IMG/VR virus record: IMGVR_UViG_3300043449_000416
Coordinates: 1 to 60,451 of that record
Strand: one strand, 5' to 3'
From: a virus
DNA length: 60,451 nucleotides
Shown here: one piece after another, positions 1 through 60,451 of the stretch
How positions within the stretch are numbered: position 1 is the first letter of the stretch
Layout: the number at the start of each line of letters is the position of its first letter
Program-made: the position numbers and the translations under genes
Notes under the pieces: model-generated
The model's input: only the letters and a program-made list of their open reading frames with translations
What the model was told of the DNA's origin: nothing
Databases searched by the model: none

Positions 1-126
1 TTACTTCTGGACGCACAGTGTTTGTATTTGCGGAACGCGCTATCGTATCCTGCAATAGGACATCATTTAGTGGAGAGCTGTTCGCCCGACGTACTCGTTC
101 TTGGAGATTAGGTAGCCCTTCGCGCC
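1..126. repeat. Terminal redundancy: nt 1-126 are identical to nt 60326-60451 (circular/permuted genome or assembly overlap)
   Basis: Direct comparison of the first and last lines of the window; an ORF reads in frame through the repeat. Confidence 0.85.
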
Positions 127-817
127 CCGATAGTTCGAAGCTAGGCGTAGTCATTTCAGTGAACGACGGAAGTTGGGCCGCGTCCACCCTCTCTCCAAAA
201 GACGGCAACCCTTCGCGCCCTGCGTAACGCTCGAACACAGGAGGTAAATTATATGGCTGCGTATCGGGCGGGAATACCGACGCGGTCGGTTCTCTATAGG
301 AAGGGTTTACGGCGGTGATACTATCGCCAACAGGCTCCATACCCATCATGCGACTACGCTCAGCACGCTGCTCCACATTGGCTATGACGCGAGCCGCCCC
401 TTCTTCCCCAAGGGATTCGAGGTACTCATCCACACTCATACCCAGCTTGTTGGCATAGGCAATCACAGCGGGGTCAGTCTTAACCTTGTCTCCCTTAGCC
501 ATCTTCTTGACCGGCCCGCCAGCGTACATAGCCTGCACGCCTGTGTTCTGCGCCATGTCAGTGCTCGGGGCTAGGGCTCGCGCCATATCAGCGATACCAC
601 CCTGCGGGACTCCTGCAGCTGCGATAGCCTCTTGGGCCACCGTACCTTGGTCGCCTTTGGCATTCTGCGCGGTGAAGTCGTCCTTCATGCGCTTGCGGCG
701 CATGATTTCCCCAAGAACAAGAAACTGCGGGGCGCTACCCGAAGGTGTCTGCATTTCCCGCACGAGCTGGTCTTGCGAGAAGTTTTTCAACTGATCTTGG
801 AGTTGGACGATGTTCAT
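1..817 (-). CDS. 5' part of a virion protein gene split by the window junction (ATG at 817-815, continues past nt 1 into 60379..59282; about 619 aa in total)
   Basis: Manual minus-strand translation from the ATG at 817 is open to nt 1 (MNIVQLQDQLKNF...GGPVKKMAKGDKVKT...) and runs in frame into ...LQDTIARSANTNTVRPEV, the N-terminus of ORF 59282..60379. TAATG overlap with the stop of the upstream 412-aa ORF. Confidence 0.55.
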   Translation of the reverse strand, partial: MNIVQLQDQLKNFSQDQLVREMQTPSGSAPQFLVLGEIMRRKRMKDDFTAQNAKGDQGTVAQEAIAAAGVPQGGIADMARALAPSTDMAQNTGVQAMYAGGPVKKMAKGDKVKTDPAVIAYANKLGMSVDEYLESLGEEGAARVIANVEQRAERSRMMGMEPVGDSITAVNPSYREPTASVFPPDTQPYNLPPVFERYAGREGLPSFGERVDAAQLPSFTEMTTPSFELSGREGLPNLQERVRRANSSPLNDVLLQDTIARSANTNTVRPEV

Positions 818-2055
818 TAGCCATACGCCTTATAGAGAGAAAGTCCTGTGAGTCCTGCGCCGAGAGCCTGTTGCGCCGGGTTGGTGTAGACCGATCCAGT
901 TGTGGTCGAGGTTCCAGCATTTGCTACAGGCAGGCCGCGCAGGATGTCTGAGTAGAAGCCCAGCTGATCTTCTGGATAACCTTGCTCACGTAGGTAGTCC
1001 TGATAGCCGATATCCAATCCAGCCTGCTGTTCGGCCATTTGGTCTTTACCAATGCTCTCGAGCAACTGGGCATTTTGGATTTCAGTCTCGCGCTCTTTTT
1101 CGCCGAGGCCTGCCAGCTGCTGCCCCGCCCGACCTGCTGCATCCAGTGCCGCCAGACCTTGGCTTGCGCCGAACTGACGTGATGCTTCCGTATCGGTCTG
1201 GACGCGTGCGAGCTCCGCTGCTTGTGCTGCCTGAATACGTGCGGCCTCTGAAACGCTGATGCCCTGCACTCGGGCCATTTCTTCGGCTCTGGCTCTCTGT
1301 ACCCGAGCCGCCTCGGCAGCTGTAGCGCCTTGGTACCGGCCAGCCTCGCCAGCCTGTGCTGTTTCTGTCGCCATCCGAGCCGCGCGGTCAGCCTCGAACA
1401 TTCTTTGGGCATCCCCGTATGCGGAAGACAGCCCCTGAGCTTGAAGTTCCCCTTGACGCCGCAACAAGTCGCGCTCGGCTAGACCCTCTTGAACACCTTG
1501 GCGCGATCCACCGTAAGCACCTGCGGCCACTGCGCGAGAACTGCGGCCTTGCCGCGCGATGTCATAATCCTCTTGTGCCTGATCTTTCTGGAATTTGACC
1601 ACGTTCTGCATGTACGGGTCCATGTACTGGGATATTGCGTCACCAGTGAACTGGCCAGCAGGGCCAAACTGAAATTCTTTGAACCCAGCCTCTGAGAAAC
1701 CAGAAAACGGCGAAGCCTCGGTAGCCTTGAAGCCACCGTACTGCGAAAAATCCCCTGTATTGTATTGGCCGAGCTGCCGAGCCAAGTCGATATTCCCGCG
1801 CGCTACACCTTGGGCTTCGCCCAGACCTGCGATTCCCGATCCAGCGATGTTACGAGTAAGATCACGGGCTGCTCCAATGTCGGCGTAGTCTGCCGAGTCT
1901 GCAAGCCGCTGGCCACCGTAGGCCTGATATGGCTGTAGAGACTGCTCTTCGACGCGGCCCATAAGCCGTTCGAAGTATGGCATGAACTCCTCGGGGATGT
2001 TCGTCTGCGTAACCGTCTGTTCGGTTGGAGTCGCGCTGCTTCCGCCGGTGCTCAT
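817..2055 (-). CDS. Hypothetical virion/internal protein (412 aa, Ala/Gln/Arg-rich with repeated ARVQ motifs)
   Basis: Long ORF in the late operon; coiled-coil-like repeats (ARVQRARAEEMARVQ...AELARVQ); ATG at 2053-2055. Confidence 0.5.
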   Translation of the reverse strand: MSTGGSSATPTEQTVTQTNIPEEFMPYFERLMGRVEEQSLQPYQAYGGQRLADSADYADIGAARDLTRNIAGSGIAGLGEAQGVARGNIDLARQLGQYNTGDFSQYGGFKATEASPFSGFSEAGFKEFQFGPAGQFTGDAISQYMDPYMQNVVKFQKDQAQEDYDIARQGRSSRAVAAGAYGGSRQGVQEGLAERDLLRRQGELQAQGLSSAYGDAQRMFEADRAARMATETAQAGEAGRYQGATAAEAARVQRARAEEMARVQGISVSEAARIQAAQAAELARVQTDTEASRQFGASQGLAALDAAGRAGQQLAGLGEKERETEIQNAQLLESIGKDQMAEQQAGLDIGYQDYLREQGYPEDQLGFYSDILRGLPVANAGTSTTTGSVYTNPAQQALGAGLTGLSLYKAYG

Positions 2056-2525
2056 GGTAGATTTTCCCTGTACTGTTCGAGGGTCTCATGGTGCGTAAAG
2101 AAGCCCCGGACTTCCATGCTAACCGACTGCATGTAGTCCCGCCCCTTACATATATAGATAACATATGCAATGATCTCTGCATACCAGTCGCGAAGGACGT
2201 AGGAGAACACTCGGTCGTTTGCCGAGCCCTTCTCCAGCTTGTTGGCATCGAGCCAAGCGTTGATCCCTGTCACGATGATTGGAATCAGCTGGTGCTTGTA
2301 CTTATCAAAGAACGGGTTGAGAGGCAGCTCGGTCAGAGCGACAAAAAGCGTGCGGGCAATGTCTGCGTCGGTGACGGGCTTGTCCTTGTCGATGAGGTCG
2401 TCGAAAACCTCGCAGATGTCGCCAAACTGACGGATGAACCAGATGGCGTTCATATCGCCGGTCCACTCTACGAGCTTAGCGTCGCGTAGCTTCCGCCACT
2501 CTTCGGTGTCAAACTCAGGAGTCAT
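2052..2525 (-). CDS. Hypothetical protein (157 aa)
   Basis: ORF with 4-nt start/stop overlaps to both neighbours in the late operon. Confidence 0.5.
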   Translation of the reverse strand: MTPEFDTEEWRKLRDAKLVEWTGDMNAIWFIRQFGDICEVFDDLIDKDKPVTDADIARTLFVALTELPLNPFFDKYKHQLIPIIVTGINAWLDANKLEKGSANDRVFSYVLRDWYAEIIAYVIYICKGRDYMQSVSMEVRGFFTHHETLEQYRENLP

Positions 2526-3598
2526 GCGGCCACCCGTTTACGCAGTTCAGCCGGTGCCTTTGGTCCGGCCCCGTTCACAGCGGATAAGAATCCACCCCCG
2601 AACTTCCTCTCAAGTGCATCAGTAGCATCTTTGCGAAGCACAAACTCGCCATCAGCTAGGAGCACATCTTGTTCCCCGTCAATCGTAGCAGGCACCTTGT
2701 CATCTACACCAGAACCGTCGCCGGGACCGCGGACCATGCCGTTTTCGCCGTTGGCAAAGCGCTCGCGGGTATCATCGAATTCGCCAGACTTCACGGAGTT
2801 TACCAGATCGCGCAGGGCAGACTTGCCGTACTTGGCCAAGAACTTACCGAGGGCAATTTCAGGCTGCGGATGCTGCCCCTTGATGGCAGCGATAGCCTCG
2901 ACGATTTCGGTCTTCTCGTTTGGCTTTTTGACGTCCCCGCCTTTGGCATAGGGGAGCGCGCCTGTATCTCGGTAGGCTAGAATGTCTTCGTATGAATACG
3001 GTCGTCCGATGCCATAATTAAACTCAGGATCGATGCCGGGACGATACCCCAGCGGAGGAGTTAGCTGGACGCGCGGAATAGGTTTCATCTCTATGTCGGC
3101 AGCGATGGGCTTGGCGGCGGTAGGTTTTATTGTTGGGGTTGGAGTAGCCAATGCACCTCCGATCTGTGACCCAATACCCTGCGCAGAGCTCATAAAGTTC
3201 ATACCGTTACGGATTCCACTGCCTAGTGCTCCACTGCCAAAGAACCCCGAATTAGCTGCAGGTTGCGGGGGCATAAGGGAGCTAATACCGCCCGCCGAGC
3301 TAAGCGGGGTGCCTGTCGTCATCGCATTTGCCCCGGTACCAATAGCGCTTTGCCCGGGCATCGGTTGCTGTAGTGCGCCACCCGCAGTGCTGCCCATAAG
3401 CCCGCCGAGAAGCTTGCCACCTAAGAAGGAGCCCAGTCCTGCCTTGAGTCCCGCACCGAGGTCTCGTTGCTCGATGGCTGTCCCAAGGCCTTGACCAACA
3501 GCCCCCGCAATCAGCGGAGTTAGTGAAGCAAGGCCCAGCGCGCTGCCAATGGCGGGGGCGAAGGCGGACCCGAGAAAGCCCAAAATCATAGGAAGCAT
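2522..3598 (-). CDS. Putative internal virion / ejection protein (Gly-rich, hydrophobic N-terminus)
   Basis: 358-aa ORF; N-terminal hydrophobic Gly/Ala-rich segment (MLPMILGFLGSAFAPAIGSALGLASL...), extended Gly-rich low-complexity region; sits in the structural arm. Confidence 0.45.
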   Translation of the reverse strand: MLPMILGFLGSAFAPAIGSALGLASLTPLIAGAVGQGLGTAIEQRDLGAGLKAGLGSFLGGKLLGGLMGSTAGGALQQPMPGQSAIGTGANAMTTGTPLSSAGGISSLMPPQPAANSGFFGSGALGSGIRNGMNFMSSAQGIGSQIGGALATPTPTIKPTAAKPIAADIEMKPIPRVQLTPPLGYRPGIDPEFNYGIGRPYSYEDILAYRDTGALPYAKGGDVKKPNEKTEIVEAIAAIKGQHPQPEIALGKFLAKYGKSALRDLVNSVKSGEFDDTRERFANGENGMVRGPGDGSGVDDKVPATIDGEQDVLLADGEFVLRKDATDALERKFGGGFLSAVNGAGPKAPAELRKRVAA

Positions 3599-3661
3599 GG
3601 CAGTTCCTCTAGCAAGTTTTACACAATTTAGCAGATGCCGCGCTATACGACAATCCGAAGC

Positions 3662-4762
3662 TCATAGCTGTTGCTGCGTTACGGTTACGATTATGGCAGG
3701 CCCTGCCGGATGGAAGGCGGTTGCCGCGAAGGCGTCAAGGCTAACGTTCGTGTCATCAGCCGCCCACATAACTCGGACATATTGGTTGGCCTCTAACGAC
3801 ACATCGTATGTCGCGGAGAACGGAAAATAGGTACCGGTCCCAGTGAGACTGATAGCCCGCGTGGTATCCGGCAGATTTGTGCCGTTCTTCTCCAGCCAGA
3901 TGTACACGCTCTTCGAGCTGGCATTAGTGGATGCGAGCTGAGCAGAGATATCGACGTGGTAGTACCCCGCCTGTGACGCCACAATCCTAGAGGCTGGAGT
4001 GCCGAGCGTAACCCCGTTCGAGATTTCGGTAGCCGTATAGGTCACCGCAGTGGCCGTATTTATAGCTGACAGAGTTTGGTCGGTGCTTGAGATGAATGTG
4101 CCGTAATCCAACCCAATCGGTATGGTCGGCCTAACCATAATTTCTCCGACGGTGGAGCTTACGGTTAGAACTGCAGCGACAGAGACCACCACATCCGGGG
4201 CCGTCGGACGGACCTTGGTAAACCGCCCAGCCGTCGTTGCGGAGGCGTATAGGATATCCCCTGCGACCCAAGTCTGGCTTACTGTGGAGCCCGTGGTATT
4301 TAGACCTCGGACTTTTCCGTAGACTGTGACCGCGCCGACGGCCTGATCGACCATCTCAAAGGTGGTGACGCCGACGAAGTACAGCTCCGGGATAGAGCCG
4401 TTGGCAATGTAGGGAGAGACATTGATCTCGCCGTTTACCCCGGCAAAGCCGACAACGGAGCCGTTCGGGATGGTAGACCCCGTATTGTTCCGGCACCGCA
4501 TGAAGGTCTCAAAGCCGATCTGCTGAGTGACGTCGTTCAGGTGCGTAAGGTTGAACGTGTCCTCGGCGGCGTTGTATGACAACTCCCCAGCATCGATTTT
4601 TTCACCAGACGGGTTTAACGTGACTGTCGTGAAGATCGCATCGCCCGGGTTATTGACCTGCTGCACAAATACCGAGAACGCACGGATGAGCTGGGCCATG
4701 TATTGACGGTTGTAGTTCTCCGGCGGCGTTGGAAAGAAGGGTGCTGGTGCATTACTCGGCAT
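3662..4762 (-). CDS. Putative tail fibre / receptor-binding protein
   Basis: 366-aa ORF rich in Thr/Ser/Gly/Asn/Val, typical of fibre proteins; follows a large tail protein gene. Confidence 0.45.
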   Translation of the reverse strand: MPSNAPAPFFPTPPENYNRQYMAQLIRAFSVFVQQVNNPGDAIFTTVTLNPSGEKIDAGELSYNAAEDTFNLTHLNDVTQQIGFETFMRCRNNTGSTIPNGSVVGFAGVNGEINVSPYIANGSIPELYFVGVTTFEMVDQAVGAVTVYGKVRGLNTTGSTVSQTWVAGDILYASATTAGRFTKVRPTAPDVVVSVAAVLTVSSTVGEIMVRPTIPIGLDYGTFISSTDQTLSAINTATAVTYTATEISNGVTLGTPASRIVASQAGYYHVDISAQLASTNASSKSVYIWLEKNGTNLPDTTRAISLTGTGTYFPFSATYDVSLEANQYVRVMWAADDTNVSLDAFAATAFHPAGPAIIVTVTQQQL

Positions 4763-6624
4763 TACTTCCTCCCGTCCGTTCTGAGATCAAGCCTCGGATC
4801 ACCAAGCCGCCAAGCCGTATTTATCTGACTGGAATCAATACGCAGGGATATTGACCGCCCGCGTAGCCGTGTAAAAATCTGGTTGGTGAACTGTTCCACC
4901 GGAAGGCTTGAGGTCTTGGTGACTGGGTCCGCATCCGTCGCAAAGTAGGCCCCCCCGGGGAAGTTCCGGGCCTTTAGAGTGATAGTTACCGTGGGCGCGT
5001 CGTTCGTTGAGTTTCGGAATGTGAGATCGGGGATGAGCCTAGTGGCGAACATAAAGTTGTCACCGTCCCCCATGTCTATCACACTCGACTCGACATAAGC
5101 AGTTATGGGGGCCGGAGGGTTCACGCTTCCATCATTCAGGCCGTTCTCTTGGTAGTACACATACCCATCCGGCGAGATAGCCAGCGGGTACTGTAGGACG
5201 TTACGATCCAACCAAGCCGTGCGAGAGAGCGTTCCGTAGTACCATACGCGCTGTTCATAGTTATAGACGACGTACTTATCGTTCTCGCTGCTGGCAGCAG
5301 ATGGATAGAACCACCACACCTCAGAAAATGAACTGCAATGACCTGCGTAAATCTTAAGCTGTTGCGAAACGTTCAGATCAGAGAAAACGTATTCCTTCAC
5401 GTCGCATGGAATCTGCACCGCGGCACCGTCATAGATATAGAACTCGTTGCTACCCATCCAGTAAACAGAGTCTCCAACGGCTACGGAAGCATTGGGCGCG
5501 GCAATAGATATAGAGGATGAGACTTCTTGAATTCCGAATGTGTAGGGGGGCCCGATATATTGCATTGCGTGAATGGACACATCGGTGAAGACGAGAATCT
5601 GTTGCTTGGTCTGCACAGCTGATATGATCTCAGACCCGGTACCAATACGCAGTTCACCCGCAGTTGTTGTCGGCAGGGTGCGCCATTCAGCAAGGTTCTC
5701 TTGGTCAGAGAAGCGAATCGTCAGTGGGTCCTGAACACCGGGAGTGCCCTCTGGGTCACAACCAAACGCAATAACGTGCCGATCACGCTCCGATATCATA
5801 ACTAGGCGGGCAACCGTCGGCACTGCCTGAGCGCCGGGGAGCGTCTGCAGTTCAACTCCGCGTGTTGAGAGGCCCGCGCTCTTGTCCCAGTAATAAATAC
5901 GTCCGTTCTGCAGACAGAAGATCAAGTCCTCTCCAAAACTATCCTGCGACCAGATAGGAAGCTGTGCGCTAGGTAGTGTTGTACGCGTCCCTGAACCCCA
6001 AGTCCCGCGAGACCAAGTGCCAGAGCCCCAACCACTGCCTGCGATAGCCGTATCTAGGGCGACGTTGATCTGGTAAGCACCAACGACAGACGCACCGCCG
6101 GTTCCGGTATCCGAGGAATTAGCCGTAGCCGTTGCGGTTATCTGGTATACACCCCCGCTTACGACGTTAGTAACCTGATACTCTCGGTTTAGTACAGAAG
6201 CCGTGATGTTACCGCCGAGGCTAACCGCGCCAGAGAAGGTCACAAAGTCTCCCGTGAGAGCGCCGTGCAGGGTGTCATTCACGTTGATGATATTGGAACC
6301 CGTGGTAGCGGAAAACGTTACGCCGCCGGGCGCTGTCGTGGCGCGAAGGGGGGTGATATCGTTTACCGATCCACCGCTCAGGATGTAGTACTTTAGGTTG
6401 GTGCCACACCCGGTGTACACAGAGCCGTCGAGCGCAGTCCATGTAAGCAGAGACCGCCCAGTGCCAAGCAGCGGATCACGCGTATAGCGGGTCCAGCCCC
6501 CGATAGTTTCAGGTTTACCTGCCCGAAAACGCACAAGGTTCCCATCCCACCATCCGCCCTCATTGGCATAGGCAGTGGTCTCACGGTTAATACCGGGCCG
6601 GAATACGAGTTTTGTGAGTGCCAT
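4762..6624 (-). CDS. Putative tail protein (about 620 aa; likely start at internal Met MALTKLVFRPG)
   Basis: ORF 4762..6720 in the track; the upstream extension overlaps the spanin candidates, so the internal ATG near 6624 is the more plausible start. Gly/Thr/Ser-rich beta-type composition. Confidence 0.45.
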   Translation of the reverse strand: MALTKLVFRPGINRETTAYANEGGWWDGNLVRFRAGKPETIGGWTRYTRDPLLGTGRSLLTWTALDGSVYTGCGTNLKYYILSGGSVNDITPLRATTAPGGVTFSATTGSNIINVNDTLHGALTGDFVTFSGAVSLGGNITASVLNREYQVTNVVSGGVYQITATATANSSDTGTGGASVVGAYQINVALDTAIAGSGWGSGTWSRGTWGSGTRTTLPSAQLPIWSQDSFGEDLIFCLQNGRIYYWDKSAGLSTRGVELQTLPGAQAVPTVARLVMISERDRHVIAFGCDPEGTPGVQDPLTIRFSDQENLAEWRTLPTTTAGELRIGTGSEIISAVQTKQQILVFTDVSIHAMQYIGPPYTFGIQEVSSSISIAAPNASVAVGDSVYWMGSNEFYIYDGAAVQIPCDVKEYVFSDLNVSQQLKIYAGHCSSFSEVWWFYPSAASSENDKYVVYNYEQRVWYYGTLSRTAWLDRNVLQYPLAISPDGYVYYQENGLNDGSVNPPAPITAYVESSVIDMGDGDNFMFATRLIPDLTFRNSTNDAPTVTITLKARNFPGGAYFATDADPVTKTSSLPVEQFTNQIFTRLRGRSISLRIDSSQINTAWRLGDPRLDLRTDGRK

Positions 6625-6691
6625 AGCAATCTCCTGTCCGTAAGATACTACACCACTCGAGAAGTTTAGCCAACATCTCGATCTGGCGAGT

Positions 6692-6919
6692 TTAGGCTCG
6701 CCTGCCGCAGCCCGCGTCAAGTAGTCGGATCAGGTACGCACCGGAAACAGTCGAAAGCGGCCCCCCGTCGTCAGCCAAAGCCCGTGCATGTTCGCTGCTC
6801 GCCGTTTCGGTACCTACGCAGACCGCATCAGTGTTTGCCGCGCTCACGCAACCAATCGTGGGCAGCGTCAGCATCAGACATGCGACCCACTTCGTCCATC
6901 CGTCTCCGTGTTTCAGCAT
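6692..6919 (-). CDS. Candidate o-spanin (lipoprotein-like), overlapping the i-spanin candidate in another frame
   Basis: Alternative-frame ORF with n-region / hydrophobic stretch / Cys (MLKHGDGWTKWVACLMLTLPTIGC...) immediately downstream of the endolysin. The lipobox is imperfect. Confidence 0.25.
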   Translation of the reverse strand: MLKHGDGWTKWVACLMLTLPTIGCVSAANTDAVCVGTETASSEHARALADDGGPLSTVSGAYLIRLLDAGCGRRA

Positions 6920-7064
6920 AATCTTCAAACTCCTCTTGTTTGGCGTCAGCCTGAGCCGCTTTTCTGCCACCAAGCCAGCTAGCTGCTAGCGCGGCAAGGA
7001 CAAGACCAATACCTATAGCCCAGAGTTTTAGACGCACAAAGATCAACGGTCGCCCTCTGCCCAC
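6828..7064 (-). CDS. Candidate i-spanin / small membrane protein with charged C-terminal tail
   Basis: 78 aa; N-terminal TM helix (LWAIGIGLVLAALAASWL) followed by a charged helical tail; adjacent to the endolysin. Confidence 0.35.
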   Translation of the reverse strand: MGRGRPLIFVRLKLWAIGIGLVLAALAASWLGGRKAAQADAKQEEFEDYAETRRRMDEVGRMSDADAAHDWLRERGKH

Positions 7065-7708
7065 TTTTTGATGCGCTCCCGCATAACCCAGAGCGCGGCA
7101 AGGACGACAATCCCGGCAAATACCAATGCGACAATCTGAGCCGTGCCATCTAACGCGCCGACGGCGGCAACACCAGCGCCCGCACCCGAAGCAATCTGTA
7201 TGGTGGAGGCCTGCACGGTGGTGGATTGCGCGACACTTGTGCGCCCCTCAAACTCACCGCCCATAGGGGTCAGAAACAACTTGCGTTCAGCATCGCGGCG
7301 ACGGGTTAAGCCTTTTAGAACCTTGCCGCCAGCCTTGTTCCAAAGCAGAATCGCTTTTGCCGCGCCTTCTTTGTCGCCCGCGTTGAACGAACGAAGGGCG
7401 GATGACTTCTTGAATGCACCGGGACCGATGTTGTAGGCCAGCGACACAAACGCCCCAAATTCGTTTTCGTTAGCTGGCGCGGTGATCGACGGGATGATCT
7501 GAGCGGCAAACTTGGCTAGCGCAGCGTGCAGATATTTTTCCGCGTCGCTCCGGCTGATGGTCATACCTTCACTGGGCGTGATGCCAACGCCCGCCGCTGC
7601 CGTAGTGCCGTAGCCAATGGTCCAAATGCCAGCGGGGCACTTATAGGCCTTCGCACTAAAGCCCTCAAATTCCTTGACCAGATCAACGGTCGCTTGGTTA
7701 ATGTTCAT
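7043..7708 (-). CDS. Endolysin, glycoside hydrolase family 24 (phage lysozyme) with C-terminal hydrophobic segment
   Basis: N-terminal motif VDLVKEFEGFSAKAYKCPAGIWTIGYGTT is the classic GH24 catalytic-Glu / TIGYG signature; C-terminus has Gly/Ala-rich hydrophobic helices (VALVFAGIVVLAALWVM). Confidence 0.8.
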   Translation of the reverse strand: MNINQATVDLVKEFEGFSAKAYKCPAGIWTIGYGTTAAAGVGITPSEGMTISRSDAEKYLHAALAKFAAQIIPSITAPANENEFGAFVSLAYNIGPGAFKKSSALRSFNAGDKEGAAKAILLWNKAGGKVLKGLTRRRDAERKLFLTPMGGEFEGRTSVAQSTTVQASTIQIASGAGAGVAAVGALDGTAQIVALVFAGIVVLAALWVMRERIKKWAEGDR

Positions 7709-7938
7709 TTGCTCCCCACCTTCGCAATGAGTGACTTTATGTCATCGCGGATTTCGCCCAGCATCCTGTTGGTCTCCTCGCGAGACTGCCGGGTCATTTC
7801 CAAATCCTCTTTCCGCTGATACCAAAGCCGTTTGATCTCTCTACCATTTTCAACGCTGCGCGCTTCGAGGCGAATAAGCCAAACAATGGTCGCCACGAAT
7901 GCAGCGGCAACCGGCCAGAAGGTGCGTATAAATTCCAT
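7705..7938 (-). CDS. Putative holin / small membrane protein
   Basis: 77 aa; N-terminal TM segment (FWPVAAAFVATIVWLI) then a charged C-terminal region; immediately upstream of the endolysin. Confidence 0.4.
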   Translation of the reverse strand: MEFIRTFWPVAAAFVATIVWLIRLEARSVENGREIKRLWYQRKEDLEMTRQSREETNRMLGEIRDDIKSLIAKVGSK

Positions 7939-7960
7939 CTCTATGTTACCTTCCTCAGAC

Positions 7961-8302
7961 TTATTCTACGGGGTAGGGGTAGCGCGCTTTGATCTCAGCG
8001 ATCTTCGCGAGCCATTCGGTCTCGGTAGCCTCACCACGCTGCGACATAAAGAAGAGCGGGTCGGCTTCGAGGCTGTAAGCGGCCCGGCGGTTTGCCTCTT
8101 GCTGCTCACGGGTTGGTAGAGGTGGTGAAACAGCTATCCAGCTGCCGCCCGACCACTCATGACCCCGCCCCGGCATAAGAGGAACCTCTACCGTACCTTC
8201 CGGGTACGTTGCTAGAACCTCAACGCTTGGCTCCGAAAGTGTTTGCCAATATCCACGATCAGGGTGAAAAAATCCGCGCTCCATTATCTCAGCTCCGACC
8301 AA
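7961..8302 (-). CDS. Hypothetical protein (113 aa)
   Basis: ORF between tail fibre and lysis genes. Confidence 0.4.
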   Translation of the reverse strand: MVGAEIMERGFFHPDRGYWQTLSEPSVEVLATYPEGTVEVPLMPGRGHEWSGGSWIAVSPPLPTREQQEANRRAAYSLEADPLFFMSQRGEATETEWLAKIAEIKARYPYPVE

Positions 8303-9654
8303 TTTAGGATAGTTGCGGTCCCATTAACGCGATAATAGTGGTTGATGGGGACAATGATGTAAGTATAAGGCCAATAAGATGAGTAGGAAGTCCCTATGTC
8401 AACCCAAGTAGTGTTGTTGGTGGATACCTGAACTGACCGATCAGTCGAATTGCTGAGACGAATGGCAAGTTGGATCGGGCGGCTCGTGGTGTTTTGGTAG
8501 CTCGTGCTAACAGCGCGCGATGCCTCTACATCTTGCCAAGTCTGGCCAGAGCCAACTGCGTTTGTAGCGGTGGTGGCTGTCGCTGCGTTTCCACTAATGC
8601 TGATGCCCCAAGTGCCAGTCGCACCGCTGCCCGCGTTAGAGGGTTTCCCATTGAGCTGGGTCTGGATCGAAGATGTTACCCCATCAACGAAGTTCAGTTC
8701 CGTCACAGTAGCCGTTAGGCCTGTAATCGATGAGGCGCTAGTCGCAGTCGTGGCTGTCGTAGCAGTCGTAGCCGTCGTAGCATTGCCCGTCAGGGCCCCT
8801 ACAAACGTGCCCGCAGTGACGGTGTTCGTCGACGGGTTATAGGTGAAGGTCTGGGTACTATCTTGCAGCAGCCCGTAGTAGCCCGTGTTCGATTGGGTAG
8901 TGTCCGCAAATGGGATCTTAAAGGCTAAAGATCTTGTGTCTGACGTCACCTTAACGGTGTCCGCCTGCGGCGACGTTGAGCTTACCGTGGTAAAGCTAAG
9001 AGTGCCGGTACCGTTGGTGCTCAGAACCTGACCAACTGTTCCATCTGCCGATGGAAAGTTAATGACATCGAGAAACGCCTGCAGGTTGGCATCATATGCC
9101 AGCACGTTCGTCCCAATGACGAGGCCTAAATTAGTACGAGCATCTACAGCGCTAGAGGCTCCGGTCCCGCCGTCGGCAACAGCCAGATCGGTGATACCCG
9201 TAATAGTACCCCCGGTGATCTTGACAGAGTTCATGGCAAAGTTGTCAGTCAGGTTTACAACACCTGCTGCGCCCCCGCCGCCATTAGAGTAAATCACCCC
9301 GCTGTCACCATTGGCGATGGTCACTGTTGTGCCGGAACCCTGCGTGAAGATGACCGACTGACCAGACAGGTTGTAGACGTAATAGATCTTCTGGGCGTAG
9401 TTAGGCGCGATGGTGATCGTATGGGTGGCGCTCGGCGTGCCACCAAGAACCAGAGCCTTGTACTGGCCGCTAGATAAAGTGCCGTCGGATGTCGTGAGCG
9501 TTGACGCGGTACCACTCAGAGGTAGCAAAACCGTGCCATTGATGGCCCGATCAAGGATGTTCATGTTATCGTTGACAACTTCACCCCAGACACCATCGAG
9601 TTCGCCGTCGGCTGGGAGTTCAACCCCGAGGTTATTAGTGTATGTACTGGGCAT
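8284..9654 (-). CDS. Putative tail fibre / tailspike protein
   Basis: 456 aa, Thr/Ser/Gly/Asn-rich; contains the motif ...GGTITGITDLAVADGGTGASSAVDARTNLG that I recognise from phage fibre proteins. Confidence 0.5.
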   Translation of the reverse strand: MPSTYTNNLGVELPADGELDGVWGEVVNDNMNILDRAINGTVLLPLSGTASTLTTSDGTLSSGQYKALVLGGTPSATHTITIAPNYAQKIYYVYNLSGQSVIFTQGSGTTVTIANGDSGVIYSNGGGGAAGVVNLTDNFAMNSVKITGGTITGITDLAVADGGTGASSAVDARTNLGLVIGTNVLAYDANLQAFLDVINFPSADGTVGQVLSTNGTGTLSFTTVSSTSPQADTVKVTSDTRSLAFKIPFADTTQSNTGYYGLLQDSTQTFTYNPSTNTVTAGTFVGALTGNATTATTATTATTATSASSITGLTATVTELNFVDGVTSSIQTQLNGKPSNAGSGATGTWGISISGNAATATTATNAVGSGQTWQDVEASRAVSTSYQNTTSRPIQLAIRLSNSTDRSVQVSTNNTTWVDIGTSYSSYWPYTYIIVPINHYYRVNGTATILNWSELR

Positions 9655-9663
9655 AGGTCATCC

Positions 9664-10482
9664 TCACGCCGCGATGGTTGTCCAAATGGTCGGTGGAGTC
9701 GGCCCCACCGCTGTCCATGAATTTATAGCATCTGGATTGACTTCCGTCCATGTCGAACCGGGATTTGGCACGATACTGCCCCAAACTGTCGCCTGACCAA
9801 TACGGCCAGTGGCACTAACACCGAGCGGAATGACGTTAGCAGAGCCTGTGGCACCAAGGGTGCCGATTGCGCCAGTGGCAGAAACACTAGTAACTGCGGC
9901 GTTAACGTCGATAACTACAAGCACATTTCCGACTGCGTTAGTAGCAGAAACACCGACTAAAGTTAGGTTCGCATCGGCAGACACTGTAGCGTCGCCAACT
10001 TGACCTGTACCGCTTACGCCGGACACAAGGGCGTTAGCAGAGACCGTTACGGTAACGGTACCCACAAAACCACTTGCCACGACACCTTCAATGTCTGGGA
10101 ATACGGCGCTACCAAGCTGCCCGGTCGCTACCACTCCCGTAGGTGAAACGACGGCGGACCCAGAAACAGTAGGCGTTCCTGTCTGACCTGTCGCGGATAC
10201 ACCAACAAGAGAAGCTGTGACTGCTGCGCTTACAGCTACGGAGCCTACGGCACCTGTAGCCGCGACACCTGTGGGTGTGGTAACAGCACTGCCTGTTAGT
10301 GTAACGGAGCCTACGGCACCTGTAGCCGCGACACCCGTGGGTGTGATAACAGCGTTACCCGTTGCCGTAATGGAGCCTATAGAACCTGTAGCCGCAACAC
10401 CCGTAACAAGAACGGTGACGTTAACCGCCACTACCCCTATGTCGGCGAGGGGGGAAGATGCAAGTGGCGTAAAGCCTAGCAT
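9664..10482 (-). CDS. Repeat-containing fibre-like protein
   Basis: 272 aa with tandemly repeated peptide units (VAATGAVGSVTLTGSAVTTPTG...), mirrored by tandem nucleotide repeats. Confidence 0.45.
   Translation of the reverse strand: MLGFTPLASSPLADIGVVAVNVTVLVTGVAATGSIGSITATGNAVITPTGVAATGAVGSVTLTGSAVTTPTGVAATGAVGSVAVSAAVTASLVGVSATGQTGTPTVSGSAVVSPTGVVATGQLGSAVFPDIEGVVASGFVGTVTVTVSANALVSGVSGTGQVGDATVSADANLTLVGVSATNAVGNVLVVIDVNAAVTSVSATGAIGTLGATGSANVIPLGVSATGRIGQATVWGSIVPNPGSTWTEVNPDAINSWTAVGPTPPTIWTTIAA
10234..10347. repeat. Tandem roughly 57-bp direct repeat inside the fibre-like gene
   Basis: Unit gagcctacggcacctgtagccgcgacacc(t/c)gtgggtgtg(g/a)taacagc occurs twice in succession, with partial flanking copies. 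Confidence 0.6.
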
Positions 10483-10490
10483 GGCTTACC

Positions 10491-10967
10491 TCATGGTTTT
10501 ACAGGCCACGTCACGCTGAGCGGGAACCCTTCTTGTAGAGGTATACCACGAAGTGCCCTACGATACGATAACCATTTGGCTGGTACTGGGACGCCAATCT
10601 CCATGGATTTAACAATAACCCAATCCGTCTCAAGAAGTAGTCGGTCCCGTTCGATGCGGACAGATGAGGACTGTGATGCTTCGCTCTGCTGTAGTTCCTC
10701 TGCCGTTAGGTCGCGGACGGTGTGGACAGTTTCCCAGCGGCCCAGCGTCGCATTGAAAACGCAGCTCGTAATAGTGGCTTCCTGAGTATGCGTATCATAC
10801 TGAACCTCTACCTCGTAGACAGGAAATACGCCATACGACGTCAAGGTCTGCTCCGTTGGATGAAGCGGAAAACTCGTGTCCGGGTTATCTTGAAACAGTT
10901 GCCGTACAGAGTAAGGGAACTGCACGACGGAGCCGTCTTTGGTTAGAACGTGCATATTCATCTCCAT
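10491..10967 (-). CDS. Hypothetical protein (158 aa)
   Basis: ORF in the tail-fibre region. Confidence 0.45.
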   Translation of the reverse strand: MEMNMHVLTKDGSVVQFPYSVRQLFQDNPDTSFPLHPTEQTLTSYGVFPVYEVEVQYDTHTQEATITSCVFNATLGRWETVHTVRDLTAEELQQSEASQSSSVRIERDRLLLETDWVIVKSMEIGVPVPAKWLSYRRALRGIPLQEGFPLSVTWPVKP

Positions 10968-11629
10968 GAGACTGCCGCAATGGATATAGTACCCGATGTA
11001 CTGGTCGTCGCAGTCTCGACAAAGCTCGCAGTGTCATTTAGCGGTAGGATATTCGCAACTGCCATTGTCGCTCTTGCGTCTGGGCTGCCATCATAATTCT
11101 CGGTAGCACTGGACCATGTAGTTGTCCGGCCTGAGCCGGTTGGTCCAACAACAAAAAGTGTCGCTCCCCGAGCGCTTAGGTTAATTGTGGCGGTACGGGT
11201 CGTCACGGATGTCACGGTCGTCGCAGAAAAAGTGCTCGTGGGTGTCGAGCTTTTCCATGCCGTCAAGGTATAAACAGCTAGGTTACACGCATCCACCTGA
11301 GCAGACCAAGTAATGACAATATCTGCCGTTGTTCCAGATGTTACCAAGCGCGATGCGATACCGCACTGGATTGTGGCAGCGCCGCTAACTACGCTTGGTG
11401 AAGCCGCATGAACAGTAGCTGCAGTGCCCCCGATGGTCACGGACGATAGGGTATTCTCCGCACTGCTCCGCCCCGCCGCACAGGCAATGACAACGAGACG
11501 GTCATCGCTGGCAGTTCCAATAGATACCCCGGTAAAGGTATAAGTTGTCAGCTTCGAGAGGCTTGAAGTCTGGGTTATATAGGTCAACCGTGCCGCGACG
11601 GGGACAGACCGGAGCTTGTCGGACAGCAT
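10958..11629 (-). CDS. Hypothetical structural protein (start at internal Met MLSDKL)
   Basis: ORF 10958..11761; its 5' extension overlaps the upstream gene, and the internal Met at 11629 gives a 1-nt stop/start overlap. Thr/Ser-rich. Confidence 0.4.
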   Translation of the reverse strand: MLSDKLRSVPVAARLTYITQTSSLSKLTTYTFTGVSIGTASDDRLVVIACAAGRSSAENTLSSVTIGGTAATVHAASPSVVSGAATIQCGIASRLVTSGTTADIVITWSAQVDACNLAVYTLTAWKSSTPTSTFSATTVTSVTTRTATINLSARGATLFVVGPTGSGRTTTWSSATENYDGSPDARATMAVANILPLNDTASFVETATTSTSGTISIAAVSWR

Positions 11630-12291
11630 TAGGTTACCTGCCCGGTCAGGACGCCATAGATAGTCGTACCGACCTTCCAAAGGACAATAACAGTATTTCC
11701 GCTGGCAGGGGCCAACGTGGGCGCAGTTCCGCCAACCCACGTCACGGGTACAGATGTCCATGTGATTGTAAAAGACGACGCACTGTCATTGATCATAAAG
11801 GTAATGGACTGACCAGCAGCCCAAGTTCCCGCTGTGGGTGTCGAGTTGGCACTGAGCGTCCACGTCTGGATAGAACCATTGGTAGGCGACAGTGCGGGTG
11901 TCGTGCCAGTGACGGCAAAGATTTCTTCTGTGTAGCCGTCATTCAGGACAGCGCCAGTCAGCGTCTTATTGCTCAGGGTCTGCGTATTGTCTGGAGACAC
12001 AAGGTCCGCCGCCGCCGCTGTGACGAAGACCGTCGCAGTGCCGGAGAGGTTTAGCAGTGATCCGGTCGAAGACTGCACCAAAGATCGAGTAAGGGTCGTA
12101 CCGGACGATGTGTACGTACCGGTCCCGATTTCCCAAGCAGTTCCGTCTTCGATAACGTAGCTCACGCTGTCTGCGTTGGCGACGCCCGCTGCGGTAAAGG
12201 TCTGGTAGCCAGTTGAAGCGGAGCCAAGCGTAATAGTTCCAGTGCCAGTCGTGGCAGTGGTCATCTTTGCCCGGTTTACGAACTTCGGCAT
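11629..12291 (-). CDS. Tail-fibre-like protein
   Basis: 220 aa; Thr/Gly/Ser-rich with [17 protein letters not shown]...EIGTGTY-type motifs. Confidence 0.45.
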
Positions 12292-12314
12292 ATCAGCCCT
12301 CCACCTCGGCTAGG

Positions 12315-12758
12315 TTACGCGATGCGGATGATGGCGTTGGAAGCGTCAGCTGTAGGAAACTGGATGGTAAACGTACCAGAAGTTGACGTTTTGTCAGCCC
12401 CGAAGTCCAACACTGCCACCGAAGGGTTGGTGTAGGTATGCGTCGGAGTCGTGTTGTAGATCAACGCACCGCGAGCAGTGATCGTGGCCGACGTAAATGA
12501 GATATCGGCGAAGTCAGTGAACGCTGTGGTGCCCGACGTCGTTGGCGAGATGTTGGTCAAGGTGCCCCCACCCGCAGCGTAAGTGCCGGAGTTTGCGACC
12601 TCGTTGGTCGAACTGTACGCAGTGGTGGTTGCATCCAAAGTAGCCGCACTCGAGTAGAGAGCGATCTTAAATGTGTCCCCGCCCGTGGTGCGAAAATCGT
12701 GCGCGGCTTCAAGAAGCTGACTCTTGAACGAGGTGCACATTGCTTGTGTGATGGCCAA
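12315..12758 (-). CDS. Hypothetical structural protein (147 aa)
   Basis: Thr/Ser/Ala-rich ORF in the structural arm. Confidence 0.45.
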   Translation of the reverse strand: MAITQAMCTSFKSQLLEAAHDFRTTGGDTFKIALYSSAATLDATTTAYSSTNEVANSGTYAAGGGTLTNISPTTSGTTAFTDFADISFTSATITARGALIYNTTPTHTYTNPSVAVLDFGADKTSTSGTFTIQFPTADASNAIIRIA

Positions 12759-12767
12759 GATAGCCTC

Positions 12768-13055
12768 CTATAGCTTGCGAATGGCGTCAGCGAGTTGTAG
12801 ATGGCCCGCCTGTACGAGCGCATTATACACAGTTACACGGTCGTTGGTAACTGCCTCTTTCATGTAGTGGGTAAGCACATGGGTGATGGCTGCGCGATAG
12901 GCTTTTGCCTGCTCACGAATAGCCGGATGAGCGTCTTCTGAGACGTTAATAATCTTGGTTGCGCAGAGTTCTGCGAGCTCCTCGGGTGTATGTCCCCGAC
13001 CCTCGGTAGTCGACACCGATACGATGCCGGGCAAAGCGGACCCCATAAACATCAA
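12768..13055 (-). CDS. Hypothetical protein (95 aa)
   Basis: ORF with coupled overlap to the downstream gene. Confidence 0.4.
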   Translation of the reverse strand: MMFMGSALPGIVSVSTTEGRGHTPEELAELCATKIINVSEDAHPAIREQAKAYRAAITHVLTHYMKEAVTNDRVTVYNALVQAGHLQLADAIRKL

Positions 13056-13702
13056 CCAACTCCAGACATCTGCCCGTCGCGGTAGTCGTCCCGCTTGGAG
13101 CGTAAATCAATGCCAAAGAGCTGCGCCATGGCTTCCATATACCGGTTTGTGTAGAGCTGTAGCATATCAGCATCCCCCTTTAGATAGGTATACGCTTCAA
13201 CGAGCGAACCATACAAGAGGGCAGTCTCGGCGTTAGTTCCGAGCCACGAGGTGCCTGTATCCACGATAGACGGTGGATCGTAATAGTAATGCAGCTCAAC
13301 GGTATAGGCCGCGTTCGGCGTAGGGCCAAGAATGAAGTTGCCCTCGGTCACCCCAGTTTGATCACCGTCAAACTGCGCGTAATACTTTGGCAATCCCTGC
13401 GTCGTCGGGCCCGGGTAGGCCTCGCGGATGAAGTTCACATCCTTATCGTAGAGGTAGCTGTAGTTCCCAGAACCATCAACAACGGCCATAGAGAACACTG
13501 ACAAGAAATCAGAAGGCCGGGCAAGATATTGATTGCCCAGCGTCGTAGCAGCGGTAGCGTTCTTACGCAGTTCTGGGATCTGCACTGAGCGGTAGATGCG
13601 CTCCTCAGCCTGCCGAACAAACGTAGGGATGTTAGAAACAAAGGAGGTTTCCTGAGTCTCGAGATAATCCTGTAGTGCGGCGGTGAGTTGCGTATAGTTC
13701 AT
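13052..13702 (-). CDS. Hypothetical structural protein (216 aa; possible head-tail adaptor)
   Basis: ORF in the head-tail joining region; no diagnostic motif recognised. Confidence 0.4.
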   Translation of the reverse strand: MNYTQLTAALQDYLETQETSFVSNIPTFVRQAEERIYRSVQIPELRKNATAATTLGNQYLARPSDFLSVFSMAVVDGSGNYSYLYDKDVNFIREAYPGPTTQGLPKYYAQFDGDQTGVTEGNFILGPTPNAAYTVELHYYYDPPSIVDTGTSWLGTNAETALLYGSLVEAYTYLKGDADMLQLYTNRYMEAMAQLFGIDLRSKRDDYRDGQMSGVG

Positions 13703-13705
13703 CTA

Positions 13706-14059
13706 TCAGCCGTTCTTGCTAAAGTTACCGCCCTTGGTGGCTGCGCCCATACCGCGAGCCTTACCGCCCATAGCCATGCGAGCTTCTTTTTTCTCCATGG
13801 GCATGGATTCCTTGCCCTCGTGCTTCATCATTGCGGCCTTGGACTTGTACATCTCCTTGCCGCCGTACTCAGAGATTTTACCACCCATAGCCATCTTACC
13901 AACCCCATCGGCAGCAAAGGCTGGGACTTTCTTGCCGCCTTTTTTAACCATTTTAAGCTTTCCGCCAGCAGCCATGCCGTGAGCCTTGCCCTTCATCATG
14001 GTGCCATCAGGCATCTTGTGCACTGCGCCGCCCTTGGCTTTAGTCATGCAGTTCGCCAT
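13706..14059 (-). CDS. Lys/Gly/Met-rich low-complexity basic protein (117 aa)
   Basis: Repeated KxxGGK / MAMGGK motifs (HGMAAGGKLKMVKKGGKK...ARMAMGGKARGMG). Confidence 0.45.
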   Translation of the reverse strand: MANCMTKAKGGAVHKMPDGTMMKGKAHGMAAGGKLKMVKKGGKKVPAFAADGVGKMAMGGKISEYGGKEMYKSKAAMMKHEGKESMPMEKKEARMAMGGKARGMGAATKGGNFSKNG

Positions 14060-14069
14060 CTCGATCTCC

Positions 14070-14381
14070 TTACGATGTGACCACAGTCACGGTTCCAACA
14101 GACCCTACCATATCCTGAATAGGGTTCCAAACAGGATTCCAACCAAAGAGCCCGTCCCCCGGGGAGTAGTCTGGGCGTGGGTTCTGCAGAGCCTGCGGAT
14201 CATTGATCTTCACACGCCCCAAGAAGTTCTGGGGTTGGTCAGGGTCAACAATATCGCGGCCCACTCGAAAGCCCGTCTTAACGCCGTTTTGATACTCCCA
14301 GACGAGGTCTGAGAGTTTATAGGTACGCCCACTGCGGTCGCAGATGCCGAGGGCTTTACTTCCCCGTGCGTATGCGGGCAT
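14070..14381 (-). CDS. Hypothetical protein (103 aa)
   Basis: ORF with coupled overlap to the upstream gene. Confidence 0.45.
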   Translation of the reverse strand: MPAYARGSKALGICDRSGRTYKLSDLVWEYQNGVKTGFRVGRDIVDPDQPQNFLGRVKINDPQALQNPRPDYSPGDGLFGWNPVWNPIQDMVGSVGTVTVVTS

Positions 14382-15067
14382 CAGAAACCCCCAATCATCA
14401 TCGTATTGAACGGCACAAAACTAACCGATGAGCGGTCACGATCTTCGCTTGCGGCCAGTTCAAACTGCTCTTCATAGACCTGCTTCAATGGCAGAATACG
14501 GGCAGCTGCATCGGGCTTCTTCATGGCAATGTAATAGGCCAGACCTGCGACAAGCGCGGGGACAAACCGCGGAGGGATATTAGTGGTATCCGCGCCGATG
14601 CCCGAGGCCAATCCATCAATGCCTTTCAGGCGGTAGTAGAATAGGGTGTAGCTTTGAGAGCTGTCGGGTGTAGGCCACAGCGTAACTGTCGTGCTCGTCG
14701 CTAGCCGCTGCACAAAAATCTGAGTCGGGCGACCCGTGATCTGCTTGTTAGTCTGCTGGGCATAGGTCGACACGGAAATGCGCTCAAGTGCGGTGTCCGC
14801 CTGCGCAGTGCCGGTTCCAGTACGCATCTGATGCTCGATAATATCAATCGTGCCCGTCGGCAGAGTATAGGTCGCAGTTCCTGCTACCAAGGCAAGCGTG
14901 CCCGCCTCAATGGTAAACAAGTTCAAGCCTCGGTTAGCCCACTCGAGTGTCATAAGATTCAGAGACCGGCGAGCCGTCTTTAGGTCATACCCCGAACGCA
15001 TCTCCAGCCCAGCCCGCTCAAAGGCCTCTTCAAAGAGTTCCGGTAGATCGGGTACGATGACGGCCAT
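14381..15067 (-). CDS. Hypothetical structural protein (228 aa)
   Basis: ORF in the structural arm. Confidence 0.5.
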   Translation of the reverse strand: MAVIVPDLPELFEEAFERAGLEMRSGYDLKTARRSLNLMTLEWANRGLNLFTIEAGTLALVAGTATYTLPTGTIDIIEHQMRTGTGTAQADTALERISVSTYAQQTNKQITGRPTQIFVQRLATSTTVTLWPTPDSSQSYTLFYYRLKGIDGLASGIGADTTNIPPRFVPALVAGLAYYIAMKKPDAAARILPLKQVYEEQFELAASEDRDRSSVSFVPFNTMMIGGF

Positions 15068-15070
15068 GAT

Positions 15071-15451
15071 TTAGTCCCTGAATTTTGCGGTCTTCTTCGC
15101 AATGCGTTTCGGCTGGGCCACGAACTGCTTGCCCTTGGCAGTGCCCTCGCGCTTGGCTCGAGTAGTAGCAGCATACTCCGCAGGGCTCAGCGCGTCACGT
15201 GCCTTTTTCGGGAGGTAGCGCTCGCCTGTCTTTCCAGAGGGCTTGCCGCTCTTTGTCCCCCAGTCCTCTTTTCCCCACTTACTTAGGGATTTCTGAGCGG
15301 CGGTCTTCTCACCTGAATACCCGCCGCCCTTTTCTTTGTAGATTTTCCCAGCGAGTTGCATGGCCCGGGCGGAATGTTTCCCGCCCATCTTGGCCTTGGC
15401 TTGCACCTTGGACTGTTCCCATAGCTTCTCGTTGGTACGACCCATGATCAC
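15071..15451 (-). CDS. Basic Lys-rich protein (126 aa)
   Basis: Lys/Gly-rich (KMGGKHS...KEKGGGYSGEKT...SGKPSGKTG...); part of the small-basic-protein cluster. Confidence 0.45.
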   Translation of the reverse strand: MIMGRTNEKLWEQSKVQAKAKMGGKHSARAMQLAGKIYKEKGGGYSGEKTAAQKSLSKWGKEDWGTKSGKPSGKTGERYLPKKARDALSPAEYAATTRAKREGTAKGKQFVAQPKRIAKKTAKFRD

Positions 15452-15453
15452 TT

Positions 15454-15590
15454 AAAGCCCTTTGAGCACTTCGCTGCGCGGGCGCAGTCAGCCGGATATC
15501 CGCACTGATTGCAGGGTGTAAACTGAGGAGCCTGCTCCACAGTTTCTGCTTTTGGCGGAGTTTCCATCTTTGTGGGCTTCTTGGCCATCA
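15454..15590 (-). CDS. Small Cys-containing protein (about 46 aa), possible zinc ribbon
   Basis: Manual translation MAKKPTKMETPPKAETVEQAPQFTPCNQCGYPADCARAAKCSKGFK; not in the ORF track (below its size cutoff). Confidence 0.3.
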
Positions 15591-16142
15591 GTACATCTTC
15601 CCTTTGGTGTTGCCCTTCATGCAGCAGCCGTCGCCGCGGGTCATGCCGCCCTTAGCCATTTTCTTGACAACGCCACCCTTTTTCATGGGCATAGCTCGCT
15701 GCATTGTCTCGGGCGCGCTACCCATCATGCGTGTAGGTGTAGCCTGAGCTGCTTGAGCTGCTTGCATTGCCATAGCTGCCCGTAGGTCTGACTGCATTGG
15801 TGGCATCGGAGCCATCACGCCAGAGAGGGCCGGTCTGGGCCCCGCAGTACCTTGTATGCCTCCGGGTTGTGATACTAGGGCACGGTCCGGCATTCCGCCG
15901 CGCTCCATTTGGCGCATACCGCGCTCTTGTTGGCGCTCCATTCGGCGCATGTCGCCCTGACTAAGACCGTTAGGACCGCCCATAGGGCCATTAGGACCGC
16001 CCATAGGACGACCACCCGGCATAGGAGCACCGGGGCCACCCGGCATAGCTGATGCCATGCCGCCAAACATCATTTTCTTGACCTTCTTTGGCTTCGACTT
16101 CGGGGCAGTGGCGATCTGCTTCCCCATATTTCCACGGTTCAT
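15588..16142 (-). CDS. Met/Gly/Pro-rich low-complexity protein (184 aa)
   Basis: Repeats PMGGPNGPMGGPNG and MRRMERQQERGMRQMERGGM; C-terminus KKGGVVKKMAKGGMTRG. Confidence 0.45.
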   Translation of the reverse strand: MNRGNMGKQIATAPKSKPKKVKKMMFGGMASAMPGGPGAPMPGGRPMGGPNGPMGGPNGLSQGDMRRMERQQERGMRQMERGGMPDRALVSQPGGIQGTAGPRPALSGVMAPMPPMQSDLRAAMAMQAAQAAQATPTRMMGSAPETMQRAMPMKKGGVVKKMAKGGMTRGDGCCMKGNTKGKMY

Positions 16143-16279
16143 TTCTTTTTCCCTTTCTTGGCTACGCCCTTGATAGAGCCTTTGTTCTCAGCGGCGTAGA
16201 AGACGCGGTCACCGCGCTCTTTGCCATACTGCTTTTCCATAGCCGCCTTAATCTTTTTGCCTTTAGCAGTCAGTGGCAT
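16139..16279 (-). CDS. Small basic protein (about 46 aa)
   Basis: Manual translation MPLTAKGKKIKAAMEKQYGKERGDRVFYAAENKGSIKGVAKKGKKK; ATGA overlap with the downstream gene. Confidence 0.3.
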   Translation of the reverse strand: MPLTAKGKKIKAAMEKQYGKERGDRVFYAAENKGSIKGVAKKGKKK

Positions 16280-16288
16280 GTCAGTACC

Positions 16289-16540
16289 TCAGCAATTCCA
16301 AGCGCGCAGCGAGAGCGCCTTGCGTGTGGGTTTACCTTTTTCATCCTTCATCGGACCGGGCATGCCACTCATGCGGGCGCAGAACGACTTGCGCCGCGCT
16401 GCGTCTTTCGGGGTTTTTGGGTTCGGCGCTGGCGGCTTGAGGTTCATACCCTGAGCCTTGGCGGACGCCCGCCCTTTTGCATTTAGGCCCCCCTTCGGGT
16501 CTTTGCCTTCTTTGCGAGTCCACGCGGGCGTCTTTGCCAT
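16289..16540 (-). CDS. Small basic protein (about 83 aa; start at internal Met MAKTPAWTRK)
   Basis: Lys/Pro/Gly-rich; the 5' extension of the track ORF overlaps the neighbouring gene. Confidence 0.35.
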   Translation of the reverse strand: MAKTPAWTRKEGKDPKGGLNAKGRASAKAQGMNLKPPAPNPKTPKDAARRKSFCARMSGMPGPMKDEKGKPTRKALSLRAWNC

Positions 16541-16544
16541 GGTA

Positions 16545-16820
16545 TTACGACCAGAACAGGGTCTGTGCGGTGACGTTAGTGGCGGTTGCCACGAACGGAT
16601 CAGCCTCAAAAAGAACACCCGTGCCGGGGATAAAGATGTCGTAAGTACCGGCGGCACCAAAATCCATGTCGATCTTAGTAGTTCCGCCACTTCCACTCGT
16701 GAGAGTGACACGCCCAGCACCGCTAAGCGTGACAACAACCATCCTGATCCTTGCGCGACCGATACCTACAGCACCTGTTGCGGTTACCCGTTTGGAACTT
16801 ACGTCATATTCATCGGCCAT
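16545..16820 (-). CDS. Hypothetical protein (91 aa)
   Basis: ORF in the structural arm. Confidence 0.4.
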   Translation of the reverse strand: MADEYDVSSKRVTATGAVGIGRARIRMVVVTLSGAGRVTLTSGSGGTTKIDMDFGAAGTYDIFIPGTGVLFEADPFVATATNVTAQTLFWS

Positions 16821-16832
16821 GTGGGCCTCCTA

Positions 16833-17102
16833 TTAGCTAAGAGCTGCGCCAACAGCAGTGACCCATGCGGAGCCTGTCGAAACAACAAGGCAGTACTCGT
16901 TGTTAGCCACACCGTTGTCGTTGATGAGACGGACCTGACCGGCGTTGCCCGCGGCAGCCGTCGGCAGTGAGGCGGTTGCGATAGCGGTGAGCTTGACGAA
17001 GCTGGTGACGGTCACGTCACCAGAGACAGCGCCGATGAAGCCGTTCTCAGACGTTACCGGTCCCGAGAAAGTTGTAGAAGCCATGGAAATACCCCTTTGC
17101 AC
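16833..17102 (-). CDS. Hypothetical small structural protein (89 aa)
   Basis: ORF downstream of the HNH and capsid genes. Confidence 0.4.
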   Translation of the reverse strand: MQRGISMASTTFSGPVTSENGFIGAVSGDVTVTSFVKLTAIATASLPTAAAGNAGQVRLINDNGVANNEYCLVVSTGSAWVTAVGAALS

Positions 17103-17201
17103 AAGGATTCGCCGCGCAGTCTGTGCAACGTCAGGTCGGGCGTCCTGTCTGCGTGGCTGATGTTACCCTGTGGGGATTGTACACTACTATCGCCAACCGC
17201 G

Positions 17202-17771
17202 CTAGAGCCTGTTACTTTTGGAGCTGTTTTCTATGTGCGTGAGAATCTGTAAGTTCCACGGAACGTGAAGACCGCAAACGACTTCGGAGCGGAGTGGTAT
17301 AATGTGGTCGACGACATGCTTGATTCCGGTGTCGCGGGTAAGCCTGCGTGCCGCGAGATACATCTCACGAATTTGTAGCTTGTGCTCCGCGGTCAACCAC
17401 GGGGGCGAAGCGTTTCTAAGTCGCCGACGCCTGACGTTAACACCCAGCTGGACGTAGTCTGGGTTTCTAGCCTTCCACGCCCGCTTGTATTCACGGGTAG
17501 CTTCGGCAGACTGACTGGTGGCGCGGGCTAAAACTAACTCGCGATTGCGCTCATAATACCGACGACCCGCTGCCTTGGCAGCGTCGGATTTAGGCTGAGA
17601 TTTCCGACGCTCGTTATCTGTGGCCCAGTCCTCTTTCATGCACTCCACACAGGCACCCTTGGTTTTGCGTGGGGCTACGTGCCCACGCACGCAGGGCTCG
17701 CCGGTGAAGTAGTGTGTTGCGCCAAGAGCTTTGGCTTCTTTGCGGGTCTTTGGATATTCCATTTGCGCCAC
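17202..17771 (-). CDS. HNH endonuclease (free-standing, with N-terminal Cys-rich motif)
   Basis: C-terminal HVDHIIPLRSEVVCGLHVPWNLQILTHIENSSKSN is an HNH signature; N-terminus has a CxxxH...CxxC cluster. Confidence 0.75.
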   Translation of the reverse strand: MAQMEYPKTRKEAKALGATHYFTGEPCVRGHVAPRKTKGACVECMKEDWATDNERRKSQPKSDAAKAAGRRYYERNRELVLARATSQSAEATREYKRAWKARNPDYVQLGVNVRRRRLRNASPPWLTAEHKLQIREMYLAARRLTRDTGIKHVVDHIIPLRSEVVCGLHVPWNLQILTHIENSSKSNRL

Positions 17772-17878
17772 CTGTGGTTTTTGACACGGGTAACGTAAAC
17801 GGCGTAATGGCCGCGGTCAAGCGCAAAAGAAAAGGCCCGCCGAAGCGGGCCTTAACTCTGCTAAGTGCTTGATTTTCC

Positions 17879-18784
17879 TCAAGCGCCGGGAGAAGCGTAC
17901 ATCGCCAGCGGGTCGGAAACGCCGAAACTGTAGCGCTCCCTTGCTTTGTACCTCACGTTGCCAGTGTCAAAATCCCCGTCCATTGAAGTCGACATAGCGA
18001 CGCGAACGAAGTGCTTCATACCATTCGGGATGTCGGTGGTGAGGTACCACGCGTCATTGTCCGTCAGGTAGTGGTTGACGCGATACCCCTCGGGGATGGA
18101 CCCGTTGTTGTTAAGCGCGTTGATGTCGTTATCGGCGGTGCCGACACGCAGCTCGGTCTGCAGCAGACGAGTTGCAACAAACATCAGGCTCGGCGGAACA
18201 ATCAGCTTGCGCGGACGGGCAGCGATCAACAGACCACGTTCGTCTTTGTAAGCAGCGATGTCGATAACCGCTTGTTCCAGCGAGGTCTCGTTGAGGTCGG
18301 TGTCAACCGAAGGACGGTTGGCGTTAGTGCCGCCCGCAACGGTAGGGTGCGCGTTGTTGAACAAAGTTACGCCGTCACCCGAGGTGAAGGTCGTAAAGCC
18401 CGTATTCAGCAGCGAAGCAGCCTTGACCTGCTTGGTGTACGCCATGGCGCGAGCGAGCGCCTTGGTGTAGCGAGCCGAGAGCGAGTCGTACAGGTTGTCT
18501 TCCATAGCTTCTTCGGTGATCGAGAAGCCCATGGCCACCGTCTCGTGATTGTAACGAGCGGTGAACGATTCCTGTGCGTTGTCATACGAGATGGCAGAGC
18601 CTTCCGGTTTCACCGGAGCTGCGCCGAACCCGCTGAGCTTAACTTCCTCTTCAAAGCTACGCTCCGAAGTCTCGGTCTCATAAAACTCAGCATGCTCGTT
18701 TTCGTATTTGCCGTATTCAAGACCGAACAGGGCGTTAAGGCCCGGAAGCAGTTCTTTAAGGGCCTGTGCGCGTGAAATAGCCAT
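17879..18784 (-). CDS. Putative major capsid protein
   Basis: 301-aa ORF directly downstream of the scaffold-like gene; composition and position are consistent with an HK97-fold capsid protein. Confidence 0.5.
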   Translation of the reverse strand: MAISRAQALKELLPGLNALFGLEYGKYENEHAEFYETETSERSFEEEVKLSGFGAAPVKPEGSAISYDNAQESFTARYNHETVAMGFSITEEAMEDNLYDSLSARYTKALARAMAYTKQVKAASLLNTGFTTFTSGDGVTLFNNAHPTVAGGTNANRPSVDTDLNETSLEQAVIDIAAYKDERGLLIAARPRKLIVPPSLMFVATRLLQTELRVGTADNDINALNNNGSIPEGYRVNHYLTDNDAWYLTTDIPNGMKHFVRVAMSTSMDGDFDTGNVRYKARERYSFGVSDPLAMYASPGA

Positions 18785-18797
18785 GTGTCAGCCCTCC

Positions 18798-19397
18798 TTA
18801 CACGCCAACCGCAGCGGTCAGCTGCGTGTAGTTAAGTTTTACGACCAGCAGCGGGTACGTGGTACCAGCTTCGCCACCACGAGGGCCACCGACGTAGTCG
18901 ATGATTCGCAGAGGGAGGTTGGCGTCGGTGCTGAGAGTGGTCGCGTCGAGTGCAACGCGCGAGGCCTTGAACGTGGTGTTCACAGCGCCTTGGACAATAG
19001 CGGCGTTCTTGCCGTAGATGTCCAGCGAGTTGGTGATGGCCGCAGATGCCTGCACGACGTACAGCGCCTGCGGGTCGTCAACTACGAATGCCAGAGCATC
19101 CGAAGCGACAGTGCCGGTCGGCCACATGTTCGAGAACGTGATTTGGCCGGTCGACGGGTCAGTATACGAGCAGCCGACAAACACACCGAGCATAGCAATA
19201 TCGGTCGACGTGTCGCCCGTACCGGTCTGCTTGGTGATCGTTGTCGAAGTGCCGTTGTCAACGAGGTTGACGATATCTCCGGCGGCAATGTTGACAGCAA
19301 GGCCCGAAGCGATGGGATACTGGCGGAAAACCTCCAGCGAACCATTGTCGAGACGGCCAGTCACACGCAGACCGAAGGGAGCGTTAAGGGAACCCAT
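18798..19397 (-). CDS. Hypothetical capsid-associated protein (199 aa)
   Basis: ORF between scaffold and capsid genes. Confidence 0.4.
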   Translation of the reverse strand: MGSLNAPFGLRVTGRLDNGSLEVFRQYPIASGLAVNIAAGDIVNLVDNGTSTTITKQTGTGDTSTDIAMLGVFVGCSYTDPSTGQITFSNMWPTGTVASDALAFVVDDPQALYVVQASAAITNSLDIYGKNAAIVQGAVNTTFKASRVALDATTLSTDANLPLRIIDYVGGPRGGEAGTTYPLLVVKLNYTQLTAAVGV

Positions 19398-19435
19398 GGG
19401 TTCTCTCCTTCATCTACAGTTTCAGTTCACGGCAA

Positions 19436-19882
19436 TCACTTGCCGAACGAGGTCTTGGTTGAACGCTCGGGCCGAAGCACCGGCATTCGCGGGTCGTTTT
19501 CACGCATAAAGTTCCGGTCGACAGCGTCGATCTGATTCTGCGCGATCTCGAGTTGGCCCTCTACACGTGCCTGTACGTCCTCAGCGGGCGCAGCACAGAG
19601 TAGGAGACCTCCGACTTCGACATTGCCTTTAAAGCGGGAGTCGACATCGGACATAATTTGCAGCTCGGGATAGTCAGCGGCCATCACTGGCGCATAACCT
19701 TCTCGGAACCGTGCGGAGACATTCGTCATGTCTGCGTTACCCAGTGTAGAGGTGCGAATCCATCGGAACTTCAAGCCGTCCCGAGGCTCGGGGGTAGGCA
19801 GCATGGATTGCCGCTTCCACGTTTTTTTGCGAGGACTCGTGTTTTCACGAGTTTCGAGAGTACGTGGGGTCCGGTCAGCCAT
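19436..19882 (-). CDS. Hypothetical protein (148 aa)
   Basis: ORF in the head-morphogenesis block. Confidence 0.4.
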   Translation of the reverse strand: MADRTPRTLETRENTSPRKKTWKRQSMLPTPEPRDGLKFRWIRTSTLGNADMTNVSARFREGYAPVMAADYPELQIMSDVDSRFKGNVEVGGLLLCAAPAEDVQARVEGQLEIAQNQIDAVDRNFMRENDPRMPVLRPERSTKTSFGK

Positions 19883-20795
19883 TTTGCATATCCTTTAGCT
19901 TCTGCGCCGCGAATATTTTAAGCGGTACCCCAAGACGCTTGGCGAGAGCGGCCTCAGAGGAGGTTAGCACAACCTTGCGCGGTGCTTTCGTGCTGCGAGC
20001 AGCCGGGGCGACCACGGTACCAGCCTGACGTCGGGGTGCTTTTTCCTCAATGAGCCCGTCGTCAAACCTGTCTGGAAACGTGCGGCGAACCGCGTCGTCT
20101 ATCTTAGAATAATACAAATCGCTCTGCGGATCAATTCCCTGTGCTACGAGGTCCTCATGGACGCCCATAGCGAAGCCGGTCATCGATTTGTCCTTCATGA
20201 ACCAAGAGTTCTTATCGGCCCATTGCATCGCCCGATCATCAGGCTTTGCCACTTTAGGAGCGGCCTGCTGTTGGGTCTGCGGCACAGGAGCGGTGGCCTG
20301 CGCGGCGCGCGGTCTGTAGTTCTGCACTCGGTCGGCCTCGACCTGCAGCTTGAGCAGTTTCTCTTGCGCAGCGAGAACAGCGTCAGCGTCGCCGCTCTCG
20401 TAAGCCGACTTATACGCGGTCCGCGCGGATGAGAGTTCGCTCTCAAGGCGGGCCTTGGTCTGTCCGACAAAAGCAGTCTCGCCATCAGCGTAAGCCTTAC
20501 GAAGCTCCTCGTTCTCCCTACGAATCTTTTCGGCGTAGGAGATGGCCTCCTCACGGAGACGGACAGCTTCTTCCTTGGCGCGACGCTCAGCGTGCTGATC
20601 GAACTTGAGCTTGTTGATGCGTTTTTTGACGCTATCAGAGTAACCCTCTAGGTCGTCATCATCGGCACCTTTGGTCTCAACCTCAGAAGCTTTCGGTTTG
20701 CCTCGGTCTTGCTCAGGGGTATCATCCTGAACCTCAATTTCGAGCTCGTCATCGTTCTCGATGTCAACTTCGATGTCATCATTCTTGTCGCTCAT
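19875..20795 (-). CDS. Putative scaffolding protein
   Basis: 306 aa; highly acidic N-terminus (DDIEVDIENDDELEIEVQDD), predicted helical charged core; lies between portal and capsid. Confidence 0.5.
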   Translation of the reverse strand: MSDKNDDIEVDIENDDELEIEVQDDTPEQDRGKPKASEVETKGADDDDLEGYSDSVKKRINKLKFDQHAERRAKEEAVRLREEAISYAEKIRRENEELRKAYADGETAFVGQTKARLESELSSARTAYKSAYESGDADAVLAAQEKLLKLQVEADRVQNYRPRAAQATAPVPQTQQQAAPKVAKPDDRAMQWADKNSWFMKDKSMTGFAMGVHEDLVAQGIDPQSDLYYSKIDDAVRRTFPDRFDDGLIEEKAPRRQAGTVVAPAARSTKAPRKVVLTSSEAALAKRLGVPLKIFAAQKLKDMQNG

Positions 20796-21160
20796 GCTCG
20801 GCTGTACCCCCGTGGGTCTTCGACAACCGCCTCAACGGTGTCATCATTAATGAGACGGAACTCTTTGCCCAGAACTTTGAATCTGGTTCCTGAGTAGGAG
20901 CGGAAGATGACGAAGTCGCCCTCTTTGCACCAAGGTCCGTTTGGGAATTTGTTGAGATCGGCGTATGCGTCAGGTCCCACCTTGACCACAAATCCAACGA
21001 TGGACGCCGTTTCCTCAGCTTTTTTAAGCTGGTCCGGCATGTAGATTCCGCCTTCGGTTTTCTCGCTGACCTCTGGGACGGCGATCAGTAGCCTATAGCC
21101 CGATGGTTCCGGCAGCTTAGCCTTTAGCTGCTCGTCTTCGACTTTATTAGCCGTATACAT
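20792..21160 (-). CDS. GroES/Cpn10-like co-chaperonin
   Basis: Pattern GYRLLIAVPEVSEKTEGGIYMPDQ...IVGFVVKVGP...GDFVIFRSYSG...FRLINDDTVEAVV follows the GroES beta-barrel signature (ektxGGI, VxAVGxG, GDxVxF). Confidence 0.55.
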   Translation of the reverse strand: MYTANKVEDEQLKAKLPEPSGYRLLIAVPEVSEKTEGGIYMPDQLKKAEETASIVGFVVKVGPDAYADLNKFPNGPWCKEGDFVIFRSYSGTRFKVLGKEFRLINDDTVEAVVEDPRGYSRA

Positions 21161-21239
21161 AGTGCCTCCTGCAGTGATTAAGGCTCACAGCGCCTTGCGC
21201 GGGACATCCGCGTAACTCAAAGAAATATAGCGGATAGTA

Positions 21240-21431
21240 TCAGTCCGCAATAAATCTTTTCTCTAGGTCCTTTACGTCATCGTACATGCGCTGGAGCGCC
21301 GTATATTCCCCGACGCTCCGGCAATAATCCTCATAGCTCTTGGCACCGCCCGTTGCGAGGTGGTGCTCAATGGCTGACTTCTGCTCGTTCAGACCGCGAA
21401 TCATAAAGGCAAAGATGGTATCTTCCATCAC
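21240..21431 (-). CDS. Hypothetical small protein (63 aa)
   Basis: ORF with 4-nt overlap to the portal stop. Confidence 0.35.
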   Translation of the reverse strand: MMEDTIFAFMIRGLNEQKSAIEHHLATGGAKSYEDYCRSVGEYTALQRMYDDVKDLEKRFIAD

Positions 21432-23917
21432 TGGCCCCCAGCGTTAGGCGATTTGCGCGCTTGGAGCAGCCGTGCCGCCTCGATGGCGAGGCGCGTGCCA
21501 TCCATCTGAGCTTTGACATTCTCTTTCGCAGCGTCAGTGGCAAGCTTTGCCATGGTGTTTGCCGCGGATCGGTCGTTCTCGCTCTCGACACGCTCCTGCT
21601 GGATGTAGAGGTTTCCAGCGCTGGTGGCGGCGCTGACCTGCAGTTTCTTGTTGTCGAAGTCGATCTTGTGCTGCAGTTCTTTCTCTTTGATGTCCAACTC
21701 GCGCATCTGGATGATAGTGAGCGGGTCCTGTGCCTGCTGCTCTGCCGTAGCGGCCTGCTGCTCTGCCTGATTCTTGTTGAACAGCTTGGCTGCGGCCTGA
21801 GCAACCATACGGGACAGCTGCACCTCGACTTCCTCGGGCAGCGGCTCGCCCTCGGGCGGCAGCGGAACACCGAGGTTCATCTCGATCTCTTTGCGATACT
21901 GATAGGCAACGTGCTCGGTAATATGCGCCATGGCAGCCCCTTGAATAGCCTGCGCGAAGGGCGACTGGCCGACCATCTGAGCAATCTTCGGGTCCTGCAT
22001 CGCGGCCATGTGGGCAGCAATATGTGCTTCGTGGTCTTGGTAGAGGAACGCTTTGACAGGGGACTGCTGCAACAGCGCCATATTCTCGGCCACTGGGTCC
22101 ATGGGCTTCATATCTGCCGGAGACTTAATGATGTCCTTAGCGTCTTGGATGCCCAGCACCTCGAGCATCTGTGAGTGCAGCTTGCCCATATCGTACAGCT
22201 GCGGAGCCTGCTGTGATAACTGCAGCGCGGCCTGATACTGCATGATCCGCTGCGCCATGGTGGCGGCGTTAGGATCAGATACCGGGATTATATCCACGCG
22301 CCCATCAAAGTCCTCGATGCGGTTGAAGTCACCGTCCATCTCGTAGGCATACTGCTCTGGCATGTAGTCATGCACGATCCGCGCGAGGATGCGTAGTTCC
22401 TGCTTCATAGCTGCGTGCAGGCGGGCTTGAACACCCGACATAACCTTCAAACTGCGCTCGAGCAGGGCGAGCGTGGTACCCACCGGTGCGTTTGCACTCA
22501 TGTCACCCACTTGGATGTCAGCCACGGAGCCGATGCGACGGCCTTCCTCAACCACGTTACCCAGCAGGGTATACAGGACGCTCGATGGCTCTTTGTACGG
22601 CATCGGGAACAGGCTCTCGCGGAGCGTACCTCCCGTCACGTCAGCGTCTCTCCACTCACCGGGCATCAGCGGGGTGTTGTCACCCTTGATGCGCAGGCTC
22701 CGGGCCTTGAGGCCCGCTGGGAGGTTAGACAGGGTGCCCGCATCGATGAGCTGCCGCAGGATTGACGTCGCAGACTTAGCCAGACCGCCGATCAGATGAA
22801 TTAGTCCCGTACCGTAGAACCCCATACCCGGCAGGTAGGGGTAGTGGGTGAAGTGCATCAGCTTGCGCTTCTTCGCGTCATCTTCCTTCCAGTTACGGCG
22901 GATAGCGAGAACAGTCCGAGAGGTCTTGTCGATTGTGATGACGTAAGGCCGTGCCACGCCATCCTCATCCTCGAACGGCTCCGGCAGGTCGATGTCCACG
23001 TGCATTTCCAAGAGTGTACGGCGCGGATCATCCTCGAATGTCTGCTCCTCCCCCGCCAGCTCGGCGTATTTCTCCTCGATGTCGGTGAGGTCTTTCTCCG
23101 CATCAGGCAGCTCGACATCGCGGTAGAAGCCAACAACCTGCAGCTCACGGACCTCATTGTCGGTCTTCTTCATCACATGTGTGAACCGTGGGCAGACGCG
23201 CAGGTTAGACGCGCCGTAGGAGACCACGAGGTCCTCAGCAGGAACAAAAATGGATGAGGGGAGCTCTGTGATGGGATCGTAGTATGTCTTCTTGAACGCT
23301 GACCCGGCCAGCGGGAGGCGGAACAGCATCAGCTCCATCTCGTCGCGGTAGTCCGGCATCTCCTCAGTGATGAGGTAGTTCATCTCATTCTGGACGCGGT
23401 TAGCTTGGTCAGCCTTCTCGGGGGTAAGTTTACCCATGATCTTTGTCCGTACCGGCCCCGAGGCGGGCATCAGCTCGCTCATTGCCTGCGCTTGGAACCG
23501 CACCACGGCCTCGGTCAGCATCGGGTGATAGACACCGGAGGCACCGGCCCAAGGCTGCGTGCGGTCCTCGATCTTCATCCCCAGCAAGTCCAAGCCGGTA
23601 ATATAGGCCGACGCCCAGTCCTTGCGGCTCTCACGATCAGAGAGAAAAGATCCAACCAGCTCACTGGCGATACTCTCAAGCTCCCCATCGTCAATGATTT
23701 CGGCGAGGTTGGTGTCGTGGGCGGTCATGTCCGCGCCCGTATCGTCCTCACCATCGCCGAAGTCGACTAGGACCTCACCGGTATCCGCATCGATTTGGAT
23801 TGATGGGTCTTCTTCCGTCGCGATGGATACTTCAATCTCGGTATCGTCCTGCGGCCCGAACTCGAACGGCGTCATCGGCTTCTCGATTGCCATGGCATAT
23901 CCCCTGTAGGTCTCCAC
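21428..23917 (-). CDS. Putative portal protein
   Basis: 829-aa ORF immediately downstream of the terminase gene; size and position are typical of portals. Confidence 0.55.
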   Translation of the reverse strand: METYRGYAMAIEKPMTPFEFGPQDDTEIEVSIATEEDPSIQIDADTGEVLVDFGDGEDDTGADMTAHDTNLAEIIDDGELESIASELVGSFLSDRESRKDWASAYITGLDLLGMKIEDRTQPWAGASGVYHPMLTEAVVRFQAQAMSELMPASGPVRTKIMGKLTPEKADQANRVQNEMNYLITEEMPDYRDEMELMLFRLPLAGSAFKKTYYDPITELPSSIFVPAEDLVVSYGASNLRVCPRFTHVMKKTDNEVRELQVVGFYRDVELPDAEKDLTDIEEKYAELAGEEQTFEDDPRRTLLEMHVDIDLPEPFEDEDGVARPYVITIDKTSRTVLAIRRNWKEDDAKKRKLMHFTHYPYLPGMGFYGTGLIHLIGGLAKSATSILRQLIDAGTLSNLPAGLKARSLRIKGDNTPLMPGEWRDADVTGGTLRESLFPMPYKEPSSVLYTLLGNVVEEGRRIGSVADIQVGDMSANAPVGTTLALLERSLKVMSGVQARLHAAMKQELRILARIVHDYMPEQYAYEMDGDFNRIEDFDGRVDIIPVSDPNAATMAQRIMQYQAALQLSQQAPQLYDMGKLHSQMLEVLGIQDAKDIIKSPADMKPMDPVAENMALLQQSPVKAFLYQDHEAHIAAHMAAMQDPKIAQMVGQSPFAQAIQGAAMAHITEHVAYQYRKEIEMNLGVPLPPEGEPLPEEVEVQLSRMVAQAAAKLFNKNQAEQQAATAEQQAQDPLTIIQMRELDIKEKELQHKIDFDNKKLQVSAATSAGNLYIQQERVESENDRSAANTMAKLATDAAKENVKAQMDGTRLAIEAARLLQARKSPNAGGQ

Positions 23918-24201
23918 GAGACCTTAGCACGAGGTGTTAAAGCTCGCAATGTAGTTGCGAGGGGCGCTAGATTTCTATTGATGAGCCGTAGCGCAGTCTA
24001 ATCAATTTCGACCAAAGATACCGTTCCGCTTTTTTGATGCAGTTGTGTATATGCGCCCCCGCAGTCCTTCGTACCGCTATGCTACGATGAATACAATACT
24101 CTTCAATAAAAAAACCCGGCGGGAGAGGACCGCCGGGCTAGTTCCAAGGAGCCAACGCATAAGGAGGAGAAAACGTTGACGCGAATAGTGTAGCACGGGC
24201 T

Positions 24202-26688
24202 CTAGTAGTAATCAACTTTTCTTCTGTATGGCAGCTCTTCATCCAGCTCATCTGTCGGCAGGCGGATGAACCCCCCTTGGCGGAACCGCATCAGGGCCAT
24301 TATTGTCGTGTCGCAGTTGTGGACCAGCACACCGTTAGCGTAGTAGCAGTGAGTGTCAGCTACCGTCAGGTTGTATACTGGCTTTTTCTCTTCTCCTACG
24401 TTTATACTGTCTACTTGCGCACGTGTTGCCGCAAAGTTCGGCCCGGCCAGAAGACGATAGAAACTGCGTACTGCACTCCTTACAGGTACGGATAACCGGG
24501 TTTTCAGCCTGCTCTTTGAGCTTTTTCTCTCTAGCCTCACGGGCGGCCCCACCAAGTTTAAGGTACTTAGCTGTGCGATCTCTGTGCCAAGCTCTACCTT
24601 CCTCTGAACGGTGCCACTCGCTCGCCTTGCCACGAACCCTGTTAAGCAGGGCAAGTTGCTCGGGGCTTCTCGCTCTAATGCTGCGCTCTTCGGAGTGGCG
24701 TCTGCAGTGCTCTTCGCGAGATACGCACTCAAGGTTAGTGACGCCGTTGTTATCCCAATTTCCGTCCTTGTGGTGAACCTCCCAGCCGTCTGGAATAGGC
24801 CCATTGTGGAACTCCCACACAGCGCGGTGCAAGTTGAACCCTCCGGCTCGCTGAAAATACTTCCGAAGAGACGCTCTCGGAGAGTTCGGATAGCGGTTGT
24901 AAGTGTAGCCGTTGAACACAACAGACTCCGTGTGAACTTCTGGTTTAGTCGGCCACGGCATTTGCGCCCCCATTGCTTGGTCACCTTTACTGTATCAGTC
25001 ACAGTAATAGTGTCAAGACGCTTCCACCCGCACGTTGTGGCGATTGGGTGGTTCCCGGTGCCTTCCAGAGTGTGGCCTCCAGCGCGCAGAATAAATGTAT
25101 TTCGCACCCCTGTGCAACCTGCGGCCTGTACCACTTTCGCCCCCGCTGGCGTTTTAACGACGTCCCCGATCTTTATTGTTTCAATAGGTTGCTCTATTCC
25201 ATCAGCCATCAGAACTTGCGTTCCGGCTACAAAACAGTGGTCGTCGTTTTCAGCGAACGGGAATCCTGCAACTTCCTCGACCAGCTCCTCTGCCCACCGT
25301 TTAGGCGGCACCCAGACCAGCCCCGAGGAGATGATATCAGACACAGAGTTCAGACGCGCCATCTTGCTATTCGGGTTGTTTACCGAGCCCCTGACAGGGG
25401 TGTACTCCTGCACCATGAGCCCCGAGCGGCGCATCTCCTGATACAACGGCGTCCCCGAACTCTTTTTCTCGACGATGAACACGTCGGGTTCCCACTGCTG
25501 ATACTCCTCCAGAGCCAACGCTTTGAGCTCTGGAAACTCCATGCGCCGCTTGATGGCATTGAGCAGGATGATCTGGTGCATGTTCTCCTCGTCATTGAAG
25601 AACACTCCCCACGTTGTCAGAGACGTGAAGTCAGCCCGGTTGTGGGCTTCTGCAGCGGCGTCGAGAGACATGATGATATACTCTACAGCCGGTGGGTCGT
25701 CGTCTGGCCACAGCCGCCACCAATCTCTCTTGATTATGGCAGCTTCTTCGCCCGTCGGATTCTGCTGATACTGCGCGTTCCACTGGAACACCGGCATGGA
25801 GGCCTTGGTCCGCAGCAGTGCTTGTAGATCAAAAAACTCAGGCCAGAGGGCTCTTTGAATTATATTTTCTTCACCAGTGACGTTGTCTTTCTGGACTACG
25901 TCTAAAATAGCCGGAAACTCCACCACCTCATATTGGTCGGAGTTCTCGTTGTTGGCCATATCTTGAATAAGGCGTCCTGTTAGATCTTTTTTATGCCATC
26001 TTGTATGGACCACGGCCACGCGCCCCCCGGGCATCAGACGCGTCCGGGCCCCGAAGGCGAACCATTCGTAAGCTTTGTCGAATGCCGTGAAGTTTCCGTT
26101 CAAGATATCCTGCTCGGAGTGCGGGTCGTCGACGAGCAGCAGGTCAGCGCCGCGGCCCGCGAGGGCCGATCCCACGCCCGTGGCGTAAAACTCGCATCCT
26201 GTGGTCGTGTTCCAGCGCCCAGCCGACTTGCTGTCAGAGGACAGCGCGAGGTTCGGGAAGACCTGCTGGTAGGGCTCAGAGTCGATGATATTCCGCACCT
26301 TCCGACCGAAATCGACGGCTAGGTCCGTCGTATGCGAGACCAACATGACCTTTTTCCCGGGGTTTCGACCGATGAACCATGCAGGATAGTAGGTTGAGAC
26401 GAGCTGAGACTTGCCGTGGCGGGGTGGGATGTTGACGCAGACCCTGTCTTTGTCCCCCCGCTCGATGTCCATGAGCTCATCCGCTAGAATTCTATGGTGT
26501 CGGCCCACCTTATAGGTACGGTCCATATACTTACAGAAGGCAATCAGGTCATCCTTGGCACCCTGCAGCGTGGCGCGCTTGTCCAACTCCTCGAGCATTT
26601 TCTCGATCTCGAGCAGTTCCTGCTCGTCGAGCATATCCACGCTCTTGAGGAGCGTTTCGAGCTCTGCTCGATTGAAGTCGGAGCTCAT
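24202..26688 (-). CDS. terL: Terminase large subunit, interrupted by an intein
   Basis: Walker A (IPPRHGKSQ), Walker B (ADLLLVDDPH) and a C-terminal nuclease region; intein blocks CFVAGTQVLMADG... (A), TGNHP (B) and ...YYANGVLVHN/CDTTI (F/G). Confidence 0.85.
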   Translation of the reverse strand: MSSDFNRAELETLLKSVDMLDEQELLEIEKMLEELDKRATLQGAKDDLIAFCKYMDRTYKVGRHHRILADELMDIERGDKDRVCVNIPPRHGKSQLVSTYYPAWFIGRNPGKKVMLVSHTTDLAVDFGRKVRNIIDSEPYQQVFPNLALSSDSKSAGRWNTTTGCEFYATGVGSALAGRGADLLLVDDPHSEQDILNGNFTAFDKAYEWFAFGARTRLMPGGRVAVVHTRWHKKDLTGRLIQDMANNENSDQYEVVEFPAILDVVQKDNVTGEENIIQRALWPEFFDLQALLRTKASMPVFQWNAQYQQNPTGEEAAIIKRDWWRLWPDDDPPAVEYIIMSLDAAAEAHNRADFTSLTTWGVFFNDEENMHQIILLNAIKRRMEFPELKALALEEYQQWEPDVFIVEKKSSGTPLYQEMRRSGLMVQEYTPVRGSVNNPNSKMARLNSVSDIISSGLVWVPPKRWAEELVEEVAGFPFAENDDHCFVAGTQVLMADGIEQPIETIKIGDVVKTPAGAKVVQAAGCTGVRNTFILRAGGHTLEGTGNHPIATTCGWKRLDTITVTDTVKVTKQWGRKCRGRLNQKFTRSLLCSTATLTTAIRTLRERLFGSIFSEPEGSTCTALCGSSTMGLFQTAGRFTTRTEIGITTASLTLSAYLAKSTADATPKSAALEREAPSNLPCLTGFVARRASGTVQRKVELGTEIAQLSTLNLVGPPVRLERKSSKSRLKTRLSVPVRSAVRSFYRLLAGPNFAATRAQVDSINVGEEKKPVYNLTVADTHCYYANGVLVHNCDTTIMALMRFRQGGFIRLPTDELDEELPYRRKVDYY
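24316..25236 (-). other. Intein within terL (aa 485-791 of the precursor)
   Basis: N-terminal Cys after ...FAENDDH, C-terminal HN followed by +1 Cys; boundaries computed from the ORF. Confidence 0.75.
24356..24973 (-). CDS. HNH endonuclease ORF nested inside the terL intein, in a different reading frame
   Basis: HRAVWEFHNGPIPDGWEVHHKDGNWDNNGVTNLECVSREEHCRRH is an unambiguous HNH motif; the ORF exactly fills the gap between the intein N- and C-terminal splicing blocks and has a GGTGA-like RBS upstream of its ATG. Confidence 0.7.
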   Translation of the reverse strand: MGAQMPWPTKPEVHTESVVFNGYTYNRYPNSPRASLRKYFQRAGGFNLHRAVWEFHNGPIPDGWEVHHKDGNWDNNGVTNLECVSREEHCRRHSEERSIRARSPEQLALLNRVRGKASEWHRSEEGRAWHRDRTAKYLKLGGAAREAREKKLKEQAENPVIRTCKECSTQFLSSSGRAELCGNTCASRQYKRRRREKASIQPDGS

Positions 26689-27263
26689 CTTTCGCCCTCT
26701 TCGCCCTCTTCGTGGTCGTCGTAGGACACTTCCGCGTCCTCTACGCTATCTGGCGTCACATCGATCATCTTCTCCAGCTTTCTGCGCAGGCGTTCCCGCA
26801 GATCATCGCTCGTCTGGTGCATGATCGTGATCTCTTGCTTCTCAGTGAAGAGCCCGACGTCAGAGACCTTTCCTAAAAGTTCCAACGCCTTCACCCGGAT
26901 ACGTGCATCGGGGTTCTCCGTCTCCTGAATGAGCTTGTTGACCACCATATGACGCACCTGAGCCGCCTCTTCGACGATCTTGTGGCCGTAATCCTTGAGA
27001 ATCTTCTCTGTAAGAAGGAGGGCGGCGGGTGTTTTGCGGGTGATTGCCTTTACCGCAGAGCGGGTCTGCAGCGCAGATGGGTTTCTTGCCGCCTGTCTGG
27101 CCGTCGTCGCAGCGTCGTCGAGGTCTTCATCGCCGAATTCGATGTCTAATCCTGCAGCTTCGAGAAGCCGGGCCGTACTTGCAGCGGCGGATAAGGTGGA
27201 CATGAACCCGTCGGGGGTACCCTCGTCAGAGAGGGGCATATCTAAGTCAATTTTTAGTTCCAT
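26685..27263 (-). CDS. Putative terminase small subunit / DNA-packaging protein
   Basis: 192-aa ORF immediately upstream of terL with ATGA overlap; acidic termini; first gene of the minus-strand arm. Confidence 0.35.
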   Translation of the reverse strand: MELKIDLDMPLSDEGTPDGFMSTLSAAASTARLLEAAGLDIEFGDEDLDDAATTARQAARNPSALQTRSAVKAITRKTPAALLLTEKILKDYGHKIVEEAAQVRHMVVNKLIQETENPDARIRVKALELLGKVSDVGLFTEKQEITIMHQTSDDLRERLRRKLEKMIDVTPDSVEDAEVSYDDHEEGEEGER

Positions 27264-27719
27264 GGGTGCACCCTTTAGGGAGATTTTGCACAGTATAGGG
27301 TGGATTTTTAGTTTTTGGGAGTCCCTTTCCTACGAAGGGGGGCTCGCCTTTTGCAGAGTTGTGACTCAGCGGCGAAAATGAAGGGGGAGGGGGTATATTT
27401 TGTTATAATCTGACGCTATCTAGTGTATTTCGTTGTGTTTAGTTGTGTTTTGCTATGTTTTAGTGTATTGTACTGAAATAGCGCTGTATTTATGTGGAAT
27501 AGTATTACTATACAGCATACACGCCGCCGCCCGCCCAAGGGGGGTGCCCCCCGGTGGGGGTCGGGATATGCCAGAAAAGCGCGTTAGTCGCCGGACTAAT
27601 ACTAGTAAACTGTACTAGGCGCGCCCAAAAGCTACACTTAGCTATCAAATAATGCAATAAAGGTTTTGTCGAAGGGCAATAACGCCACGACATTCAATCT
27701 AATCGGAAAGAATCTAATC

Positions 27720-28334
27720 ATGTCGAAAACAATCGAACCTACCCTTAAAAACCTGATCGATTTCGGACGCAAGGCGGTCGACACCACGGACCGCGCTGAA
27801 ATCAGCCGCGCGGCCTTCATCGACAGTCTTGTTGCGGCGGGATACACCGCTTCAAATACCGCGTCTTATAAGGCGAGCGATCTGAAAGCGGGTGTCGTCA
27901 CGAACGCGAACGTGATGCACCGGGCGAACCTGCTTTACATCGCCGCCGCGTCTATCAAGATTAAGGGCAAGCGGCTTTCAGAGACCGATCTGGCCAAGTT
28001 TGCAGATGAAGCGGTATCGAACAAGGTTCTGCTATCTGGTACGGCCAAGGGCAACTTGTCCGGCACCGTGACATGGCTGGGCAATGCCACGTCGTGGTTG
28101 GGCAAGGTTCGCAAGGACCTTGAGGCGCGGGAAGCGCAAGGGCAAGACGTGGCCGGGACGCCGCGGACACCTTCGACTGACGCTGATATCATCCTTGGAT
28201 ATCTCCAGAAGGCGTACACTAAAACCTTTAAGGATGACGTGAACCTGAAATGCGACCTTGCCGATCTGCAAAAAGAATTGCGGCACGTGGCCAAGTCGCT
28301 GGGCGCGGACCTGAAAGCTCCGGTAAAAAAGTAA
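27720..28334 (+). CDS. Hypothetical early protein (204 aa)
   Basis: First ORF of the plus-strand arm; start taken at the first ATG (MSKTIEP...); followed by an intrinsic terminator. Confidence 0.45.
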   Translation: MSKTIEPTLKNLIDFGRKAVDTTDRAEISRAAFIDSLVAAGYTASNTASYKASDLKAGVVTNANVMHRANLLYIAAASIKIKGKRLSETDLAKFADEAVSNKVLLSGTAKGNLSGTVTWLGNATSWLGKVRKDLEAREAQGQDVAGTPRTPSTDADIILGYLQKAYTKTFKDDVNLKCDLADLQKELRHVAKSLGADLKAPVKK

Positions 28335-28341
28335 GACCATC

Positions 28342-28370
28342 GGGCGATGCGAAAGCATCGCCCTTTTTTT
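28342..28370 (+). terminator. Rho-independent terminator
   Basis: GGGCGATGC-GAAA-GCATCGCCC stem-loop followed by TTTTTTT, directly after the stop at 28334. Confidence 0.65.
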
Positions 28371-28441
28371 GTGTCCAAAATCCTGCGCCACCAAACGCGC
28401 GGGGCCCCCGAGACCAGTTCTCAAGGCCGCATCGAGCAGCT

Positions 28442-28459
28442 GTTAGGGGTCGGACTAAC
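28442..28459. repeat. GTTAG-N-CTAAC hairpin family member
   Basis: gttaggggtcggactaac; preceded by the gcatcgagcagc motif shared with the copy at 28665. Confidence 0.5.
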
Positions 28460-28664
28460 GATGTTCTGGGGGTCGGGGGTTTTCGGGGCCGCGTAATTTT
28501 ATTACGTTTGGCGGCTCCTCTGCTAGTCAGCGACTATCCCCTCGGGATCGTCATGACGACGCTTAGGAGTCTACCAAGTAATTTTATTTCGTCAAGGGTT
28601 TTTACGCCTCTAAGTCAAAAATAGTTGGAAACCAGTTTTTAGGACAGCATCGAGCAGCGCAGGC

Positions 28665-28682
28665 GTTAGGCCCTCGACTAAC
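28665..28682. repeat. GTTAG-N-CTAAC hairpin family member
   Basis: gttaggccctcgactaac, preceded by gcatcgagcagc. Confidence 0.5.
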
Positions 28683-28699
28683 AATTCACTAGATGTTGT

Positions 28700-29170
28700 T
28701 TTTTAGACCCCTCAAACACAAGATGTGGGGTCGATCAACATTTAGTATTTTGGACCCCTCCAACACAAGACAAAAAACGCTTGTGTTTATGTGTAGGTAT
28801 TGTTCTATCAAATGATGTAATGTTACCAATTTTTATCGTCTAAGTCATTGAAAACAAACAATGTTCCGTCTTTTTTGTAATGTTACCGATTGGTGGTCCG
28901 TAAGCCATTGAAAACAAACAATGTTCCTAATGTTCCGTCCAAAATAGACACACCCGACCTTTGCGTTCGGGAGGCAGGGGACTCCCTAAAACCACCCCGC
29001 CAACTCCTCGGTCTCGCATCTCTAATTTTGCCGGACTTTGGTAACATTTAGAACATTGCAGTCTTTTCAAGGGCTTATATATATATTATTAGTAACATTA
29101 CATATAACATTAGGACATTACACCGCCTACCACTAAAGTGAACCAGATAGCACTATTTTGTACCATTTAC
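28700..29170. repeat. AT-rich noncoding region with direct repeats / iteron-like AACATT-AATGTT motifs
   Basis: Two copies of gacccctc(a/c)aacacaag; two copies of gtaatgttacc(a/g)att...agtcattgaaaacaaacaatgttcc; multiple taacatt/aatgttcc units; no credible ORF. Confidence 0.55.
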
Positions 29171-29198
29171 TTGACTTAGCCAGCCAATGTGGTATTAT
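29171..29198 (+). promoter_or_regulatory. Sigma70-like promoter (TTGACT-N16-TGgTATTAT)
   Basis: -35 TTGACT at 29171-29176; extended -10 tgg-TATTAT at 29190-29198; about 80 nt upstream of the first gene of the early operon. Confidence 0.45.
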
Positions 29199-29278
29199 GG
29201 TATTAGTTGTTATGTATCCTGAGTCCCCCTGCCCCCGCGGCCTGTGCCGCTAGTCCGCCGCCTAACAAGGAGCCAAGT

Positions 29279-29533
29279 ATGACCAAAGACCAACTGCGCA
29301 CCCTGCTTTCTATCCTTGTCCCCGCTGCCACGGCGCGTGGCGACATCTACCATTTCACCCGCGTAGGGTCGGGCAATGCCCCCGGCAAGATGGAGACCAT
29401 CAACGGTGTTAGTCTGGCGACTAACGAGCAACCCCAAGTGCGTCCCGCGCGCCCACGTCGCATCTACCAGCGCCAAGGCGTCTACGGTGCAGGGTTCGAG
29501 ATTCCTACGTACAAGCCCCACCAAAAAACCTGA
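29279..29533 (+). CDS. Hypothetical protein (84 aa)
   Basis: ATG preceded by AAGGAG; start refined from track ORF 29207..29533. Confidence 0.5.
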   Translation: MTKDQLRTLLSILVPAATARGDIYHFTRVGSGNAPGKMETINGVSLATNEQPQVRPARPRRIYQRQGVYGAGFEIPTYKPHQKT

Positions 29534-29536
29534 CCT

Positions 29537-29554
29537 GTTAGTCCACCGACTAAC
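29537..29554. repeat. GTTAG-N-CTAAC hairpin family member
   Basis: gttagtccaccgactaac, about 28 nt upstream of the next ATG and followed by an AAGGAG RBS. Confidence 0.55.
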
Positions 29555-29581
29555 ACCAACCCCAGAACAAGGAGAAATCAA

Positions 29582-29884
29582 ATGCAGACAGAACGCACCA
29601 TCAATTTTCGCATCGACGCCGACACCATCATCAACATCGCGGAGATTGCGGGCAACGCCGAATTCTTCCGTGCCATAGGCTACCTTGCACAATGGAACCC
29701 AAGTCATGCCATCTGCGAAATCATCGGCGGCGTGTACGACGGCAACCCCGAGATCATTGCAACCTATCGCCGCGAAGAACGAGGCCCCATCACCTACCAG
29801 ATCGGTGCCGTGTGGCACGAAGGGAAATCTATCGACGGGCTGACGGGCGAACCCCTGCCCGGACACTTCGGCTTCCACTCCTAA
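29582..29884 (+). CDS. Hypothetical protein (100 aa)
   Basis: ORF with RBS caaggagaaatcaaATG. Confidence 0.5.
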   Translation: MQTERTINFRIDADTIINIAEIAGNAEFFRAIGYLAQWNPSHAICEIIGGVYDGNPEIIATYRREERGPITYQIGAVWHEGKSIDGLTGEPLPGHFGFHS

Positions 29885-29910
29885 CGCCAACCGTTAGGCC
29901 GCGCCCTAAC
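29881..29910. repeat. Two overlapping GTTAG/CTAAC palindromes
   Basis: ctaacgccaaccgttag overlapping gttaggccgcgccctaac, in the intergenic region upstream of 29939. Confidence 0.55.
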
Positions 29911-29938
29911 AGGCTAAACAAAACAAGGATCAAATGAA

Positions 29939-30220
29939 ATGCAGACCCAACAGACCCAACGCTTCGAATCCCTCACACTCTCGCTGCCCGCACACTGGAT
30001 CGTGCCCGTGCTTTATGGTGACCTGTCCCCTCTTGACGAGGCTGAGGCTGTCGCCTTTGATCGCTGGCTGGCGGATACAATCCGCGAAGTCGGACATGGG
30101 AAAACCCCACTCATCGGCACGATCCACGATCAGGCCTACTTCGCCCGTTACCACGACGCTGCCGAATACGGCGTGCTGGCGTGTGACTGCTACGACGTTG
30201 AACTTCTGGTGGAAGAATAA
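29939..30220 (+). CDS. Hypothetical protein (93 aa)
   Basis: ORF with RBS. Confidence 0.5.
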   Translation: MQTQQTQRFESLTLSLPAHWIVPVLYGDLSPLDEAEAVAFDRWLADTIREVGHGKTPLIGTIHDQAYFARYHDAAEYGVLACDCYDVELLVEE

Positions 30221-30232
30221 GGGAGGCATGAG

Positions 30233-30574
30233 ATGACCAGCCGCTCAAAGATTGTTAGTCCGCTTCCTAACGCTGCGCTCCACACGGTGCTTATCATCCC
30301 CTTTGATCACATCTGTGCCTCAACGGCTCAGCTGCTGGAGGAAGAGGCAGATGAAAGGTCTCACAAGCTACTGCTGACCATCGCAAGCTGGGGCACCTAC
30401 GGATGGTTCATGTGGGTGCCGGAAGACCCGGGCGAGCAGCTCAATGCCGAACACTCCATGCCCGCCGACCTCTACCACATCTTTGTCTACGCTAAACAAG
30501 CAGGCGCAGATTACCTGCTGATCGATACCGACGCCGAACGTAACCCAGACCTACCCGTATACCCGGAGGAATAA
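30233..30574 (+). CDS. Hypothetical protein (113 aa)
   Basis: ORF with RBS gggaggcatgagATG; carries a hairpin-family copy at 30245-30262 inside its 5' coding region. Confidence 0.5.
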   Translation: MTSRSKIVSPLPNAALHTVLIIPFDHICASTAQLLEEEADERSHKLLLTIASWGTYGWFMWVPEDPGEQLNAEHSMPADLYHIFVYAKQAGADYLLIDTDAERNPDLPVYPEE

Positions 30575-30575
30575 A

Positions 30576-30668
30576 ATGAGAGAGATCATCGAGGACTTGC
30601 TTGGCGTGGCTGCTATATTTGCCATTGGTTACGGTGCCTTGTTCATCGGCCATGGATTTGGATTTTAA
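30576..30668 (+). CDS. Possible small hydrophobic peptide (30 aa)
   Basis: Manual translation MREIIEDLLGVAAIFAIGYGALFIGHGFGF with RBS ggaggaataaaATG; too short to be in the track. Confidence 0.3.
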   Translation: MREIIEDLLGVAAIFAIGYGALFIGHGFGF

Positions 30669-30670
30669 GT

Positions 30671-30688
30671 GTTAGGCCAGAGCCTAAC
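30671..30688. repeat. GTTAG-N-CTAAC hairpin family member (perfect palindrome)
   Basis: gttaggccagagcctaac followed by acaaggagaaatgatATG. Confidence 0.6.
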
Positions 30689-30704
30689 AACAAGGAGAAA
30701 TGAT

Positions 30705-30947
30705 ATGGAACCAAAGAAACACCAACACTACACCCGCACCACCTTCGGTAAGATGCCTATAGGCACGAGGTTCCGCAGCACGCCGACAGCGACGGCCTAT
30801 GAGTGGCTTAAGGTCAGCACGCGCACCGCGCGGATCAACGGTAACGGTGCAGCATATTACTTCCGCATGGACGACCCGCTCTACGTCAACATTGGACACT
30901 GGGCAGAGATGTTAGGCAACAGCCTAACGGGGGACGACGATGCTTGA
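30705..30947 (+). CDS. Hypothetical protein (80 aa)
   Basis: ATG with AAGGAG RBS; carries hairpin copy gttaggcaacagcctaac at 30912-30929 in its 3' coding region. Confidence 0.5.
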   Translation: MEPKKHQHYTRTTFGKMPIGTRFRSTPTATAYEWLKVSTRTARINGNGAAYYFRMDDPLYVNIGHWAEMLGNSLTGDDDA

Positions 30948-31311
30948 ACCGAGAAAACATAGCCACTGGGCCGCTAGGCCGCGGCTAAAATTCCTCGGGG
31001 GCGTAGCCGAATTTGACCTGTGGTGGAGGGACGACCAGTCAGCGCCGGGTATCCCGAGCGGCGACATCCTGCCGTATTTGCGCTTGGTGACTATAGATAT
31101 GCCATCCGTAGACGACTGGGACGAGCTCCGCGTACCGCTGCATCTGAACGAGGAGACGAACTCAAGTATGGAGCCCGCGATGCGCAGACTCAAGGGCAGG
31201 TGGGGCTGTATAAATCTGACCCTAGCGCAGCTGGCCGAGATACGCACATACCTGCAATGCTTCGCCCCGTGGGTGTTAGGAGGAAGGCTAACAGATGGTC
31301 AACAAACATAA
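30940..31311 (+). CDS. Hypothetical protein (123 aa), paralog of 33211..33516
   Basis: Shares EPR...WAAR...FLGG...FDLW(W/F) and L..L...YL..FAPWV motifs with the 33211 ORF. Confidence 0.5.
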   Translation: MLEPRKHSHWAARPRLKFLGGVAEFDLWWRDDQSAPGIPSGDILPYLRLVTIDMPSVDDWDELRVPLHLNEETNSSMEPAMRRLKGRWGCINLTLAQLAEIRTYLQCFAPWVLGGRLTDGQQT

Positions 31312-31564
31312 CGGCAGCGGCAGCGGCTACGGCAGCGGCAGCGGCACCGGCAGCGGCACCGGCTACGGCAACGGCAGCGGCTACGGCAGCGGCAGCGGCA
31401 CCGGCTACGGCAACGGCAGCGGCTACGGCTACGGCACCGGCACCGGCTACGGCAGCGGCAACGGCAACGGCTACGGCGACGGCAGCGGCAACGGCTACGG
31501 CAGCGGCAACGGCAACGGCTACGGCGACGGCAGCGGCAACGGCTACGGCGACGGTAAGGGTTAG
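31295..31564 (+). CDS. Gly/Ser/Tyr/Asn-rich low-complexity repeat protein (89 aa)
   Basis: Translation is almost entirely (GSG/GNG/GYG)n, encoded by tandem ggcagcggc/tacggc/aacggc units; AGGAGG RBS upstream. Confidence 0.5.
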   Translation: MVNKHNGSGSGYGSGSGTGSGTGYGNGSGYGSGSGTGYGNGSGYGYGTGTGYGSGNGNGYGDGSGNGYGSGNGNGYGDGSGNGYGDGKG

Positions 31565-31604
31565 CGGATGGTCAATTCTAAAACTTGAAACTTAACAAAG
31601 GGTG

Positions 31605-31916
31605 ATGACAATGAAAGACGTAGTACTAAACAAAAAAGTCCTCGTGCGTAGCGACGCGAGCGGGGTGCACTTCGGAACATTGGTGGAATGGGATCACGAC
31701 ACCGTACACCTGCGTGATTCGCGGAGACTATGGGCATGGGATACCGGCGGAACAGGCATATCCCTGTCCGAGATCGCCATCTGTGGGGTCAAGCATGAGA
31801 CAAGCAAGATCACCATGCCTCTGCCTGATATCATTATTGTTGGCGTGTGCGAGATCATACCGTGCCACGGCATGGCCATAGCTACCATCGAGACCGCAGA
31901 AATGGCCAAGCCTTAG
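31605..31916 (+). CDS. Hypothetical protein (about 103 aa)
   Basis: ORF with upstream aaagggtg RBS-like sequence. Confidence 0.5.
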   Translation: MTMKDVVLNKKVLVRSDASGVHFGTLVEWDHDTVHLRDSRRLWAWDTGGTGISLSEIAICGVKHETSKITMPLPDIIIVGVCEIIPCHGMAIATIETAEMAKP

Positions 31917-31942
31917 TCGAGGGCCTAACAAGGAGAAATGAA

Positions 31943-32152
31943 ATGACGATACCCGAGTGCACCGACTGTGGGGCCGCGTTCTCCGAACGCCGAGCCGTGT
32001 TAGGTTACCGCCTATGTCTCACCTGCGGTGAGCAGGCGGCACGTGAAGTCAGGGCAGGTTGGTGTATTGCGCCAGTCGCCCATAAGCAGGGATCGACTCT
32101 CGTTACACAGCGCGAACAGCTGCGCGGGCTGAACAAAGTAGTGCCAACGTGA
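31943..32152 (+). CDS. Small Cys-rich protein (69 aa), zinc-ribbon-like
   Basis: CTDCG...CLTCG (two CxxC pairs); RBS acaaggagaaatgaaATG. Confidence 0.5.
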   Translation: MTIPECTDCGAAFSERRAVLGYRLCLTCGEQAAREVRAGWCIAPVAHKQGSTLVTQREQLRGLNKVVPT

Positions 32153-32172
32153 GGTAAATATCTCACATCTAT

Positions 32173-32201
32173 TGACATAGAGTGTCGTATAGTGTAGTAT
32201 A
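32173..32201 (+). promoter_or_regulatory. Sigma70-like promoter (TTGACA-N17-TAGTAT)
   Basis: -35 TTGACA at 32173-32178, -10 TAGTAT at 32196-32201, in the 148-bp intergenic gap upstream of 32301; flanked by tagtgta / gtgttg repeats. Confidence 0.45.
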
Positions 32202-32265
32202 GTGATATGTGTTGTTAGATTGTGTTGTGAATGTAGCGGGCCAAGCCCTTCAAATCAAATCAACT

Positions 32266-32283
32266 GTTAGGCCGGAGCCTAAC
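32266..32283. repeat. GTTAG-N-CTAAC hairpin family member (perfect palindrome)
   Basis: gttaggccggagcctaac followed by accaaggagaaactaaaATG. Confidence 0.6.
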
Positions 32284-32300
32284 ACCAAGGAGAAACTAAA

Positions 32301-33209
32301 ATGAACAACGTCACACAAATGGAACTGAACTTCGCACCTGTGGTGCAGTCAATCTCATCGTCGTCCATGCTGGTCGAGCTGGGCATCGGCGTATGGACCG
32401 GGCGGCGCATGGACAAGCGCGCATCCGAGGAAGTCGTCGCTGCCAACCATGCCGATAAGGGCGTGGCGCGGGTGACCAAGAGCCTACTGGGGGCCTGTGA
32501 TGAACTGGACGCGCTCGTGAAGTTCGCAGCAAACGTGCGGAACATCCACTACAACAGCACCCTGCCTTGGTCGGACATGGGCCCGCGTCTGCTCCCCACC
32601 CCGCGCTACTTCGCATACCACAAGAACATGAGCGCCTTGCAGACAGAGTTCTTCCGCATGGTGGACGCGTTCGTCGCTGCTTACGATCTTGAGGTGGCTG
32701 CGGCACAGGCCAAGCTGGGTGACCTGTTCGATGTTAGAGAGTACCCTAACGCCTCCGAGTTGCGTCAGAAGTTCTCGTTCAAGTTCAACTACATCCCCCT
32801 GCCTGACGCTGGCGACTGGCGGCTCGACATCAACAACGAAGCACTAACATCACTTCGGGACCAATACGCCACGCACTACACGGGACAGCTGACCGCGGCC
32901 ATGAACGACATCTGGAAACGCCTCTACGAAACGCTGACCACGCTGTCGCGCCAGCTATCCGACAAGACCGAGGATGGTAAAACGCCGCGCATCTTCGCCT
33001 CTGTGTTCGACCGCATGCAGGAGGTACTGGACCTGATGGAGACGTGCAACATGACGGGCGACATGACCATGCAGTTGATGCAGCGCAAGCTGGCAGCGGC
33101 CTTCAATGGGGTCAGCGCCGAGGCTGTCAAAGACGATGCCTACTTACGCCGTAACACAAAGCAGGCTATCGACGTGGCCATCAAGTCCCTGCCTAGCTTG
33201 GGCTGGTAA
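32301..33209 (+). CDS. Hypothetical protein (302 aa)
   Basis: Well-formed ORF with RBS; first gene after the internal promoter; precedes the MoxR/VWA block. Confidence 0.55.
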   Translation: MNNVTQMELNFAPVVQSISSSSMLVELGIGVWTGRRMDKRASEEVVAANHADKGVARVTKSLLGACDELDALVKFAANVRNIHYNSTLPWSDMGPRLLPTPRYFAYHKNMSALQTEFFRMVDAFVAAYDLEVAAAQAKLGDLFDVREYPNASELRQKFSFKFNYIPLPDAGDWRLDINNEALTSLRDQYATHYTGQLTAAMNDIWKRLYETLTTLSRQLSDKTEDGKTPRIFASVFDRMQEVLDLMETCNMTGDMTMQLMQRKLAAAFNGVSAEAVKDDAYLRRNTKQAIDVAIKSLPSLGW

Positions 33210-33210
33210 C

Positions 33211-33516
33211 ATGGAGCCGCGCTGGTACCGCGCGGCGTGGGCCCGCGAAGATCACACCTTCCTCGGGGGGACGAACGCATTCGACCTGTGGTTCGACGAA
33301 ACTCTGGACGTGCGGGTGGCGATGGGCGCTACGCCAGATAAATGGGACTGGTTCTACTGGTCCCGAGCACGTCAGAAGTATGAGTGGGGGACAGACGATA
33401 TGAGCCATGTCGACCACGACAAGGTGTTAGTCGAAGCCCTAACTTACCTGCGTATCTTTGCACCGTGGGTAGAAGAAGAAATGACCAAAGGAACGAAAGA
33501 ATATCACAGCGAATAG
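33211..33516 (+). CDS. Hypothetical protein (101 aa), paralog of 30940..31311
   Basis: MEPRWYRAAWARED..FLGG..FDLWF...LTYLRIFAPWV; carries a hairpin copy (33426-33443) at the same relative position as its paralog. Confidence 0.5.
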   Translation: MEPRWYRAAWAREDHTFLGGTNAFDLWFDETLDVRVAMGATPDKWDWFYWSRARQKYEWGTDDMSHVDHDKVLVEALTYLRIFAPWVEEEMTKGTKEYHSE

Positions 33517-33527
33517 GAGAAGAAAGA

Positions 33528-34133
33528 ATGACTAGAGTAACCAACGAGCTACGCCGCACTCTGCAGACCGCCATCATGAAAGACCTGCCAAGCCGGGATT
33601 ATACTAAGGAGATACACGCGCTGGTGCAGGGTGTCATCGCCGAGCACATGCCACCCAAGGTTAGATCCCTCTACGACAATACGGAGCTGCGCAGTTATTT
33701 GCGCTTAGATAATATCGAGGTGGTTAAAGGTAACGCTAGGGTTCCCCTGCATAGCACTGACTCTGCCTATGTGTATGGATTGACTAAATTTATGACCATC
33801 CGCATGGACGACGCCGAGAATGCTGTGAGGCTACCCGAGGGTTCACTCTACAGGTCAGTCGTGATCAAACTGCACGAGGCGGGCTCTGTCGCTGCCTACT
33901 TCGCACAGGAAGAACTTCGGGTAAGCGTGCGTAACCGTGTACGTGCTAACCTTGCAGCGGCAAGGACGTTCAAGCAACTCTATGCAAACCTCGAGCCCGA
34001 GCTGCACCACTACATCCCCAAGGATGAGGTCAAGGCACAGGTGCCTGCCTGTGTTGCGCCCGTGGTGGACGACCTGCGTAAGCTGGGCGCTGTTCTGCCG
34101 GAAACGCCGAAAGCTACGGGAGAGAAGCCATGA
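33528..34133 (+). CDS. Hypothetical protein (201 aa)
   Basis: ATG with RBS ataggagaagaaagaATG. Confidence 0.5.
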   Translation: MTRVTNELRRTLQTAIMKDLPSRDYTKEIHALVQGVIAEHMPPKVRSLYDNTELRSYLRLDNIEVVKGNARVPLHSTDSAYVYGLTKFMTIRMDDAENAVRLPEGSLYRSVVIKLHEAGSVAAYFAQEELRVSVRNRVRANLAAARTFKQLYANLEPELHHYIPKDEVKAQVPACVAPVVDDLRKLGAVLPETPKATGEKP

Positions 34134-34336
34134 CCTTCTGGTACGTCCTCATCATATCCTTCTCCGCCCCCTTTGAGGGCCTGTCCACCGTCGTGCCGTA
34201 TGCCGATCCGCAAGCCTGCGGGGAAGCTATCTTGGCTATTGAGGCAGCACTGTCTCATTCGGCGGGGATCAATGCAATTCAGTGCAAGGAGACGTCGGTC
34301 GCGATGTCATCGATCAGACCAAAGCGTCGGCCCTGA
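34130..34336 (+). CDS. Hypothetical small protein (68 aa), hydrophobic N-terminus
   Basis: ATGA-coupled to the upstream ORF; MTFWYVLIISFSAPF... Confidence 0.4.
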   Translation: MTFWYVLIISFSAPFEGLSTVVPYADPQACGEAILAIEAALSHSAGINAIQCKETSVAMSSIRPKRRP

Positions 34337-34372
34337 TATTAGTACTACGTGTAACTTGTATACCAACAACAA

Positions 34373-34390
34373 GTTAGGGCATCCCCTAAC
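34373..34390. repeat. GTTAG-N-CTAAC hairpin family member
   Basis: gttagggcatcccctaac, about 25 nt upstream of the MoxR-like gene. Confidence 0.6.
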
Positions 34391-34414
34391 GCCATCATCT
34401 AATGGAGAACTAGA

Positions 34415-35512
34415 ATGTCTAACCAAGCTGTAAACATGTACGCTGTCGGTCTTGATCAGATCGCCGCACTCATCAAGGCCACGGGCCACAAGCGCACCAC
34501 TCTGGTGCAGGGTCACATGGGCACCGGGAAATCCTCGCTGCTCCGCGCACTGTCGGCGGCACTGCCGACCCACACGCCGTGCTACTTTGACTGCACGACC
34601 AAAGACTTGGGTGACATCACCCTGCCGCGCATCGCCGAGGCTACCAAAGACGCCGCCTATGTTAGTTACGCGACTAACGAAGAACTTGGCGCGCATCACG
34701 GCGGGCCGATCATCCTGATGGTTGACGAGTATGGTAAGGCTAACCCATCCGTGAAGAACGCGCTGCTGCGTCTCATGCTCGAGCGTAAGATCGGCAGCTA
34801 CACCCTGCACCCTGACAGCATCATCTTTGCCACCACTAACCTTGGTGCCGAGGGCGTCGGTGACTTGTTGCCGCCCCATGCCCGTAACCGCATCACTGTC
34901 GTCACTGCCCGCAAGCCAAGCAACATGGAGTGGATCGAGTGGGGCATCAACGCTGGCGTGGATCACACCCTGCTTGGCTGGTGCAAAGACAATCCGCAGC
35001 TGTTCCACAGCTTCGACGACTACAAGAACCCCGACGACAACCCCTACATCTTCCACCCCAAGCAACAGCGCGCGGCCTTCGTTACGCCTCGCTCACTGGA
35101 AGCGGCATCGGATATCTTGAAGGAGCGGCTGCACTTCGACGACCAGACCACCACGGCTGCTCTCATGGGCACTATCGGTGAGCGCGGTGCGATGGACCTG
35201 ATGGCCTTCGTCAAGCTGGCGGATCAGCTGCCCTCGCTCGAGAGTATCAAGACTTCGCCCCAGACAGCCAAAGTGCCAACGTCTGCCGCCGCTGTGTGCA
35301 TGGTTGTGTATCGCACGCTGGCCACCATCGAGAAGGAGTGGATCGACAACTGGATGATCTACATGGACCGTCTCGATACCGAGGCGCAGGGTATGTTCGC
35401 CAACGGCGTGCGTGCACCGAAGTATGGCCGTCAGGCGTTGGTCATGACCAACAAGAACTTCACCCAGTGGGCTATGAGTAACAGCTACCTTTTCGCCGCT
35501 GATAAACGGTGA
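34415..35512 (+). CDS. MoxR-like AAA+ ATPase (CbbQ/NorQ/CobS-type)
   Basis: Walker A GHMGTGKSSL, Walker B IILMVDEYGKANPSVKNALLRLMLER, overall AAA_5-like layout; a hairpin copy lies inside at 34661-34678. Confidence 0.7.
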   Translation: MSNQAVNMYAVGLDQIAALIKATGHKRTTLVQGHMGTGKSSLLRALSAALPTHTPCYFDCTTKDLGDITLPRIAEATKDAAYVSYATNEELGAHHGGPIILMVDEYGKANPSVKNALLRLMLERKIGSYTLHPDSIIFATTNLGAEGVGDLLPPHARNRITVVTARKPSNMEWIEWGINAGVDHTLLGWCKDNPQLFHSFDDYKNPDDNPYIFHPKQQRAAFVTPRSLEAASDILKERLHFDDQTTTAALMGTIGERGAMDLMAFVKLADQLPSLESIKTSPQTAKVPTSAAAVCMVVYRTLATIEKEWIDNWMIYMDRLDTEAQGMFANGVRAPKYGRQALVMTNKNFTQWAMSNSYLFAADKR

Positions 35513-35516
35513 AGAC

Positions 35517-35720
35517 ATGGCAAAAAATAGTGGAAAGAAATGGAGCTCCGCGGAGCTGACCAAACTGTTCTTCTATTGGAAAGAAGGCGAAACCTTTGAG
35601 ACGATAGCAAAACGGTTGGGCCGCACTAAGGGCGCGGTCCAGCAAAAACTATACGAATACGACATACACACAGACGAGCGTATCCGTGAGAGCGCCGCAG
35701 ATGGAGACGACGATGTTTAA
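35517..35720 (+). CDS. Small helix-turn-helix DNA-binding protein (67 aa)
   Basis: WSSAELTKLFFYWKEGETFETIAKRLGRTKGAVQQKL resembles an HTH; acidic tail. Confidence 0.45.
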   Translation: MAKNSGKKWSSAELTKLFFYWKEGETFETIAKRLGRTKGAVQQKLYEYDIHTDERIRESAADGDDDV

Positions 35721-36972
35721 TATAGGTAAACCACTCAGCGCCGAACAGCGCCTGCAGAAGGCCGTGATCGACATCATGGCCAACAACAAATACATCGCCC
35801 TTGCGGGCATCCTGATGATCGGCAATCGCAGCGTCGAGGATGATGTTAGGCAATGCCCTACCGCCTACACCAACGGGCGGGACGAGGTCTATGGTCGTGA
35901 CTTCGTCGATAAACTCAACGACGCCGAGCTACGCTTCCTAGTGCTGCACGAGTGCTATCACAAACTCTATCGGCACCTGACCACGTGGCGCTGGATGTAT
36001 GAAGAGAACGCTCAGCTGGCCAACCAAGCCTGTGACTTCGTCATTAACATCAAGCTGGTCGATGACAACAAGACCGACAACTTTGCCACCATGACAGGCG
36101 TGCTCAAGATCGGCTGTCTCGACGAGAAGTACCGTGCATGGGACAGCGCACAGGTGTTCCATGACCTCAAGAAGGGTGGCGGTAAGGGTCAGGGTCAGGG
36201 TCAGGGTCAGGGTCAGGGTCAGGGTCAGGGTCAGGGTCAGGGTCAGGGTCAGGGTGGCGAGGGCACTGGTTTCGATGAGCACGGCTGGGACGACGCCAAG
36301 GATATGACCGCGCAGGAGCGGGATGAGTTGGCCCGTGAGATTGACGAAGCGATCCGTCAGGGCGCGCTGATGGCTGGCAAGATGGGCTCTGGCGGTGACC
36401 GGGACTTGGTCGAGTTGCTCCAACCGCAGGTGGATTGGCGCGAGGTGCTACGTGACTTCATCACCAGCACATGTGCGGGGTCTGACTACTCCACGTGGCG
36501 TAAACCCAATCGACGTTACATCGGCGCTGGCGTGTATATGCCGAGTGGTATCTCCGAGCAGATCGGCGAGATCGTGGTGGCTATCGACACGTCCGGCTCT
36601 ATCGGAGGGCCCCAGCTATCCGCCTTCTTGTCCGAGGTGGGCAGCATCGCCGAAACCGTTAACCCCGAGGCTATCCGCCTCCTCTACTGGGACACGCGGG
36701 TCTGCGGCGACGAGACTTACAAGGGAGAGGAAGTGGCCAACCTCACCAAGTCGACCAAGCCCAAGGGCGGCGGCGGCACCACAGTGGAGTGCGTGCCACA
36801 GTATCTGCAGGACCAGCAGATCAAGGCTCAGTGCGTCATCGTGCTGACTGATGGCTATCTGGGTGGATCGTGGGGCGAGTGGCACCACCCGCTCCTGTGG
36901 GTCATCCTCGACAACAAGAACGCCGTGCCTAGCGTGGGCACAGCTGTGCACATCAAGCAGCGGGAGATGTAG
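35701..36972 (+). CDS. VWA-domain protein with N-terminal HExxH metallopeptidase-like motif (partner of the MoxR-like ATPase)
   Basis: HECYH (HExxH) near the N-terminus; MIDAS-type VAIDTSGSIGG; (GQ)n linker; the MoxR plus VWA pairing is a known two-gene module. Confidence 0.65.
   Translation: METTMFNIGKPLSAEQRLQKAVIDIMANNKYIALAGILMIGNRSVEDDVRQCPTAYTNGRDEVYGRDFVDKLNDAELRFLVLHECYHKLYRHLTTWRWMYEENAQLANQACDFVINIKLVDDNKTDNFATMTGVLKIGCLDEKYRAWDSAQVFHDLKKGGGKGQGQGQGQGQGQGQGQGQGQGQGGEGTGFDEHGWDDAKDMTAQERDELAREIDEAIRQGALMAGKMGSGGDRDLVELLQPQVDWREVLRDFITSTCAGSDYSTWRKPNRRYIGAGVYMPSGISEQIGEIVVAIDTSGSIGGPQLSAFLSEVGSIAETVNPEAIRLLYWDTRVCGDETYKGEEVANLTKSTKPKGGGGTTVECVPQYLQDQQIKAQCVIVLTDGYLGGSWGEWHHPLLWVILDNKNAVPSVGTAVHIKQREM
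36181..36258 (+). repeat. (GGTCAG)n hexanucleotide microsatellite encoding a poly-Gly-Gln linker
   Basis: About 11 perfect tandem GGTCAG units from 36187 to 36252, in frame within the VWA gene. Confidence 0.85.
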
Positions 36973-36974
36973 GT

Positions 36975-37424
36975 ATGGGGTATCGGAGCGACATAGCAAT
37001 AGTCTTCATATTCAAGAAGAAGGAGCAGATTGACGAGGTGCTGGCCGTCTATCAGATGCACCCGTTTGTGCAGGCGAATGACCTTACCAAAGAGTGGAAA
37101 GTCCACGACTGGGGTAACATGTGGGGTATGACCTACTACGCCGACGGCGTCAAATGGTATGATAATTATGAGGATGTGCAGAGTTTCGAGTACATGGAAA
37201 AATTGGTGAAGACCTTCGCCGATGAGCGCGGGGTGGATGTTGTGGAGACTCACGCAGACGGCACACAATCGTTGGCGTACATGTTCCCCTACGCCTACCG
37301 TAAGATCAGAATAGGAGAAGAGGACGACGACAATGAAACCGACGGCCATTACAACGACGTGGTGCTCACTGATGAACTCTACGAGCGCGTGAGTATGCGC
37401 CGTGAACTAATAACCAACTTCTAG
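36975..37424 (+). CDS. Hypothetical protein (149 aa)
   Basis: ORF immediately downstream of the VWA gene. Confidence 0.5.
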   Translation: MGYRSDIAIVFIFKKKEQIDEVLAVYQMHPFVQANDLTKEWKVHDWGNMWGMTYYADGVKWYDNYEDVQSFEYMEKLVKTFADERGVDVVETHADGTQSLAYMFPYAYRKIRIGEEDDDNETDGHYNDVVLTDELYERVSMRRELITNF

Positions 37425-37441
37425 GGAAAGGAATAAATCCA

Positions 37442-38524
37442 ATGGTCTACATCAACAAACTAGACAGTTTCGCCGACGCCGAGAAGCGTTACACCGATAC
37501 CACCCCCGTGCACAGTAAGCACCATACCTTAGAGCAGGACGTGCGCCCTGTCGGTAAGCGTTCCCGCAAGTGGGAGCGGATCATCAAGGTGGACGACAAT
37601 ACCTATGTGCTAAGCTGTGGTGGATTTTTTGACTCCGTATTCGGCGGGGGGCCGGGCGACGAGACGTTCCGTAGGCAATACCCTATCACGACCAAGGAGA
37701 CTGTTAGGCTCGCGCCTATCGTATGGCGCAAGCATATGGACGGTACCGAGACCATCACTATACGCAACGGAGCGGGCGATTGGAACCACAACGCTGTGTA
37801 CTCGTTTGTCTCTCGTGCGCTACCCCGTGAACTTTGGTTTCGTCAGACCCGTGAGGGTAAGCAGTTTATCTACAACCGCAGCCAAGGGCAGACGGTGCAC
37901 CTGCCAAAGACCACCAGCGCGCCGCGCCATGTGATCGAGTACTACAAAGATCAGATACGAAAAATAGCCCCTAAGAGAAACAACTGGGCTGAGAAGTACG
38001 CCAAGTCATACACAACTGGGGACGACGGGCTTAGCGTTACCTTCAAGCGCGAGGCCAACGGTACCTTTACTCTGGTTGGCGAGGCGCACAAGGTCATGGT
38101 GGACCGTACCCGCATCAACAAGACAATGAAGTCCGACTTCAAGGCCGACATTGCGGGTTTGTTCGAGAGTGCAACAGCCCTGTACCCACTGATGCGGACC
38201 CAGATGACGTGGACCCTGCAGCGGGACACTTCCGATGAGATGCGACGTATTACCGAGGCGCTCGAGATTGAGGGTTATACATATTCCCATGGCCCGTTGT
38301 TTAAGTACTGCGATACCACACTCGTTCGGGACATCTTGAAGAACCCAGAACACCCAATGCGCCATGGCCTGAACATCGCGGCCATGTATGAGATTCACGA
38401 CGCGATACGCCGCTTAGGTGGAGATGAACAAAACGACGCACGCAATAGGGCTGTTCGCGCCTGCTTTAACAGATGGCTTAACAAGCTAGGCGGGTTCACT
38501 GTGACCACCCGCGAGGAGAAATAA
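37442..38524 (+). CDS. Hypothetical protein (360 aa)
   Basis: Long ORF with RBS; no motif recognised. Confidence 0.55.
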   Translation: MVYINKLDSFADAEKRYTDTTPVHSKHHTLEQDVRPVGKRSRKWERIIKVDDNTYVLSCGGFFDSVFGGGPGDETFRRQYPITTKETVRLAPIVWRKHMDGTETITIRNGAGDWNHNAVYSFVSRALPRELWFRQTREGKQFIYNRSQGQTVHLPKTTSAPRHVIEYYKDQIRKIAPKRNNWAEKYAKSYTTGDDGLSVTFKREANGTFTLVGEAHKVMVDRTRINKTMKSDFKADIAGLFESATALYPLMRTQMTWTLQRDTSDEMRRITEALEIEGYTYSHGPLFKYCDTTLVRDILKNPEHPMRHGLNIAAMYEIHDAIRRLGGDEQNDARNRAVRACFNRWLNKLGGFTVTTREEK

Positions 38525-38525
38525 A

Positions 38526-39425
38526 ATGGCATCTAACTATCAACACGCGCTTGTCTCATATTGCACGACCCCGGCAGCTAAGGAGACGCATGAGCACTAC
38601 GGGGAGGCGTCCTACCGCGGCGATGAAATAAAGGCCTTCATCAAGGCTACGTGCGTGGCTATGGGCGCTGTTCACCATAACACCGGCCACGACTCTGCTA
38701 CGATCTACCGTCCGGGTGACACGCATGTTATGGGCGATATCGGTTATAAAGATGTTCGGGTAAAGAGCAGAGGCGCGTCAGAGACAATGCGGCAGTACTT
38801 TGTTCGCACATCGACTATCAGAAACGAAAAGTATCGCGACACGCTATGGCAGCATAACATCATTGCCACCAAGTCTATGAAGAACGCGGTTGCCCACGCT
38901 GTGGACTGGTTAAAGCCCATACACGCTGCAGATTCTATACGGCTAACGTCTGTCGCAGCACGCACTATTATTGATAAATCGGTGCACGAGCATGCCGAAA
39001 AAGTAAAGGGTCTATTCAAGCAACTGTTCGGGGAGTCTACCTACGGTAACAAGTTCGATCTGCCGATCTATAATGAACTAAGGTATATCACTTTTGCATC
39101 GCCGGAGTTGAATAAGCTACTTACCGAGTTCAACGAGAACCTTAATGGGTGGCGCGACGCCAAGAGCATTGCCCAGCGCGGCATCCACTATGTGGGGCTG
39201 ACTGATAACTACGGGCAGCTAGTAGCCGATGTGGCCCGCTGCGAGGCGCTGGGACACAGCACGAAGATCAGCGATATTATGCGGTTTCCGGCTATGGGCC
39301 TTCCCGAATGGGTGCAGGGCCGCGTGGCTGTGTTGCAGATGATGTCGCCTCAGACGTATGTTCCGGGTGTTGGCTTACGAGTAGACGATAAAATATTCTA
39401 TGTCATGGAGGACGAGGTGGAATGA
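38526..39425 (+). CDS. Hypothetical protein (299 aa); C-terminal domain shared with the next ORF
   Basis: C-terminus ...LPEWVQGRVAVLQMMSPQTYVPGVGLRVDDKIFYVME aligns with the C-terminus of 39422..39811. Confidence 0.5.
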   Translation: MASNYQHALVSYCTTPAAKETHEHYGEASYRGDEIKAFIKATCVAMGAVHHNTGHDSATIYRPGDTHVMGDIGYKDVRVKSRGASETMRQYFVRTSTIRNEKYRDTLWQHNIIATKSMKNAVAHAVDWLKPIHAADSIRLTSVAARTIIDKSVHEHAEKVKGLFKQLFGESTYGNKFDLPIYNELRYITFASPELNKLLTEFNENLNGWRDAKSIAQRGIHYVGLTDNYGQLVADVARCEALGHSTKISDIMRFPAMGLPEWVQGRVAVLQMMSPQTYVPGVGLRVDDKIFYVMEDEVE

Positions 39426-39811
39426 AGGGGAGAGTGCACGATATGATGCTAAGGGATCGCCTTGTACGGGCTGATCTATCCCGCGCAGCCGCCGGTACGG
39501 ACTCGCCACGTGTAACGCAGATTAAAGGTAGGGACAAAGACGTATCAGCCCTACGCGCCCAGTGGACGGGCGATATAGAGAATGTTTACCGGGTACTAGT
39601 CGGTCCGACTATCGAGGTTGTGTGCCTTGGCATCGACAGCGTAGACAAAGAGGTCGAAGGTACTTACGCTGATATGTCCGAGCTACCTGCGTGGATGCAG
39701 GAGCGTGTTGCCGTGCTGTCCATGATGAAGGTGGACCCGCCACAGACTAAGATCGAGGGTATCGGCATGCGTGTTGATGAGAGCGTGTATTGGGTGATTA
39801 AGGGCGAGTGA
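39422..39811 (+). CDS. Hypothetical protein (129 aa); C-terminal domain paralogous to the upstream ORF
   Basis: ...LPAWMQERVAVLSMMKVDPPQTKIEGIGMRVDESVYWVIK. Confidence 0.5.
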   Translation: MKGRVHDMMLRDRLVRADLSRAAAGTDSPRVTQIKGRDKDVSALRAQWTGDIENVYRVLVGPTIEVVCLGIDSVDKEVEGTYADMSELPAWMQERVAVLSMMKVDPPQTKIEGIGMRVDESVYWVIKGE

Positions 39812-39853
39812 CCTAGAAGCGGCTAACAACAATGGATATAAACAAGAGAAGGA

Positions 39854-40129
39854 ATGCCAATTTTGATACGAGAACCTGAAAATATGACGCAAGAGGCGCT
39901 TGATGGTATCATAGCAGCATTGCCAAAAGAGCTGTCAGAGGCAGAGATTTCCGCGCTAACAGTGACGTTATACAACTCTTACGGGGTTGACGCAGTTGAC
40001 GCTATAACCTCACTCATCGTTGTGATCTATATCATCGGCGAAACAAACGGTCTCGCAAAGTCGTTTATCTCCGCGGGGCTACGTAGGGCCGCAGACCGCG
40101 AGGAAGCCCATGTTCGGGCAACGCACTGA
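39854..40129 (+). CDS. Hypothetical protein (91 aa)
   Basis: ORF with coupled overlap to the next gene. Confidence 0.45.
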   Translation: MPILIREPENMTQEALDGIIAALPKELSEAEISALTVTLYNSYGVDAVDAITSLIVVIYIIGETNGLAKSFISAGLRRAADREEAHVRATH

Positions 40130-40422
40130 TGGCAGCTACTCCTGAGAAGAAAGTCAAAGACAAGGTGGTCGCCCAGCTTAAAGCGCTGGGGGCCTACTAC
40201 TTCTACCCGGTAACGAGCGGGTTCGGTGCATCGGGTGTGCCTGACATCATCGTCTGTTATAAGGGTCGGTTCTTCGGGCTCGAGTGCAAGGCCAACGGCA
40301 ACAAACCTACGGCACTGCAACAGATGAACATCGATAAGATCAACGGCGCGGGCGGCATCGCCATCGTCATCGACGAAGACAACATGAATGAAGTTAAAAC
40401 AATCTTGGAGAAAGAGCGCTGA
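40129..40422 (+). CDS. VRR-NUC domain nuclease-like protein
   Basis: GVPDIIVCYKGRFFGLECKANGNKPTALQQ...GGIAIVI matches the VRR-NUC (PD-(D/E)XK) signature. Confidence 0.6.
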   Translation: MAATPEKKVKDKVVAQLKALGAYYFYPVTSGFGASGVPDIIVCYKGRFFGLECKANGNKPTALQQMNIDKINGAGGIAIVIDEDNMNEVKTILEKER

Positions 40423-40730
40423 TGGCACCGCGACGCAAAACCATAACTAGGGATATGATGGAAGCCGCGTTGGCTAAGAATTGGAACGCCACCCAAGCGG
40501 CGGCGCATTATGGTTTCCAAGACAAGTCAATCGAATCTGCCTGTGAGCGGTTTGGAATTACGCTGCCAATGATGAGCTTCCGCAGGCCGCTCCCTTTGAA
40601 AAAACGCGAATGGGTAGATACGATAAAGACCGACGCGCCTGATCGGATTGACCAGTCTGACAAGAAGGTGAAGCTATCAGCAAGCAGGGATGCCATTGAA
40701 CGGGCCCTGCGAAAAATCGCTGGTAAATAA
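40422..40730 (+). CDS. Hypothetical protein with putative HTH (102 aa)
   Basis: TITRDMMEAALAKNWNATQAAAHYGF...ACERFGI resembles an HTH segment. Confidence 0.4.
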   Translation: MAPRRKTITRDMMEAALAKNWNATQAAAHYGFQDKSIESACERFGITLPMMSFRRPLPLKKREWVDTIKTDAPDRIDQSDKKVKLSASRDAIERALRKIAGK

Positions 40731-40768
40731 CACTAAAAAATACTAAACAACGCTAACGCGTGTATAAA

Positions 40769-41287
40769 ATGGAGTCAACAATGGCTAAATCTTCTAAGGA
40801 AGAAAAGAGGGTCTGGGAATACCTACTACAAAACCGCACTGCCGAAGCTGCCGACGTAGTCCTAGCCTGTGGAGTATCACTAGGAGTCGCGCAGACCTGC
40901 ATCGACCGTATCGGAACACCGCGTGAGGTATTTGCACGAGAGGCGTTGACCGGACAGGTTAAGGAGGGCCGCAAGGACGATGGTGGCAAAGTGCCGTATC
41001 ACCTTCTTGCCCCCGAGTTTCTGGATGCTACTGCGCAGGTTCTCAAGTTCGGGGCGAATAAATATTCAGAGCGCAACTGGGAGCTAGGTATGGACTGGAG
41101 CCGCCCATTCTCTGCCTTGATGCGGCACATGTGGGCGTGGTGGCGTGGAGAACAAATCGATCCAGAAACAGGCATGAGCCACCTATGGCACGCTTGTGCA
41201 TGTATAATGTTTTTGATAGCATATGAGCAAAGAGGAGTTGGTACAGATGACCGGGCAAAAACTACGTCACGCGCTTTGCTGCCCTGA
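40769..41287 (+). CDS. Putative all-alpha nucleotide pyrophosphohydrolase-like protein (MazG / dATP-dGTP diphosphohydrolase-like)
   Basis: Motif GANKYSERNWELGMDWSRPFSALMRHMWAWWRGEQIDPETGMSHLWHACACIMFLIAY resembles phage dNTP pyrophosphohydrolase families; assignment is tentative. Confidence 0.4.
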   Translation: MESTMAKSSKEEKRVWEYLLQNRTAEAADVVLACGVSLGVAQTCIDRIGTPREVFAREALTGQVKEGRKDDGGKVPYHLLAPEFLDATAQVLKFGANKYSERNWELGMDWSRPFSALMRHMWAWWRGEQIDPETGMSHLWHACACIMFLIAYEQRGVGTDDRAKTTSRALLP

Positions 41288-41768
41288 TGCACCGCATTTA
41301 GCGTTAGGATTATGCTCTACACACTACCAAAAGCGTAAGGCATGGAAAAACGGAGTGCGCCCCAGTGCCCCGCAGGAGTGTGATTGGCTAGACGCCCTAG
41401 TCGAACAAGCTAGGGGGGAGAAGAAACAGCGAGCCGTAACCTCCGCGGTAACTCGCCGCGCAGATGCAAACGCTAAGCGTACAGTAGATAAGGGGCATCG
41501 TAAGTACACAACTAAGTACAGGTACGGAGTTACACAGGAGTATATAGAGCGTTTACGGGATAAACAGGGCGGCAAGTGCGCGATATGCGGGAAAGAAGGG
41601 CCGCTATACATAGACCACTGCCACACAACTAATGTTGTTCGGGGGCTTCTATGCCCCGGGTGCAATACAATGCTTGGGGTTATCGAAACTCGGGGCCACT
41701 TACTGCCTATGGCGAAAGAATATATCGAGGCCCGGAACACGGGCAAGGACGACCGACCCAATACTTAA
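41223..41768 (+). CDS. Recombination endonuclease VII-like protein
   Basis: KCAICGKEGPLYIDHCHTTNVVRGLLCPGCNTMLG is the Endo VII / His-Me finger signature. Confidence 0.75.
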   Translation: MSKEELVQMTGQKLRHALCCPDAPHLALGLCSTHYQKRKAWKNGVRPSAPQECDWLDALVEQARGEKKQRAVTSAVTRRADANAKRTVDKGHRKYTTKYRYGVTQEYIERLRDKQGGKCAICGKEGPLYIDHCHTTNVVRGLLCPGCNTMLGVIETRGHLLPMAKEYIEARNTGKDDRPNT

Positions 41769-41785
41769 TCAAAGGAAACGAAAGA

Positions 41786-42403
41786 ATGAGCATGAACTAT
41801 TTCACACCCGCAGACTTAAAACAGCTTGATGCCACTTATAATTACACGGCTCGCGCAGGCTTGGGCTTTGCCATCACCCCCGACAACGAGCAGGTTTTTG
41901 TCCCCGCCCGGGACGTGGAGCGTCTTAACCTTGGGGTTGGCGACACCATCCGCATCTGGGCAACAGACAACTATGCCTCTCCACATACGGCGCACTACCC
42001 GTCACGCTGGCGTGCAGTAAGAGTCGAGATCACATCTCGAGTGACTGACCTTGTTAGGGCAGAGCCTAACGTCGCCCCAGCGCCCATGGGGCTTCCTGCC
42101 CCAGCTAAGCCGCACGTCACTGATTTTGTCGCTGTGATGGCAGGGCTTATGGATGAACGGCGTCCGTGGTCGGTCAACGAGTTGACCCACGCCATTGCCA
42201 AGATCAGTGCTCCACTGGCAGGCACGCCCGACTTGATCCAGAAGGTCGGTGGACGACTGCATACCCTGCACAAGAACGGTGATATCGCTGCGCTCAAGGT
42301 CTACGCGAAGGGCGACCAACAAAACGCCAGCGCGGTCTACTACGCTAAGGGTGTGGACGTATTCTACGACCACCTCGATGCACCTCTCGGTGATGAGGAG
42401 TAA
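41786..42403 (+). CDS. Hypothetical protein (205 aa)
   Basis: ATG with RBS aaaggaaacgaaagaATG; contains hairpin copy 42053-42070. Confidence 0.5.
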   Translation: MSMNYFTPADLKQLDATYNYTARAGLGFAITPDNEQVFVPARDVERLNLGVGDTIRIWATDNYASPHTAHYPSRWRAVRVEITSRVTDLVRAEPNVAPAPMGLPAPAKPHVTDFVAVMAGLMDERRPWSVNELTHAIAKISAPLAGTPDLIQKVGGRLHTLHKNGDIAALKVYAKGDQQNASAVYYAKGVDVFYDHLDAPLGDEE

Positions 42404-42406
42404 GAC

Positions 42407-44245
42407 GTGGACATAATAACTATAGACATGGAGACCTACTACGACAAAGACTACTCGCTGTCTAAGATCACCACGGAAGAATATGTCCGTGACCCCCGCT
42501 TCCAAGTCATTGGGGTGGGGGTGAAGGTCAACGACGATAAGACCGAGTGGTTCAGTGGAACACACGGCAAGATCAAGGAGTTCTTGGCTCAGTATGACTG
42601 GGCTAACTCCGCGGTGTTGGTACACAATATGATGTTCGATGGCTCGATCCTGTCGTGGCGATTTGGTATTCGTCCGAAGGCGCTGTTCGACACACTGTGC
42701 ATGGCCCGTGCGATCCACGGTGTCGAGAAAAGCGCCAGCCTAAAGGCCCTCGCCGAGAACTATGCGGTAGGGGAGAAGGGCACCGAGGTGCTGGACGCCA
42801 AGGGTAAACGTCGCGGAGACTTCACACCGGAGGAGCTATCGGCCTACGGGCGTTACTGTATCAATGACGTAGACCTGACCTACGATATCTTCAACATCAT
42901 GATGTCCCGTGGGTTCCCGAAGTCTGAACTCAAGTTGATCGACCTAACCCTGCGTATGTTCACTGAGCCTACGATAGGGCTGGATCGGGAGCGTCTCGAG
43001 AAGCATCTCGTGAAGACGCAGACTATGAAGGAAGACCTGCTCAAGTCTGCTGGCGTCGAGGATAAAGCCGACCTCATGTCGAACCCGAAGTTTGCCGCAC
43101 TGTTAGGGACGCTCGGTGTCCCGTGCCCTATGAAGATCAGCCCTACCACGGGTAAAATGACCTACGCGCTGGCTAAGACTGATCAGGGTATGAAAGACCT
43201 GCTGGAGCATGATGATCCACAGGTGCAGGCGCTGGCCGCTGCGCGCCTCGGGGTGAAGTCTACGCTCGAGGAGACCCGCACACAGCGGTTTATCGACATC
43301 GCTGGGCGGGGCCTGCTGCCTGTCCCGGTGCGCTACTACGCGGCTCATACAGGGCGCTGGGGTGGTGACGACAAGATCAACCTGCAGAATCTGCCTAGTC
43401 GGGGGCCTAATGCCAAGGCGCTTAAGAAGTGCATAGTGGCACCAGAAGGCCATAGCATCGTCGAAGCCGACTCGTCACAGATCGAAGCGCGCATGCTGGC
43501 ATGGCTGGCTGGGCAAGACGACGTGGTGCAGACCTTCGCGTCTAAGGGTGACGTCTATAAGAAGATGGCCTCAGCGATCTACAACGTGGACGAGGCTGAC
43601 GTGACCAAGGATCAACGGTTTGTAGGTAAAACAACAGTTTTGGGCGCGGGGTATGGCATGGGTGGCGAGAAGTTCCAGCTGGCTCTTAAGAATTCCGGGG
43701 TGGACATCACCAAAAACGAGGCGGCTAAGATCATCGGCATCTACCGAGAAACCAACAACATGATCTCGAACATGTGGAAGCAGGCCGGAACCATGCTGCG
43801 TTATATGGTGCGTGGTGACGCTATGCCATTCGGTAAGGATGGGGTTCTTGGTGTGGATACCTATGCTCCCGGTATCAAGCTGCCCAATGGCCTTCTGATC
43901 CGCTACGATGGACTGCTAGAGAGCGAGAACGAGAAGGGTGGCACCGAGTATTCTTACAAGACCCGCATGGGCCCCACTCGCATCTACGGCGGTAAGGTGG
44001 TCGAGAATGTCACGCAAGCACTCGCCAGACTTATCATCGGCGAACAAATGCTGCGAATTAGTAAGAAGTACAGAGTTGTGTTGACTGTTCATGACAGTAT
44101 CGTATGCTGTGTACCTGACCAAGAAGCCGAAGCCTGCAAAGCCTACGTCGAGCAGTGTATGCGCTGGGTTCCCGCTTGGGCCGAGGGCTTACCCGTGGAC
44201 TGCGAGGCCGGGGTCGGCAAGAATTATGGAGAGTGCGATGCTTGA
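42407..44245 (+). CDS. DNA polymerase (family A-like) with N-terminal 3'-5' exonuclease
   Basis: Exo motifs IITIDMETYYD, HNMMFDGSIL, YCINDVDLTYDIF; polymerase motifs VEADSSQIEARMLAWLAG, KDQRFVGKTTVLGAGYG, VHDSIVCCV. Confidence 0.8.
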   Translation: MDIITIDMETYYDKDYSLSKITTEEYVRDPRFQVIGVGVKVNDDKTEWFSGTHGKIKEFLAQYDWANSAVLVHNMMFDGSILSWRFGIRPKALFDTLCMARAIHGVEKSASLKALAENYAVGEKGTEVLDAKGKRRGDFTPEELSAYGRYCINDVDLTYDIFNIMMSRGFPKSELKLIDLTLRMFTEPTIGLDRERLEKHLVKTQTMKEDLLKSAGVEDKADLMSNPKFAALLGTLGVPCPMKISPTTGKMTYALAKTDQGMKDLLEHDDPQVQALAAARLGVKSTLEETRTQRFIDIAGRGLLPVPVRYYAAHTGRWGGDDKINLQNLPSRGPNAKALKKCIVAPEGHSIVEADSSQIEARMLAWLAGQDDVVQTFASKGDVYKKMASAIYNVDEADVTKDQRFVGKTTVLGAGYGMGGEKFQLALKNSGVDITKNEAAKIIGIYRETNNMISNMWKQAGTMLRYMVRGDAMPFGKDGVLGVDTYAPGIKLPNGLLIRYDGLLESENEKGGTEYSYKTRMGPTRIYGGKVVENVTQALARLIIGEQMLRISKKYRVVLTVHDSIVCCVPDQEAEACKAYVEQCMRWVPAWAEGLPVDCEAGVGKNYGECDA

Positions 44246-44696
44246 GCTGGAGTGGCGGGCCATACCGGGATACGCCTACGAGGTATCTTCGGCGGGCGAT
44301 GTTCGTAACGCCATAACCCGTAAGGTGCTAACCCCAATGCGCACTGGCTGGAGAGCCGTGGTTAGGTTGTCTACCAATCCGCGGGTAGACTTTCCTGTAT
44401 CTCACTTGGTGCTATCCGCGTTTAGTGGGGCTCGACCGCTGGGCGGAGTAGCTATGCACATGGATGATGACCCGCATAACAACCATGCAAACAATCTGCG
44501 GTGGGGCACCATGCAAGATAATGCTAGAGATATGGCACAAAAGTGTCGGGGAGGTAAGCAGGTGCTAACCGCTGAGGTGGTTACTGAAATCCGTGCGCGG
44601 AGGGCATCCGGGGAACGGGGTCGAGAATTGGCTGTAGCGTATGGTATATCCGAACAGCGTGTATGTGACATACATAAAGGGCGTACTACACTATGA
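44226..44696 (+). CDS. HNH homing-endonuclease-like protein, overlapping the 3' end of the DNA polymerase gene
   Basis: WRAIPGYAYEVSSAGDVRN... N-terminal module and MHMDDDPHNNHANNLRWGTMQDNARD HNH-type motif; first ATG lies inside the last codons of the polymerase gene. Confidence 0.65.
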   Translation: MESAMLELEWRAIPGYAYEVSSAGDVRNAITRKVLTPMRTGWRAVVRLSTNPRVDFPVSHLVLSAFSGARPLGGVAMHMDDDPHNNHANNLRWGTMQDNARDMAQKCRGGKQVLTAEVVTEIRARRASGERGRELAVAYGISEQRVCDIHKGRTTL

Positions 44697-45358
44697 GCAG
44701 CGCGGGTGCATGGTCTTTTAGTCGGATGAAGGCGTTTGAGACGTGCCCGAAGCAGTACTATCACGTGAACGTCCTAAAGCAGTTTTCGTTCCAAGAGACC
44801 GAGGCGACCAGATACGGCACCGAATTCCACAAGGCCTGTGAAGAGTACATCCGTGACGGTAAGCCAATGTCGCCGCAGTTCTCATTCATGCAGCCCGCTA
44901 TGGAAAAGCTTGCGGCCATGCCGGGGGAGAAGCACTGCGAACTCAAGATGGGGCTCACAGCTGATCTCGAGGCGTGCGGGTTCTTCGATAAGGGTGTGTG
45001 GTTCCGCGGCATCGTGGACCTGCTGATTATAGACGGAGACGGGGCCCGTGTCGTAGACTACAAGACGGGCAAGAGCGCGAAGTATGCCGACGTCGGACAG
45101 CTGCAGTTGATGGCACTGTCGGTGTTCAAACACTTCCCGCAGGTCAAGAAGGTGAAGGGCGCGTTGCTCTTCACCATCGCCAACGACATCGTGAAGCAGG
45201 ACTACTCGGTGACTGACGAGGGCGTGCTGTGGAAGCCGTGGGTGATGAAATACGCCGCCTTGGAGAAGGCCCACGAGACAAACGTGTGGAATCCTCGACC
45301 TTCTGGGCTATGCCGAAAGTACTGCCCTGTGGTAGAATGTGCCCATAACGGGGGTTGA
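44693..45358 (+). CDS. PD-(D/E)XK nuclease (Cas4/RecB-like exonuclease)
   Basis: GIVDLLIIDGDGARVVDYKTGK (D...DYK), QLQLMAL, N-terminal Cys and C-terminal CRKYCPVVEC Cys cluster as in Cas4-like nucleases. Confidence 0.7.
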   Translation: MSSAGAWSFSRMKAFETCPKQYYHVNVLKQFSFQETEATRYGTEFHKACEEYIRDGKPMSPQFSFMQPAMEKLAAMPGEKHCELKMGLTADLEACGFFDKGVWFRGIVDLLIIDGDGARVVDYKTGKSAKYADVGQLQLMALSVFKHFPQVKKVKGALLFTIANDIVKQDYSVTDEGVLWKPWVMKYAALEKAHETNVWNPRPSGLCRKYCPVVECAHNGG

Positions 45359-45621
45359 TTGCCATGCCATACACGAAGTCGCCGCGTCCTTATAAGGCCG
45401 AATACCAGAAACAAATAGAACGTGGTGAGCACCCGGACCGCATGGAGCGGCAGCGTGCTCGGCGTGCCTTGGACAAGAAGGGCGTTGACCGCACAGGCAA
45501 GGACGTGAGCCACAAGAAAGCGTTGGCCAAGGGGGGCAGCAACGCTGACGGCTATAAGCTAGAGAGCCCCTCGAAGAACCGTAGCCGGAACGGCCATAAA
45601 CCCGGTGAGAAAAAAGGTTAG
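45355..45621 (+). CDS. Small basic hypothetical protein (88 aa)
   Basis: Arg/Lys-rich ORF ATGA-coupled to the upstream gene. Confidence 0.4.
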   Translation: MIAMPYTKSPRPYKAEYQKQIERGEHPDRMERQRARRALDKKGVDRTGKDVSHKKALAKGGSNADGYKLESPSKNRSRNGHKPGEKKG

Positions 45622-45634
45622 GGAAAACCCTAAC
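45617..45634. repeat. GTTAG-N-CTAAC hairpin family member (perfect palindrome)
   Basis: gttagggaaaaccctaac, immediately upstream of the helicase start. Confidence 0.6.
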
Positions 45635-45649
45635 GTCTCGGAGAACGAT

Positions 45650-48064
45650 ATGCAGATCATTGATAATAAGGCGTTGCTTCTCAAGCTACGCAATCCAAAA
45701 CAAGTCACTACGATCATCCCTAAGAGTCGCGCTATCAGCGAGCACGAGGTCATTGTAAACTGGGGCGTACAGGAAACGCACACTCTACGTGGGCTGAACA
45801 TCAAGGTGCCGTCACCCATCGAAGGTCGCTATAACTGGACGGGCAAGTTCGCCCCAATGGCGCACCAGCGCACGACAGCATCTTTCCTGACCATGTACCA
45901 GAGAGCGTTTTGCTTCAACGAAGCCGGGACTGGTAAGACGGCTAGTGCGATCTGGGCTGCAGACTTCCTCATGAAGCAGGGTATCATCAAGCGTGCCTTG
46001 GTCATATGTCCGCTCTCGATCATGGACAGCGCGTGGCGCGCGGACTTGTTTACGTTTGCCATGCACCGGACTGTAGACATCGCCCATGGTACCGCAGACA
46101 AACGTAAGAAAATCATCGCTCGGAAACCTGATTTCCTCATCATCAACTACGACGGTGTTGAGATTGTCAAAGAAGACATCGCGGCGGCGGGCTACGACCT
46201 CATTATCGTTGACGAATGCTTTGTTGCTGGCACCCCCGTGCACACCCCGAACGGTATAACGGCGATTGAGAAGCTCAAAGTAGGAGATGCGGTGTTTACA
46301 AGTGATGGGGTACGTAATATAAAAACGGTATCCAAGCGAAAACCAAACAGTCTTGTGGAGGTAAAATTTGATACCGGGGAAATACTTACATGCACACCAG
46401 AGCATCCTTTCTTCACTGACTGGGGTTGGGTGCCCGCCAGAGCTCTTGGGGGTAGACGCATCGTGTCTTTATCTGCGCTGTCCGATCTGCGGAAACCACT
46501 ACAAAGTGGCCCAGAGCAAATGGCGCTTTCACCGGAAGACAAAAACACACACTGGGATGACCTGTGCTCGATCCTGCGGTCGGAAGAGGTGGCATCTCCT
46601 GCACCCGGGTCAGTCAGCGCTAAAGTTTCTGACTGTGGAGCAGAGGGCGAAGGGGGTTCGGTCTGGGTTTCACCGTACACCAGAGCAGCGCGAGCACTTA
46701 TCGAAGGTGGCGATATCGAAAGGGATTCGTCCGATGGTTCGTGGCGGCAACGGTACGGGCATGACTGGGGCGGAGACGTTGCTAGCGGCGCAGCTTCCGG
46801 CTGGTTGGCGATGGAACTTCCAAATAGCGTTGGGCAAGAGGCTTCCCGGCTATCCTACGAATTACAAACTCGACTTCGCGTGGCCGGAGAAGAAACTTGG
46901 GTTGGAAGTGGATGGAGGCAGCCATCGCACGACGAAGGCTCAGGAGAGGGACAGGAAGAAAACGGAAAAGCTTTCGGAATTAGGGTGGGAAGTGTTACGT
47001 ATAGAGAACCGGGATGCGACGAATACGTCTACAACCTCGAAGTTGATGGAACTCCTAACTACTTTGTTGGGGGACAACGAGCACTAGTACACAACTGCAG
47101 CCACTACAAGAATGCTCAGAGCAAGCGCTGGAAGGTGCTGAACTCGCTGGTTAAGCCCGAGACGTGGCTCTGGATGATGACGGGTACCCCGGCGGCACAA
47201 GGGCCCGAGGATGCTTTCGGCTTAGCGAAGCTGGTAAACCCGACGGGTGTGCCTAAGTTCTTCAACGCTTGGAAGGACATGGTGATGTACAAGGTATCTC
47301 AGTACCGCTGGAAACCCAAGGAACACTCTGAGCATACCGTGCATCGGGCCCTGCAGCCCGCAATTCGCTACACCAAGGAAGAATGCTTAGACCTACCAGA
47401 TATGCTCTACGTTAAACGAGACGTGGCGCTGACCAAGCAGCAGGAGCTCTACTACAATCGCCTCAAGAAGCAGATGGTCATGGAAGTGGCTGGGGCGCAG
47501 ATCACGGCGGTAAACGCTGCGGTGATGATGGGCAAACTCCTGCAAATCTCGGCGGGCGCAAGCTACACCGAATCCGGCGACACAGTGCAGTTCGATATCA
47601 ACAATCGCTACAGCGTCCTCAAAGAGGTCATCGCTGAGAGCACTCACAAGGTGCTGGTCTTTGTGCCTTTCAAACACGTGATAGAGATGTTGACCGCGCA
47701 GCTGACCAAGGATGGCATTACAAACGCTGTCATCAGCGGCGACGTAAAGGCTGGGGACCGAACTGACATCTTTAGGCAGTTCCAAAACCAACCTGACCCT
47801 AGAGTGCTGGTCATCCAACCGCAGGCTGCCGCACATGGCGTGACGCTCACTGCGGCGAATACAGTTGTCTGGTGGGCACCGACGTCATCGCTCGAAACCT
47901 ACGCACAGGCTAACGCCCGGGTGCACCGCAAAGGGCAATCCAACAAGTGCACCGTAGTTCAGCTGCAGGGGTCGGGCGTAGAGCGCAGGGTCTACAAGAT
48001 GCTCGACGAGAAGATTGACGTGCATACTAAGGTTGTCGATCTTTATAAAGAATTGCTTGACTAG
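45650..48064 (+). CDS. SNF2-family (DExH) helicase interrupted by an intein in motif II
   Basis: Motif I NEAGTGKT, motif II LIIVDE|C...HN|CSH (intein inserted), motif III MMTGTP, motif VI QANARVHRKGQ; start refined to the ATG at 45650. Confidence 0.8.
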   Translation: MQIIDNKALLLKLRNPKQVTTIIPKSRAISEHEVIVNWGVQETHTLRGLNIKVPSPIEGRYNWTGKFAPMAHQRTTASFLTMYQRAFCFNEAGTGKTASAIWAADFLMKQGIIKRALVICPLSIMDSAWRADLFTFAMHRTVDIAHGTADKRKKIIARKPDFLIINYDGVEIVKEDIAAAGYDLIIVDECFVAGTPVHTPNGITAIEKLKVGDAVFTSDGVRNIKTVSKRKPNSLVEVKFDTGEILTCTPEHPFFTDWGWVPARALGGRRIVSLSALSDLRKPLQSGPEQMALSPEDKNTHWDDLCSILRSEEVASPAPGSVSAKVSDCGAEGEGGSVWVSPYTRAARALIEGGDIERDSSDGSWRQRYGHDWGGDVASGAASGWLAMELPNSVGQEASRLSYELQTRLRVAGEETWVGSGWRQPSHDEGSGEGQEENGKAFGIRVGSVTYREPGCDEYVYNLEVDGTPNYFVGGQRALVHNCSHYKNAQSKRWKVLNSLVKPETWLWMMTGTPAAQGPEDAFGLAKLVNPTGVPKFFNAWKDMVMYKVSQYRWKPKEHSEHTVHRALQPAIRYTKEECLDLPDMLYVKRDVALTKQQELYYNRLKKQMVMEVAGAQITAVNAAVMMGKLLQISAGASYTESGDTVQFDINNRYSVLKEVIAESTHKVLVFVPFKHVIEMLTAQLTKDGITNAVISGDVKAGDRTDIFRQFQNQPDPRVLVIQPQAAAHGVTLTAANTVVWWAPTSSLETYAQANARVHRKGQSNKCTVVQLQGSGVERRVYKMLDEKIDVHTKVVDLYKELLD
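46217..47095 (+). other. Intein within the SNF2 helicase gene (aa 205-497 of the track ORF)
   Basis: N-terminal CFVAGTPVHTPNG...TCTPEHPFFT (blocks A/B); C-terminal EYVYNLEVDGTPNYFVGGQRALVHN followed by Cys. Confidence 0.75.
46368..47087 (+). CDS. Vsr-like (DUF559-type PD-(D/E)XK) endonuclease ORF nested in the helicase intein, in a different frame
   Basis: C-terminal YKLDFAWPEKKLGLEVDGGSH...ERDRKKTEKLSELGWEVLRI matches the Vsr/DUF559 nuclease signature; upstream CPICG zinc motif and a NUMOD-like segment (GFHRTPEQREHLSKVAISKGI). Confidence 0.6.
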   Translation: MIPGKYLHAHQSILSSLTGVGCPPELLGVDASCLYLRCPICGNHYKVAQSKWRFHRKTKTHTGMTCARSCGRKRWHLLHPGQSALKFLTVEQRAKGVRSGFHRTPEQREHLSKVAISKGIRPMVRGGNGTGMTGAETLLAAQLPAGWRWNFQIALGKRLPGYPTNYKLDFAWPEKKLGLEVDGGSHRTTKAQERDRKKTEKLSELGWEVLRIENRDATNTSTTSKLMELLTTLLGDNEH

Positions 48065-48114
48065 TGTAACAGATACCATTAGATATCAATTTCTGATAGT
48101 GAAGGAGAACCACT

Positions 48115-48528
48115 ATGACTGATGATACCGTGGGCGAAACCGCCCTAACTCCCGACACGATGACCAAAATCTACATCAAAATCCGCGACAAGCGGGCCGA
48201 ACTCAAAGCAGAGTTTGAGCAACAAGACGAGATTCTGGAGATGCAGATCAACGCTATCAAGTCGGAACTGCTCGACTACTGCAAGACGCAGGGTATCGAA
48301 AGCGTTCGCACCCCATCGGGAGTGTTTTACCGGACGATGAAAACGCGCTATTGGACCAACGACTGGGACTCGATGAACAGGTTCATCTTGGAAAATGAGG
48401 TCCCGCAGTTCTACGAGAAGCGTCTCAATCAGACTGTCGTAAAGCAATTCCTTGAAGAAAACCCTGACGTGCTACCGCCCGGCCTAAACGCCGATAGCGA
48501 GTACGTCATCACCGTGAGGAAGAAGTAA
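48115..48528 (+). CDS. Hypothetical protein (137 aa)
   Basis: ORF with RBS gaaggagaaccactATG. Confidence 0.5.
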   Translation: MTDDTVGETALTPDTMTKIYIKIRDKRAELKAEFEQQDEILEMQINAIKSELLDYCKTQGIESVRTPSGVFYRTMKTRYWTNDWDSMNRFILENEVPQFYEKRLNQTVVKQFLEENPDVLPPGLNADSEYVITVRKK

Positions 48529-48755
48529 TGACCGAAACCCCATTCGCCACCATCGAGGAAGTAGCAAAGTACTTCGTCGTCTCGGTTGCGACCGTGCGTA
48601 CATGGCTGCGTAACGGCACCATCCCGAAGCATACCTACCTCAAGGTAGGCAACACCTATAGGTTCAACCTGCCCGACGTGGCGACGGCCCTCGTAAGCGC
48701 ACCGAAGGCTCCGGTGCAGTTAGAAATGAACTTCGATAACGACAACGATAACTAA
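48528..48755 (+). CDS. Small HTH DNA-binding protein (75 aa)
   Basis: ATIEEVAKYFVVSVATVRTWLRNGTIP is a typical excisionase/MerR-type HTH. Confidence 0.5.
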   Translation: MTETPFATIEEVAKYFVVSVATVRTWLRNGTIPKHTYLKVGNTYRFNLPDVATALVSAPKAPVQLEMNFDNDNDN

Positions 48756-48765
48756 GGAGAACGAC

Positions 48766-49671
48766 ATGAGTGAAATGACCCTTTTCGGCGCGGGCAACCC
48801 GCTGGTTAACAGCGACCTATTCAAATCGCTGCGTGACATGAACAAGACCCTCGCTGGCGGTGGCGCTGGTGGCGGTAAGCGTATCTCGATCAAAGGTAAT
48901 AAATTCCGCCTCTTTATCGATGGTGAGCAGGTCTCCGTGTCCAAGGAAGACTATCTGAACGTCGTGGTAGTTAACGCCGCTGCGATCTCGCGTACCTACT
49001 ATGAGGGCACCTACGATTCAAACAACGCTTCGGCCCCAACCTGCTGGTCCACCGATACCCGAACCCCTGCGGCAGAAGTCCCTGCGGATCAAAAGAAAGC
49101 CTCACGCTGCGCCGACTGCCCAATGAACGTCAAGGGCTCGGGACAGGGCGACAGCCGTGCCTGCCGCTACAATCAGCGTCTGGCCATCACGCTCGAGGGT
49201 AAGCCGGATGAGGTCTACCAGTTGCAGCTGCCCGCCACCTCACTGTTCGGTGATGGCAAGAACGGTAAGATGCCCATGCAGGCATATGCCAAATTCCTTG
49301 ACGCACACAACACGCCGATCATCGCAGTCATGACCAAGATGTCGCTGGACGAAAACTCGGAGACCCCGAGGCTATTCTTTAGCCCTGTGCGTCCGCTGAC
49401 CGAGGAAGAACTACATGCGGCTGTTGCAGTTAAGGACGGCGAGGATGCTATCAAAGCTATCACGTTGACTGTCGCACAGACTGATGGTGTCAAGAAGAAG
49501 GACTCCGCAGCGGGGACCAAGAGTTACAACCCCGCCAAAGAAAAGATCATCGTTGATGATGAAGATGAGGTGGAAGAACCCAAGAAGGTCGCCGCCAAAA
49601 AGACCGCCACGGTATCTACTGATCCCAAGGCAAACATCTCGGCTCTTGTCGCGCAGTGGGACGACGAGTAA
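48766..49671 (+). CDS. Hypothetical protein with acidic C-terminal tail (possible ssDNA-binding / recombination protein)
   Basis: 301 aa; Cys cluster (CWSTD...CADCP...C) and an acidic C-terminus ending ...AQWDDE, reminiscent of phage SSB tails; lies directly upstream of the primase-helicase. Confidence 0.35.
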   Translation: MSEMTLFGAGNPLVNSDLFKSLRDMNKTLAGGGAGGGKRISIKGNKFRLFIDGEQVSVSKEDYLNVVVVNAAAISRTYYEGTYDSNNASAPTCWSTDTRTPAAEVPADQKKASRCADCPMNVKGSGQGDSRACRYNQRLAITLEGKPDEVYQLQLPATSLFGDGKNGKMPMQAYAKFLDAHNTPIIAVMTKMSLDENSETPRLFFSPVRPLTEEELHAAVAVKDGEDAIKAITLTVAQTDGVKKKDSAAGTKSYNPAKEKIIVDDEDEVEEPKKVAAKKTATVSTDPKANISALVAQWDDE

Positions 49672-49749
49672 TCCTTAACAGGCTCACCGCGACGGGGGAT
49701 AAAAATAACCTCACCTCGTCGCGGCACCCCAACAGGAAGAGTGGCGGCA

Positions 49750-52608
49750 ATGGATACAACGACGTTTTTGCGGTCCGTTCTTGGGACTGCGGGCTCCTAC
49801 TGCGTTCTTGCGCTCAGCGAGGGCAGACGCATCCAGAAGTTCTACGATACCATCGAGCAGCTTGAGCACGCTGCGCTGAACTTCGATGAAAATGGTTTCG
49901 ATGCCTACTACGCCCTTGGTACGTTCGAGGAAGCAGGGTCACGTGAAGCCGATAACGTCAAGCAGATGCGCGCGTTCTTTATGGACCTCGACTGTGGCGT
50001 TAACCTCAAGACGGGCAAGGACAAGGAATTCTCTGACCAGCATACTGCTATCTTGGCGCTCAGGGAGTTCGTTAAGACTACCGGGCTGCCCCGCCCGTTC
50101 TTAGTCAACTCCGGCTACGGTGTGCACGTTTACTGGCCACTGACCGCGCCCGTAGACTTTATGACGTGGCTCCCGGTTGCGGAGAAGCTAAAGGCGCTGG
50201 CCAAGGCCAAAGGCTTTAAGGCCGATGAGGCTGTGACTGCTGACGCCGCTCGGGTGCTACGAGTGCCGGGGACGCATAACCACAAGGGCGACGATCCTAA
50301 ACCCGTCAGCTTTTTCGGCATTGCGGAGCCTACCCCCGTCGAGTTCTTTGACTTTGCTGCACGGCTAGAGACTGTTGCTGGTAGTCTGCCGACTAACCTT
50401 CCTACCAGACGCTACTCACCTGCGGTGACAAACAGTGCAATGATGGACGCGCTGATTGGTAAGCGTGAAGCGTCGTTTAAAGCTATCATGCAGAAGACTA
50501 TGGCGGGTAAGGGCTGCGCCCAGCTGGCCTACTGCATCGAGAACCGCGCTGATTTGGATGAACCTATGTGGCGCGCGGCGCTCTCTATTGCCAAGCACTG
50601 CACCGATATGGCTAAGGCCGTGAAGGCTGTATCGCAGGGTCACGCCGGATACGACGAAGATGAAGCGATGTGGAAGGCAGACCGCATTAAGGGGCCCTAT
50701 CTCTGTACGCGCTTCGAGGAGTACAACCCGGGTGGGTGCCAAGGCTGCCCCAACTGGAACAAGATCAAGTCACCCATCGTCCTTGGTCAGCAGTTCACTG
50801 AGGCTACGCCCGAGGATAACACCATCGTCGTAGCTGACCCGCAAGCGCCCGAGGCACCACCGAGGGTCTATGAAATCCCGGCCTATCCAAGCCCCTACTT
50901 CCGCGGCAAGGACGGCGGGGTGTTTATCCGTATAATTGACGACGAGGGTGAAGTCAGTGAGCGGATTGTCTGGCACCACGATCTATACGTCGTGCGCCGT
51001 TTGTATGACCCAGAGCAGGGTGAAATTATCGAGATGCGGCACCACCTACCCAGAGACGGGGTTAGGTCTTTCGTGGTGCCCCTCTACGTCGTTACGTCGA
51101 AGGAAGAGTTTCGAAAAGTCCTCGCCACCAATGGCGTCATAGCGATCAACAAGGAAGTGGACGCAATTATGAGCTTTACGCAAAGCATGGTTAAAGACCT
51201 GCAGATTACCACGCAGGCAGACAACGCGCACCGCCAGTTCGGCTGGCTGCCCGACTTCAAGGGGTTCGTTCTTGGGGATAAGGTGATCTACGAAGACCGT
51301 GTCGATTTCAACGCACCGTCAGCCGCAACACGCGGGATGATTGAGTTCTTTGAACCCGAAGGCACTCTCGATGGATGGCGCTCTGCGGTTAATTTCTATA
51401 ACCGCCCCGGCTTCGAGCTGCATCAGTTCATCACCTGCGTCGGTTTCGGCTCGGTGCTGATGAAGTTTCTTCCGATCAACGCCGCGCTCCTGCATATCTG
51501 GTCGAAGGACTCCGGTTTCGGTAAGACGCACGCCCAGTATGCGGCGCTATCGATATGGGGTGATCCTCGTAAGCTACTACTCCAAGAGCGCGATACCCAT
51601 AACTCCCGCATGAACCGCGCCGATGTGATGCACAGTCTGCCGGTCTGCATGGACGAGATCACCAACATCAAGCCCCAAGACGCTTCCGACATGATCTATC
51701 AAATCACCGGGGGTCAGCAGCGCAATCGCATGTCTTCAACAGGCAATACAGAGCGTTATCGCGGTGATCCTTGGAACCTACTATTCGTGACGTCGGCAAA
51801 CTGCAGTCTGATCGATAAGGTATCTATGGCCAAGGCAATGCCGAAAGCGGAAGCCCAGAGGGTTCTGGAGATCGAGACGAGTAAGCTCTTTACCGAGAAG
51901 GCTGACAAGCGCCAGACCGATGAGTTCAGTGCCAAGGTCCAGAGCAACTACGGCCACGCGGGCATCCTGTTTGTGCAGTACGTGATGTCCAACCTTGCGG
52001 AGACGAAGCTCCTCGTCGAAACACTGCAACGTAAAATCGATGAGGCCGCAGACCTTGGCCCGGAGAACCGTTTCTGGTCGGCAGCTGTTGCCACCTCTCT
52101 CGCCGCTGCGGTGATCTGCAAGCACCTAGAGCTCTTGGACTATGACATACCCACACTGCGCGACTACATCATCAAGAACATCCTCAAGGCCAACAAGATA
52201 GTCAGCGCTGAGATGTCCCTTGACCCGATGGACCTCGTGACAGCCTACACCTACCAGAACTTGGGCCGTATTCTGCAGATCAAGTCCACTATCGACCGTC
52301 GCAGCAAGGAGAACGGCAACGGCATAGATGATCTAGTTGTGCCGGACCAGCAGCCCAAGACTGCCGACATAATCGGGCGCTACGAGACCGATCTGCACGT
52401 GTTGTACCTTCTGCCGTCCCCGTTCAAGGTCTGGTTGGCCGAGCAGCAGGTCAACTACAACTCAGTTATTGCCGAGCTCAAGGTCAAGTATAATGCCAAG
52501 AAGTCCAAGGTGCGGCTGACGAAAGGCACCAAGATGCAGATGCCCGTGGCCGATACCATCGAGATACCGATTGTTCTGGGCGACGTTAATGGCGAAGAAA
52601 GTAAATGA
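49750..52608 (+). CDS. Primase-polymerase (PrimPol) fused to an SF3 (D5-like) helicase
   Basis: FMDLDCGV and RVPGTHNHKG primase-polymerase motifs in the N-terminus; Walker A SKDSGFGKT and SF3-type downstream motifs in the C-terminus; start taken at the first ATG. Confidence 0.75.
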   Translation: MDTTTFLRSVLGTAGSYCVLALSEGRRIQKFYDTIEQLEHAALNFDENGFDAYYALGTFEEAGSREADNVKQMRAFFMDLDCGVNLKTGKDKEFSDQHTAILALREFVKTTGLPRPFLVNSGYGVHVYWPLTAPVDFMTWLPVAEKLKALAKAKGFKADEAVTADAARVLRVPGTHNHKGDDPKPVSFFGIAEPTPVEFFDFAARLETVAGSLPTNLPTRRYSPAVTNSAMMDALIGKREASFKAIMQKTMAGKGCAQLAYCIENRADLDEPMWRAALSIAKHCTDMAKAVKAVSQGHAGYDEDEAMWKADRIKGPYLCTRFEEYNPGGCQGCPNWNKIKSPIVLGQQFTEATPEDNTIVVADPQAPEAPPRVYEIPAYPSPYFRGKDGGVFIRIIDDEGEVSERIVWHHDLYVVRRLYDPEQGEIIEMRHHLPRDGVRSFVVPLYVVTSKEEFRKVLATNGVIAINKEVDAIMSFTQSMVKDLQITTQADNAHRQFGWLPDFKGFVLGDKVIYEDRVDFNAPSAATRGMIEFFEPEGTLDGWRSAVNFYNRPGFELHQFITCVGFGSVLMKFLPINAALLHIWSKDSGFGKTHAQYAALSIWGDPRKLLLQERDTHNSRMNRADVMHSLPVCMDEITNIKPQDASDMIYQITGGQQRNRMSSTGNTERYRGDPWNLLFVTSANCSLIDKVSMAKAMPKAEAQRVLEIETSKLFTEKADKRQTDEFSAKVQSNYGHAGILFVQYVMSNLAETKLLVETLQRKIDEAADLGPENRFWSAAVATSLAAAVICKHLELLDYDIPTLRDYIIKNILKANKIVSAEMSLDPMDLVTAYTYQNLGRILQIKSTIDRRSKENGNGIDDLVVPDQQPKTADIIGRYETDLHVLYLLPSPFKVWLAEQQVNYNSVIAELKVKYNAKKSKVRLTKGTKMQMPVADTIEIPIVLGDVNGEESK

Positions 52609-52807
52609 GTTAGACCCCGACGGTGTACGTATCATCGTGCCGTGGCAAGAACTGCATGTGGGGGGCTCCTTCTTTGTCCCCTGCATCAACATCGAGACCT
52701 GTGAGAAGCAGGTTCAAAGTGTGGCAGAAAGGTTAGGGATCAGCCTAACATGCAGGCAGCGGATTGAAGCCCAGCGCTTGGGGTTGCGGATATGGAGAAC
52801 CACATGA
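52589..52807 (+). CDS. Hypothetical protein (about 72 aa), last gene of the plus-strand arm
   Basis: ORF overlapping the primase 3' end; contains hairpin copy 52732-52749. Confidence 0.4.
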   Translation: MAKKVNELDPDGVRIIVPWQELHVGGSFFVPCINIETCEKQVQSVAERLGISLTCRQRIEAQRLGLRIWRTT

Positions 52808-52867
52808 TATTGTGTGCCTGACAGAACAGCTCGCCGCCCGCTTGCCTACTGTCGGTTCTCCCAACTG

Positions 52868-52895
52868 GCCCCGGCTTCGTGCCGGGGCTTTTTTC
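52868..52895. terminator. Intrinsic terminator between the convergent arms
   Basis: GGCCCCGGC-TTCG-TGCCGGGGC stem-loop followed by TTTTTTC on the plus strand; located between the plus-strand stop (52807) and the minus-strand stop (52896). Confidence 0.6.
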
Positions 52896-55800
52896 TTAGA
52901 AGAGCTGGAACCCTTGGTTGTACATCCCCTCCAGATCGATCAGGGCTTCCCGTACTATCGGGTTGATCGACACACCACTCGACATTTCCTTAGACGTGCG
53001 TTGGTGGCTCTTAAGCGAGTCTTTGAGGAACTCCCCATCAATAACTGCTTCGGGAAACCGGTCTTTGATCTCCGCATTGAACGCACGGATATCAGCCATA
53101 GCTTCTTGTGCGCCCTCGATGTCGCCCTGACGTAGTGCGATGTAGTAGAGTTTTGACAGTTCCGAGCGCTTCTTGGAGACCTCGTTGCTGATCCTAACCT
53201 TGAGTTGGTTAATGTCCTGCTGCAGCGTGGCCTTCGTTGGCGTAAAGCCAAGCATCTGTCCTAGCAAATCACTGGAACCAAGATCGCCAGTGATGACGTC
53301 CTTACGCCGCGTCTCGATGGAAGCGCCATCGGCCAGATAACGCCCCGCTTTGATGAAGTTACGGACTGCCGCTGGTACCATGTTCTCAATGCCACGCACC
53401 ATGTCGCCTTCCCCGCCAGTCATGGCCGTATAGAACTCCGAGATACCACGACCGAACTGCGTTGCAGTAGACCATGCAGGGCCTCCGATAGCCGCCACAA
53501 GGGTTTCTTCTGCCGACGCATCGGTGTTGTAGCGGTTTTCACGGAGCAAGAGCCCGGTAAGCCCGATACGGGACGAGATGTCGAACCCAGATATGTCCGA
53601 CAGGAAGCCTTTATAAATTCCTTCACCGAGATAGCGACGTGTCAGCATGTCTGCATCTTCCTCGTCATCGCCGAGGAACGCGTTTGCTACCGTGGACACA
53701 AGCCCATAGAGGGGCACACCTGCGATACCGGCAAAGGCAAAAGACGATAGCTGCAGACCAACAAGCTGCTTAAAAGCTACCCGCCGATCTTCTGGTGTGA
53801 AGTCAGGATCATTACTACCTAGCGTCAACTGCTTTATAAGCTTCATCTGCATGTAAAACAGCGAAAGCCCGAAGTTTTTGTACATGAGAGCTACGCGCCC
53901 GATACCCTTCTGGGCCCAGCGCGGTGCGGTAGCGAGAGTAGAACCACCACCCGTTTCAGTTGCCTGATATACAGCGCGCTCGGCAGCGCGGGTGCGTCGT
54001 TGGTCTTCGGTGAGCCCACGCTCAGCTTCGGTTGGCTTGTTCCGCAGACGGGCGAGTTCGAGATTATAGGCCGCGACGAGAGTAACCTGACGGTTGGCGC
54101 GTTCAACTTGGTGAAACAAGGCACCGGATATGGCAGAGAAACGATCACCGAAGCTCCGCGCGCGTCCAACATCCTCGGCACCGATGCTATCGTAATAAAT
54201 CGAGCGGTTCAGCTGCCCGTTCTTAGACGCAACATCCACAAGAGGGGCGAGTTCCTGCAGCATCGGGCGAAGTTCCGGTGCGATGTCGTCGCGCAGGACG
54301 TACTCGTTATTACTATTCAAGACGAAGTAGTTGTCTATGGACGGCATAGCCCGAACCTTGGTTGTCTTCTGCCCTTCAAACTGCGCAGGGAGTTCGATCT
54401 CACGGCTAAGGCCACTGTTCAGGAATAGCTTATAGGCACTGCCGATTGCAGCGGCAGATGATCGGCTGCCATAACGCCCAGCTAAGTACGGGTAGAGCAC
54501 AACGGGGACTGACGACAAGTTCACCAGCGCCGAGGACACGTTCAAGCCAATAGTAAACGTAAAGGCCCCACGGTTAACTGTCTGCACCATGCGCTCGAGC
54601 ATATCGGCAGGGGGGTTAGTGGCAAAGTTGGCACGGGCAACGAGCTCCTCGACTACCGCTACCTTGTTCTGGTCATTGGTATTTCTTGCCTGATCCTGAA
54701 TGGCATCCGACACGGCTCTGATCTTGTTGCTGTAGGCGTAGCGGACACCCTGTCGTCCAAGGCTGTAACCCTTAACGCGAAGTGCCTCCAACGAGTCCTC
54801 CATGTAGCCACGCGTATTCTTACGCCGCTGCAAAGACTTAGCAAACGATGTTTCCGGTAGCGCATCTACAAAGAGTTTGGTGATCTCCTGCTGAATGCTC
54901 GAGGCTGTAGCTGCATCCACCCCGGTGTTGGCGAGATTGGACCGGATAATAGACAGCGTGTCACGCACAAATAGAGAGTCCGGTGTACGCCCCTGCCGCA
55001 CCACGTCGAGCGTGGAGTAGTAGTTAAAGATTGGTTTCCCATCTGGGCCCTTGGTAACTTCCGACATAGCCTCGAGTTCTTTGGCGGCGCGGTCACGCGC
55101 ACGGGGGCTTTCGTAAGCCTCCTTTACAGGCTCAGTGGTGTTGGTCTCGGGGTCAAAGGCGGAATATTCTAACCAGTAGTCGCCCTTACGAGCCAGCGGG
55201 AAGTACGGCTCGATGCGGTTCATGTCGAAGAACTTTGTGTAGATGCTCTGCTTTACCTCAGCGGCTAGCGTGGGGTTGGATGAGAGAATAAAGTCAATTT
55301 TGCCCGAGAGAGCCTCGCGCAGGCGCTCGTACTGCTTGCGGTACAGCTGGCGCATGTTGTTATAGAGATCATGCCCATCCCTACCAATAGCGGCCCAGTC
55401 CTTCTGCAGTGCGTCATACATACGCATTTTGTCGGAGTCGGCACCGTACTTCTTTAGGGCCTTCTCGCGGGTCAGAGACGGATCGACTTGGTTGACTGTG
55501 GAGCGCGTGACGACGCGGTCGAACAGCGGCTTGAGGTTGGGGTTGTTCTTCACCCACTTCTGGGCGATCTGCAGAACGCCATCTACCTCTTGGTCAGACT
55601 TGACAGCAGCTGCATCCATCTGCTGGACGCCGTCCTGTAGATCATAGGCACCGTCAATCTTGTAGTGTGCGGCCACGTCGGCCAAAGGCTGCATCCCCAT
55701 AAACCCGAGAACGGTGCGCTTCGCGCCCCAAGATGCGCCAGACAAAACACTAGAGGCGTCGTCGCCGAACTGTTGAGCAAACTCCTTGGTACGGCCCGGG

Positions 55801-58800
55801 AAGGAGCCGTCGATCTGCGCTACGCGATTAAGGATCGTTGCGCCCTCTTCCGGCGTGGAGATGTCGGTCACGCTGATTGGGAAATCGAGTATCTGCATGA
55901 CCATCTGGTCGGTAATGTCGAGAGCGCTACGCAGCTGCCTTGGCTGCAAACCGATAAGTCTACGGACAAGGTTAATGATCTCGTTTGTGAACCGCTGTAC
56001 CGCAGATATAGGTTTACCATCAGGGTACAGTTGGGACAGTTCGCGTTGAAACTGCGGGTCAGAGAAAGCATCAGCGACAAACTCGAACAGATTTTTCTGT
56101 CCATTTAGTTGACCCAGTTTCGGTGCCACATCAGCAAATATTTGCTCCATGCGTTTGCGCATAGGGGAGGCTTCGTTGAGCAGCTCTCGTGCCGTAGCAG
56201 CGTGCGTCATCTCGTGCAGCAGTGTCGCGACGTCCATACCATAGACAGAATCCAACAAAAGCTCGCTCGTCTGGCGGCGATTAGTTAGACGATACTGTCC
56301 GCTTATTTCAGCCCCGTTGCGGTCGTCGCGTAGATCATCCACGATTCGCACCGAGGTGCCCGTCGCGTAGGGAGCCAGCGCACGGACAATACGCTTGATA
56401 CGGTCATTAGGCGCGTACATCTGCAGGGCGCGAAGCGCTAGCTCGAGATTACCACGGCGTAGCTGATTGACCACTGCCGGGTGCAGGGGGGAGCCAAGGT
56501 CCAGAACGTCTTGTGGGCGGTTAAACCGTAGCCCAAGGATTTGATCAGTAACGAAGTCGATCTGGTCTTCTGCCGTCATCTTCCGCATGCCCGCGGCACG
56601 TTTCTGCGGGGGCACCTTAGTCTCTTGGACTGCGCCCAATAGGGCATCGAGTCCCTTTCCACCAAGAGATACGAGACGCTGCCCCTCTGCTTTTTGTGCG
56701 GCCTTGGTCTTAGCTTGAGCAGTCAGTTCCTGCTCGAGCGCGGCTCTTTCCTCGGTGTTGGCCGCGCGTCCACCGATAGCGGTAGAACTAGGCAAAGATG
56801 ATACAGCCCGCATTGGCACCTTGGCCTCTTGGGCTTTGCGGTACTTTCGTTGCAGGTCACGTACTTTGACCTGCGCCTGCGGGGACATGTTAGCCTCTAC
56901 CCACGCGAGAGCTTGCTTAGCGCGCTCTTGGGTCATACCCGAGAAGAACTCGCGCTCCGCAGGGCTGATTGTCTCGTCACCTGCAGGCAACGCGCCGGTT
57001 TCAGTTTCGAGCGCTTTCTGATTTTTGAACCGCTGGTTCTTTAGCGTGGCGTCGGCAACGATGAACTCGAGAGCATCGATGGGGCGTTTGAACTGCGAGA
57101 AGTACATCTGCGCGTTCTCGGCAGGGGCCATACCCTTCTTGCCCTTCTTGATAGCACCGGGCTGGAGCAGCCCGAGCACTCTACGCTTATCTTCCGACGT
57201 CGTCGGATCATCCAGAACAAGTGCGTCGGGGGTCGAATATTCGTCGATGAGCGAAGCCAGTTCCGGTTTATCTGCCATGCGTGCGGTCCACGCAGCCTCG
57301 AGTTCGCTCTGCGCAGCCGAGTTGGATGCAACCTCACGGACGTCGCGCATAGGTGCCAGCTGACGCTGAGCATCACGGACCTGTAGTTCAGTCGGAGAAC
57401 CCGTAAACGCGGGGGCAGTCAGTGCAGGGCGCTCTGTTCCCGCTGCTGTATCAGCAGCCACAGGCACCGACATATCTCCTCCCAGTCCTCCGCCCGTAGG
57501 TGTTTCAGTCCCGGTGGAGCCTGTAGCGATGCTATCGACCCCTCCGCTTCCTTCCACGCTTGGTCCACCACTCGGAACGCCAACTCCCACTTCTTCTGGT
57601 TTAACCGCTGCAGCCTCGGGGACATTTGGGGCCTCCTGCTTGGGGGCAATAGCCGGTGCTTCCGGTGCGGGCTGTCCAGTGATAAGCCGCGCGACGAGCG
57701 CTTTGTTCGCGGCGGTAGCCTTATCATTTTGCGCCCAGCGGTTGAGCGTCCTAACAACAGCGCTGTCTGTTAGGGGTTTCCCTACCATCTTACGCAACGG
57801 CGCTGATTTAGCCGTGCCAACGCCGAGCTGCGTCACAAGATCATCGGTCAAAACTGGCACAGTTGATTCGGCGGATACGATACCCGGCACTGTCTCCGCT
57901 GGGAGGACTTCGGATTTTGCAACGGCCTCATTCGTGACAGGAACTGCCGCTTTTGGCACCGCAGTCGCCGTAGCTTTCGGCACGGTGGTGGGTTTTTTCT
58001 TGAGTGTTGGTTCGACTGGAACTTCTGCCGGGACAGCGGCGGCTTCGAGGCCAAGAGAGAGCTGTTCTTCTTCGGGTGTAGGCTGCAGTTCCAACTTAGC
58101 TGGCAGCACTGAGCCTCCTACCTCGGGGGCAGTGGGGAGGAACAACTCACCTTGCTCCTGTCCGGTCACAAACCCCGGACGCGTAGACGGCGTTAGGGGT
58201 AACTCCATCTGAGTTTGTAGATCGGCGGGATTAATAGTAGCCGTAGCAGCTCCCGGCGCTTCTCTAAGGCGAGGGCCACCGACTGCGCCGCCGATACCAC
58301 CAGCAGCGACACCGAGGACACCGCCAGCCACACCGGCGTCGATATATTCTTGGATAGCATCGGGGCTGTCAACTGGCAGACCCGCCTGATAGCGCTCTAA
58401 TATCTGCTGGCCAACTTCATTTAGGGATTCCGTTGTGCCGCCAACCGCTGCGCCAGACAGGGCCCGGGTAAACAGTTTGGCACCGGGGCGAACAAAGACA
58501 CCTGCACCTGCCAACGCATTAGTTACAGCGGTAATCCCAGCCTGCCCAACTGTGGAGCCGAGGGCGTCGGTTAGATCAACAGCGTCTCTACGGCCCGCTG
58601 CAACTTCTTCCTCTTGGCGCTGCACGTTAGCACCGAACAGCATCGGGGCCTCAGTAAGACCAGAGCCGATACCGAAACCAGCCAAAGCCCCCGCTGGGCC
58701 TCCGAAGCTACCAACAGCAGCGCCAACAGCGCCACCCGCCAGACTCGTACCGAGCTGAGGCAACTGCTCGCCTGCCAATTCACCAGCGTATGTAAGCCCC

Positions 58801-59213
58801 GCGCCAATAGTTGGGAAGAAACCTTCGGCAGCAACAACATCTTGACGCGTAGTCGGTGCAGGCTGCAGAAGGCTTAGCTCAAACTGGCGCTGCGCAGCTG
58901 CGTCTTCCATACCCCGGCCATATTCGGCGATGCTGGGCAGTCCAACCTGCTGACCGATAGTCTCTATAGTAGTGCCAAAGAGGGACTTTGCGCTGGCCTT
59001 GCCGCGCTCAAGACCGCGACCAAGAGCTGTACCATCGTCCGGTTGCGCTAAAGGTTTGCCGAGCGTCGCTTCGTATTCCGTAGCAAACGCACGTTCTTGC
59101 TCGTCCAAATATGCACGGATGCGCGCCTGCTCTGTCTCAGAGGGAGTATCACCCTTGATATTAACGCTGTAGGTCTTCCCGCTTAGACGGCCCGGAACCT
59201 GAATAATACCCAT
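52896..59213 (-). CDS. Giant virion-associated protein (2105 aa) with internal HExxH motif
   Basis: Single uninterrupted ORF; Gly/Ala-rich N-terminal third; HEMTH (HExxH) at ...LLDSVYGMDVATLLHEMTHAAT...; last gene of the late operon. Confidence 0.6.
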   Translation of the reverse strand: MGIIQVPGRLSGKTYSVNIKGDTPSETEQARIRAYLDEQERAFATEYEATLGKPLAQPDDGTALGRGLERGKASAKSLFGTTIETIGQQVGLPSIAEYGRGMEDAAAQRQFELSLLQPAPTTRQDVVAAEGFFPTIGAGLTYAGELAGEQLPQLGTSLAGGAVGAAVGSFGGPAGALAGFGIGSGLTEAPMLFGANVQRQEEEVAAGRRDAVDLTDALGSTVGQAGITAVTNALAGAGVFVRPGAKLFTRALSGAAVGGTTESLNEVGQQILERYQAGLPVDSPDAIQEYIDAGVAGGVLGVAAGGIGGAVGGPRLREAPGAATATINPADLQTQMELPLTPSTRPGFVTGQEQGELFLPTAPEVGGSVLPAKLELQPTPEEEQLSLGLEAAAVPAEVPVEPTLKKKPTTVPKATATAVPKAAVPVTNEAVAKSEVLPAETVPGIVSAESTVPVLTDDLVTQLGVGTAKSAPLRKMVGKPLTDSAVVRTLNRWAQNDKATAANKALVARLITGQPAPEAPAIAPKQEAPNVPEAAAVKPEEVGVGVPSGGPSVEGSGGVDSIATGSTGTETPTGGGLGGDMSVPVAADTAAGTERPALTAPAFTGSPTELQVRDAQRQLAPMRDVREVASNSAAQSELEAAWTARMADKPELASLIDEYSTPDALVLDDPTTSEDKRRVLGLLQPGAIKKGKKGMAPAENAQMYFSQFKRPIDALEFIVADATLKNQRFKNQKALETETGALPAGDETISPAEREFFSGMTQERAKQALAWVEANMSPQAQVKVRDLQRKYRKAQEAKVPMRAVSSLPSSTAIGGRAANTEERAALEQELTAQAKTKAAQKAEGQRLVSLGGKGLDALLGAVQETKVPPQKRAAGMRKMTAEDQIDFVTDQILGLRFNRPQDVLDLGSPLHPAVVNQLRRGNLELALRALQMYAPNDRIKRIVRALAPYATGTSVRIVDDLRDDRNGAEISGQYRLTNRRQTSELLLDSVYGMDVATLLHEMTHAATARELLNEASPMRKRMEQIFADVAPKLGQLNGQKNLFEFVADAFSDPQFQRELSQLYPDGKPISAVQRFTNEIINLVRRLIGLQPRQLRSALDITDQMVMQILDFPISVTDISTPEEGATILNRVAQIDGSFPGRTKEFAQQFGDDASSVLSGASWGAKRTVLGFMGMQPLADVAAHYKIDGAYDLQDGVQQMDAAAVKSDQEVDGVLQIAQKWVKNNPNLKPLFDRVVTRSTVNQVDPSLTREKALKKYGADSDKMRMYDALQKDWAAIGRDGHDLYNNMRQLYRKQYERLREALSGKIDFILSSNPTLAAEVKQSIYTKFFDMNRIEPYFPLARKGDYWLEYSAFDPETNTTEPVKEAYESPRARDRAAKELEAMSEVTKGPDGKPIFNYYSTLDVVRQGRTPDSLFVRDTLSIIRSNLANTGVDAATASSIQQEITKLFVDALPETSFAKSLQRRKNTRGYMEDSLEALRVKGYSLGRQGVRYAYSNKIRAVSDAIQDQARNTNDQNKVAVVEELVARANFATNPPADMLERMVQTVNRGAFTFTIGLNVSSALVNLSSVPVVLYPYLAGRYGSRSSAAAIGSAYKLFLNSGLSREIELPAQFEGQKTTKVRAMPSIDNYFVLNSNNEYVLRDDIAPELRPMLQELAPLVDVASKNGQLNRSIYYDSIGAEDVGRARSFGDRFSAISGALFHQVERANRQVTLVAAYNLELARLRNKPTEAERGLTEDQRRTRAAERAVYQATETGGGSTLATAPRWAQKGIGRVALMYKNFGLSLFYMQMKLIKQLTLGSNDPDFTPEDRRVAFKQLVGLQLSSFAFAGIAGVPLYGLVSTVANAFLGDDEEDADMLTRRYLGEGIYKGFLSDISGFDISSRIGLTGLLLRENRYNTDASAEETLVAAIGGPAWSTATQFGRGISEFYTAMTGGEGDMVRGIENMVPAAVRNFIKAGRYLADGASIETRRKDVITGDLGSSDLLGQMLGFTPTKATLQQDINQLKVRISNEVSKKRSELSKLYYIALRQGDIEGAQEAMADIRAFNAEIKDRFPEAVIDGEFLKDSLKSHQRTSKEMSSGVSINPIVREALIDLEGMYNQGFQLF

Positions 59214-59281
59214 GCGAAGACTCCTTTACTTAGCCAGAGTATACGTAAAGGTGCCGCTCTAGGCTAGTCTGGTTATTGGTC

Positions 59282-60379
59282 TTATTCGTCAGCGAAGTTT
59301 GGGACTTCGTCGGCTCCGCCATCCGTAGCTGTAGACCCGTAGAGGATAGTATCCCGAAGCGCCAGTTTGTTATTTAGCTCTTGCTGTACTGCGGCAAGCT
59401 GCATTTCCGCTTCCGGTGTAGTCGGTGGCATGACTGCTGAGTTAGCAATCAACCCATCTAGGCGCTCGATATCTGAATTTATCTGCGTAAGGAGACGCCC
59501 TGTCCCTGCAGATAGACCGAAACCACCGCTATTACTACCTCCGCCACTACCGCCACCAGATGCTGCTTTAGCCCGCGCTGCACGAGACTGCGCAATGGCA
59601 CCTGTGAGCTCGAGTTTTTCTTTGTCGTACTGGTCCCGTGCACTGCGCGCAGCTTCGATACCTTTGAGTCCGGCTTCGCCAAGAGCGCCCCCAAGCGTTG
59701 GCTGTCTGGACGACATAAGGTTCAAGCCTACCTGCGCCAGCGCCAGCCACTTGTCCTGCTCGGCTGCCTTCTCGCGCTTTGACAGTGTATCCATGAGCGC
59801 CTGTTCGTAGGACGATACGCCACCGGCCCCACCGCTAGTTCCACCGCTGGTTCCACCTTGCGACGCGGCAGCGGTTTGTGCTCCACCTTGCGGCGCGGCA
59901 GCTGGCTGTGCTCCAAGCAACGCAGCGCTTTGTGCTGCGAGTAACCCCTGTGGCGCAGCTGCTCCGGGCACTGCAGTAGTCGTAGGCAGCGGTTGAAGCT
60001 TTGGCACTTCGGGTGTGGTACGTCTCGCCTGTTCTGCGGCAATCGCAGCTTGGTCTTCGACAGTACGCCCTCCCATAGCTCCCAAAATAGCGTCAACGTA
60101 AGACCCAGAAGAGCTTAGAGGATCGTATGTAGGCATAACAGGGGCCCCAGAACGACTGACGGCTCTTGGTCCTTGTTGAGATTCCATTGCTGTAGGCAAC
60201 CCTGTCTGCGGTGCTGCGCGTCCCATTTGAGCGGAATACGCCAGTTCTTCACGGTTCTGTCTGGACTGATCCATACCCGGAAGAGCTGCCAGAAGTTCGC
60301 TGATGGACGGTTCCGCGCCAGAAATTACTTCTGGACGCACAGTGTTTGTATTTGCGGAACGCGCTATCGTATCCTGCAA
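59282..60379 (-). CDS. 3' part of the junction-spanning virion protein gene (continuation of 1..817)
   Basis: Track ORF (365 aa) starts on a non-ATG codon inside the terminal repeat; the frame is open upstream and continuous with the ATG at 817; Gly/Ser/Ala-rich low-complexity stretches. Confidence 0.55.
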   Translation of the reverse strand: MQDTIARSANTNTVRPEVISGAEPSISELLAALPGMDQSRQNREELAYSAQMGRAAPQTGLPTAMESQQGPRAVSRSGAPVMPTYDPLSSSGSYVDAILGAMGGRTVEDQAAIAAEQARRTTPEVPKLQPLPTTTAVPGAAAPQGLLAAQSAALLGAQPAAAPQGGAQTAAASQGGTSGGTSGGAGGVSSYEQALMDTLSKREKAAEQDKWLALAQVGLNLMSSRQPTLGGALGEAGLKGIEAARSARDQYDKEKLELTGAIAQSRAARAKAASGGGSGGGSNSGGFGLSAGTGRLLTQINSDIERLDGLIANSAVMPPTTPEAEMQLAAVQQELNNKLALRDTILYGSTATDGGADEVPNFADE

Positions 60380-60451
60380 TAGGACATCATTTAGTGGAGA
60401 GCTGTTCGCCCGACGTACTCGTTCTTGGAGATTAGGTAGCCCTTCGCGCCC
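60326..60451. repeat. Terminal redundancy (copy of nt 1-126)
   Basis: Identical to the first 126 nt of the window. Confidence 0.85.

What the first reader, a model, noticed from the sequence alone, without database searches (positions are those of the whole stretch)
36181..36258. Perfect (GGTCAG)x11 microsatellite inside the VWA gene
Eleven uninterrupted hexamer repeats encode a (GQ)n linker between the metallopeptidase-like and VWA domains. Perfect microsatellites are prone to slippage. Hexamer units preserve the reading frame, so this could be a tunable linker length.
Basis: seen in the sequence. Interest (0 to 1): 0.45.

Follow-up and report, generated by a model that had tools for sequence, protein, structure and literature searches.

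The report
Expanded Gly-Gln microsatellite in phage linker
A perfect eleven-copy six-base repeat sits in a floppy, glycine-rich tether of a phage metallopeptidase–VWA protein; related phages gain and lose repeat units at this same spot, so it is an ordinary, recently expanded coding microsatellite, not a demonstrated switch.

Summary
(GGTCAG)x11 is perfect at window 36187-36252, in frame, and encodes (GQ)11 in a 419-aa DUF2201_N/VWA-like protein (35713-36972). This gene lies downstream of a MoxR-like AAA+ ATPase in a ~60 kb phage genome distantly related to N4-like phages. The repeat lies in a 34-aa segment that AlphaFold2 predicts to be disordered (pLDDT ~27). That segment follows the HExxH core. 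It falls inside the Pfam DUF2201_N envelope and about 100 residues before the VWA domain.

Among 201 relatives this segment is 11-49 aa long and rich in G and Q, between highly conserved flanks. Of 298 pairs that are at least 95% identical outside it, 157 differ in its length, often by whole repeat units: (GGCTCA)2/3/4, (CAGGGG)2/3/4, ±GGQ. Other lineages expanded GQ at the same site: L122 (GQ)11, L091 (GGTCAG)7, L090 (GGTCAG)7.

The best explanation is recent replication slippage in a linker that tolerates length change but keeps its composition. The change is probably nearly neutral. Adaptive "tuning" is not shown, and in-frame units cannot switch the gene on or off. Heterogeneity within the read population could not be tested. 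The repeat is also the only G-quadruplex motif in the window. Interest is modest: a new member of a known kind.

The parts
36187..36252 (+). Perfect (GGTCAG)x11 core of the microsatellite, encoding (GQ)11
   Evidence: Direct reading; TRF; 0 expected by chance
36169..36270 (+). Whole variable linker-coding segment, 34 aa: KKGGGK(GQ)11GGEGTG. It lies between the conserved flanks WDSAQVFHDL and FDEHGWDDA.
   Evidence: Alignment of 201 family members. AF2 pLDDT is below 50 for residues 157-187.
36186..36254 (+). Three tandem canonical G-quadruplex motifs (G3N3)x4, which are the repeat read as (GGGTCA)n. These are the only such motifs on either strand of the window.
   Evidence: Regex scan and ViennaRNA folding with the G-quadruplex option: -39.5 versus -11.9 kcal/mol for the repeat as RNA. 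Sequence-level prediction only.
35713..36972 (+). Host gene of 419 aa: zincin-like HExxH domain (HECYH), disordered linker, helical segment, and VWA/MIDAS domain (DTSGS)
   Evidence: Pfam PF13203 at 7.8e-32 and PF09967 at 1.3e-13; PHROG 1314; start codon chosen by agreement with homologues of 396-425 aa; AF2 model; Foldseek matches to MIDAS/VWA domains
34415..35512 (+). Upstream partner gene: MoxR-like AAA+ ATPase (365 aa)
   Evidence: Pfam AAA_5/AAA/AAA_3 hits; PHROG 1297 'ATPase' at 3.2e-46; same gene order in N4-like phages, where the gene is annotated as MoxR-like ATPase
35517..35720 (+). Small 67-aa ORF between the ATPase and the VWA gene, overlapping the VWA start by 8 nt
   Evidence: ORF list. 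The same arrangement is called in relatives. It has only a weak helix-turn-helix-like hit.

Best explanation
The repeat is a young, in-frame coding microsatellite. It arose by replication slippage (strand misalignment) inside an intrinsically disordered, Gly/Gln-rich tether of a phage metallopeptidase-VWA protein that is the presumed cofactor of the adjacent MoxR-like AAA+ ATPase.

Shown here:
- The tether exists in every family member.
- Its composition is kept (G 37%, Q 14%, almost no hydrophobic residues).
- Its length is free between about 11 and 49 aa.
- Close relatives differ by whole repeat units.
- Different lineages have grown different hexamers, or the same one, at the same site.
- This copy is perfect at the DNA level, meaning there has been no synonymous decay and the expansion is recent.

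Inferred:
- The proto-repeat was a short (GQ)2-4 seed like those seen in relatives, for example KKGGGK(GQ)3GAGTG in P0029.
- Slippage added units because each gain or loss is in frame and the tether tolerates it.
- The length change is neutral or nearly so.
- The array will go on gaining and losing units until point mutations interrupt it.
For: - The repeat is real and non-random.
- It is in frame in a conserved gene with Pfam DUF2201_N and DUF2201 domains.
- Linker residues 157-187 have pLDDT about 27, between confident domains.
- In 201 homologues the linker is 11-49 aa. The flanks are 85-100% conserved at many columns.
- Of 298 pairs at least 95% identical outside the linker, 203 differ in the linker and 157 in its length. 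P0105 and L015 are 100% identical outside it and differ by one GGQ.
- Unit-wise series occur at the DNA level: (GGCTCA)2/3/4 in L005-8/L009/L004 and (CAGGGG)2/3/4 in L012,14/L011/L013.
- GQ expanded at the same site in other lineages: L091 (57% identity, (GGTCAG)x7), L090/L113 (23% identity, x7), and L122 (61% identity, (GQ)11 coded by (GGGCAAGGTCAG)x4 + (GGTCAG)x3).
- Shorter GQ runs in relatives use mixed synonymous codons (L116-L118), whereas this run is perfect.
- Cultured N4-like phages have a Gly-rich variable segment at the homologous site.
- Phage hexanucleotide SSRs are known to be concentrated in coding regions (PMC6426759).
Against: No reads were available, so ongoing slippage in this phage population is not shown. 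No near-identical strain with another copy number was found in IMG/VR or JGI metagenomes, and the exact protein is not on record elsewhere. Neutrality is inferred from length tolerance and was not measured. Recurrent expansion of GQ specifically, twice to 11 units, could also reflect selection for a long GQ tether. The 11-copy count rests on one assembly.
Confidence: 0.75

Rival explanations
1. Adaptive tunable tether. Repeat-number changes are selected because the length of the tether between the zincin domain and the helical/VWA part sets the reach or effective concentration of the peptidase on the MoxR-VWA complex. On this view the phage population keeps a mix of lengths.
For: Length varies among close relatives by repeat units. 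GQ runs of at least 7 arose in at least four lineages at the same site, twice reaching 11 units. Four loci from three distinct homologues, out of 33 IMG/VR stretches with (GGTCAG) at 6 copies or more, fall in this one gene family. Composition is conserved although the sequence is not.
Against: A 11-49 aa range across otherwise conserved proteins argues for tolerance, not fine tuning. The changes are in frame, so there is no ON/OFF switching. The gene is an intracellular replication-module gene, not a host-contact protein. No heterogeneity within a sample was demonstrated. The recurrence is also what mutation bias predicts, because any Gly-rich GGN-CAG seed is slippage-prone.
Confidence: 0.12
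2. Nucleic-acid-level element. Read as (GGGTCA)n, the repeat forms G-quadruplexes in the sense-strand DNA or the mRNA. These would act as a translational pause at the domain boundary or as a replication or transcription barrier, and the peptide would be secondary.
For: The only three canonical G4 motifs on either strand of the 60 kb window are in this repeat. The predicted RNA G4 fold is -39.5 kcal/mol, against -11.9 without G4. The expansions in L091, L090 and L013 also create runs of G3-4 tracts.
Against: Any Gly (GGN) after Gln (CAG) gives a GGG tract, so the G4 potential is an automatic by-product of the peptide and codon usage. Many relatives code the same linker with GGCTCA, GGACAA or GGCCAA and have no G3 tracts. 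No experimental or comparative signal shows conservation at the nucleotide level.
Confidence: 0.05
3. Assembly artefact. The repeat, or its copy number, was produced or distorted by short-read assembly.
For: The Logan k=31 assembly of SRR35180140 breaks exactly at this repeat and at the other hexamer array. This shows that such arrays are hard for assemblers.
Against: Both flanks run into at least 4 repeat units in independent contigs. The tract is 71 nt, shorter than typical reads. The reading frame is intact, and relatives carry similar arrays at the same site.
Confidence: 0.05

Closest known systems
In-frame coding microsatellites (tri-/hexanucleotide SSRs) in low-complexity, disordered protein linkers of prokaryotes and phages
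   Same: It has perfect tandem units whose size is a multiple of three. It sits in a disordered, hydrophilic segment. Relatives differ in copy number by whole units. The apparent life cycle runs from seed to expansion to decay by point mutation. Phage hexanucleotide SSRs are biased to coding regions (PMC6426759), and low-complexity regions in prokaryotic and phage proteomes have been surveyed (PMC6821194, listed, abstract only).
   Different: It is unusually long and perfect for a phage. No relative among the 80 IMG/VR loci exceeds 4 perfect hexamer copies. Only 33 stretches of DNA in the 2.9 million IMG/VR contigs carry 6 or more copies of this hexamer.
Phage MoxR AAA+ / metallopeptidase-vWA chaperone-cochaperone pair (Iyer et al. 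2021, Viruses 13:63; Pfam DUF2201_N + DUF2201; PHROG 1314/1297)
   Same: The architecture matches: an N-terminal HExxH peptidase-like domain fused to a VWA domain, next to a MoxR-like ATPase. The gene order matches that in N4-like Schitoviridae.
   Different: Identity to cultured phages is only about 29-31%. Here the pair lies in the replication/early gene block. The function (virion-assembly chaperone with proteolytic processing) is a published proposal and has not been tested. The published description does not mention the variable linker.
Rea1/Midasin (MDN1): MIDAS domain tethered to an AAA+ ring by a long unstructured D/E-rich linker
   Same: The C-terminal domain of the model matches MDN1/Rea1 MIDAS structures. 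More distant family members have a D/E/Q-rich acidic tether of 40-49 aa at this site. The idea of a MIDAS-type domain working with an AAA+ ATPase through a flexible tether is shared; this last point comes from my own knowledge of Rea1.
   Different: In Rea1 the linker joins the AAA+ ring and the MIDAS domain in one polypeptide. Here the ATPase is a separate protein, and the tether separates the peptidase core from the helical+VWA part. This is an analogy only; no homology of the linker is claimed.
Bacterial/phage contingency loci (phase-variable SSRs)
   Same: It is a long, perfect SSR inside an ORF and is expected to be hypermutable by slippage.
   Different: The unit is 6 nt, so changes never shift the frame and there is no ON/OFF switching. 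The gene is not a surface or host-recognition gene. See the membership test.

Membership tests
In-frame coding microsatellite in a disordered linker | Head-to-tail perfect copies of a 1-6 nt unit, more than expected by chance | tested here: met
   11 perfect GGTCAG units. TRF score 143. 0 matches expected in shuffles.
In-frame coding microsatellite in a disordered linker | Unit length is a multiple of 3 and lies inside an expressed reading frame | tested here: met
   The 6-nt unit is in frame in ORF 35713-36972, which has 120 homologues listed at 65-88% identity, of 6249 with E <= 1e-10. Expression itself was not tested.
In-frame coding microsatellite in a disordered linker | The encoded segment is structurally disordered or low-complexity and lies between folded parts | tested here: met
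   AF2 pLDDT is about 27 for residues 157-187. The flanking domains score 80-96. Prediction only.
In-frame coding microsatellite in a disordered linker | Copy-number polymorphism among close relatives at the same site | tested here: met
   157 of 298 near-identical pairs differ in linker length. Series of 2/3/4 units occur at the DNA level.
In-frame coding microsatellite in a disordered linker | Copy-number heterogeneity within one population (reads) | not testable with these tools
   There is no access to reads. The Logan contigs only show a repeat of at least 5 copies in SRR35180140.
Contingency locus / phase-variable SSR | Repeat-number change switches expression (frameshift in the ORF, or altered promoter spacing) | tested here: not met
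   The unit is 6 nt and any gain or loss keeps the frame. The repeat is 470 nt inside the ORF, not in a promoter.
Contingency locus / phase-variable SSR | Lies in a gene for a surface, host-interaction or modification function under fluctuating selection | tested here: not met
   The gene is a MoxR-partner metallopeptidase-VWA in the replication-gene block.
DUF2201_N/DUF2201 metallopeptidase-VWA protein (MoxR cofactor) | Matches to both Pfam models above their gathering scores | tested here: met
   PF13203 scores 111.4 bits (cut-off 23.2). PF09967 scores 51.6 bits (cut-off 26.4).
DUF2201_N/DUF2201 metallopeptidase-VWA protein (MoxR cofactor) | HExxH zinc-binding motif | tested here: met
   H79-E80-C-Y-H83 is present, with H79, E80 and H83 invariant in 53 sequences. 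Catalysis was not tested.
DUF2201_N/DUF2201 metallopeptidase-VWA protein (MoxR cofactor) | VWA fold with a MIDAS DxSxS motif | tested here: met
   D292-T-S294-G-S296 is invariant. Foldseek matches MIDAS/VWA/integrin I domains with probability 1.00.
DUF2201_N/DUF2201 metallopeptidase-VWA protein (MoxR cofactor) | Adjacent MoxR-type AAA+ ATPase gene | tested here: met
   The ATPase gene is at 34415-35512 (AAA_5/AAA_3/AAA hits, PHROG 1297). The same synteny in phage nACB1 is annotated 'MoxR-like ATPase'. The Pfam scores are weak, so assignment to the MoxR subfamily is by synteny and PHROG.
G-quadruplex-forming sequence | Four or more G3+ tracts separated by loops of 1-7 nt | tested here: met
   There are 12 GGG tracts with 3-nt TCA loops, giving three non-overlapping motifs at 36186-36254.
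G-quadruplex-forming sequence | Actual folding in vitro or in vivo, with a functional effect | not testable with these tools
   Only a thermodynamic prediction is available.

The most novel reading that the evidence does not exclude
The recurrent growth of long GQ arrays at this one site may be selected rather than neutral. The arrays are x11 here, (GQ)11 in L122, x7 in L091 and x7 in the very distant L090. On this reading the phage family uses a slippage-prone tether as a heritable but rapidly reversible 'length dial' between the zincin peptidase core and the helical/VWA module that docks on the MoxR-like ATPase. This would diversify substrate reach within a population. The G-quadruplex-forming mRNA/DNA might additionally pace translation at the domain boundary or raise the slippage rate.
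Probability: 0.08. Interest if true: 0.55.

Novelty: new member of a known kind. Interest (0 to 1): 0.27.

Why it matters
This is a clean natural example of the microsatellite life cycle inside a phage protein. The same interdomain site repeatedly seeds, expands and loses different hexamers while the flanks stay fixed.

Three practical points follow:
1. The locus could serve as a strain-typing marker for this phage group.
2. It breaks short-k assemblies, so copy numbers in metagenome-assembled phage genomes should not be trusted without spanning reads.
3. It marks the boundary of a flexible tether in the poorly understood MoxR/metallopeptidase-VWA module of N4-like and related phages, which helps in designing constructs for structural work.

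It does not, on present evidence, reveal a new regulatory mechanism.

Tried and rejected
1. Near-identical strains with other copy numbers. Megablast against cultured phages found nothing. Exact flank patterns in IMG/VR and JGI metagenomes found nothing. Exact-protein look-ups of the VWA protein (419 and 428 aa) and the DNA polymerase found nothing. Only Logan run SRR35180140 carries identical neighbouring genes, and its contigs break in the repeat.
2. Minus-strand ORF 35938-36423, (TL)n, 161 aa. I rejected it as a shadow of the repeat inside a conserved + strand gene.
3. Start codon GTG 35686 (428 aa). I rejected it in favour of ATG 35713, because homologues are 396-425 aa and begin at the equivalent Met, with the same 8-nt overlap with the upstream small ORF.
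4. Sequence search of the PDB with the family profile gave no meaningful hit. Only the fold search was informative.
5. The literature search for DUF2201 in phages gave only incidental mentions.
6. Phase-variation reading: rejected because the unit preserves the frame.
7. The PHROG/GenBank label 'HNH endonuclease' for this family: rejected, since the protein has HExxH plus VWA/MIDAS and no HNH match.
8. My synonymous-recoding control for the G4 energy (GGC-CAA) was uninformative, because that sequence forms a strong GGCC hairpin.

Full report
**Observation.** The window reads GGTAAG, then eleven uninterrupted GGTCAG units at 36187-36252, then GGTGGC. Tandem Repeats Finder reports 36181-36255, period 6, 12.5 copies, 98% matches. 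Three-unit probes match ten times here and nowhere else in the window, with zero matches in 100 dinucleotide-preserving shuffles. Its coordinates simply include the imperfect edge units.

**Gene context.** The repeat is in frame in a + strand ORF. Homologues are 396-425 aa and start at the equivalent Met, so the start is ATG 35713, giving 419 aa. Pfam gives DUF2201_N 'putative metallopeptidase' (7.8e-32) and DUF2201 'VWA-like' (1.3e-13). The HExxH motif (H79-E80-C-Y-H83) and the MIDAS-type D292-T-S294-G-S296 are invariant in 53 aligned sequences. Directly upstream lie an AAA+ ATPase (34415-35512; PHROG 1297) and a 67-aa ORF.

The window as a whole is a phage genome. It has terminase, portal, DNA polymerase, helicase and primase genes and about 55% GC. 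The closest cultured phages are N4-like Schitoviridae at only 29-31% protein identity. They share the order MoxR-like ATPase, small ORF(s), metallopeptidase/VWA, helicase. Iyer et al. (Viruses 2021, PMC7824862) described such a phage MoxR/metallopeptidase-vWA pair and proposed a role as a virion-assembly chaperone. That proposal is untested.

**Where the repeat sits in the protein.** An AlphaFold2 model built on a 53-sequence alignment shows:
- a confident N-terminal domain (residues 1-156);
- a stretch with pLDDT about 27 (157-187), which is exactly the Gly/Gln segment;
- a helical region of medium to low confidence (193-271);
- a confident alpha/beta domain (284-419).

The last domain matches MIDAS/VWA structures such as MDN1/Rea1 MIDAS, integrin I domains and NorD. 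The repeat therefore encodes a predicted disordered tether. It lies inside the Pfam DUF2201_N envelope and about 100 residues before the VWA domain.

**Relatives.** A protein search returned 120 metagenomic homologues at 65-88% identity, and IMG/VR gave 80 loci. In a joint alignment of 201 sequences, the segment between the conserved flanks (…WDSAQVFHDL and FDEHGWDDA…) is 11-49 aa long. Its composition is 37% Gly and 14% Gln, with the rest mostly K/S/D/N/E/T/P. The window has 34 aa.

The flanks are highly conserved. Among 298 pairs that are at least 95% identical outside the segment, 203 differ within it and 157 differ in its length. Many of these differences are whole repeat units:
- P0105 and L015 are 100% identical elsewhere and differ by one GGQ.
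- L005-8, L009 and L004 carry (GGCTCA)2, 3 and 4.
- L012/L014, L011 and L013 carry (CAGGGG)2, 3 and 4.

**How unusual this copy is.** In the 80 IMG/VR loci the longest perfect hexamer run in the linker has 4 copies. In the 201 peptides the next-longest dipeptide run has 5. Relatives with (GQ)3-4 mostly encode it with mixed synonymous codons: GGTCAA/GGCCAA/GGTCAA in L116/L117 and GGGCAG/GGTCAA/GGTCAA/GGCCAA in L118. The window's 11 units are identical. That points to a recent expansion. The nearest plausible seed is KKGGGK(GQ)3GAGTG in P0029, which is 80% identical overall.

**Recurrence.** (GGTCAG) at 6 or more copies occurs in only 33 stretches of DNA in IMG/VR's 2.9 million contigs. Four of these loci (three distinct homologues) are the same linker in this gene family:
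- L091, 57% identical, with 7 copies;
- L090 and L113, a very distant member at 23% identity (HEAAH, VAIDTSGS), with 7 copies.

A degenerate scan of JGI metagenomes added L122, which is 61% identical. It also encodes (GQ)11, but through (GGGCAAGGTCAG)x4 + (GGTCAG)x3. Cultured N4-like phages have a Gly-rich, non-alignable stretch at the same place. A variable hydrophilic tether is therefore a family trait. GQ arrays appear to have grown in it separately in several lineages, judged from their divergence and different coding.

**Mechanism.** The data fit the standard microsatellite life cycle. A short Gly-X seed in a length-tolerant disordered tether expands by replication slippage. Every change is in frame, so it is not purged. 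Point mutations later degrade the array. The shown parts are the disorder (predicted), the length and unit polymorphism, the conserved composition, the perfection of this copy, and the recurrence. The inferred parts are slippage as the process, near-neutrality, and continuing instability in this phage. I put about 0.75 on this reading.

**Rival readings.**
- *Adaptive tuning of tether length (about 0.12).* This is not excluded. The repeated rise of long GQ arrays is suggestive, but mutation bias predicts the same, and a 11-49 aa range argues for tolerance.
- *Phase variation.* This is excluded, because hexamer changes cannot shift the frame.
- *Assembly artefact (about 0.05).* This is unlikely for the existence of the repeat. 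Independent Logan contigs carry both flanks running into at least 4 units. However, the count of 11 rests on one assembly, and the k=31 Logan assembly breaks at the array.
- *A nucleic-acid-level role (about 0.05).* Read as (GGGTCA)n, the array gives three tandem canonical G-quadruplex motifs. These are the only ones on either strand of the 60 kb window. The predicted RNA G4 energy is -39.5 kcal/mol, against -11.9 without G4. This follows automatically from CAG-GGN codon junctions, and relatives using other codons lack it.

**What could not be done.** No reads were available. No near-identical strain with a different copy number was found in IMG/VR or JGI metagenomes, and exact-protein look-ups found nothing further. 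Heterogeneity within the population therefore remains untested.

**Verdict.** This is a real, unusually long and perfect, recently expanded in-frame microsatellite in a disordered tether of a phage metallopeptidase-VWA protein. Its variability among relatives is demonstrated. Functional 'tuning' is not. It is a new member of a known kind, of modest interest (0.27).

Noticed in passing
window 31295-31564 (+); array 31310-31554: There is a free-standing 89-aa ORF with a good Shine-Dalgarno site (AGGAGG about 10 nt upstream). It is almost entirely (Gly-X)n: MVNKHNGSGSGYGSGSGTGSGTGYGNGSGYG...GDGKG. It is encoded by an imperfect hexamer array of about 41 copies, or a 24-nt period x10. It has no significant Pfam match. 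This is a second and much longer Gly-X repeat in the same phage, of unknown function.
   Followed up: partly
L081 (Logan SRR35180140_856593) 1-4687 = window ~31527-36213; L082 start: The Logan k=31 contig begins inside the 31310-31554 array and ends inside the GGTCAG array. The next contig starts inside the GGTCAG array. Both hexamer arrays fragment short-k assemblies, so copy numbers in such assemblies are unreliable.
   Followed up: yes
window 36186-36254 (+): Read as (GGGTCA)n, the repeat contains the only canonical G-quadruplex motifs (G3N1-7 x4) on either strand of the whole window: three in tandem on the sense strand. The unit is a cyclic permutation of TCAGGG, which I recall (own knowledge, not checked here) as a human telomere variant repeat.
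   Followed up: partly
window 35713-36972 and GenBank phage records H3-H40: PHROG 1314 and many GenBank/RefSeq N4-like phage records label this family 'HNH endonuclease'. The protein has HExxH plus VWA/MIDAS and no HNH match. This looks like a propagated misannotation.
   Followed up: partly
L122 5718-5765 (Ga0181347_1002017): A 61%-identical homologue encodes (GQ)11 through a higher-order (GGGCAAGGTCAG)x4 array followed by (GGTCAG)x3. This suggests two rounds of expansion with different unit sizes.
   Followed up: partly
window 35938-36423 (-): This 161-aa minus-strand ORF containing (TL)n is a shadow of the repeat inside the conserved + strand gene and is not a gene.
   Followed up: yes
window 10238-10404: A 66-nt period tandem repeat (2.5 copies, 86% matches) lies inside the minus-strand ORF 9664-10482 in the structural gene block.
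   Followed up: no
window 52896-59213 (-): A 2105-aa ORF has a C-terminal part that matches giant phage proteins, including PHROG 10089 'DarB-like antirestriction' and PHROG 11358. It may be a large virion-packaged protein.
   Followed up: no
window 36271-36288 (residues 187-192, FDEHGW): Immediately after the variable tether, F187, D188, H190 and W192 are invariant in the 53-sequence alignment. They are not conserved in N4-like phages. Whether D188/H190 contribute to the metal site is unknown.
   Followed up: no

What the first reader, a model, noticed from the sequence alone, without database searches (positions are those of the whole stretch)
46217..47095. Second intein (SNF2 helicase motif II) also carries an out-of-frame endonuclease ORF, of Vsr/DUF559 type
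This intein sits in the DExH box (LIIVDE|C...HN|CSH). Its middle again reads as stop-free but non-protein-like sequence in the host frame, while an alternative frame (46368..47087) encodes a zinc-finger, NUMOD-like segment and Vsr-like PD-(D/E)XK nuclease domain (LDFAWPEKKLGLEVDGGSH...GWEVLRI). The same out-of-frame architecture occurring independently in two inteins of one genome, with two different nuclease families, argues against random sequencing error and for a biological arrangement.
Basis: partly seen in the sequence, partly recalled or inferred. Interest (0 to 1): 0.85.

Follow-up and report, generated by a model that had tools for sequence, protein, structure and literature searches.

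The report
Intein hiding an out-of-frame homing nuclease
A self-splicing protein insert (intein) in a phage helicase gene carries a second, overlapping gene for a DNA-cutting enzyme read in a shifted frame; the layout is real, is kept by selection in at least 76 related sequences, and belongs to a class of intein first described in 2025-26.

Summary
Bases 46217..47095 are exactly a 293-codon class-1 intein, inserted after the DE of helicase motif II (LIIVDE|C...VHN|CSH) in an SNF2-like phage helicase.

Its central 180 codons are stop-free in the host frame. About 7.7 stops are expected by chance (P about 1e-4).

The +1 frame (46368..47087) encodes a 239-aa protein with a Cys4 zinc ribbon and a Vsr-like nuclease domain:
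- Pfam DUF559, E 8e-9.

This is not a sequencing error. All 94 related loci examined (76 distinct; phage contigs, bacterial MAGs and three cultured phages) have the same +1 nesting, an open host frame and a closed third frame.

Purifying selection switches frames at the domain borders. In the middle, dN/dS is 0.16-0.27 in the nuclease frame and 0.9-2.0 in the host frame.

A TTG start with a GGAGG Shine-Dalgarno site is conserved.

Two results point to homing:
- Intein-free alleles (DEASH) exist at 94% identity.
- Intein and extein similarity are discordant between loci.

Out-of-frame intein nucleases were reported in 2025-26 for other nuclease families. I therefore class this as a new variant of a known kind, of moderate interest.

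The parts
45650..48064 (+). Helicase precursor gene (SNF2-like, 804 codons plus stop). The mechanical ORF starts at GTG 45605. ATG 45650 (MQIIDNK...) is the likely start.
   Evidence: ORF. SNF2-rel_dom E 6.8e-17 and Helicase_C E 1.9e-15. Homologues start at the equivalent MQIV/MRII. Intein-free homologues align to residues 1-511 of the spliced protein.
45650..46216 (+). N-extein, ending in motif II ...LIIVDE
   Evidence: Host-frame dN/dS is 0.05-0.27.
46217..47095 (+). Class-1 intein, 293 codons: Cys1 ... block B TCTPEHPF ... LVHN
   Evidence: Hint_2, PT-HINT, Vint and Intein_splicing hits. Junctions are conserved in 76 distinct loci.
46217..46462 (+). N-terminal Hint splicing segment (blocks A and B), selected in the host frame
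   Evidence: Host-frame dN/dS 0.11-0.24, with the wobble at host codon position 3. AF2 pLDDT 83-95 for residues 1-85.
46463..47002 (+). Host-frame linker: 180 codons, stop-free, not selected as protein. The same bases are the nuclease core in the +1 frame.
   Evidence: Host-frame dN/dS 0.9-2.0 against 0.16-0.27 in the +1 frame. The most variable position moves to host codon position 1. P(open) about 1e-4. pLDDT is mostly below 50. S+G+E+A make up 45% of residues.
47027..47095 (+). C-terminal Hint segment (blocks F and G: DEYVYNLEVDGTPNYFVGGQRALVHN)
   Evidence: Host-frame dN/dS 0.14-0.73, lower than the other frames in most pairs. Conserved in all loci.
47096..48064 (+). C-extein, beginning with Cys+1 (CSHYKNAQ...). 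Intein-free alleles have Ala here (DEASHYK or DEATHYK).
   Evidence: Host-frame dN/dS 0.04-0.22.
46357..46361 (+). GGAGG Shine-Dalgarno-like site, 6 nt upstream of the TTG, encoded inside the host 'VEV' codons
   Evidence: Sequence. GGAGG or GAGG at 6-nt spacing before a TTG recurs through the SNF2 clade. 58 of 74 distinct loci have an SD-preceded start upstream of the zinc ribbon.
46368..47087 (+). Nested homing-endonuclease ORF in the +1 frame (239 aa; TTG start, TAG stop)
   Evidence: DUF559. 35 protein homologues. All family-invariant residues are present: G127 N128 G129, D169, E180, D182, H186, D195, W207, R211.
46479..46577 (+). Putative Cys4 zinc ribbon of the nuclease (C38, C41, C66, C70; CPxC...CSxSC)
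   Evidence: The Cys pattern is conserved. pLDDT 92-97 for residues 21-50. Weak profile similarity to eL24, TRASH and FCS-type zinc ribbons. Metal binding is inferred.
46755..47012 (+). Vsr-like (DUF559 / EDxHD-fold) catalytic domain, residues about 130-215
47085..47087 (+). Nuclease stop codon TAG, built from CTA-G of the host codons Leu-Val in LVHN, 8 nt before the intein end
   Evidence: The same xTA-G stop is found in 47 of 72 distinct junctions.

Best explanation
This is a mobile class-1 intein sitting between the DE and the following residue of motif II (DExH) of a phage SNF2-like helicase. Its homing-endonuclease gene is overprinted in the +1 reading frame rather than fused in frame.

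**Two proteins come from the same DNA.**
1. Ribosomes reading the helicase frame pass through 180 stop-free codons. These yield an unstructured linker rich in S, G, E and A, located at the usual nuclease-insertion point between Hint blocks B and F. The intein then splices, giving a 511-aa helicase whose motif II reads DECSH instead of DEASH.
2. Ribosomes starting at an internal TTG (46368), 6 nt after a GGAGG, make a 239-aa nuclease. It has a short leader, a Cys4 zinc ribbon, a helical linker and a Vsr-like catalytic domain. It ends at a TAG built into the LVHN codons.

**Proposed homing step.** The nuclease is proposed to cut intein-free helicase alleles at or near ...GTGGACGAG|GCCAGCCACTACAAG... 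Repair from the intein-bearing allele then copies in the intein, the nuclease gene and the Cys+1 codon.

**What is shown:** the anatomy; selection acting on each frame separately; conservation of the layout; the existence of empty sites; and discordant intein and extein histories.

**What is inferred:** the translation start, the cleavage target, and splicing itself.
For: - **Anatomy and domain hits:**
- **Host frame kept open against expectation:** 7.7 stops expected, P about 1e-4. The same holds in 76 distinct loci: median 7.2 stops expected, none observed.
- **Same +1 nesting in 91 of 91 fetched loci and 3 of 3 cultured phages,** down to 25-30% nuclease identity, always at hhhhDE|C.
- **Frame-switching selection:** exteins and Hint segments have host-frame dN/dS 0.04-0.5. 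In the middle, dN/dS is 0.16-0.27 in the +1 frame and 0.9-2.0 in the host frame. Window versus L010: 65% amino-acid identity in the nuclease frame, 36% in the host-frame middle.
- **Start site:** a TTG with GGAGG or GAGG at 6 nt is conserved even where the host residue differs (Leu CTT or Phe TTT).
- **Mobility:**
  - 80 intein-free alleles, up to 94% identical, read DEA(S/T)HYK.
  - L004 and L005 exteins are 73-86% identical in DNA, but their intein core is 97-100% identical.
  - Window and L005 exteins are 94-100% identical, but their inteins only 79-92%.
- **Other features excluded:** no RNA family, no antisense protein family and no internal promoter-like site.
Against: - No expression, splicing or cleavage data exist for any family member.
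- TTG is a weak start. The GGAGG is also forced in part by the conserved host residues V-E-V, so its presence is not independent evidence.
- 16 of 74 distinct loci lack an obvious SD-preceded start.
- Sequence similarity to the one characterised homing enzyme of this fold is marginal (3r3p, E 0.54). The link rests on fold.
- The host-frame model had a shallow alignment, so low pLDDT in the middle and at the C-terminus is weak evidence.
- Discordant similarity could reflect general recombination rather than nuclease-driven homing.
Confidence: 0.85

Rival explanations
1. Sequencing or assembly artefact. A canonical intein with an in-frame nuclease domain has been put out of frame by two compensating indel errors at the domain borders.
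For: The frame switches fall close to the domain borders (about 46463 and about 47010-47027). Two indels there would restore an in-frame fusion.
Against: 94 independent loci from different samples and assemblers, including finished cultured-phage genomes, have the same offset. The host frame is stop-free where about 7 stops are expected. An artefact gives no reason for that. No in-frame relative was found among 91 loci.
Confidence: 0.01
2. Decaying relic. The nuclease ORF is a former homing-endonuclease gene that is no longer expressed or active, on its way to a mini-intein.
For: There is no expression data. The start is a weak TTG. The Gosselin et al. preprint argues that such overlaps should be transient.
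Against: +1-frame dN/dS is 0.16-0.27 across pairs with dS up to about 2. All family-invariant residues are intact in the window copy. The ORF is open in nearly all distinct loci. The intein core is nearly identical between diverged exteins.
Confidence: 0.04
3. The nuclease is made by programmed +1 ribosomal frameshifting out of the helicase frame, giving a fusion of N-extein, Hint-N and nuclease, rather than by internal initiation.
For: The nuclease frame is open for 35-50 codons upstream of the zinc ribbon and overlaps Hint block B. No promoter-like site lies inside the intein.
Against: In many loci a stop codon in the nuclease frame lies immediately before a conserved SD-preceded start (window: TAA at 46362-64, then AAT, then TTG). 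I saw no conserved slippery or stimulatory element, and the RNA fold z-score at the site is 0.12. The leader has pLDDT below 50.
Confidence: 0.06
4. The nuclease is functional but has been recruited for something other than homing, for example cutting the genomes of co-infecting intein-free phages as interference competition, or a role for the host.
For: Long-term retention of the pair across phages and bacterial MAGs. The DUF559 fold also occurs in non-mobile contexts.
Against: Every detected member is nested in an intein at the same helicase motif. That is the signature of a site-specific mobile unit. Empty sites and intein/extein discordance fit homing. Competition and homing are not mutually exclusive.
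Confidence: 0.08
5. The host-frame middle is itself a functional folded domain, and the +1 ORF is a by-product.
For: Some host-frame motifs recur, such as MELPxSVG..AARLSYELQ.
Against: Those motifs lie over the most conserved nuclease residues (PTNYKLDF..., LEVDG). Host-frame dN/dS is 0.9-2.0 and host-frame identity falls to 36-40% where the nuclease frame keeps 55-65%. There is no Pfam hit and pLDDT is low.
Confidence: 0.01

Closest known systems
[quoted passage not shown]
   Same: Contiguous intein. The nuclease gene lies on the same strand in another reading frame, between the splicing blocks. The host-frame middle is unstructured. The proposed origin is invasion of an intein by a free-standing nuclease gene.
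   Different: - The nuclease family differs: endonuclease VII-like there, DUF559/Vsr-like here.
- The frame differs: frame 3 there, +1 here.
- The hosts differ: terL, minor capsid, DNA polymerase and ThyX there, the SF2 helicase DExH box here.
- That survey was limited to actinophages and called the architecture rare. Here at least 76 distinct members span phages and bacterial MAGs, all with the same frame.
Antisense VSR-like nuclease inteins of actinophages (same preprint)
   Same: Vsr-like, possibly EDxHD, nuclease associated with a contiguous intein. Some show horizontal transfer.
   Different: There the nuclease is encoded on the opposite strand. Here it is on the same strand in the +1 frame, so it shares the helicase mRNA. 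I did not test whether the two nuclease groups are homologous.
Cyanobacterial dnaX intein with a LAGLIDADG nuclease in the +2 ORF (Phillips, DeSimone and Gogarten, bioRxiv 10.64898/2026.09.14.751524)
   Same: Same-strand overlapping nuclease ORF. Selection depends on frame (low omega in the nuclease frame, raised omega in the host frame). A Shine-Dalgarno site lies upstream. Full, mini and empty alleles coexist.
   Different: The nuclease there is LAGLIDADG. The host gene and frame offset differ. It is bacterial rather than mainly phage.
'Fractured genes': split inteins separated by a free-standing Vsr-like nuclease gene (Dassa et al. 2009, PMC2677866)
   Same: Vsr-like nuclease gene placed at the nuclease-insertion point of an intein in phage replication genes. 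The nuclease 3' end overlaps the downstream intein coding sequence.
   Different: There the host gene is broken into two ORFs and joined by trans-splicing. Here the host frame is continuous (tested). That paper stated that Vsr-like nucleases were not known inside inteins. This family could be a contiguous sibling or precursor of that arrangement.
I-Bth0305I, prototype of the EDxHD homing endonucleases (Taylor et al. 2011, PMC3239194; PDB 3R3P)
   Different: It is encoded in a group I intron in recA. Its N-terminal part is NUMOD/HTH rather than a Cys4 zinc ribbon. Sequence similarity is marginal (E 0.54); by sequence the ORF is closer to DUF559 (3hrl, E 1e-7).
ShiLan hidden HNH element in phage methylase genes (Arsenault et al. 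2025, PMC11855218)
   Same: Out-of-frame nuclease ORF inside a stop-free in-frame insertion of a phage gene.
   Different: That element has no splicing domain. Here canonical Hint blocks flank the overlap.

Membership tests
Class-1 intein | N-terminal nucleophile (Cys1), block B TxxH, C-terminal His-Asn, and a Cys/Ser/Thr at +1 | tested here: met
   CFVAGTP...; TCTPEHPF...LVHN|C. Conserved at the junctions of the distinct loci for which the junction was located.
Class-1 intein | Hint fold or domain | tested here: met
   Hint_2 32.6 bits (cut-off 28.4) and PT-HINT 31.9 bits (cut-off 27.7) on the intein alone. The N-terminal 85 residues model at pLDDT 83-95. The C-terminal strands were not modelled confidently.
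Class-1 intein | Continuous reading frame with both exteins | tested here: met
   Single ORF 45605..48064. The frame is open in 94 of 94 loci.
Class-1 intein | Protein splicing activity | not testable with these tools
   Inferred from intact catalytic residues, and from purifying selection on both exteins of a replication helicase.
DUF559 / Vsr-like (EDxHD-fold) endonuclease | Sequence match to the family model above its curated threshold | tested here: met
   PF04480, 35.7 bits against a 20.6 cut-off. 28 of 28 aligned relatives match.
DUF559 / Vsr-like (EDxHD-fold) endonuclease | Vsr-type alpha/beta nuclease fold | tested here: met
   [not shown]
DUF559 / Vsr-like (EDxHD-fold) endonuclease | Composite catalytic motif of conserved Glu/Asp, His and Asp | tested here: inconclusive
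   D169, E180, D182, H186 and D195 are invariant in 28 sequences. This is compatible with the EDxHD description. I did not map them residue by residue onto I-Bth0305I, and the direct sequence hit to 3r3p is only E 0.54.
DUF559 / Vsr-like (EDxHD-fold) endonuclease | Site-specific double-strand cleavage of the empty allele | not testable with these tools
   Empty-site sequences were recovered for an assay.
EDxHD homing endonucleases as described for I-Bth0305I | N-terminal NUMOD/HTH DNA-binding modules | tested here: not met
   NUMOD3 is hit by 1 of 28 members, at E 0.011, and not by the window copy. A Cys4 zinc ribbon occupies that position instead.
Inteins with an overlapping, out-of-frame homing-endonuclease gene | Nuclease ORF on the same strand, in another frame, between splicing blocks B and F | tested here: met
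   Frame offset +1. The nuclease core at 46464..47003 lies between block B and block F.
Inteins with an overlapping, out-of-frame homing-endonuclease gene | Purifying selection in the nuclease frame and relaxed or raised omega in the host frame across the overlap | tested here: met
   0.16-0.27 against 0.9-2.0 in ten sequence pairs.
Inteins with an overlapping, out-of-frame homing-endonuclease gene | Signs of mobility: empty alleles in close relatives, and intein/extein discordance | tested here: met
   Intein-free alleles at 94% identity lie between intein-bearing relatives at 97% and 90%. The L004/L005 intein core is 97-100% identical against 73-86% for their exteins.
Fractured gene / split intein with an intervening nuclease gene | Host gene broken into two ORFs by a stop and a restart around the nuclease gene | tested here: not met
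   The host frame is continuous in every locus. The broken genes seen in metagenome annotations are gene-caller artefacts.
SNF2-like SF2 helicase (host protein) | SNF2-related N-lobe and Helicase_C domains, with Walker B DExH | tested here: met
   Intein-free homologues read DEA(S/T)HYK.

The most novel reading that the evidence does not exclude
The overlap is an ancient, evolutionarily stable way of packaging a homing nuclease, not a short-lived accident.

Every detectable member of this nuclease family keeps the same +1 offset inside an intein at the DE|x position of motif II. This covers at least 76 distinct loci, with 25-90% identity to the window nuclease, in phages of Proteobacteria and Actinobacteria and in MAGs of Cyanobacteriota, Acidobacteriota and other phyla. 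I found no in-frame and no free-standing relative.

That would mean one old overprinting event, followed by long persistence and by jumps between different SF2 helicase families. It would contradict the expectation that such arrangements quickly resolve into in-frame fusions, split inteins or mini-inteins. It would also offer a contiguous counterpart to the 'fractured gene' split inteins that carry Vsr-like nucleases.
Probability: 0.55. Interest if true: 0.65.

Novelty: new variant of a known kind. Interest (0 to 1): 0.55.

Why it matters
**Gene overlap.** It shows that an intein and its homing nuclease can share the same bases in two frames for a very long time. The host frame is constrained only to avoid stop codons. 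This is a clean natural example of overprinting with a measurable selective signature.

**Intein nuclease types.** It adds a same-strand Vsr-like (DUF559/EDxHD-fold) nuclease to the short list of nuclease types found in contiguous inteins. It ties that nuclease to one target, the DExH box of SF2 helicases.

**Annotation.** Gene callers break these helicase genes or miss the nested ORF:
- The protein database held only 24 host-frame relatives of the intein, against 35 relatives of the nested nuclease ORF found in the same database.
- Three GenBank phages carry the ORF unannotated.

Intein surveys that classify such elements as mini-inteins or as decaying inteins will therefore be biased.

**Applications.** The family offers compact site-specific nucleases with known natural targets. 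The inteins tolerate a 180-residue arbitrary linker, which is of interest for protein engineering.

Tried and rejected
- **DNA search of the helicase gene against GenBank phages:** no match. The protein-level search did work.
- **Sequencing artefact:** rejected.
- **Host-frame middle as a folded domain:** rejected.
- **Antisense ORFs 46192..46680, 45812..46405, 46413..46604 and 46670..46837:** no Pfam hit.
- **Group I intron or other RNA element:** no Rfam hit at E up to 1.
- **Separate promoter for the nuclease:** no promoter-like site inside the intein, and hits do not exceed the shuffles.
- **RNA hairpin masking the nuclease start,** as in fractured genes: z-score 0.12.
- **NUMOD-like DNA-binding segment:** essentially unsupported.
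- **Homologue search with the host-frame intein:** too few full-length relatives, so the host-frame structure model is only weak evidence.
- **Dra Snf2 intein paper (PMC151952),** wanted to compare insertion sites: not held.
- **In-frame or free-standing relatives of the nuclease:** none among 91 loci. Only the best 80 of 180 viral hits were inspected.
Full report
**What is in the sequence**

The + strand ORF 45605..48064 encodes an SNF2-like helicase. Its likely start is ATG 45650. Pfam gives SNF2-rel_dom E 6.8e-17 and Helicase_C E 1.9e-15.

46217..47095 is 293 codons, reading LIIVDE|CFVAGTP...TCTPEHPF...DEYVYNLEVDGTPNYFVGGQRALVHN|CSHYKNAQ. Hint-family models hit both ends of it.

The +1 frame holds ORF 46368..47087 (239 aa). 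It matches DUF559 above the Pfam threshold (E 8.2e-9).

**Is the double reading more than chance?**

I kept the nuclease protein sequence fixed and redrew synonymous codons from this genome's own usage. The helicase frame over the 180-codon core (46464..47003) then carries 7.7 stops on average. It was open in 0.0001 of 20,000 draws. The third frame has 7 stops. So the helicase frame is being kept open.

**Related sequences**

The nuclease ORF has 35 protein-database relatives at 30-57% identity, nearly all called as separate genes of about 234 aa.

I fetched DNA for three of them, for 80 viral contigs and for 8 bacterial MAG contigs. The result was uniform:
- In 91 of 91 loci the nuclease match lies inside a 460-1770-codon ORF in the frame that makes the nuclease 'host +1'.
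- That host frame is open across the whole match, and the third frame is closed.
- An intein C-junction (LVHN followed by C or S) comes just after the match.

Among 76 distinct loci, the N-junction is hhhhDE|C wherever I could locate it. A median of 7.2 host-frame stops is expected and none is observed.

The exteins belong to several SF2 helicase types (SNF2-like CxxYKN, SSILKS and SHRMKNPK variants; ResIII/DEAH-type CHHxSA). The insertion point is always the DExH box.

Three cultured phages carry the same unannotated nested ORF under a 'helicase' or 'hypothetical' CDS:
- Corynebacterium phage phi673 (gp43)
- Vibrio phage 1.088.O
- Vibrio phage 104E43.1

This excludes sequencing error. It also shows that the offset is an inherited, conserved property of the whole family.

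**Which frame is under selection?**

I built a codon alignment of the window with L004, L005, L007, L008, L010 and L011 and ran Nei-Gojobori estimates.

| Segment | Host-frame dN/dS | +1-frame dN/dS |
|---|---|---|
| Exteins | 0.04-0.27 | above 1 |
| N-terminal Hint segment | 0.11-0.24 | 0.98-2.64 |
| C-terminal Hint segment | 0.14-0.73 | higher in most pairs |
| Middle (46463..47002) | 0.9-2.0 | 0.16-0.27 |

The most variable codon position moves from host position 3 in the exteins and Hint segments to host position 1 in the middle. Host position 1 is nuclease position 3.

At the protein level, the window and L010 are 65% identical in the nuclease frame but 36% in the host-frame middle.

So the nuclease is the selected product of the middle. 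The host-frame reading there is only a stop-free spacer: S, G, E and A make up 45% of its residues, it has no family hit, and its pLDDT is mostly below 50. The last point carries a caveat, because the alignment behind that model was shallow.

**What the nested protein is**

The AF2 model built from the 28-sequence alignment has mean pLDDT 82. Only the first 18 or so residues, which overlap Hint block B, are disordered.

Foldseek agrees. The sequence profile hits 3hrl at E 1e-7 but 3r3p only at E 0.54.

Invariant residues in the family are GNG (127-129), P163, Y166, K167, D169, E180, D182, H186, D195, W207 and R211. All are present in the window copy.

Upstream of the catalytic domain is a conserved CPxC...CSxSC pattern, modelled with pLDDT above 90. 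I read it as a Cys4 zinc ribbon.

**How the nuclease is probably made**

In the nuclease frame a TAA (46362-64) is followed one codon later by TTG 46368. GGAGG lies at 46357-61, which is 6 nt upstream.

The close relatives keep GGAGG or GAGG plus TTG at the same spacing. This holds even though the host residue under the TTG varies (Leu CTT or Phe TTT). Others use an ATG or GTG one to five codons further on. 58 of 74 distinct loci have an SD-preceded start before the zinc ribbon.

The nuclease stop is a TAG formed by xTA-G of the (L/I/V)-V codons of LVHN in 47 of 72 distinct junctions. In most members the whole nuclease gene therefore travels inside the intein.

I found no promoter-like site inside the intein, no masking hairpin and no RNA family. 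Internal initiation on the helicase mRNA is therefore the most economical reading. It remains an inference.

**Evidence for mobility**

A search with the spliced helicase returned 80 intein-free alleles, 68-94% identical, all reading DEA(S/T)HYK or a close variant. The invaded allele has Cys in place of that Ala.

Intein-free L092 (94% identical to the window exteins) sits between two intein-bearing relatives, L005 (97%) and L004 (90%).

Sliding-window identity shows discordance between intein and extein:
- L004 and L005 exteins are 73-86% identical in DNA, but their intein core is 97-100% identical.
- Window and L005 exteins are 94-100% identical, but their inteins only 79-92%.

The intein has therefore moved or been exchanged independently of its host gene, as expected for homing. 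The cleavage site itself is untested.

**Comparison with what is known**

- Dassa et al. 2009 (PMC2677866) found Vsr-like nuclease genes between the halves of split inteins. They noted that such nucleases were not known inside inteins.
- Taylor et al. 2011 (PMC3239194) characterised I-Bth0305I and named the EDxHD family.
[quoted passage not shown] The hosts were terL, capsid, polymerase and ThyX genes.
- Phillips et al. (bioRxiv 10.64898/2026.09.14.751524) showed a +2-ORF LAGLIDADG nuclease in the dnaX intein, with the same kind of frame-dependent selection.
- Arsenault et al. 2025 (PMC11855218) described a hidden out-of-frame HNH without an intein.

The kind of arrangement is therefore already described. 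The following did not appear in the five literature searches I ran, which cover open-access papers and preprints only:
- a same-strand +1 Vsr-like/DUF559 nuclease in a contiguous intein;
- its fixed association with the DExH box of SF2 helicases;
- its breadth and depth of conservation.

I rate it a new variant of a known kind.

**Verdict**

The mechanism (intein splicing, plus an independently translated homing nuclease from an overprinted frame) is well supported by comparative evidence. It has not been tested biochemically.

Interest is moderate (0.55). The architecture is a current topic, and this family is an unusually large, old and uniform example with cultured carriers for experiments. 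It is not a new principle.

Noticed in passing
window 24202..26688 (minus strand); intein 24316..25236; nested ORF 24356..24973: The terminase large subunit carries a second intein (CFVAGTQV...VLVHN|C, 307 codons). Its middle holds an out-of-frame (host +2) ORF that hits HNH_3 at E 3e-16. The host frame is open where about 3.4 stops are expected (P about 0.008).
   Followed up: partly
window 44091..44696 (+): An ORF just after, and overlapping the end of, the DNA polymerase gene reads ...WRAIPGYAYEVSSAGDVRN...HMDDDPHNNHANNLRWGT... It looks like a free-standing HNH-type homing endonuclease. This genome seems rich in homing elements.
   Followed up: no
L001 3136..5705; L002 297..2510; L003 1639..3978: Metagenome gene callers annotate the nested nuclease ORF and a truncated C-terminal helicase, and drop the N-terminal part of the helicase. 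As a result the protein database holds only 24 host-frame relatives of the intein, against 35 relatives of the nested nuclease found in the same database.
   Followed up: yes
L172 (NC_042354 gp43), L173 (MG592463 NVP1088O_73), L174 (MW824411 p0033): Cultured Corynebacterium and Vibrio phages carry the same intein with a +1 nuclease ORF inside genes annotated simply as helicase, P-loop NTPase or hypothetical protein. The nested ORF is not annotated.
   Followed up: partly
L004 vs L005, aligned to window 46600..47000: The nuclease-coding core is 97-100% identical between two contigs whose helicase exteins are only 73-86% identical. The Hint-N part is intermediate (84-91%), so the exchanged tract looks mosaic rather than matching the intein borders.
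   Followed up: partly
L084, L085, L088 (Cyanobacteriota MAGs); L087, L090 (Acidobacteriota, Bryobacterales); L089, L091: Bacterial MAG contigs also carry the nested arrangement in DE|CHH-type helicases. I did not check whether these are prophages or chromosomal genes.
   Followed up: no
[not shown]
   Followed up: no
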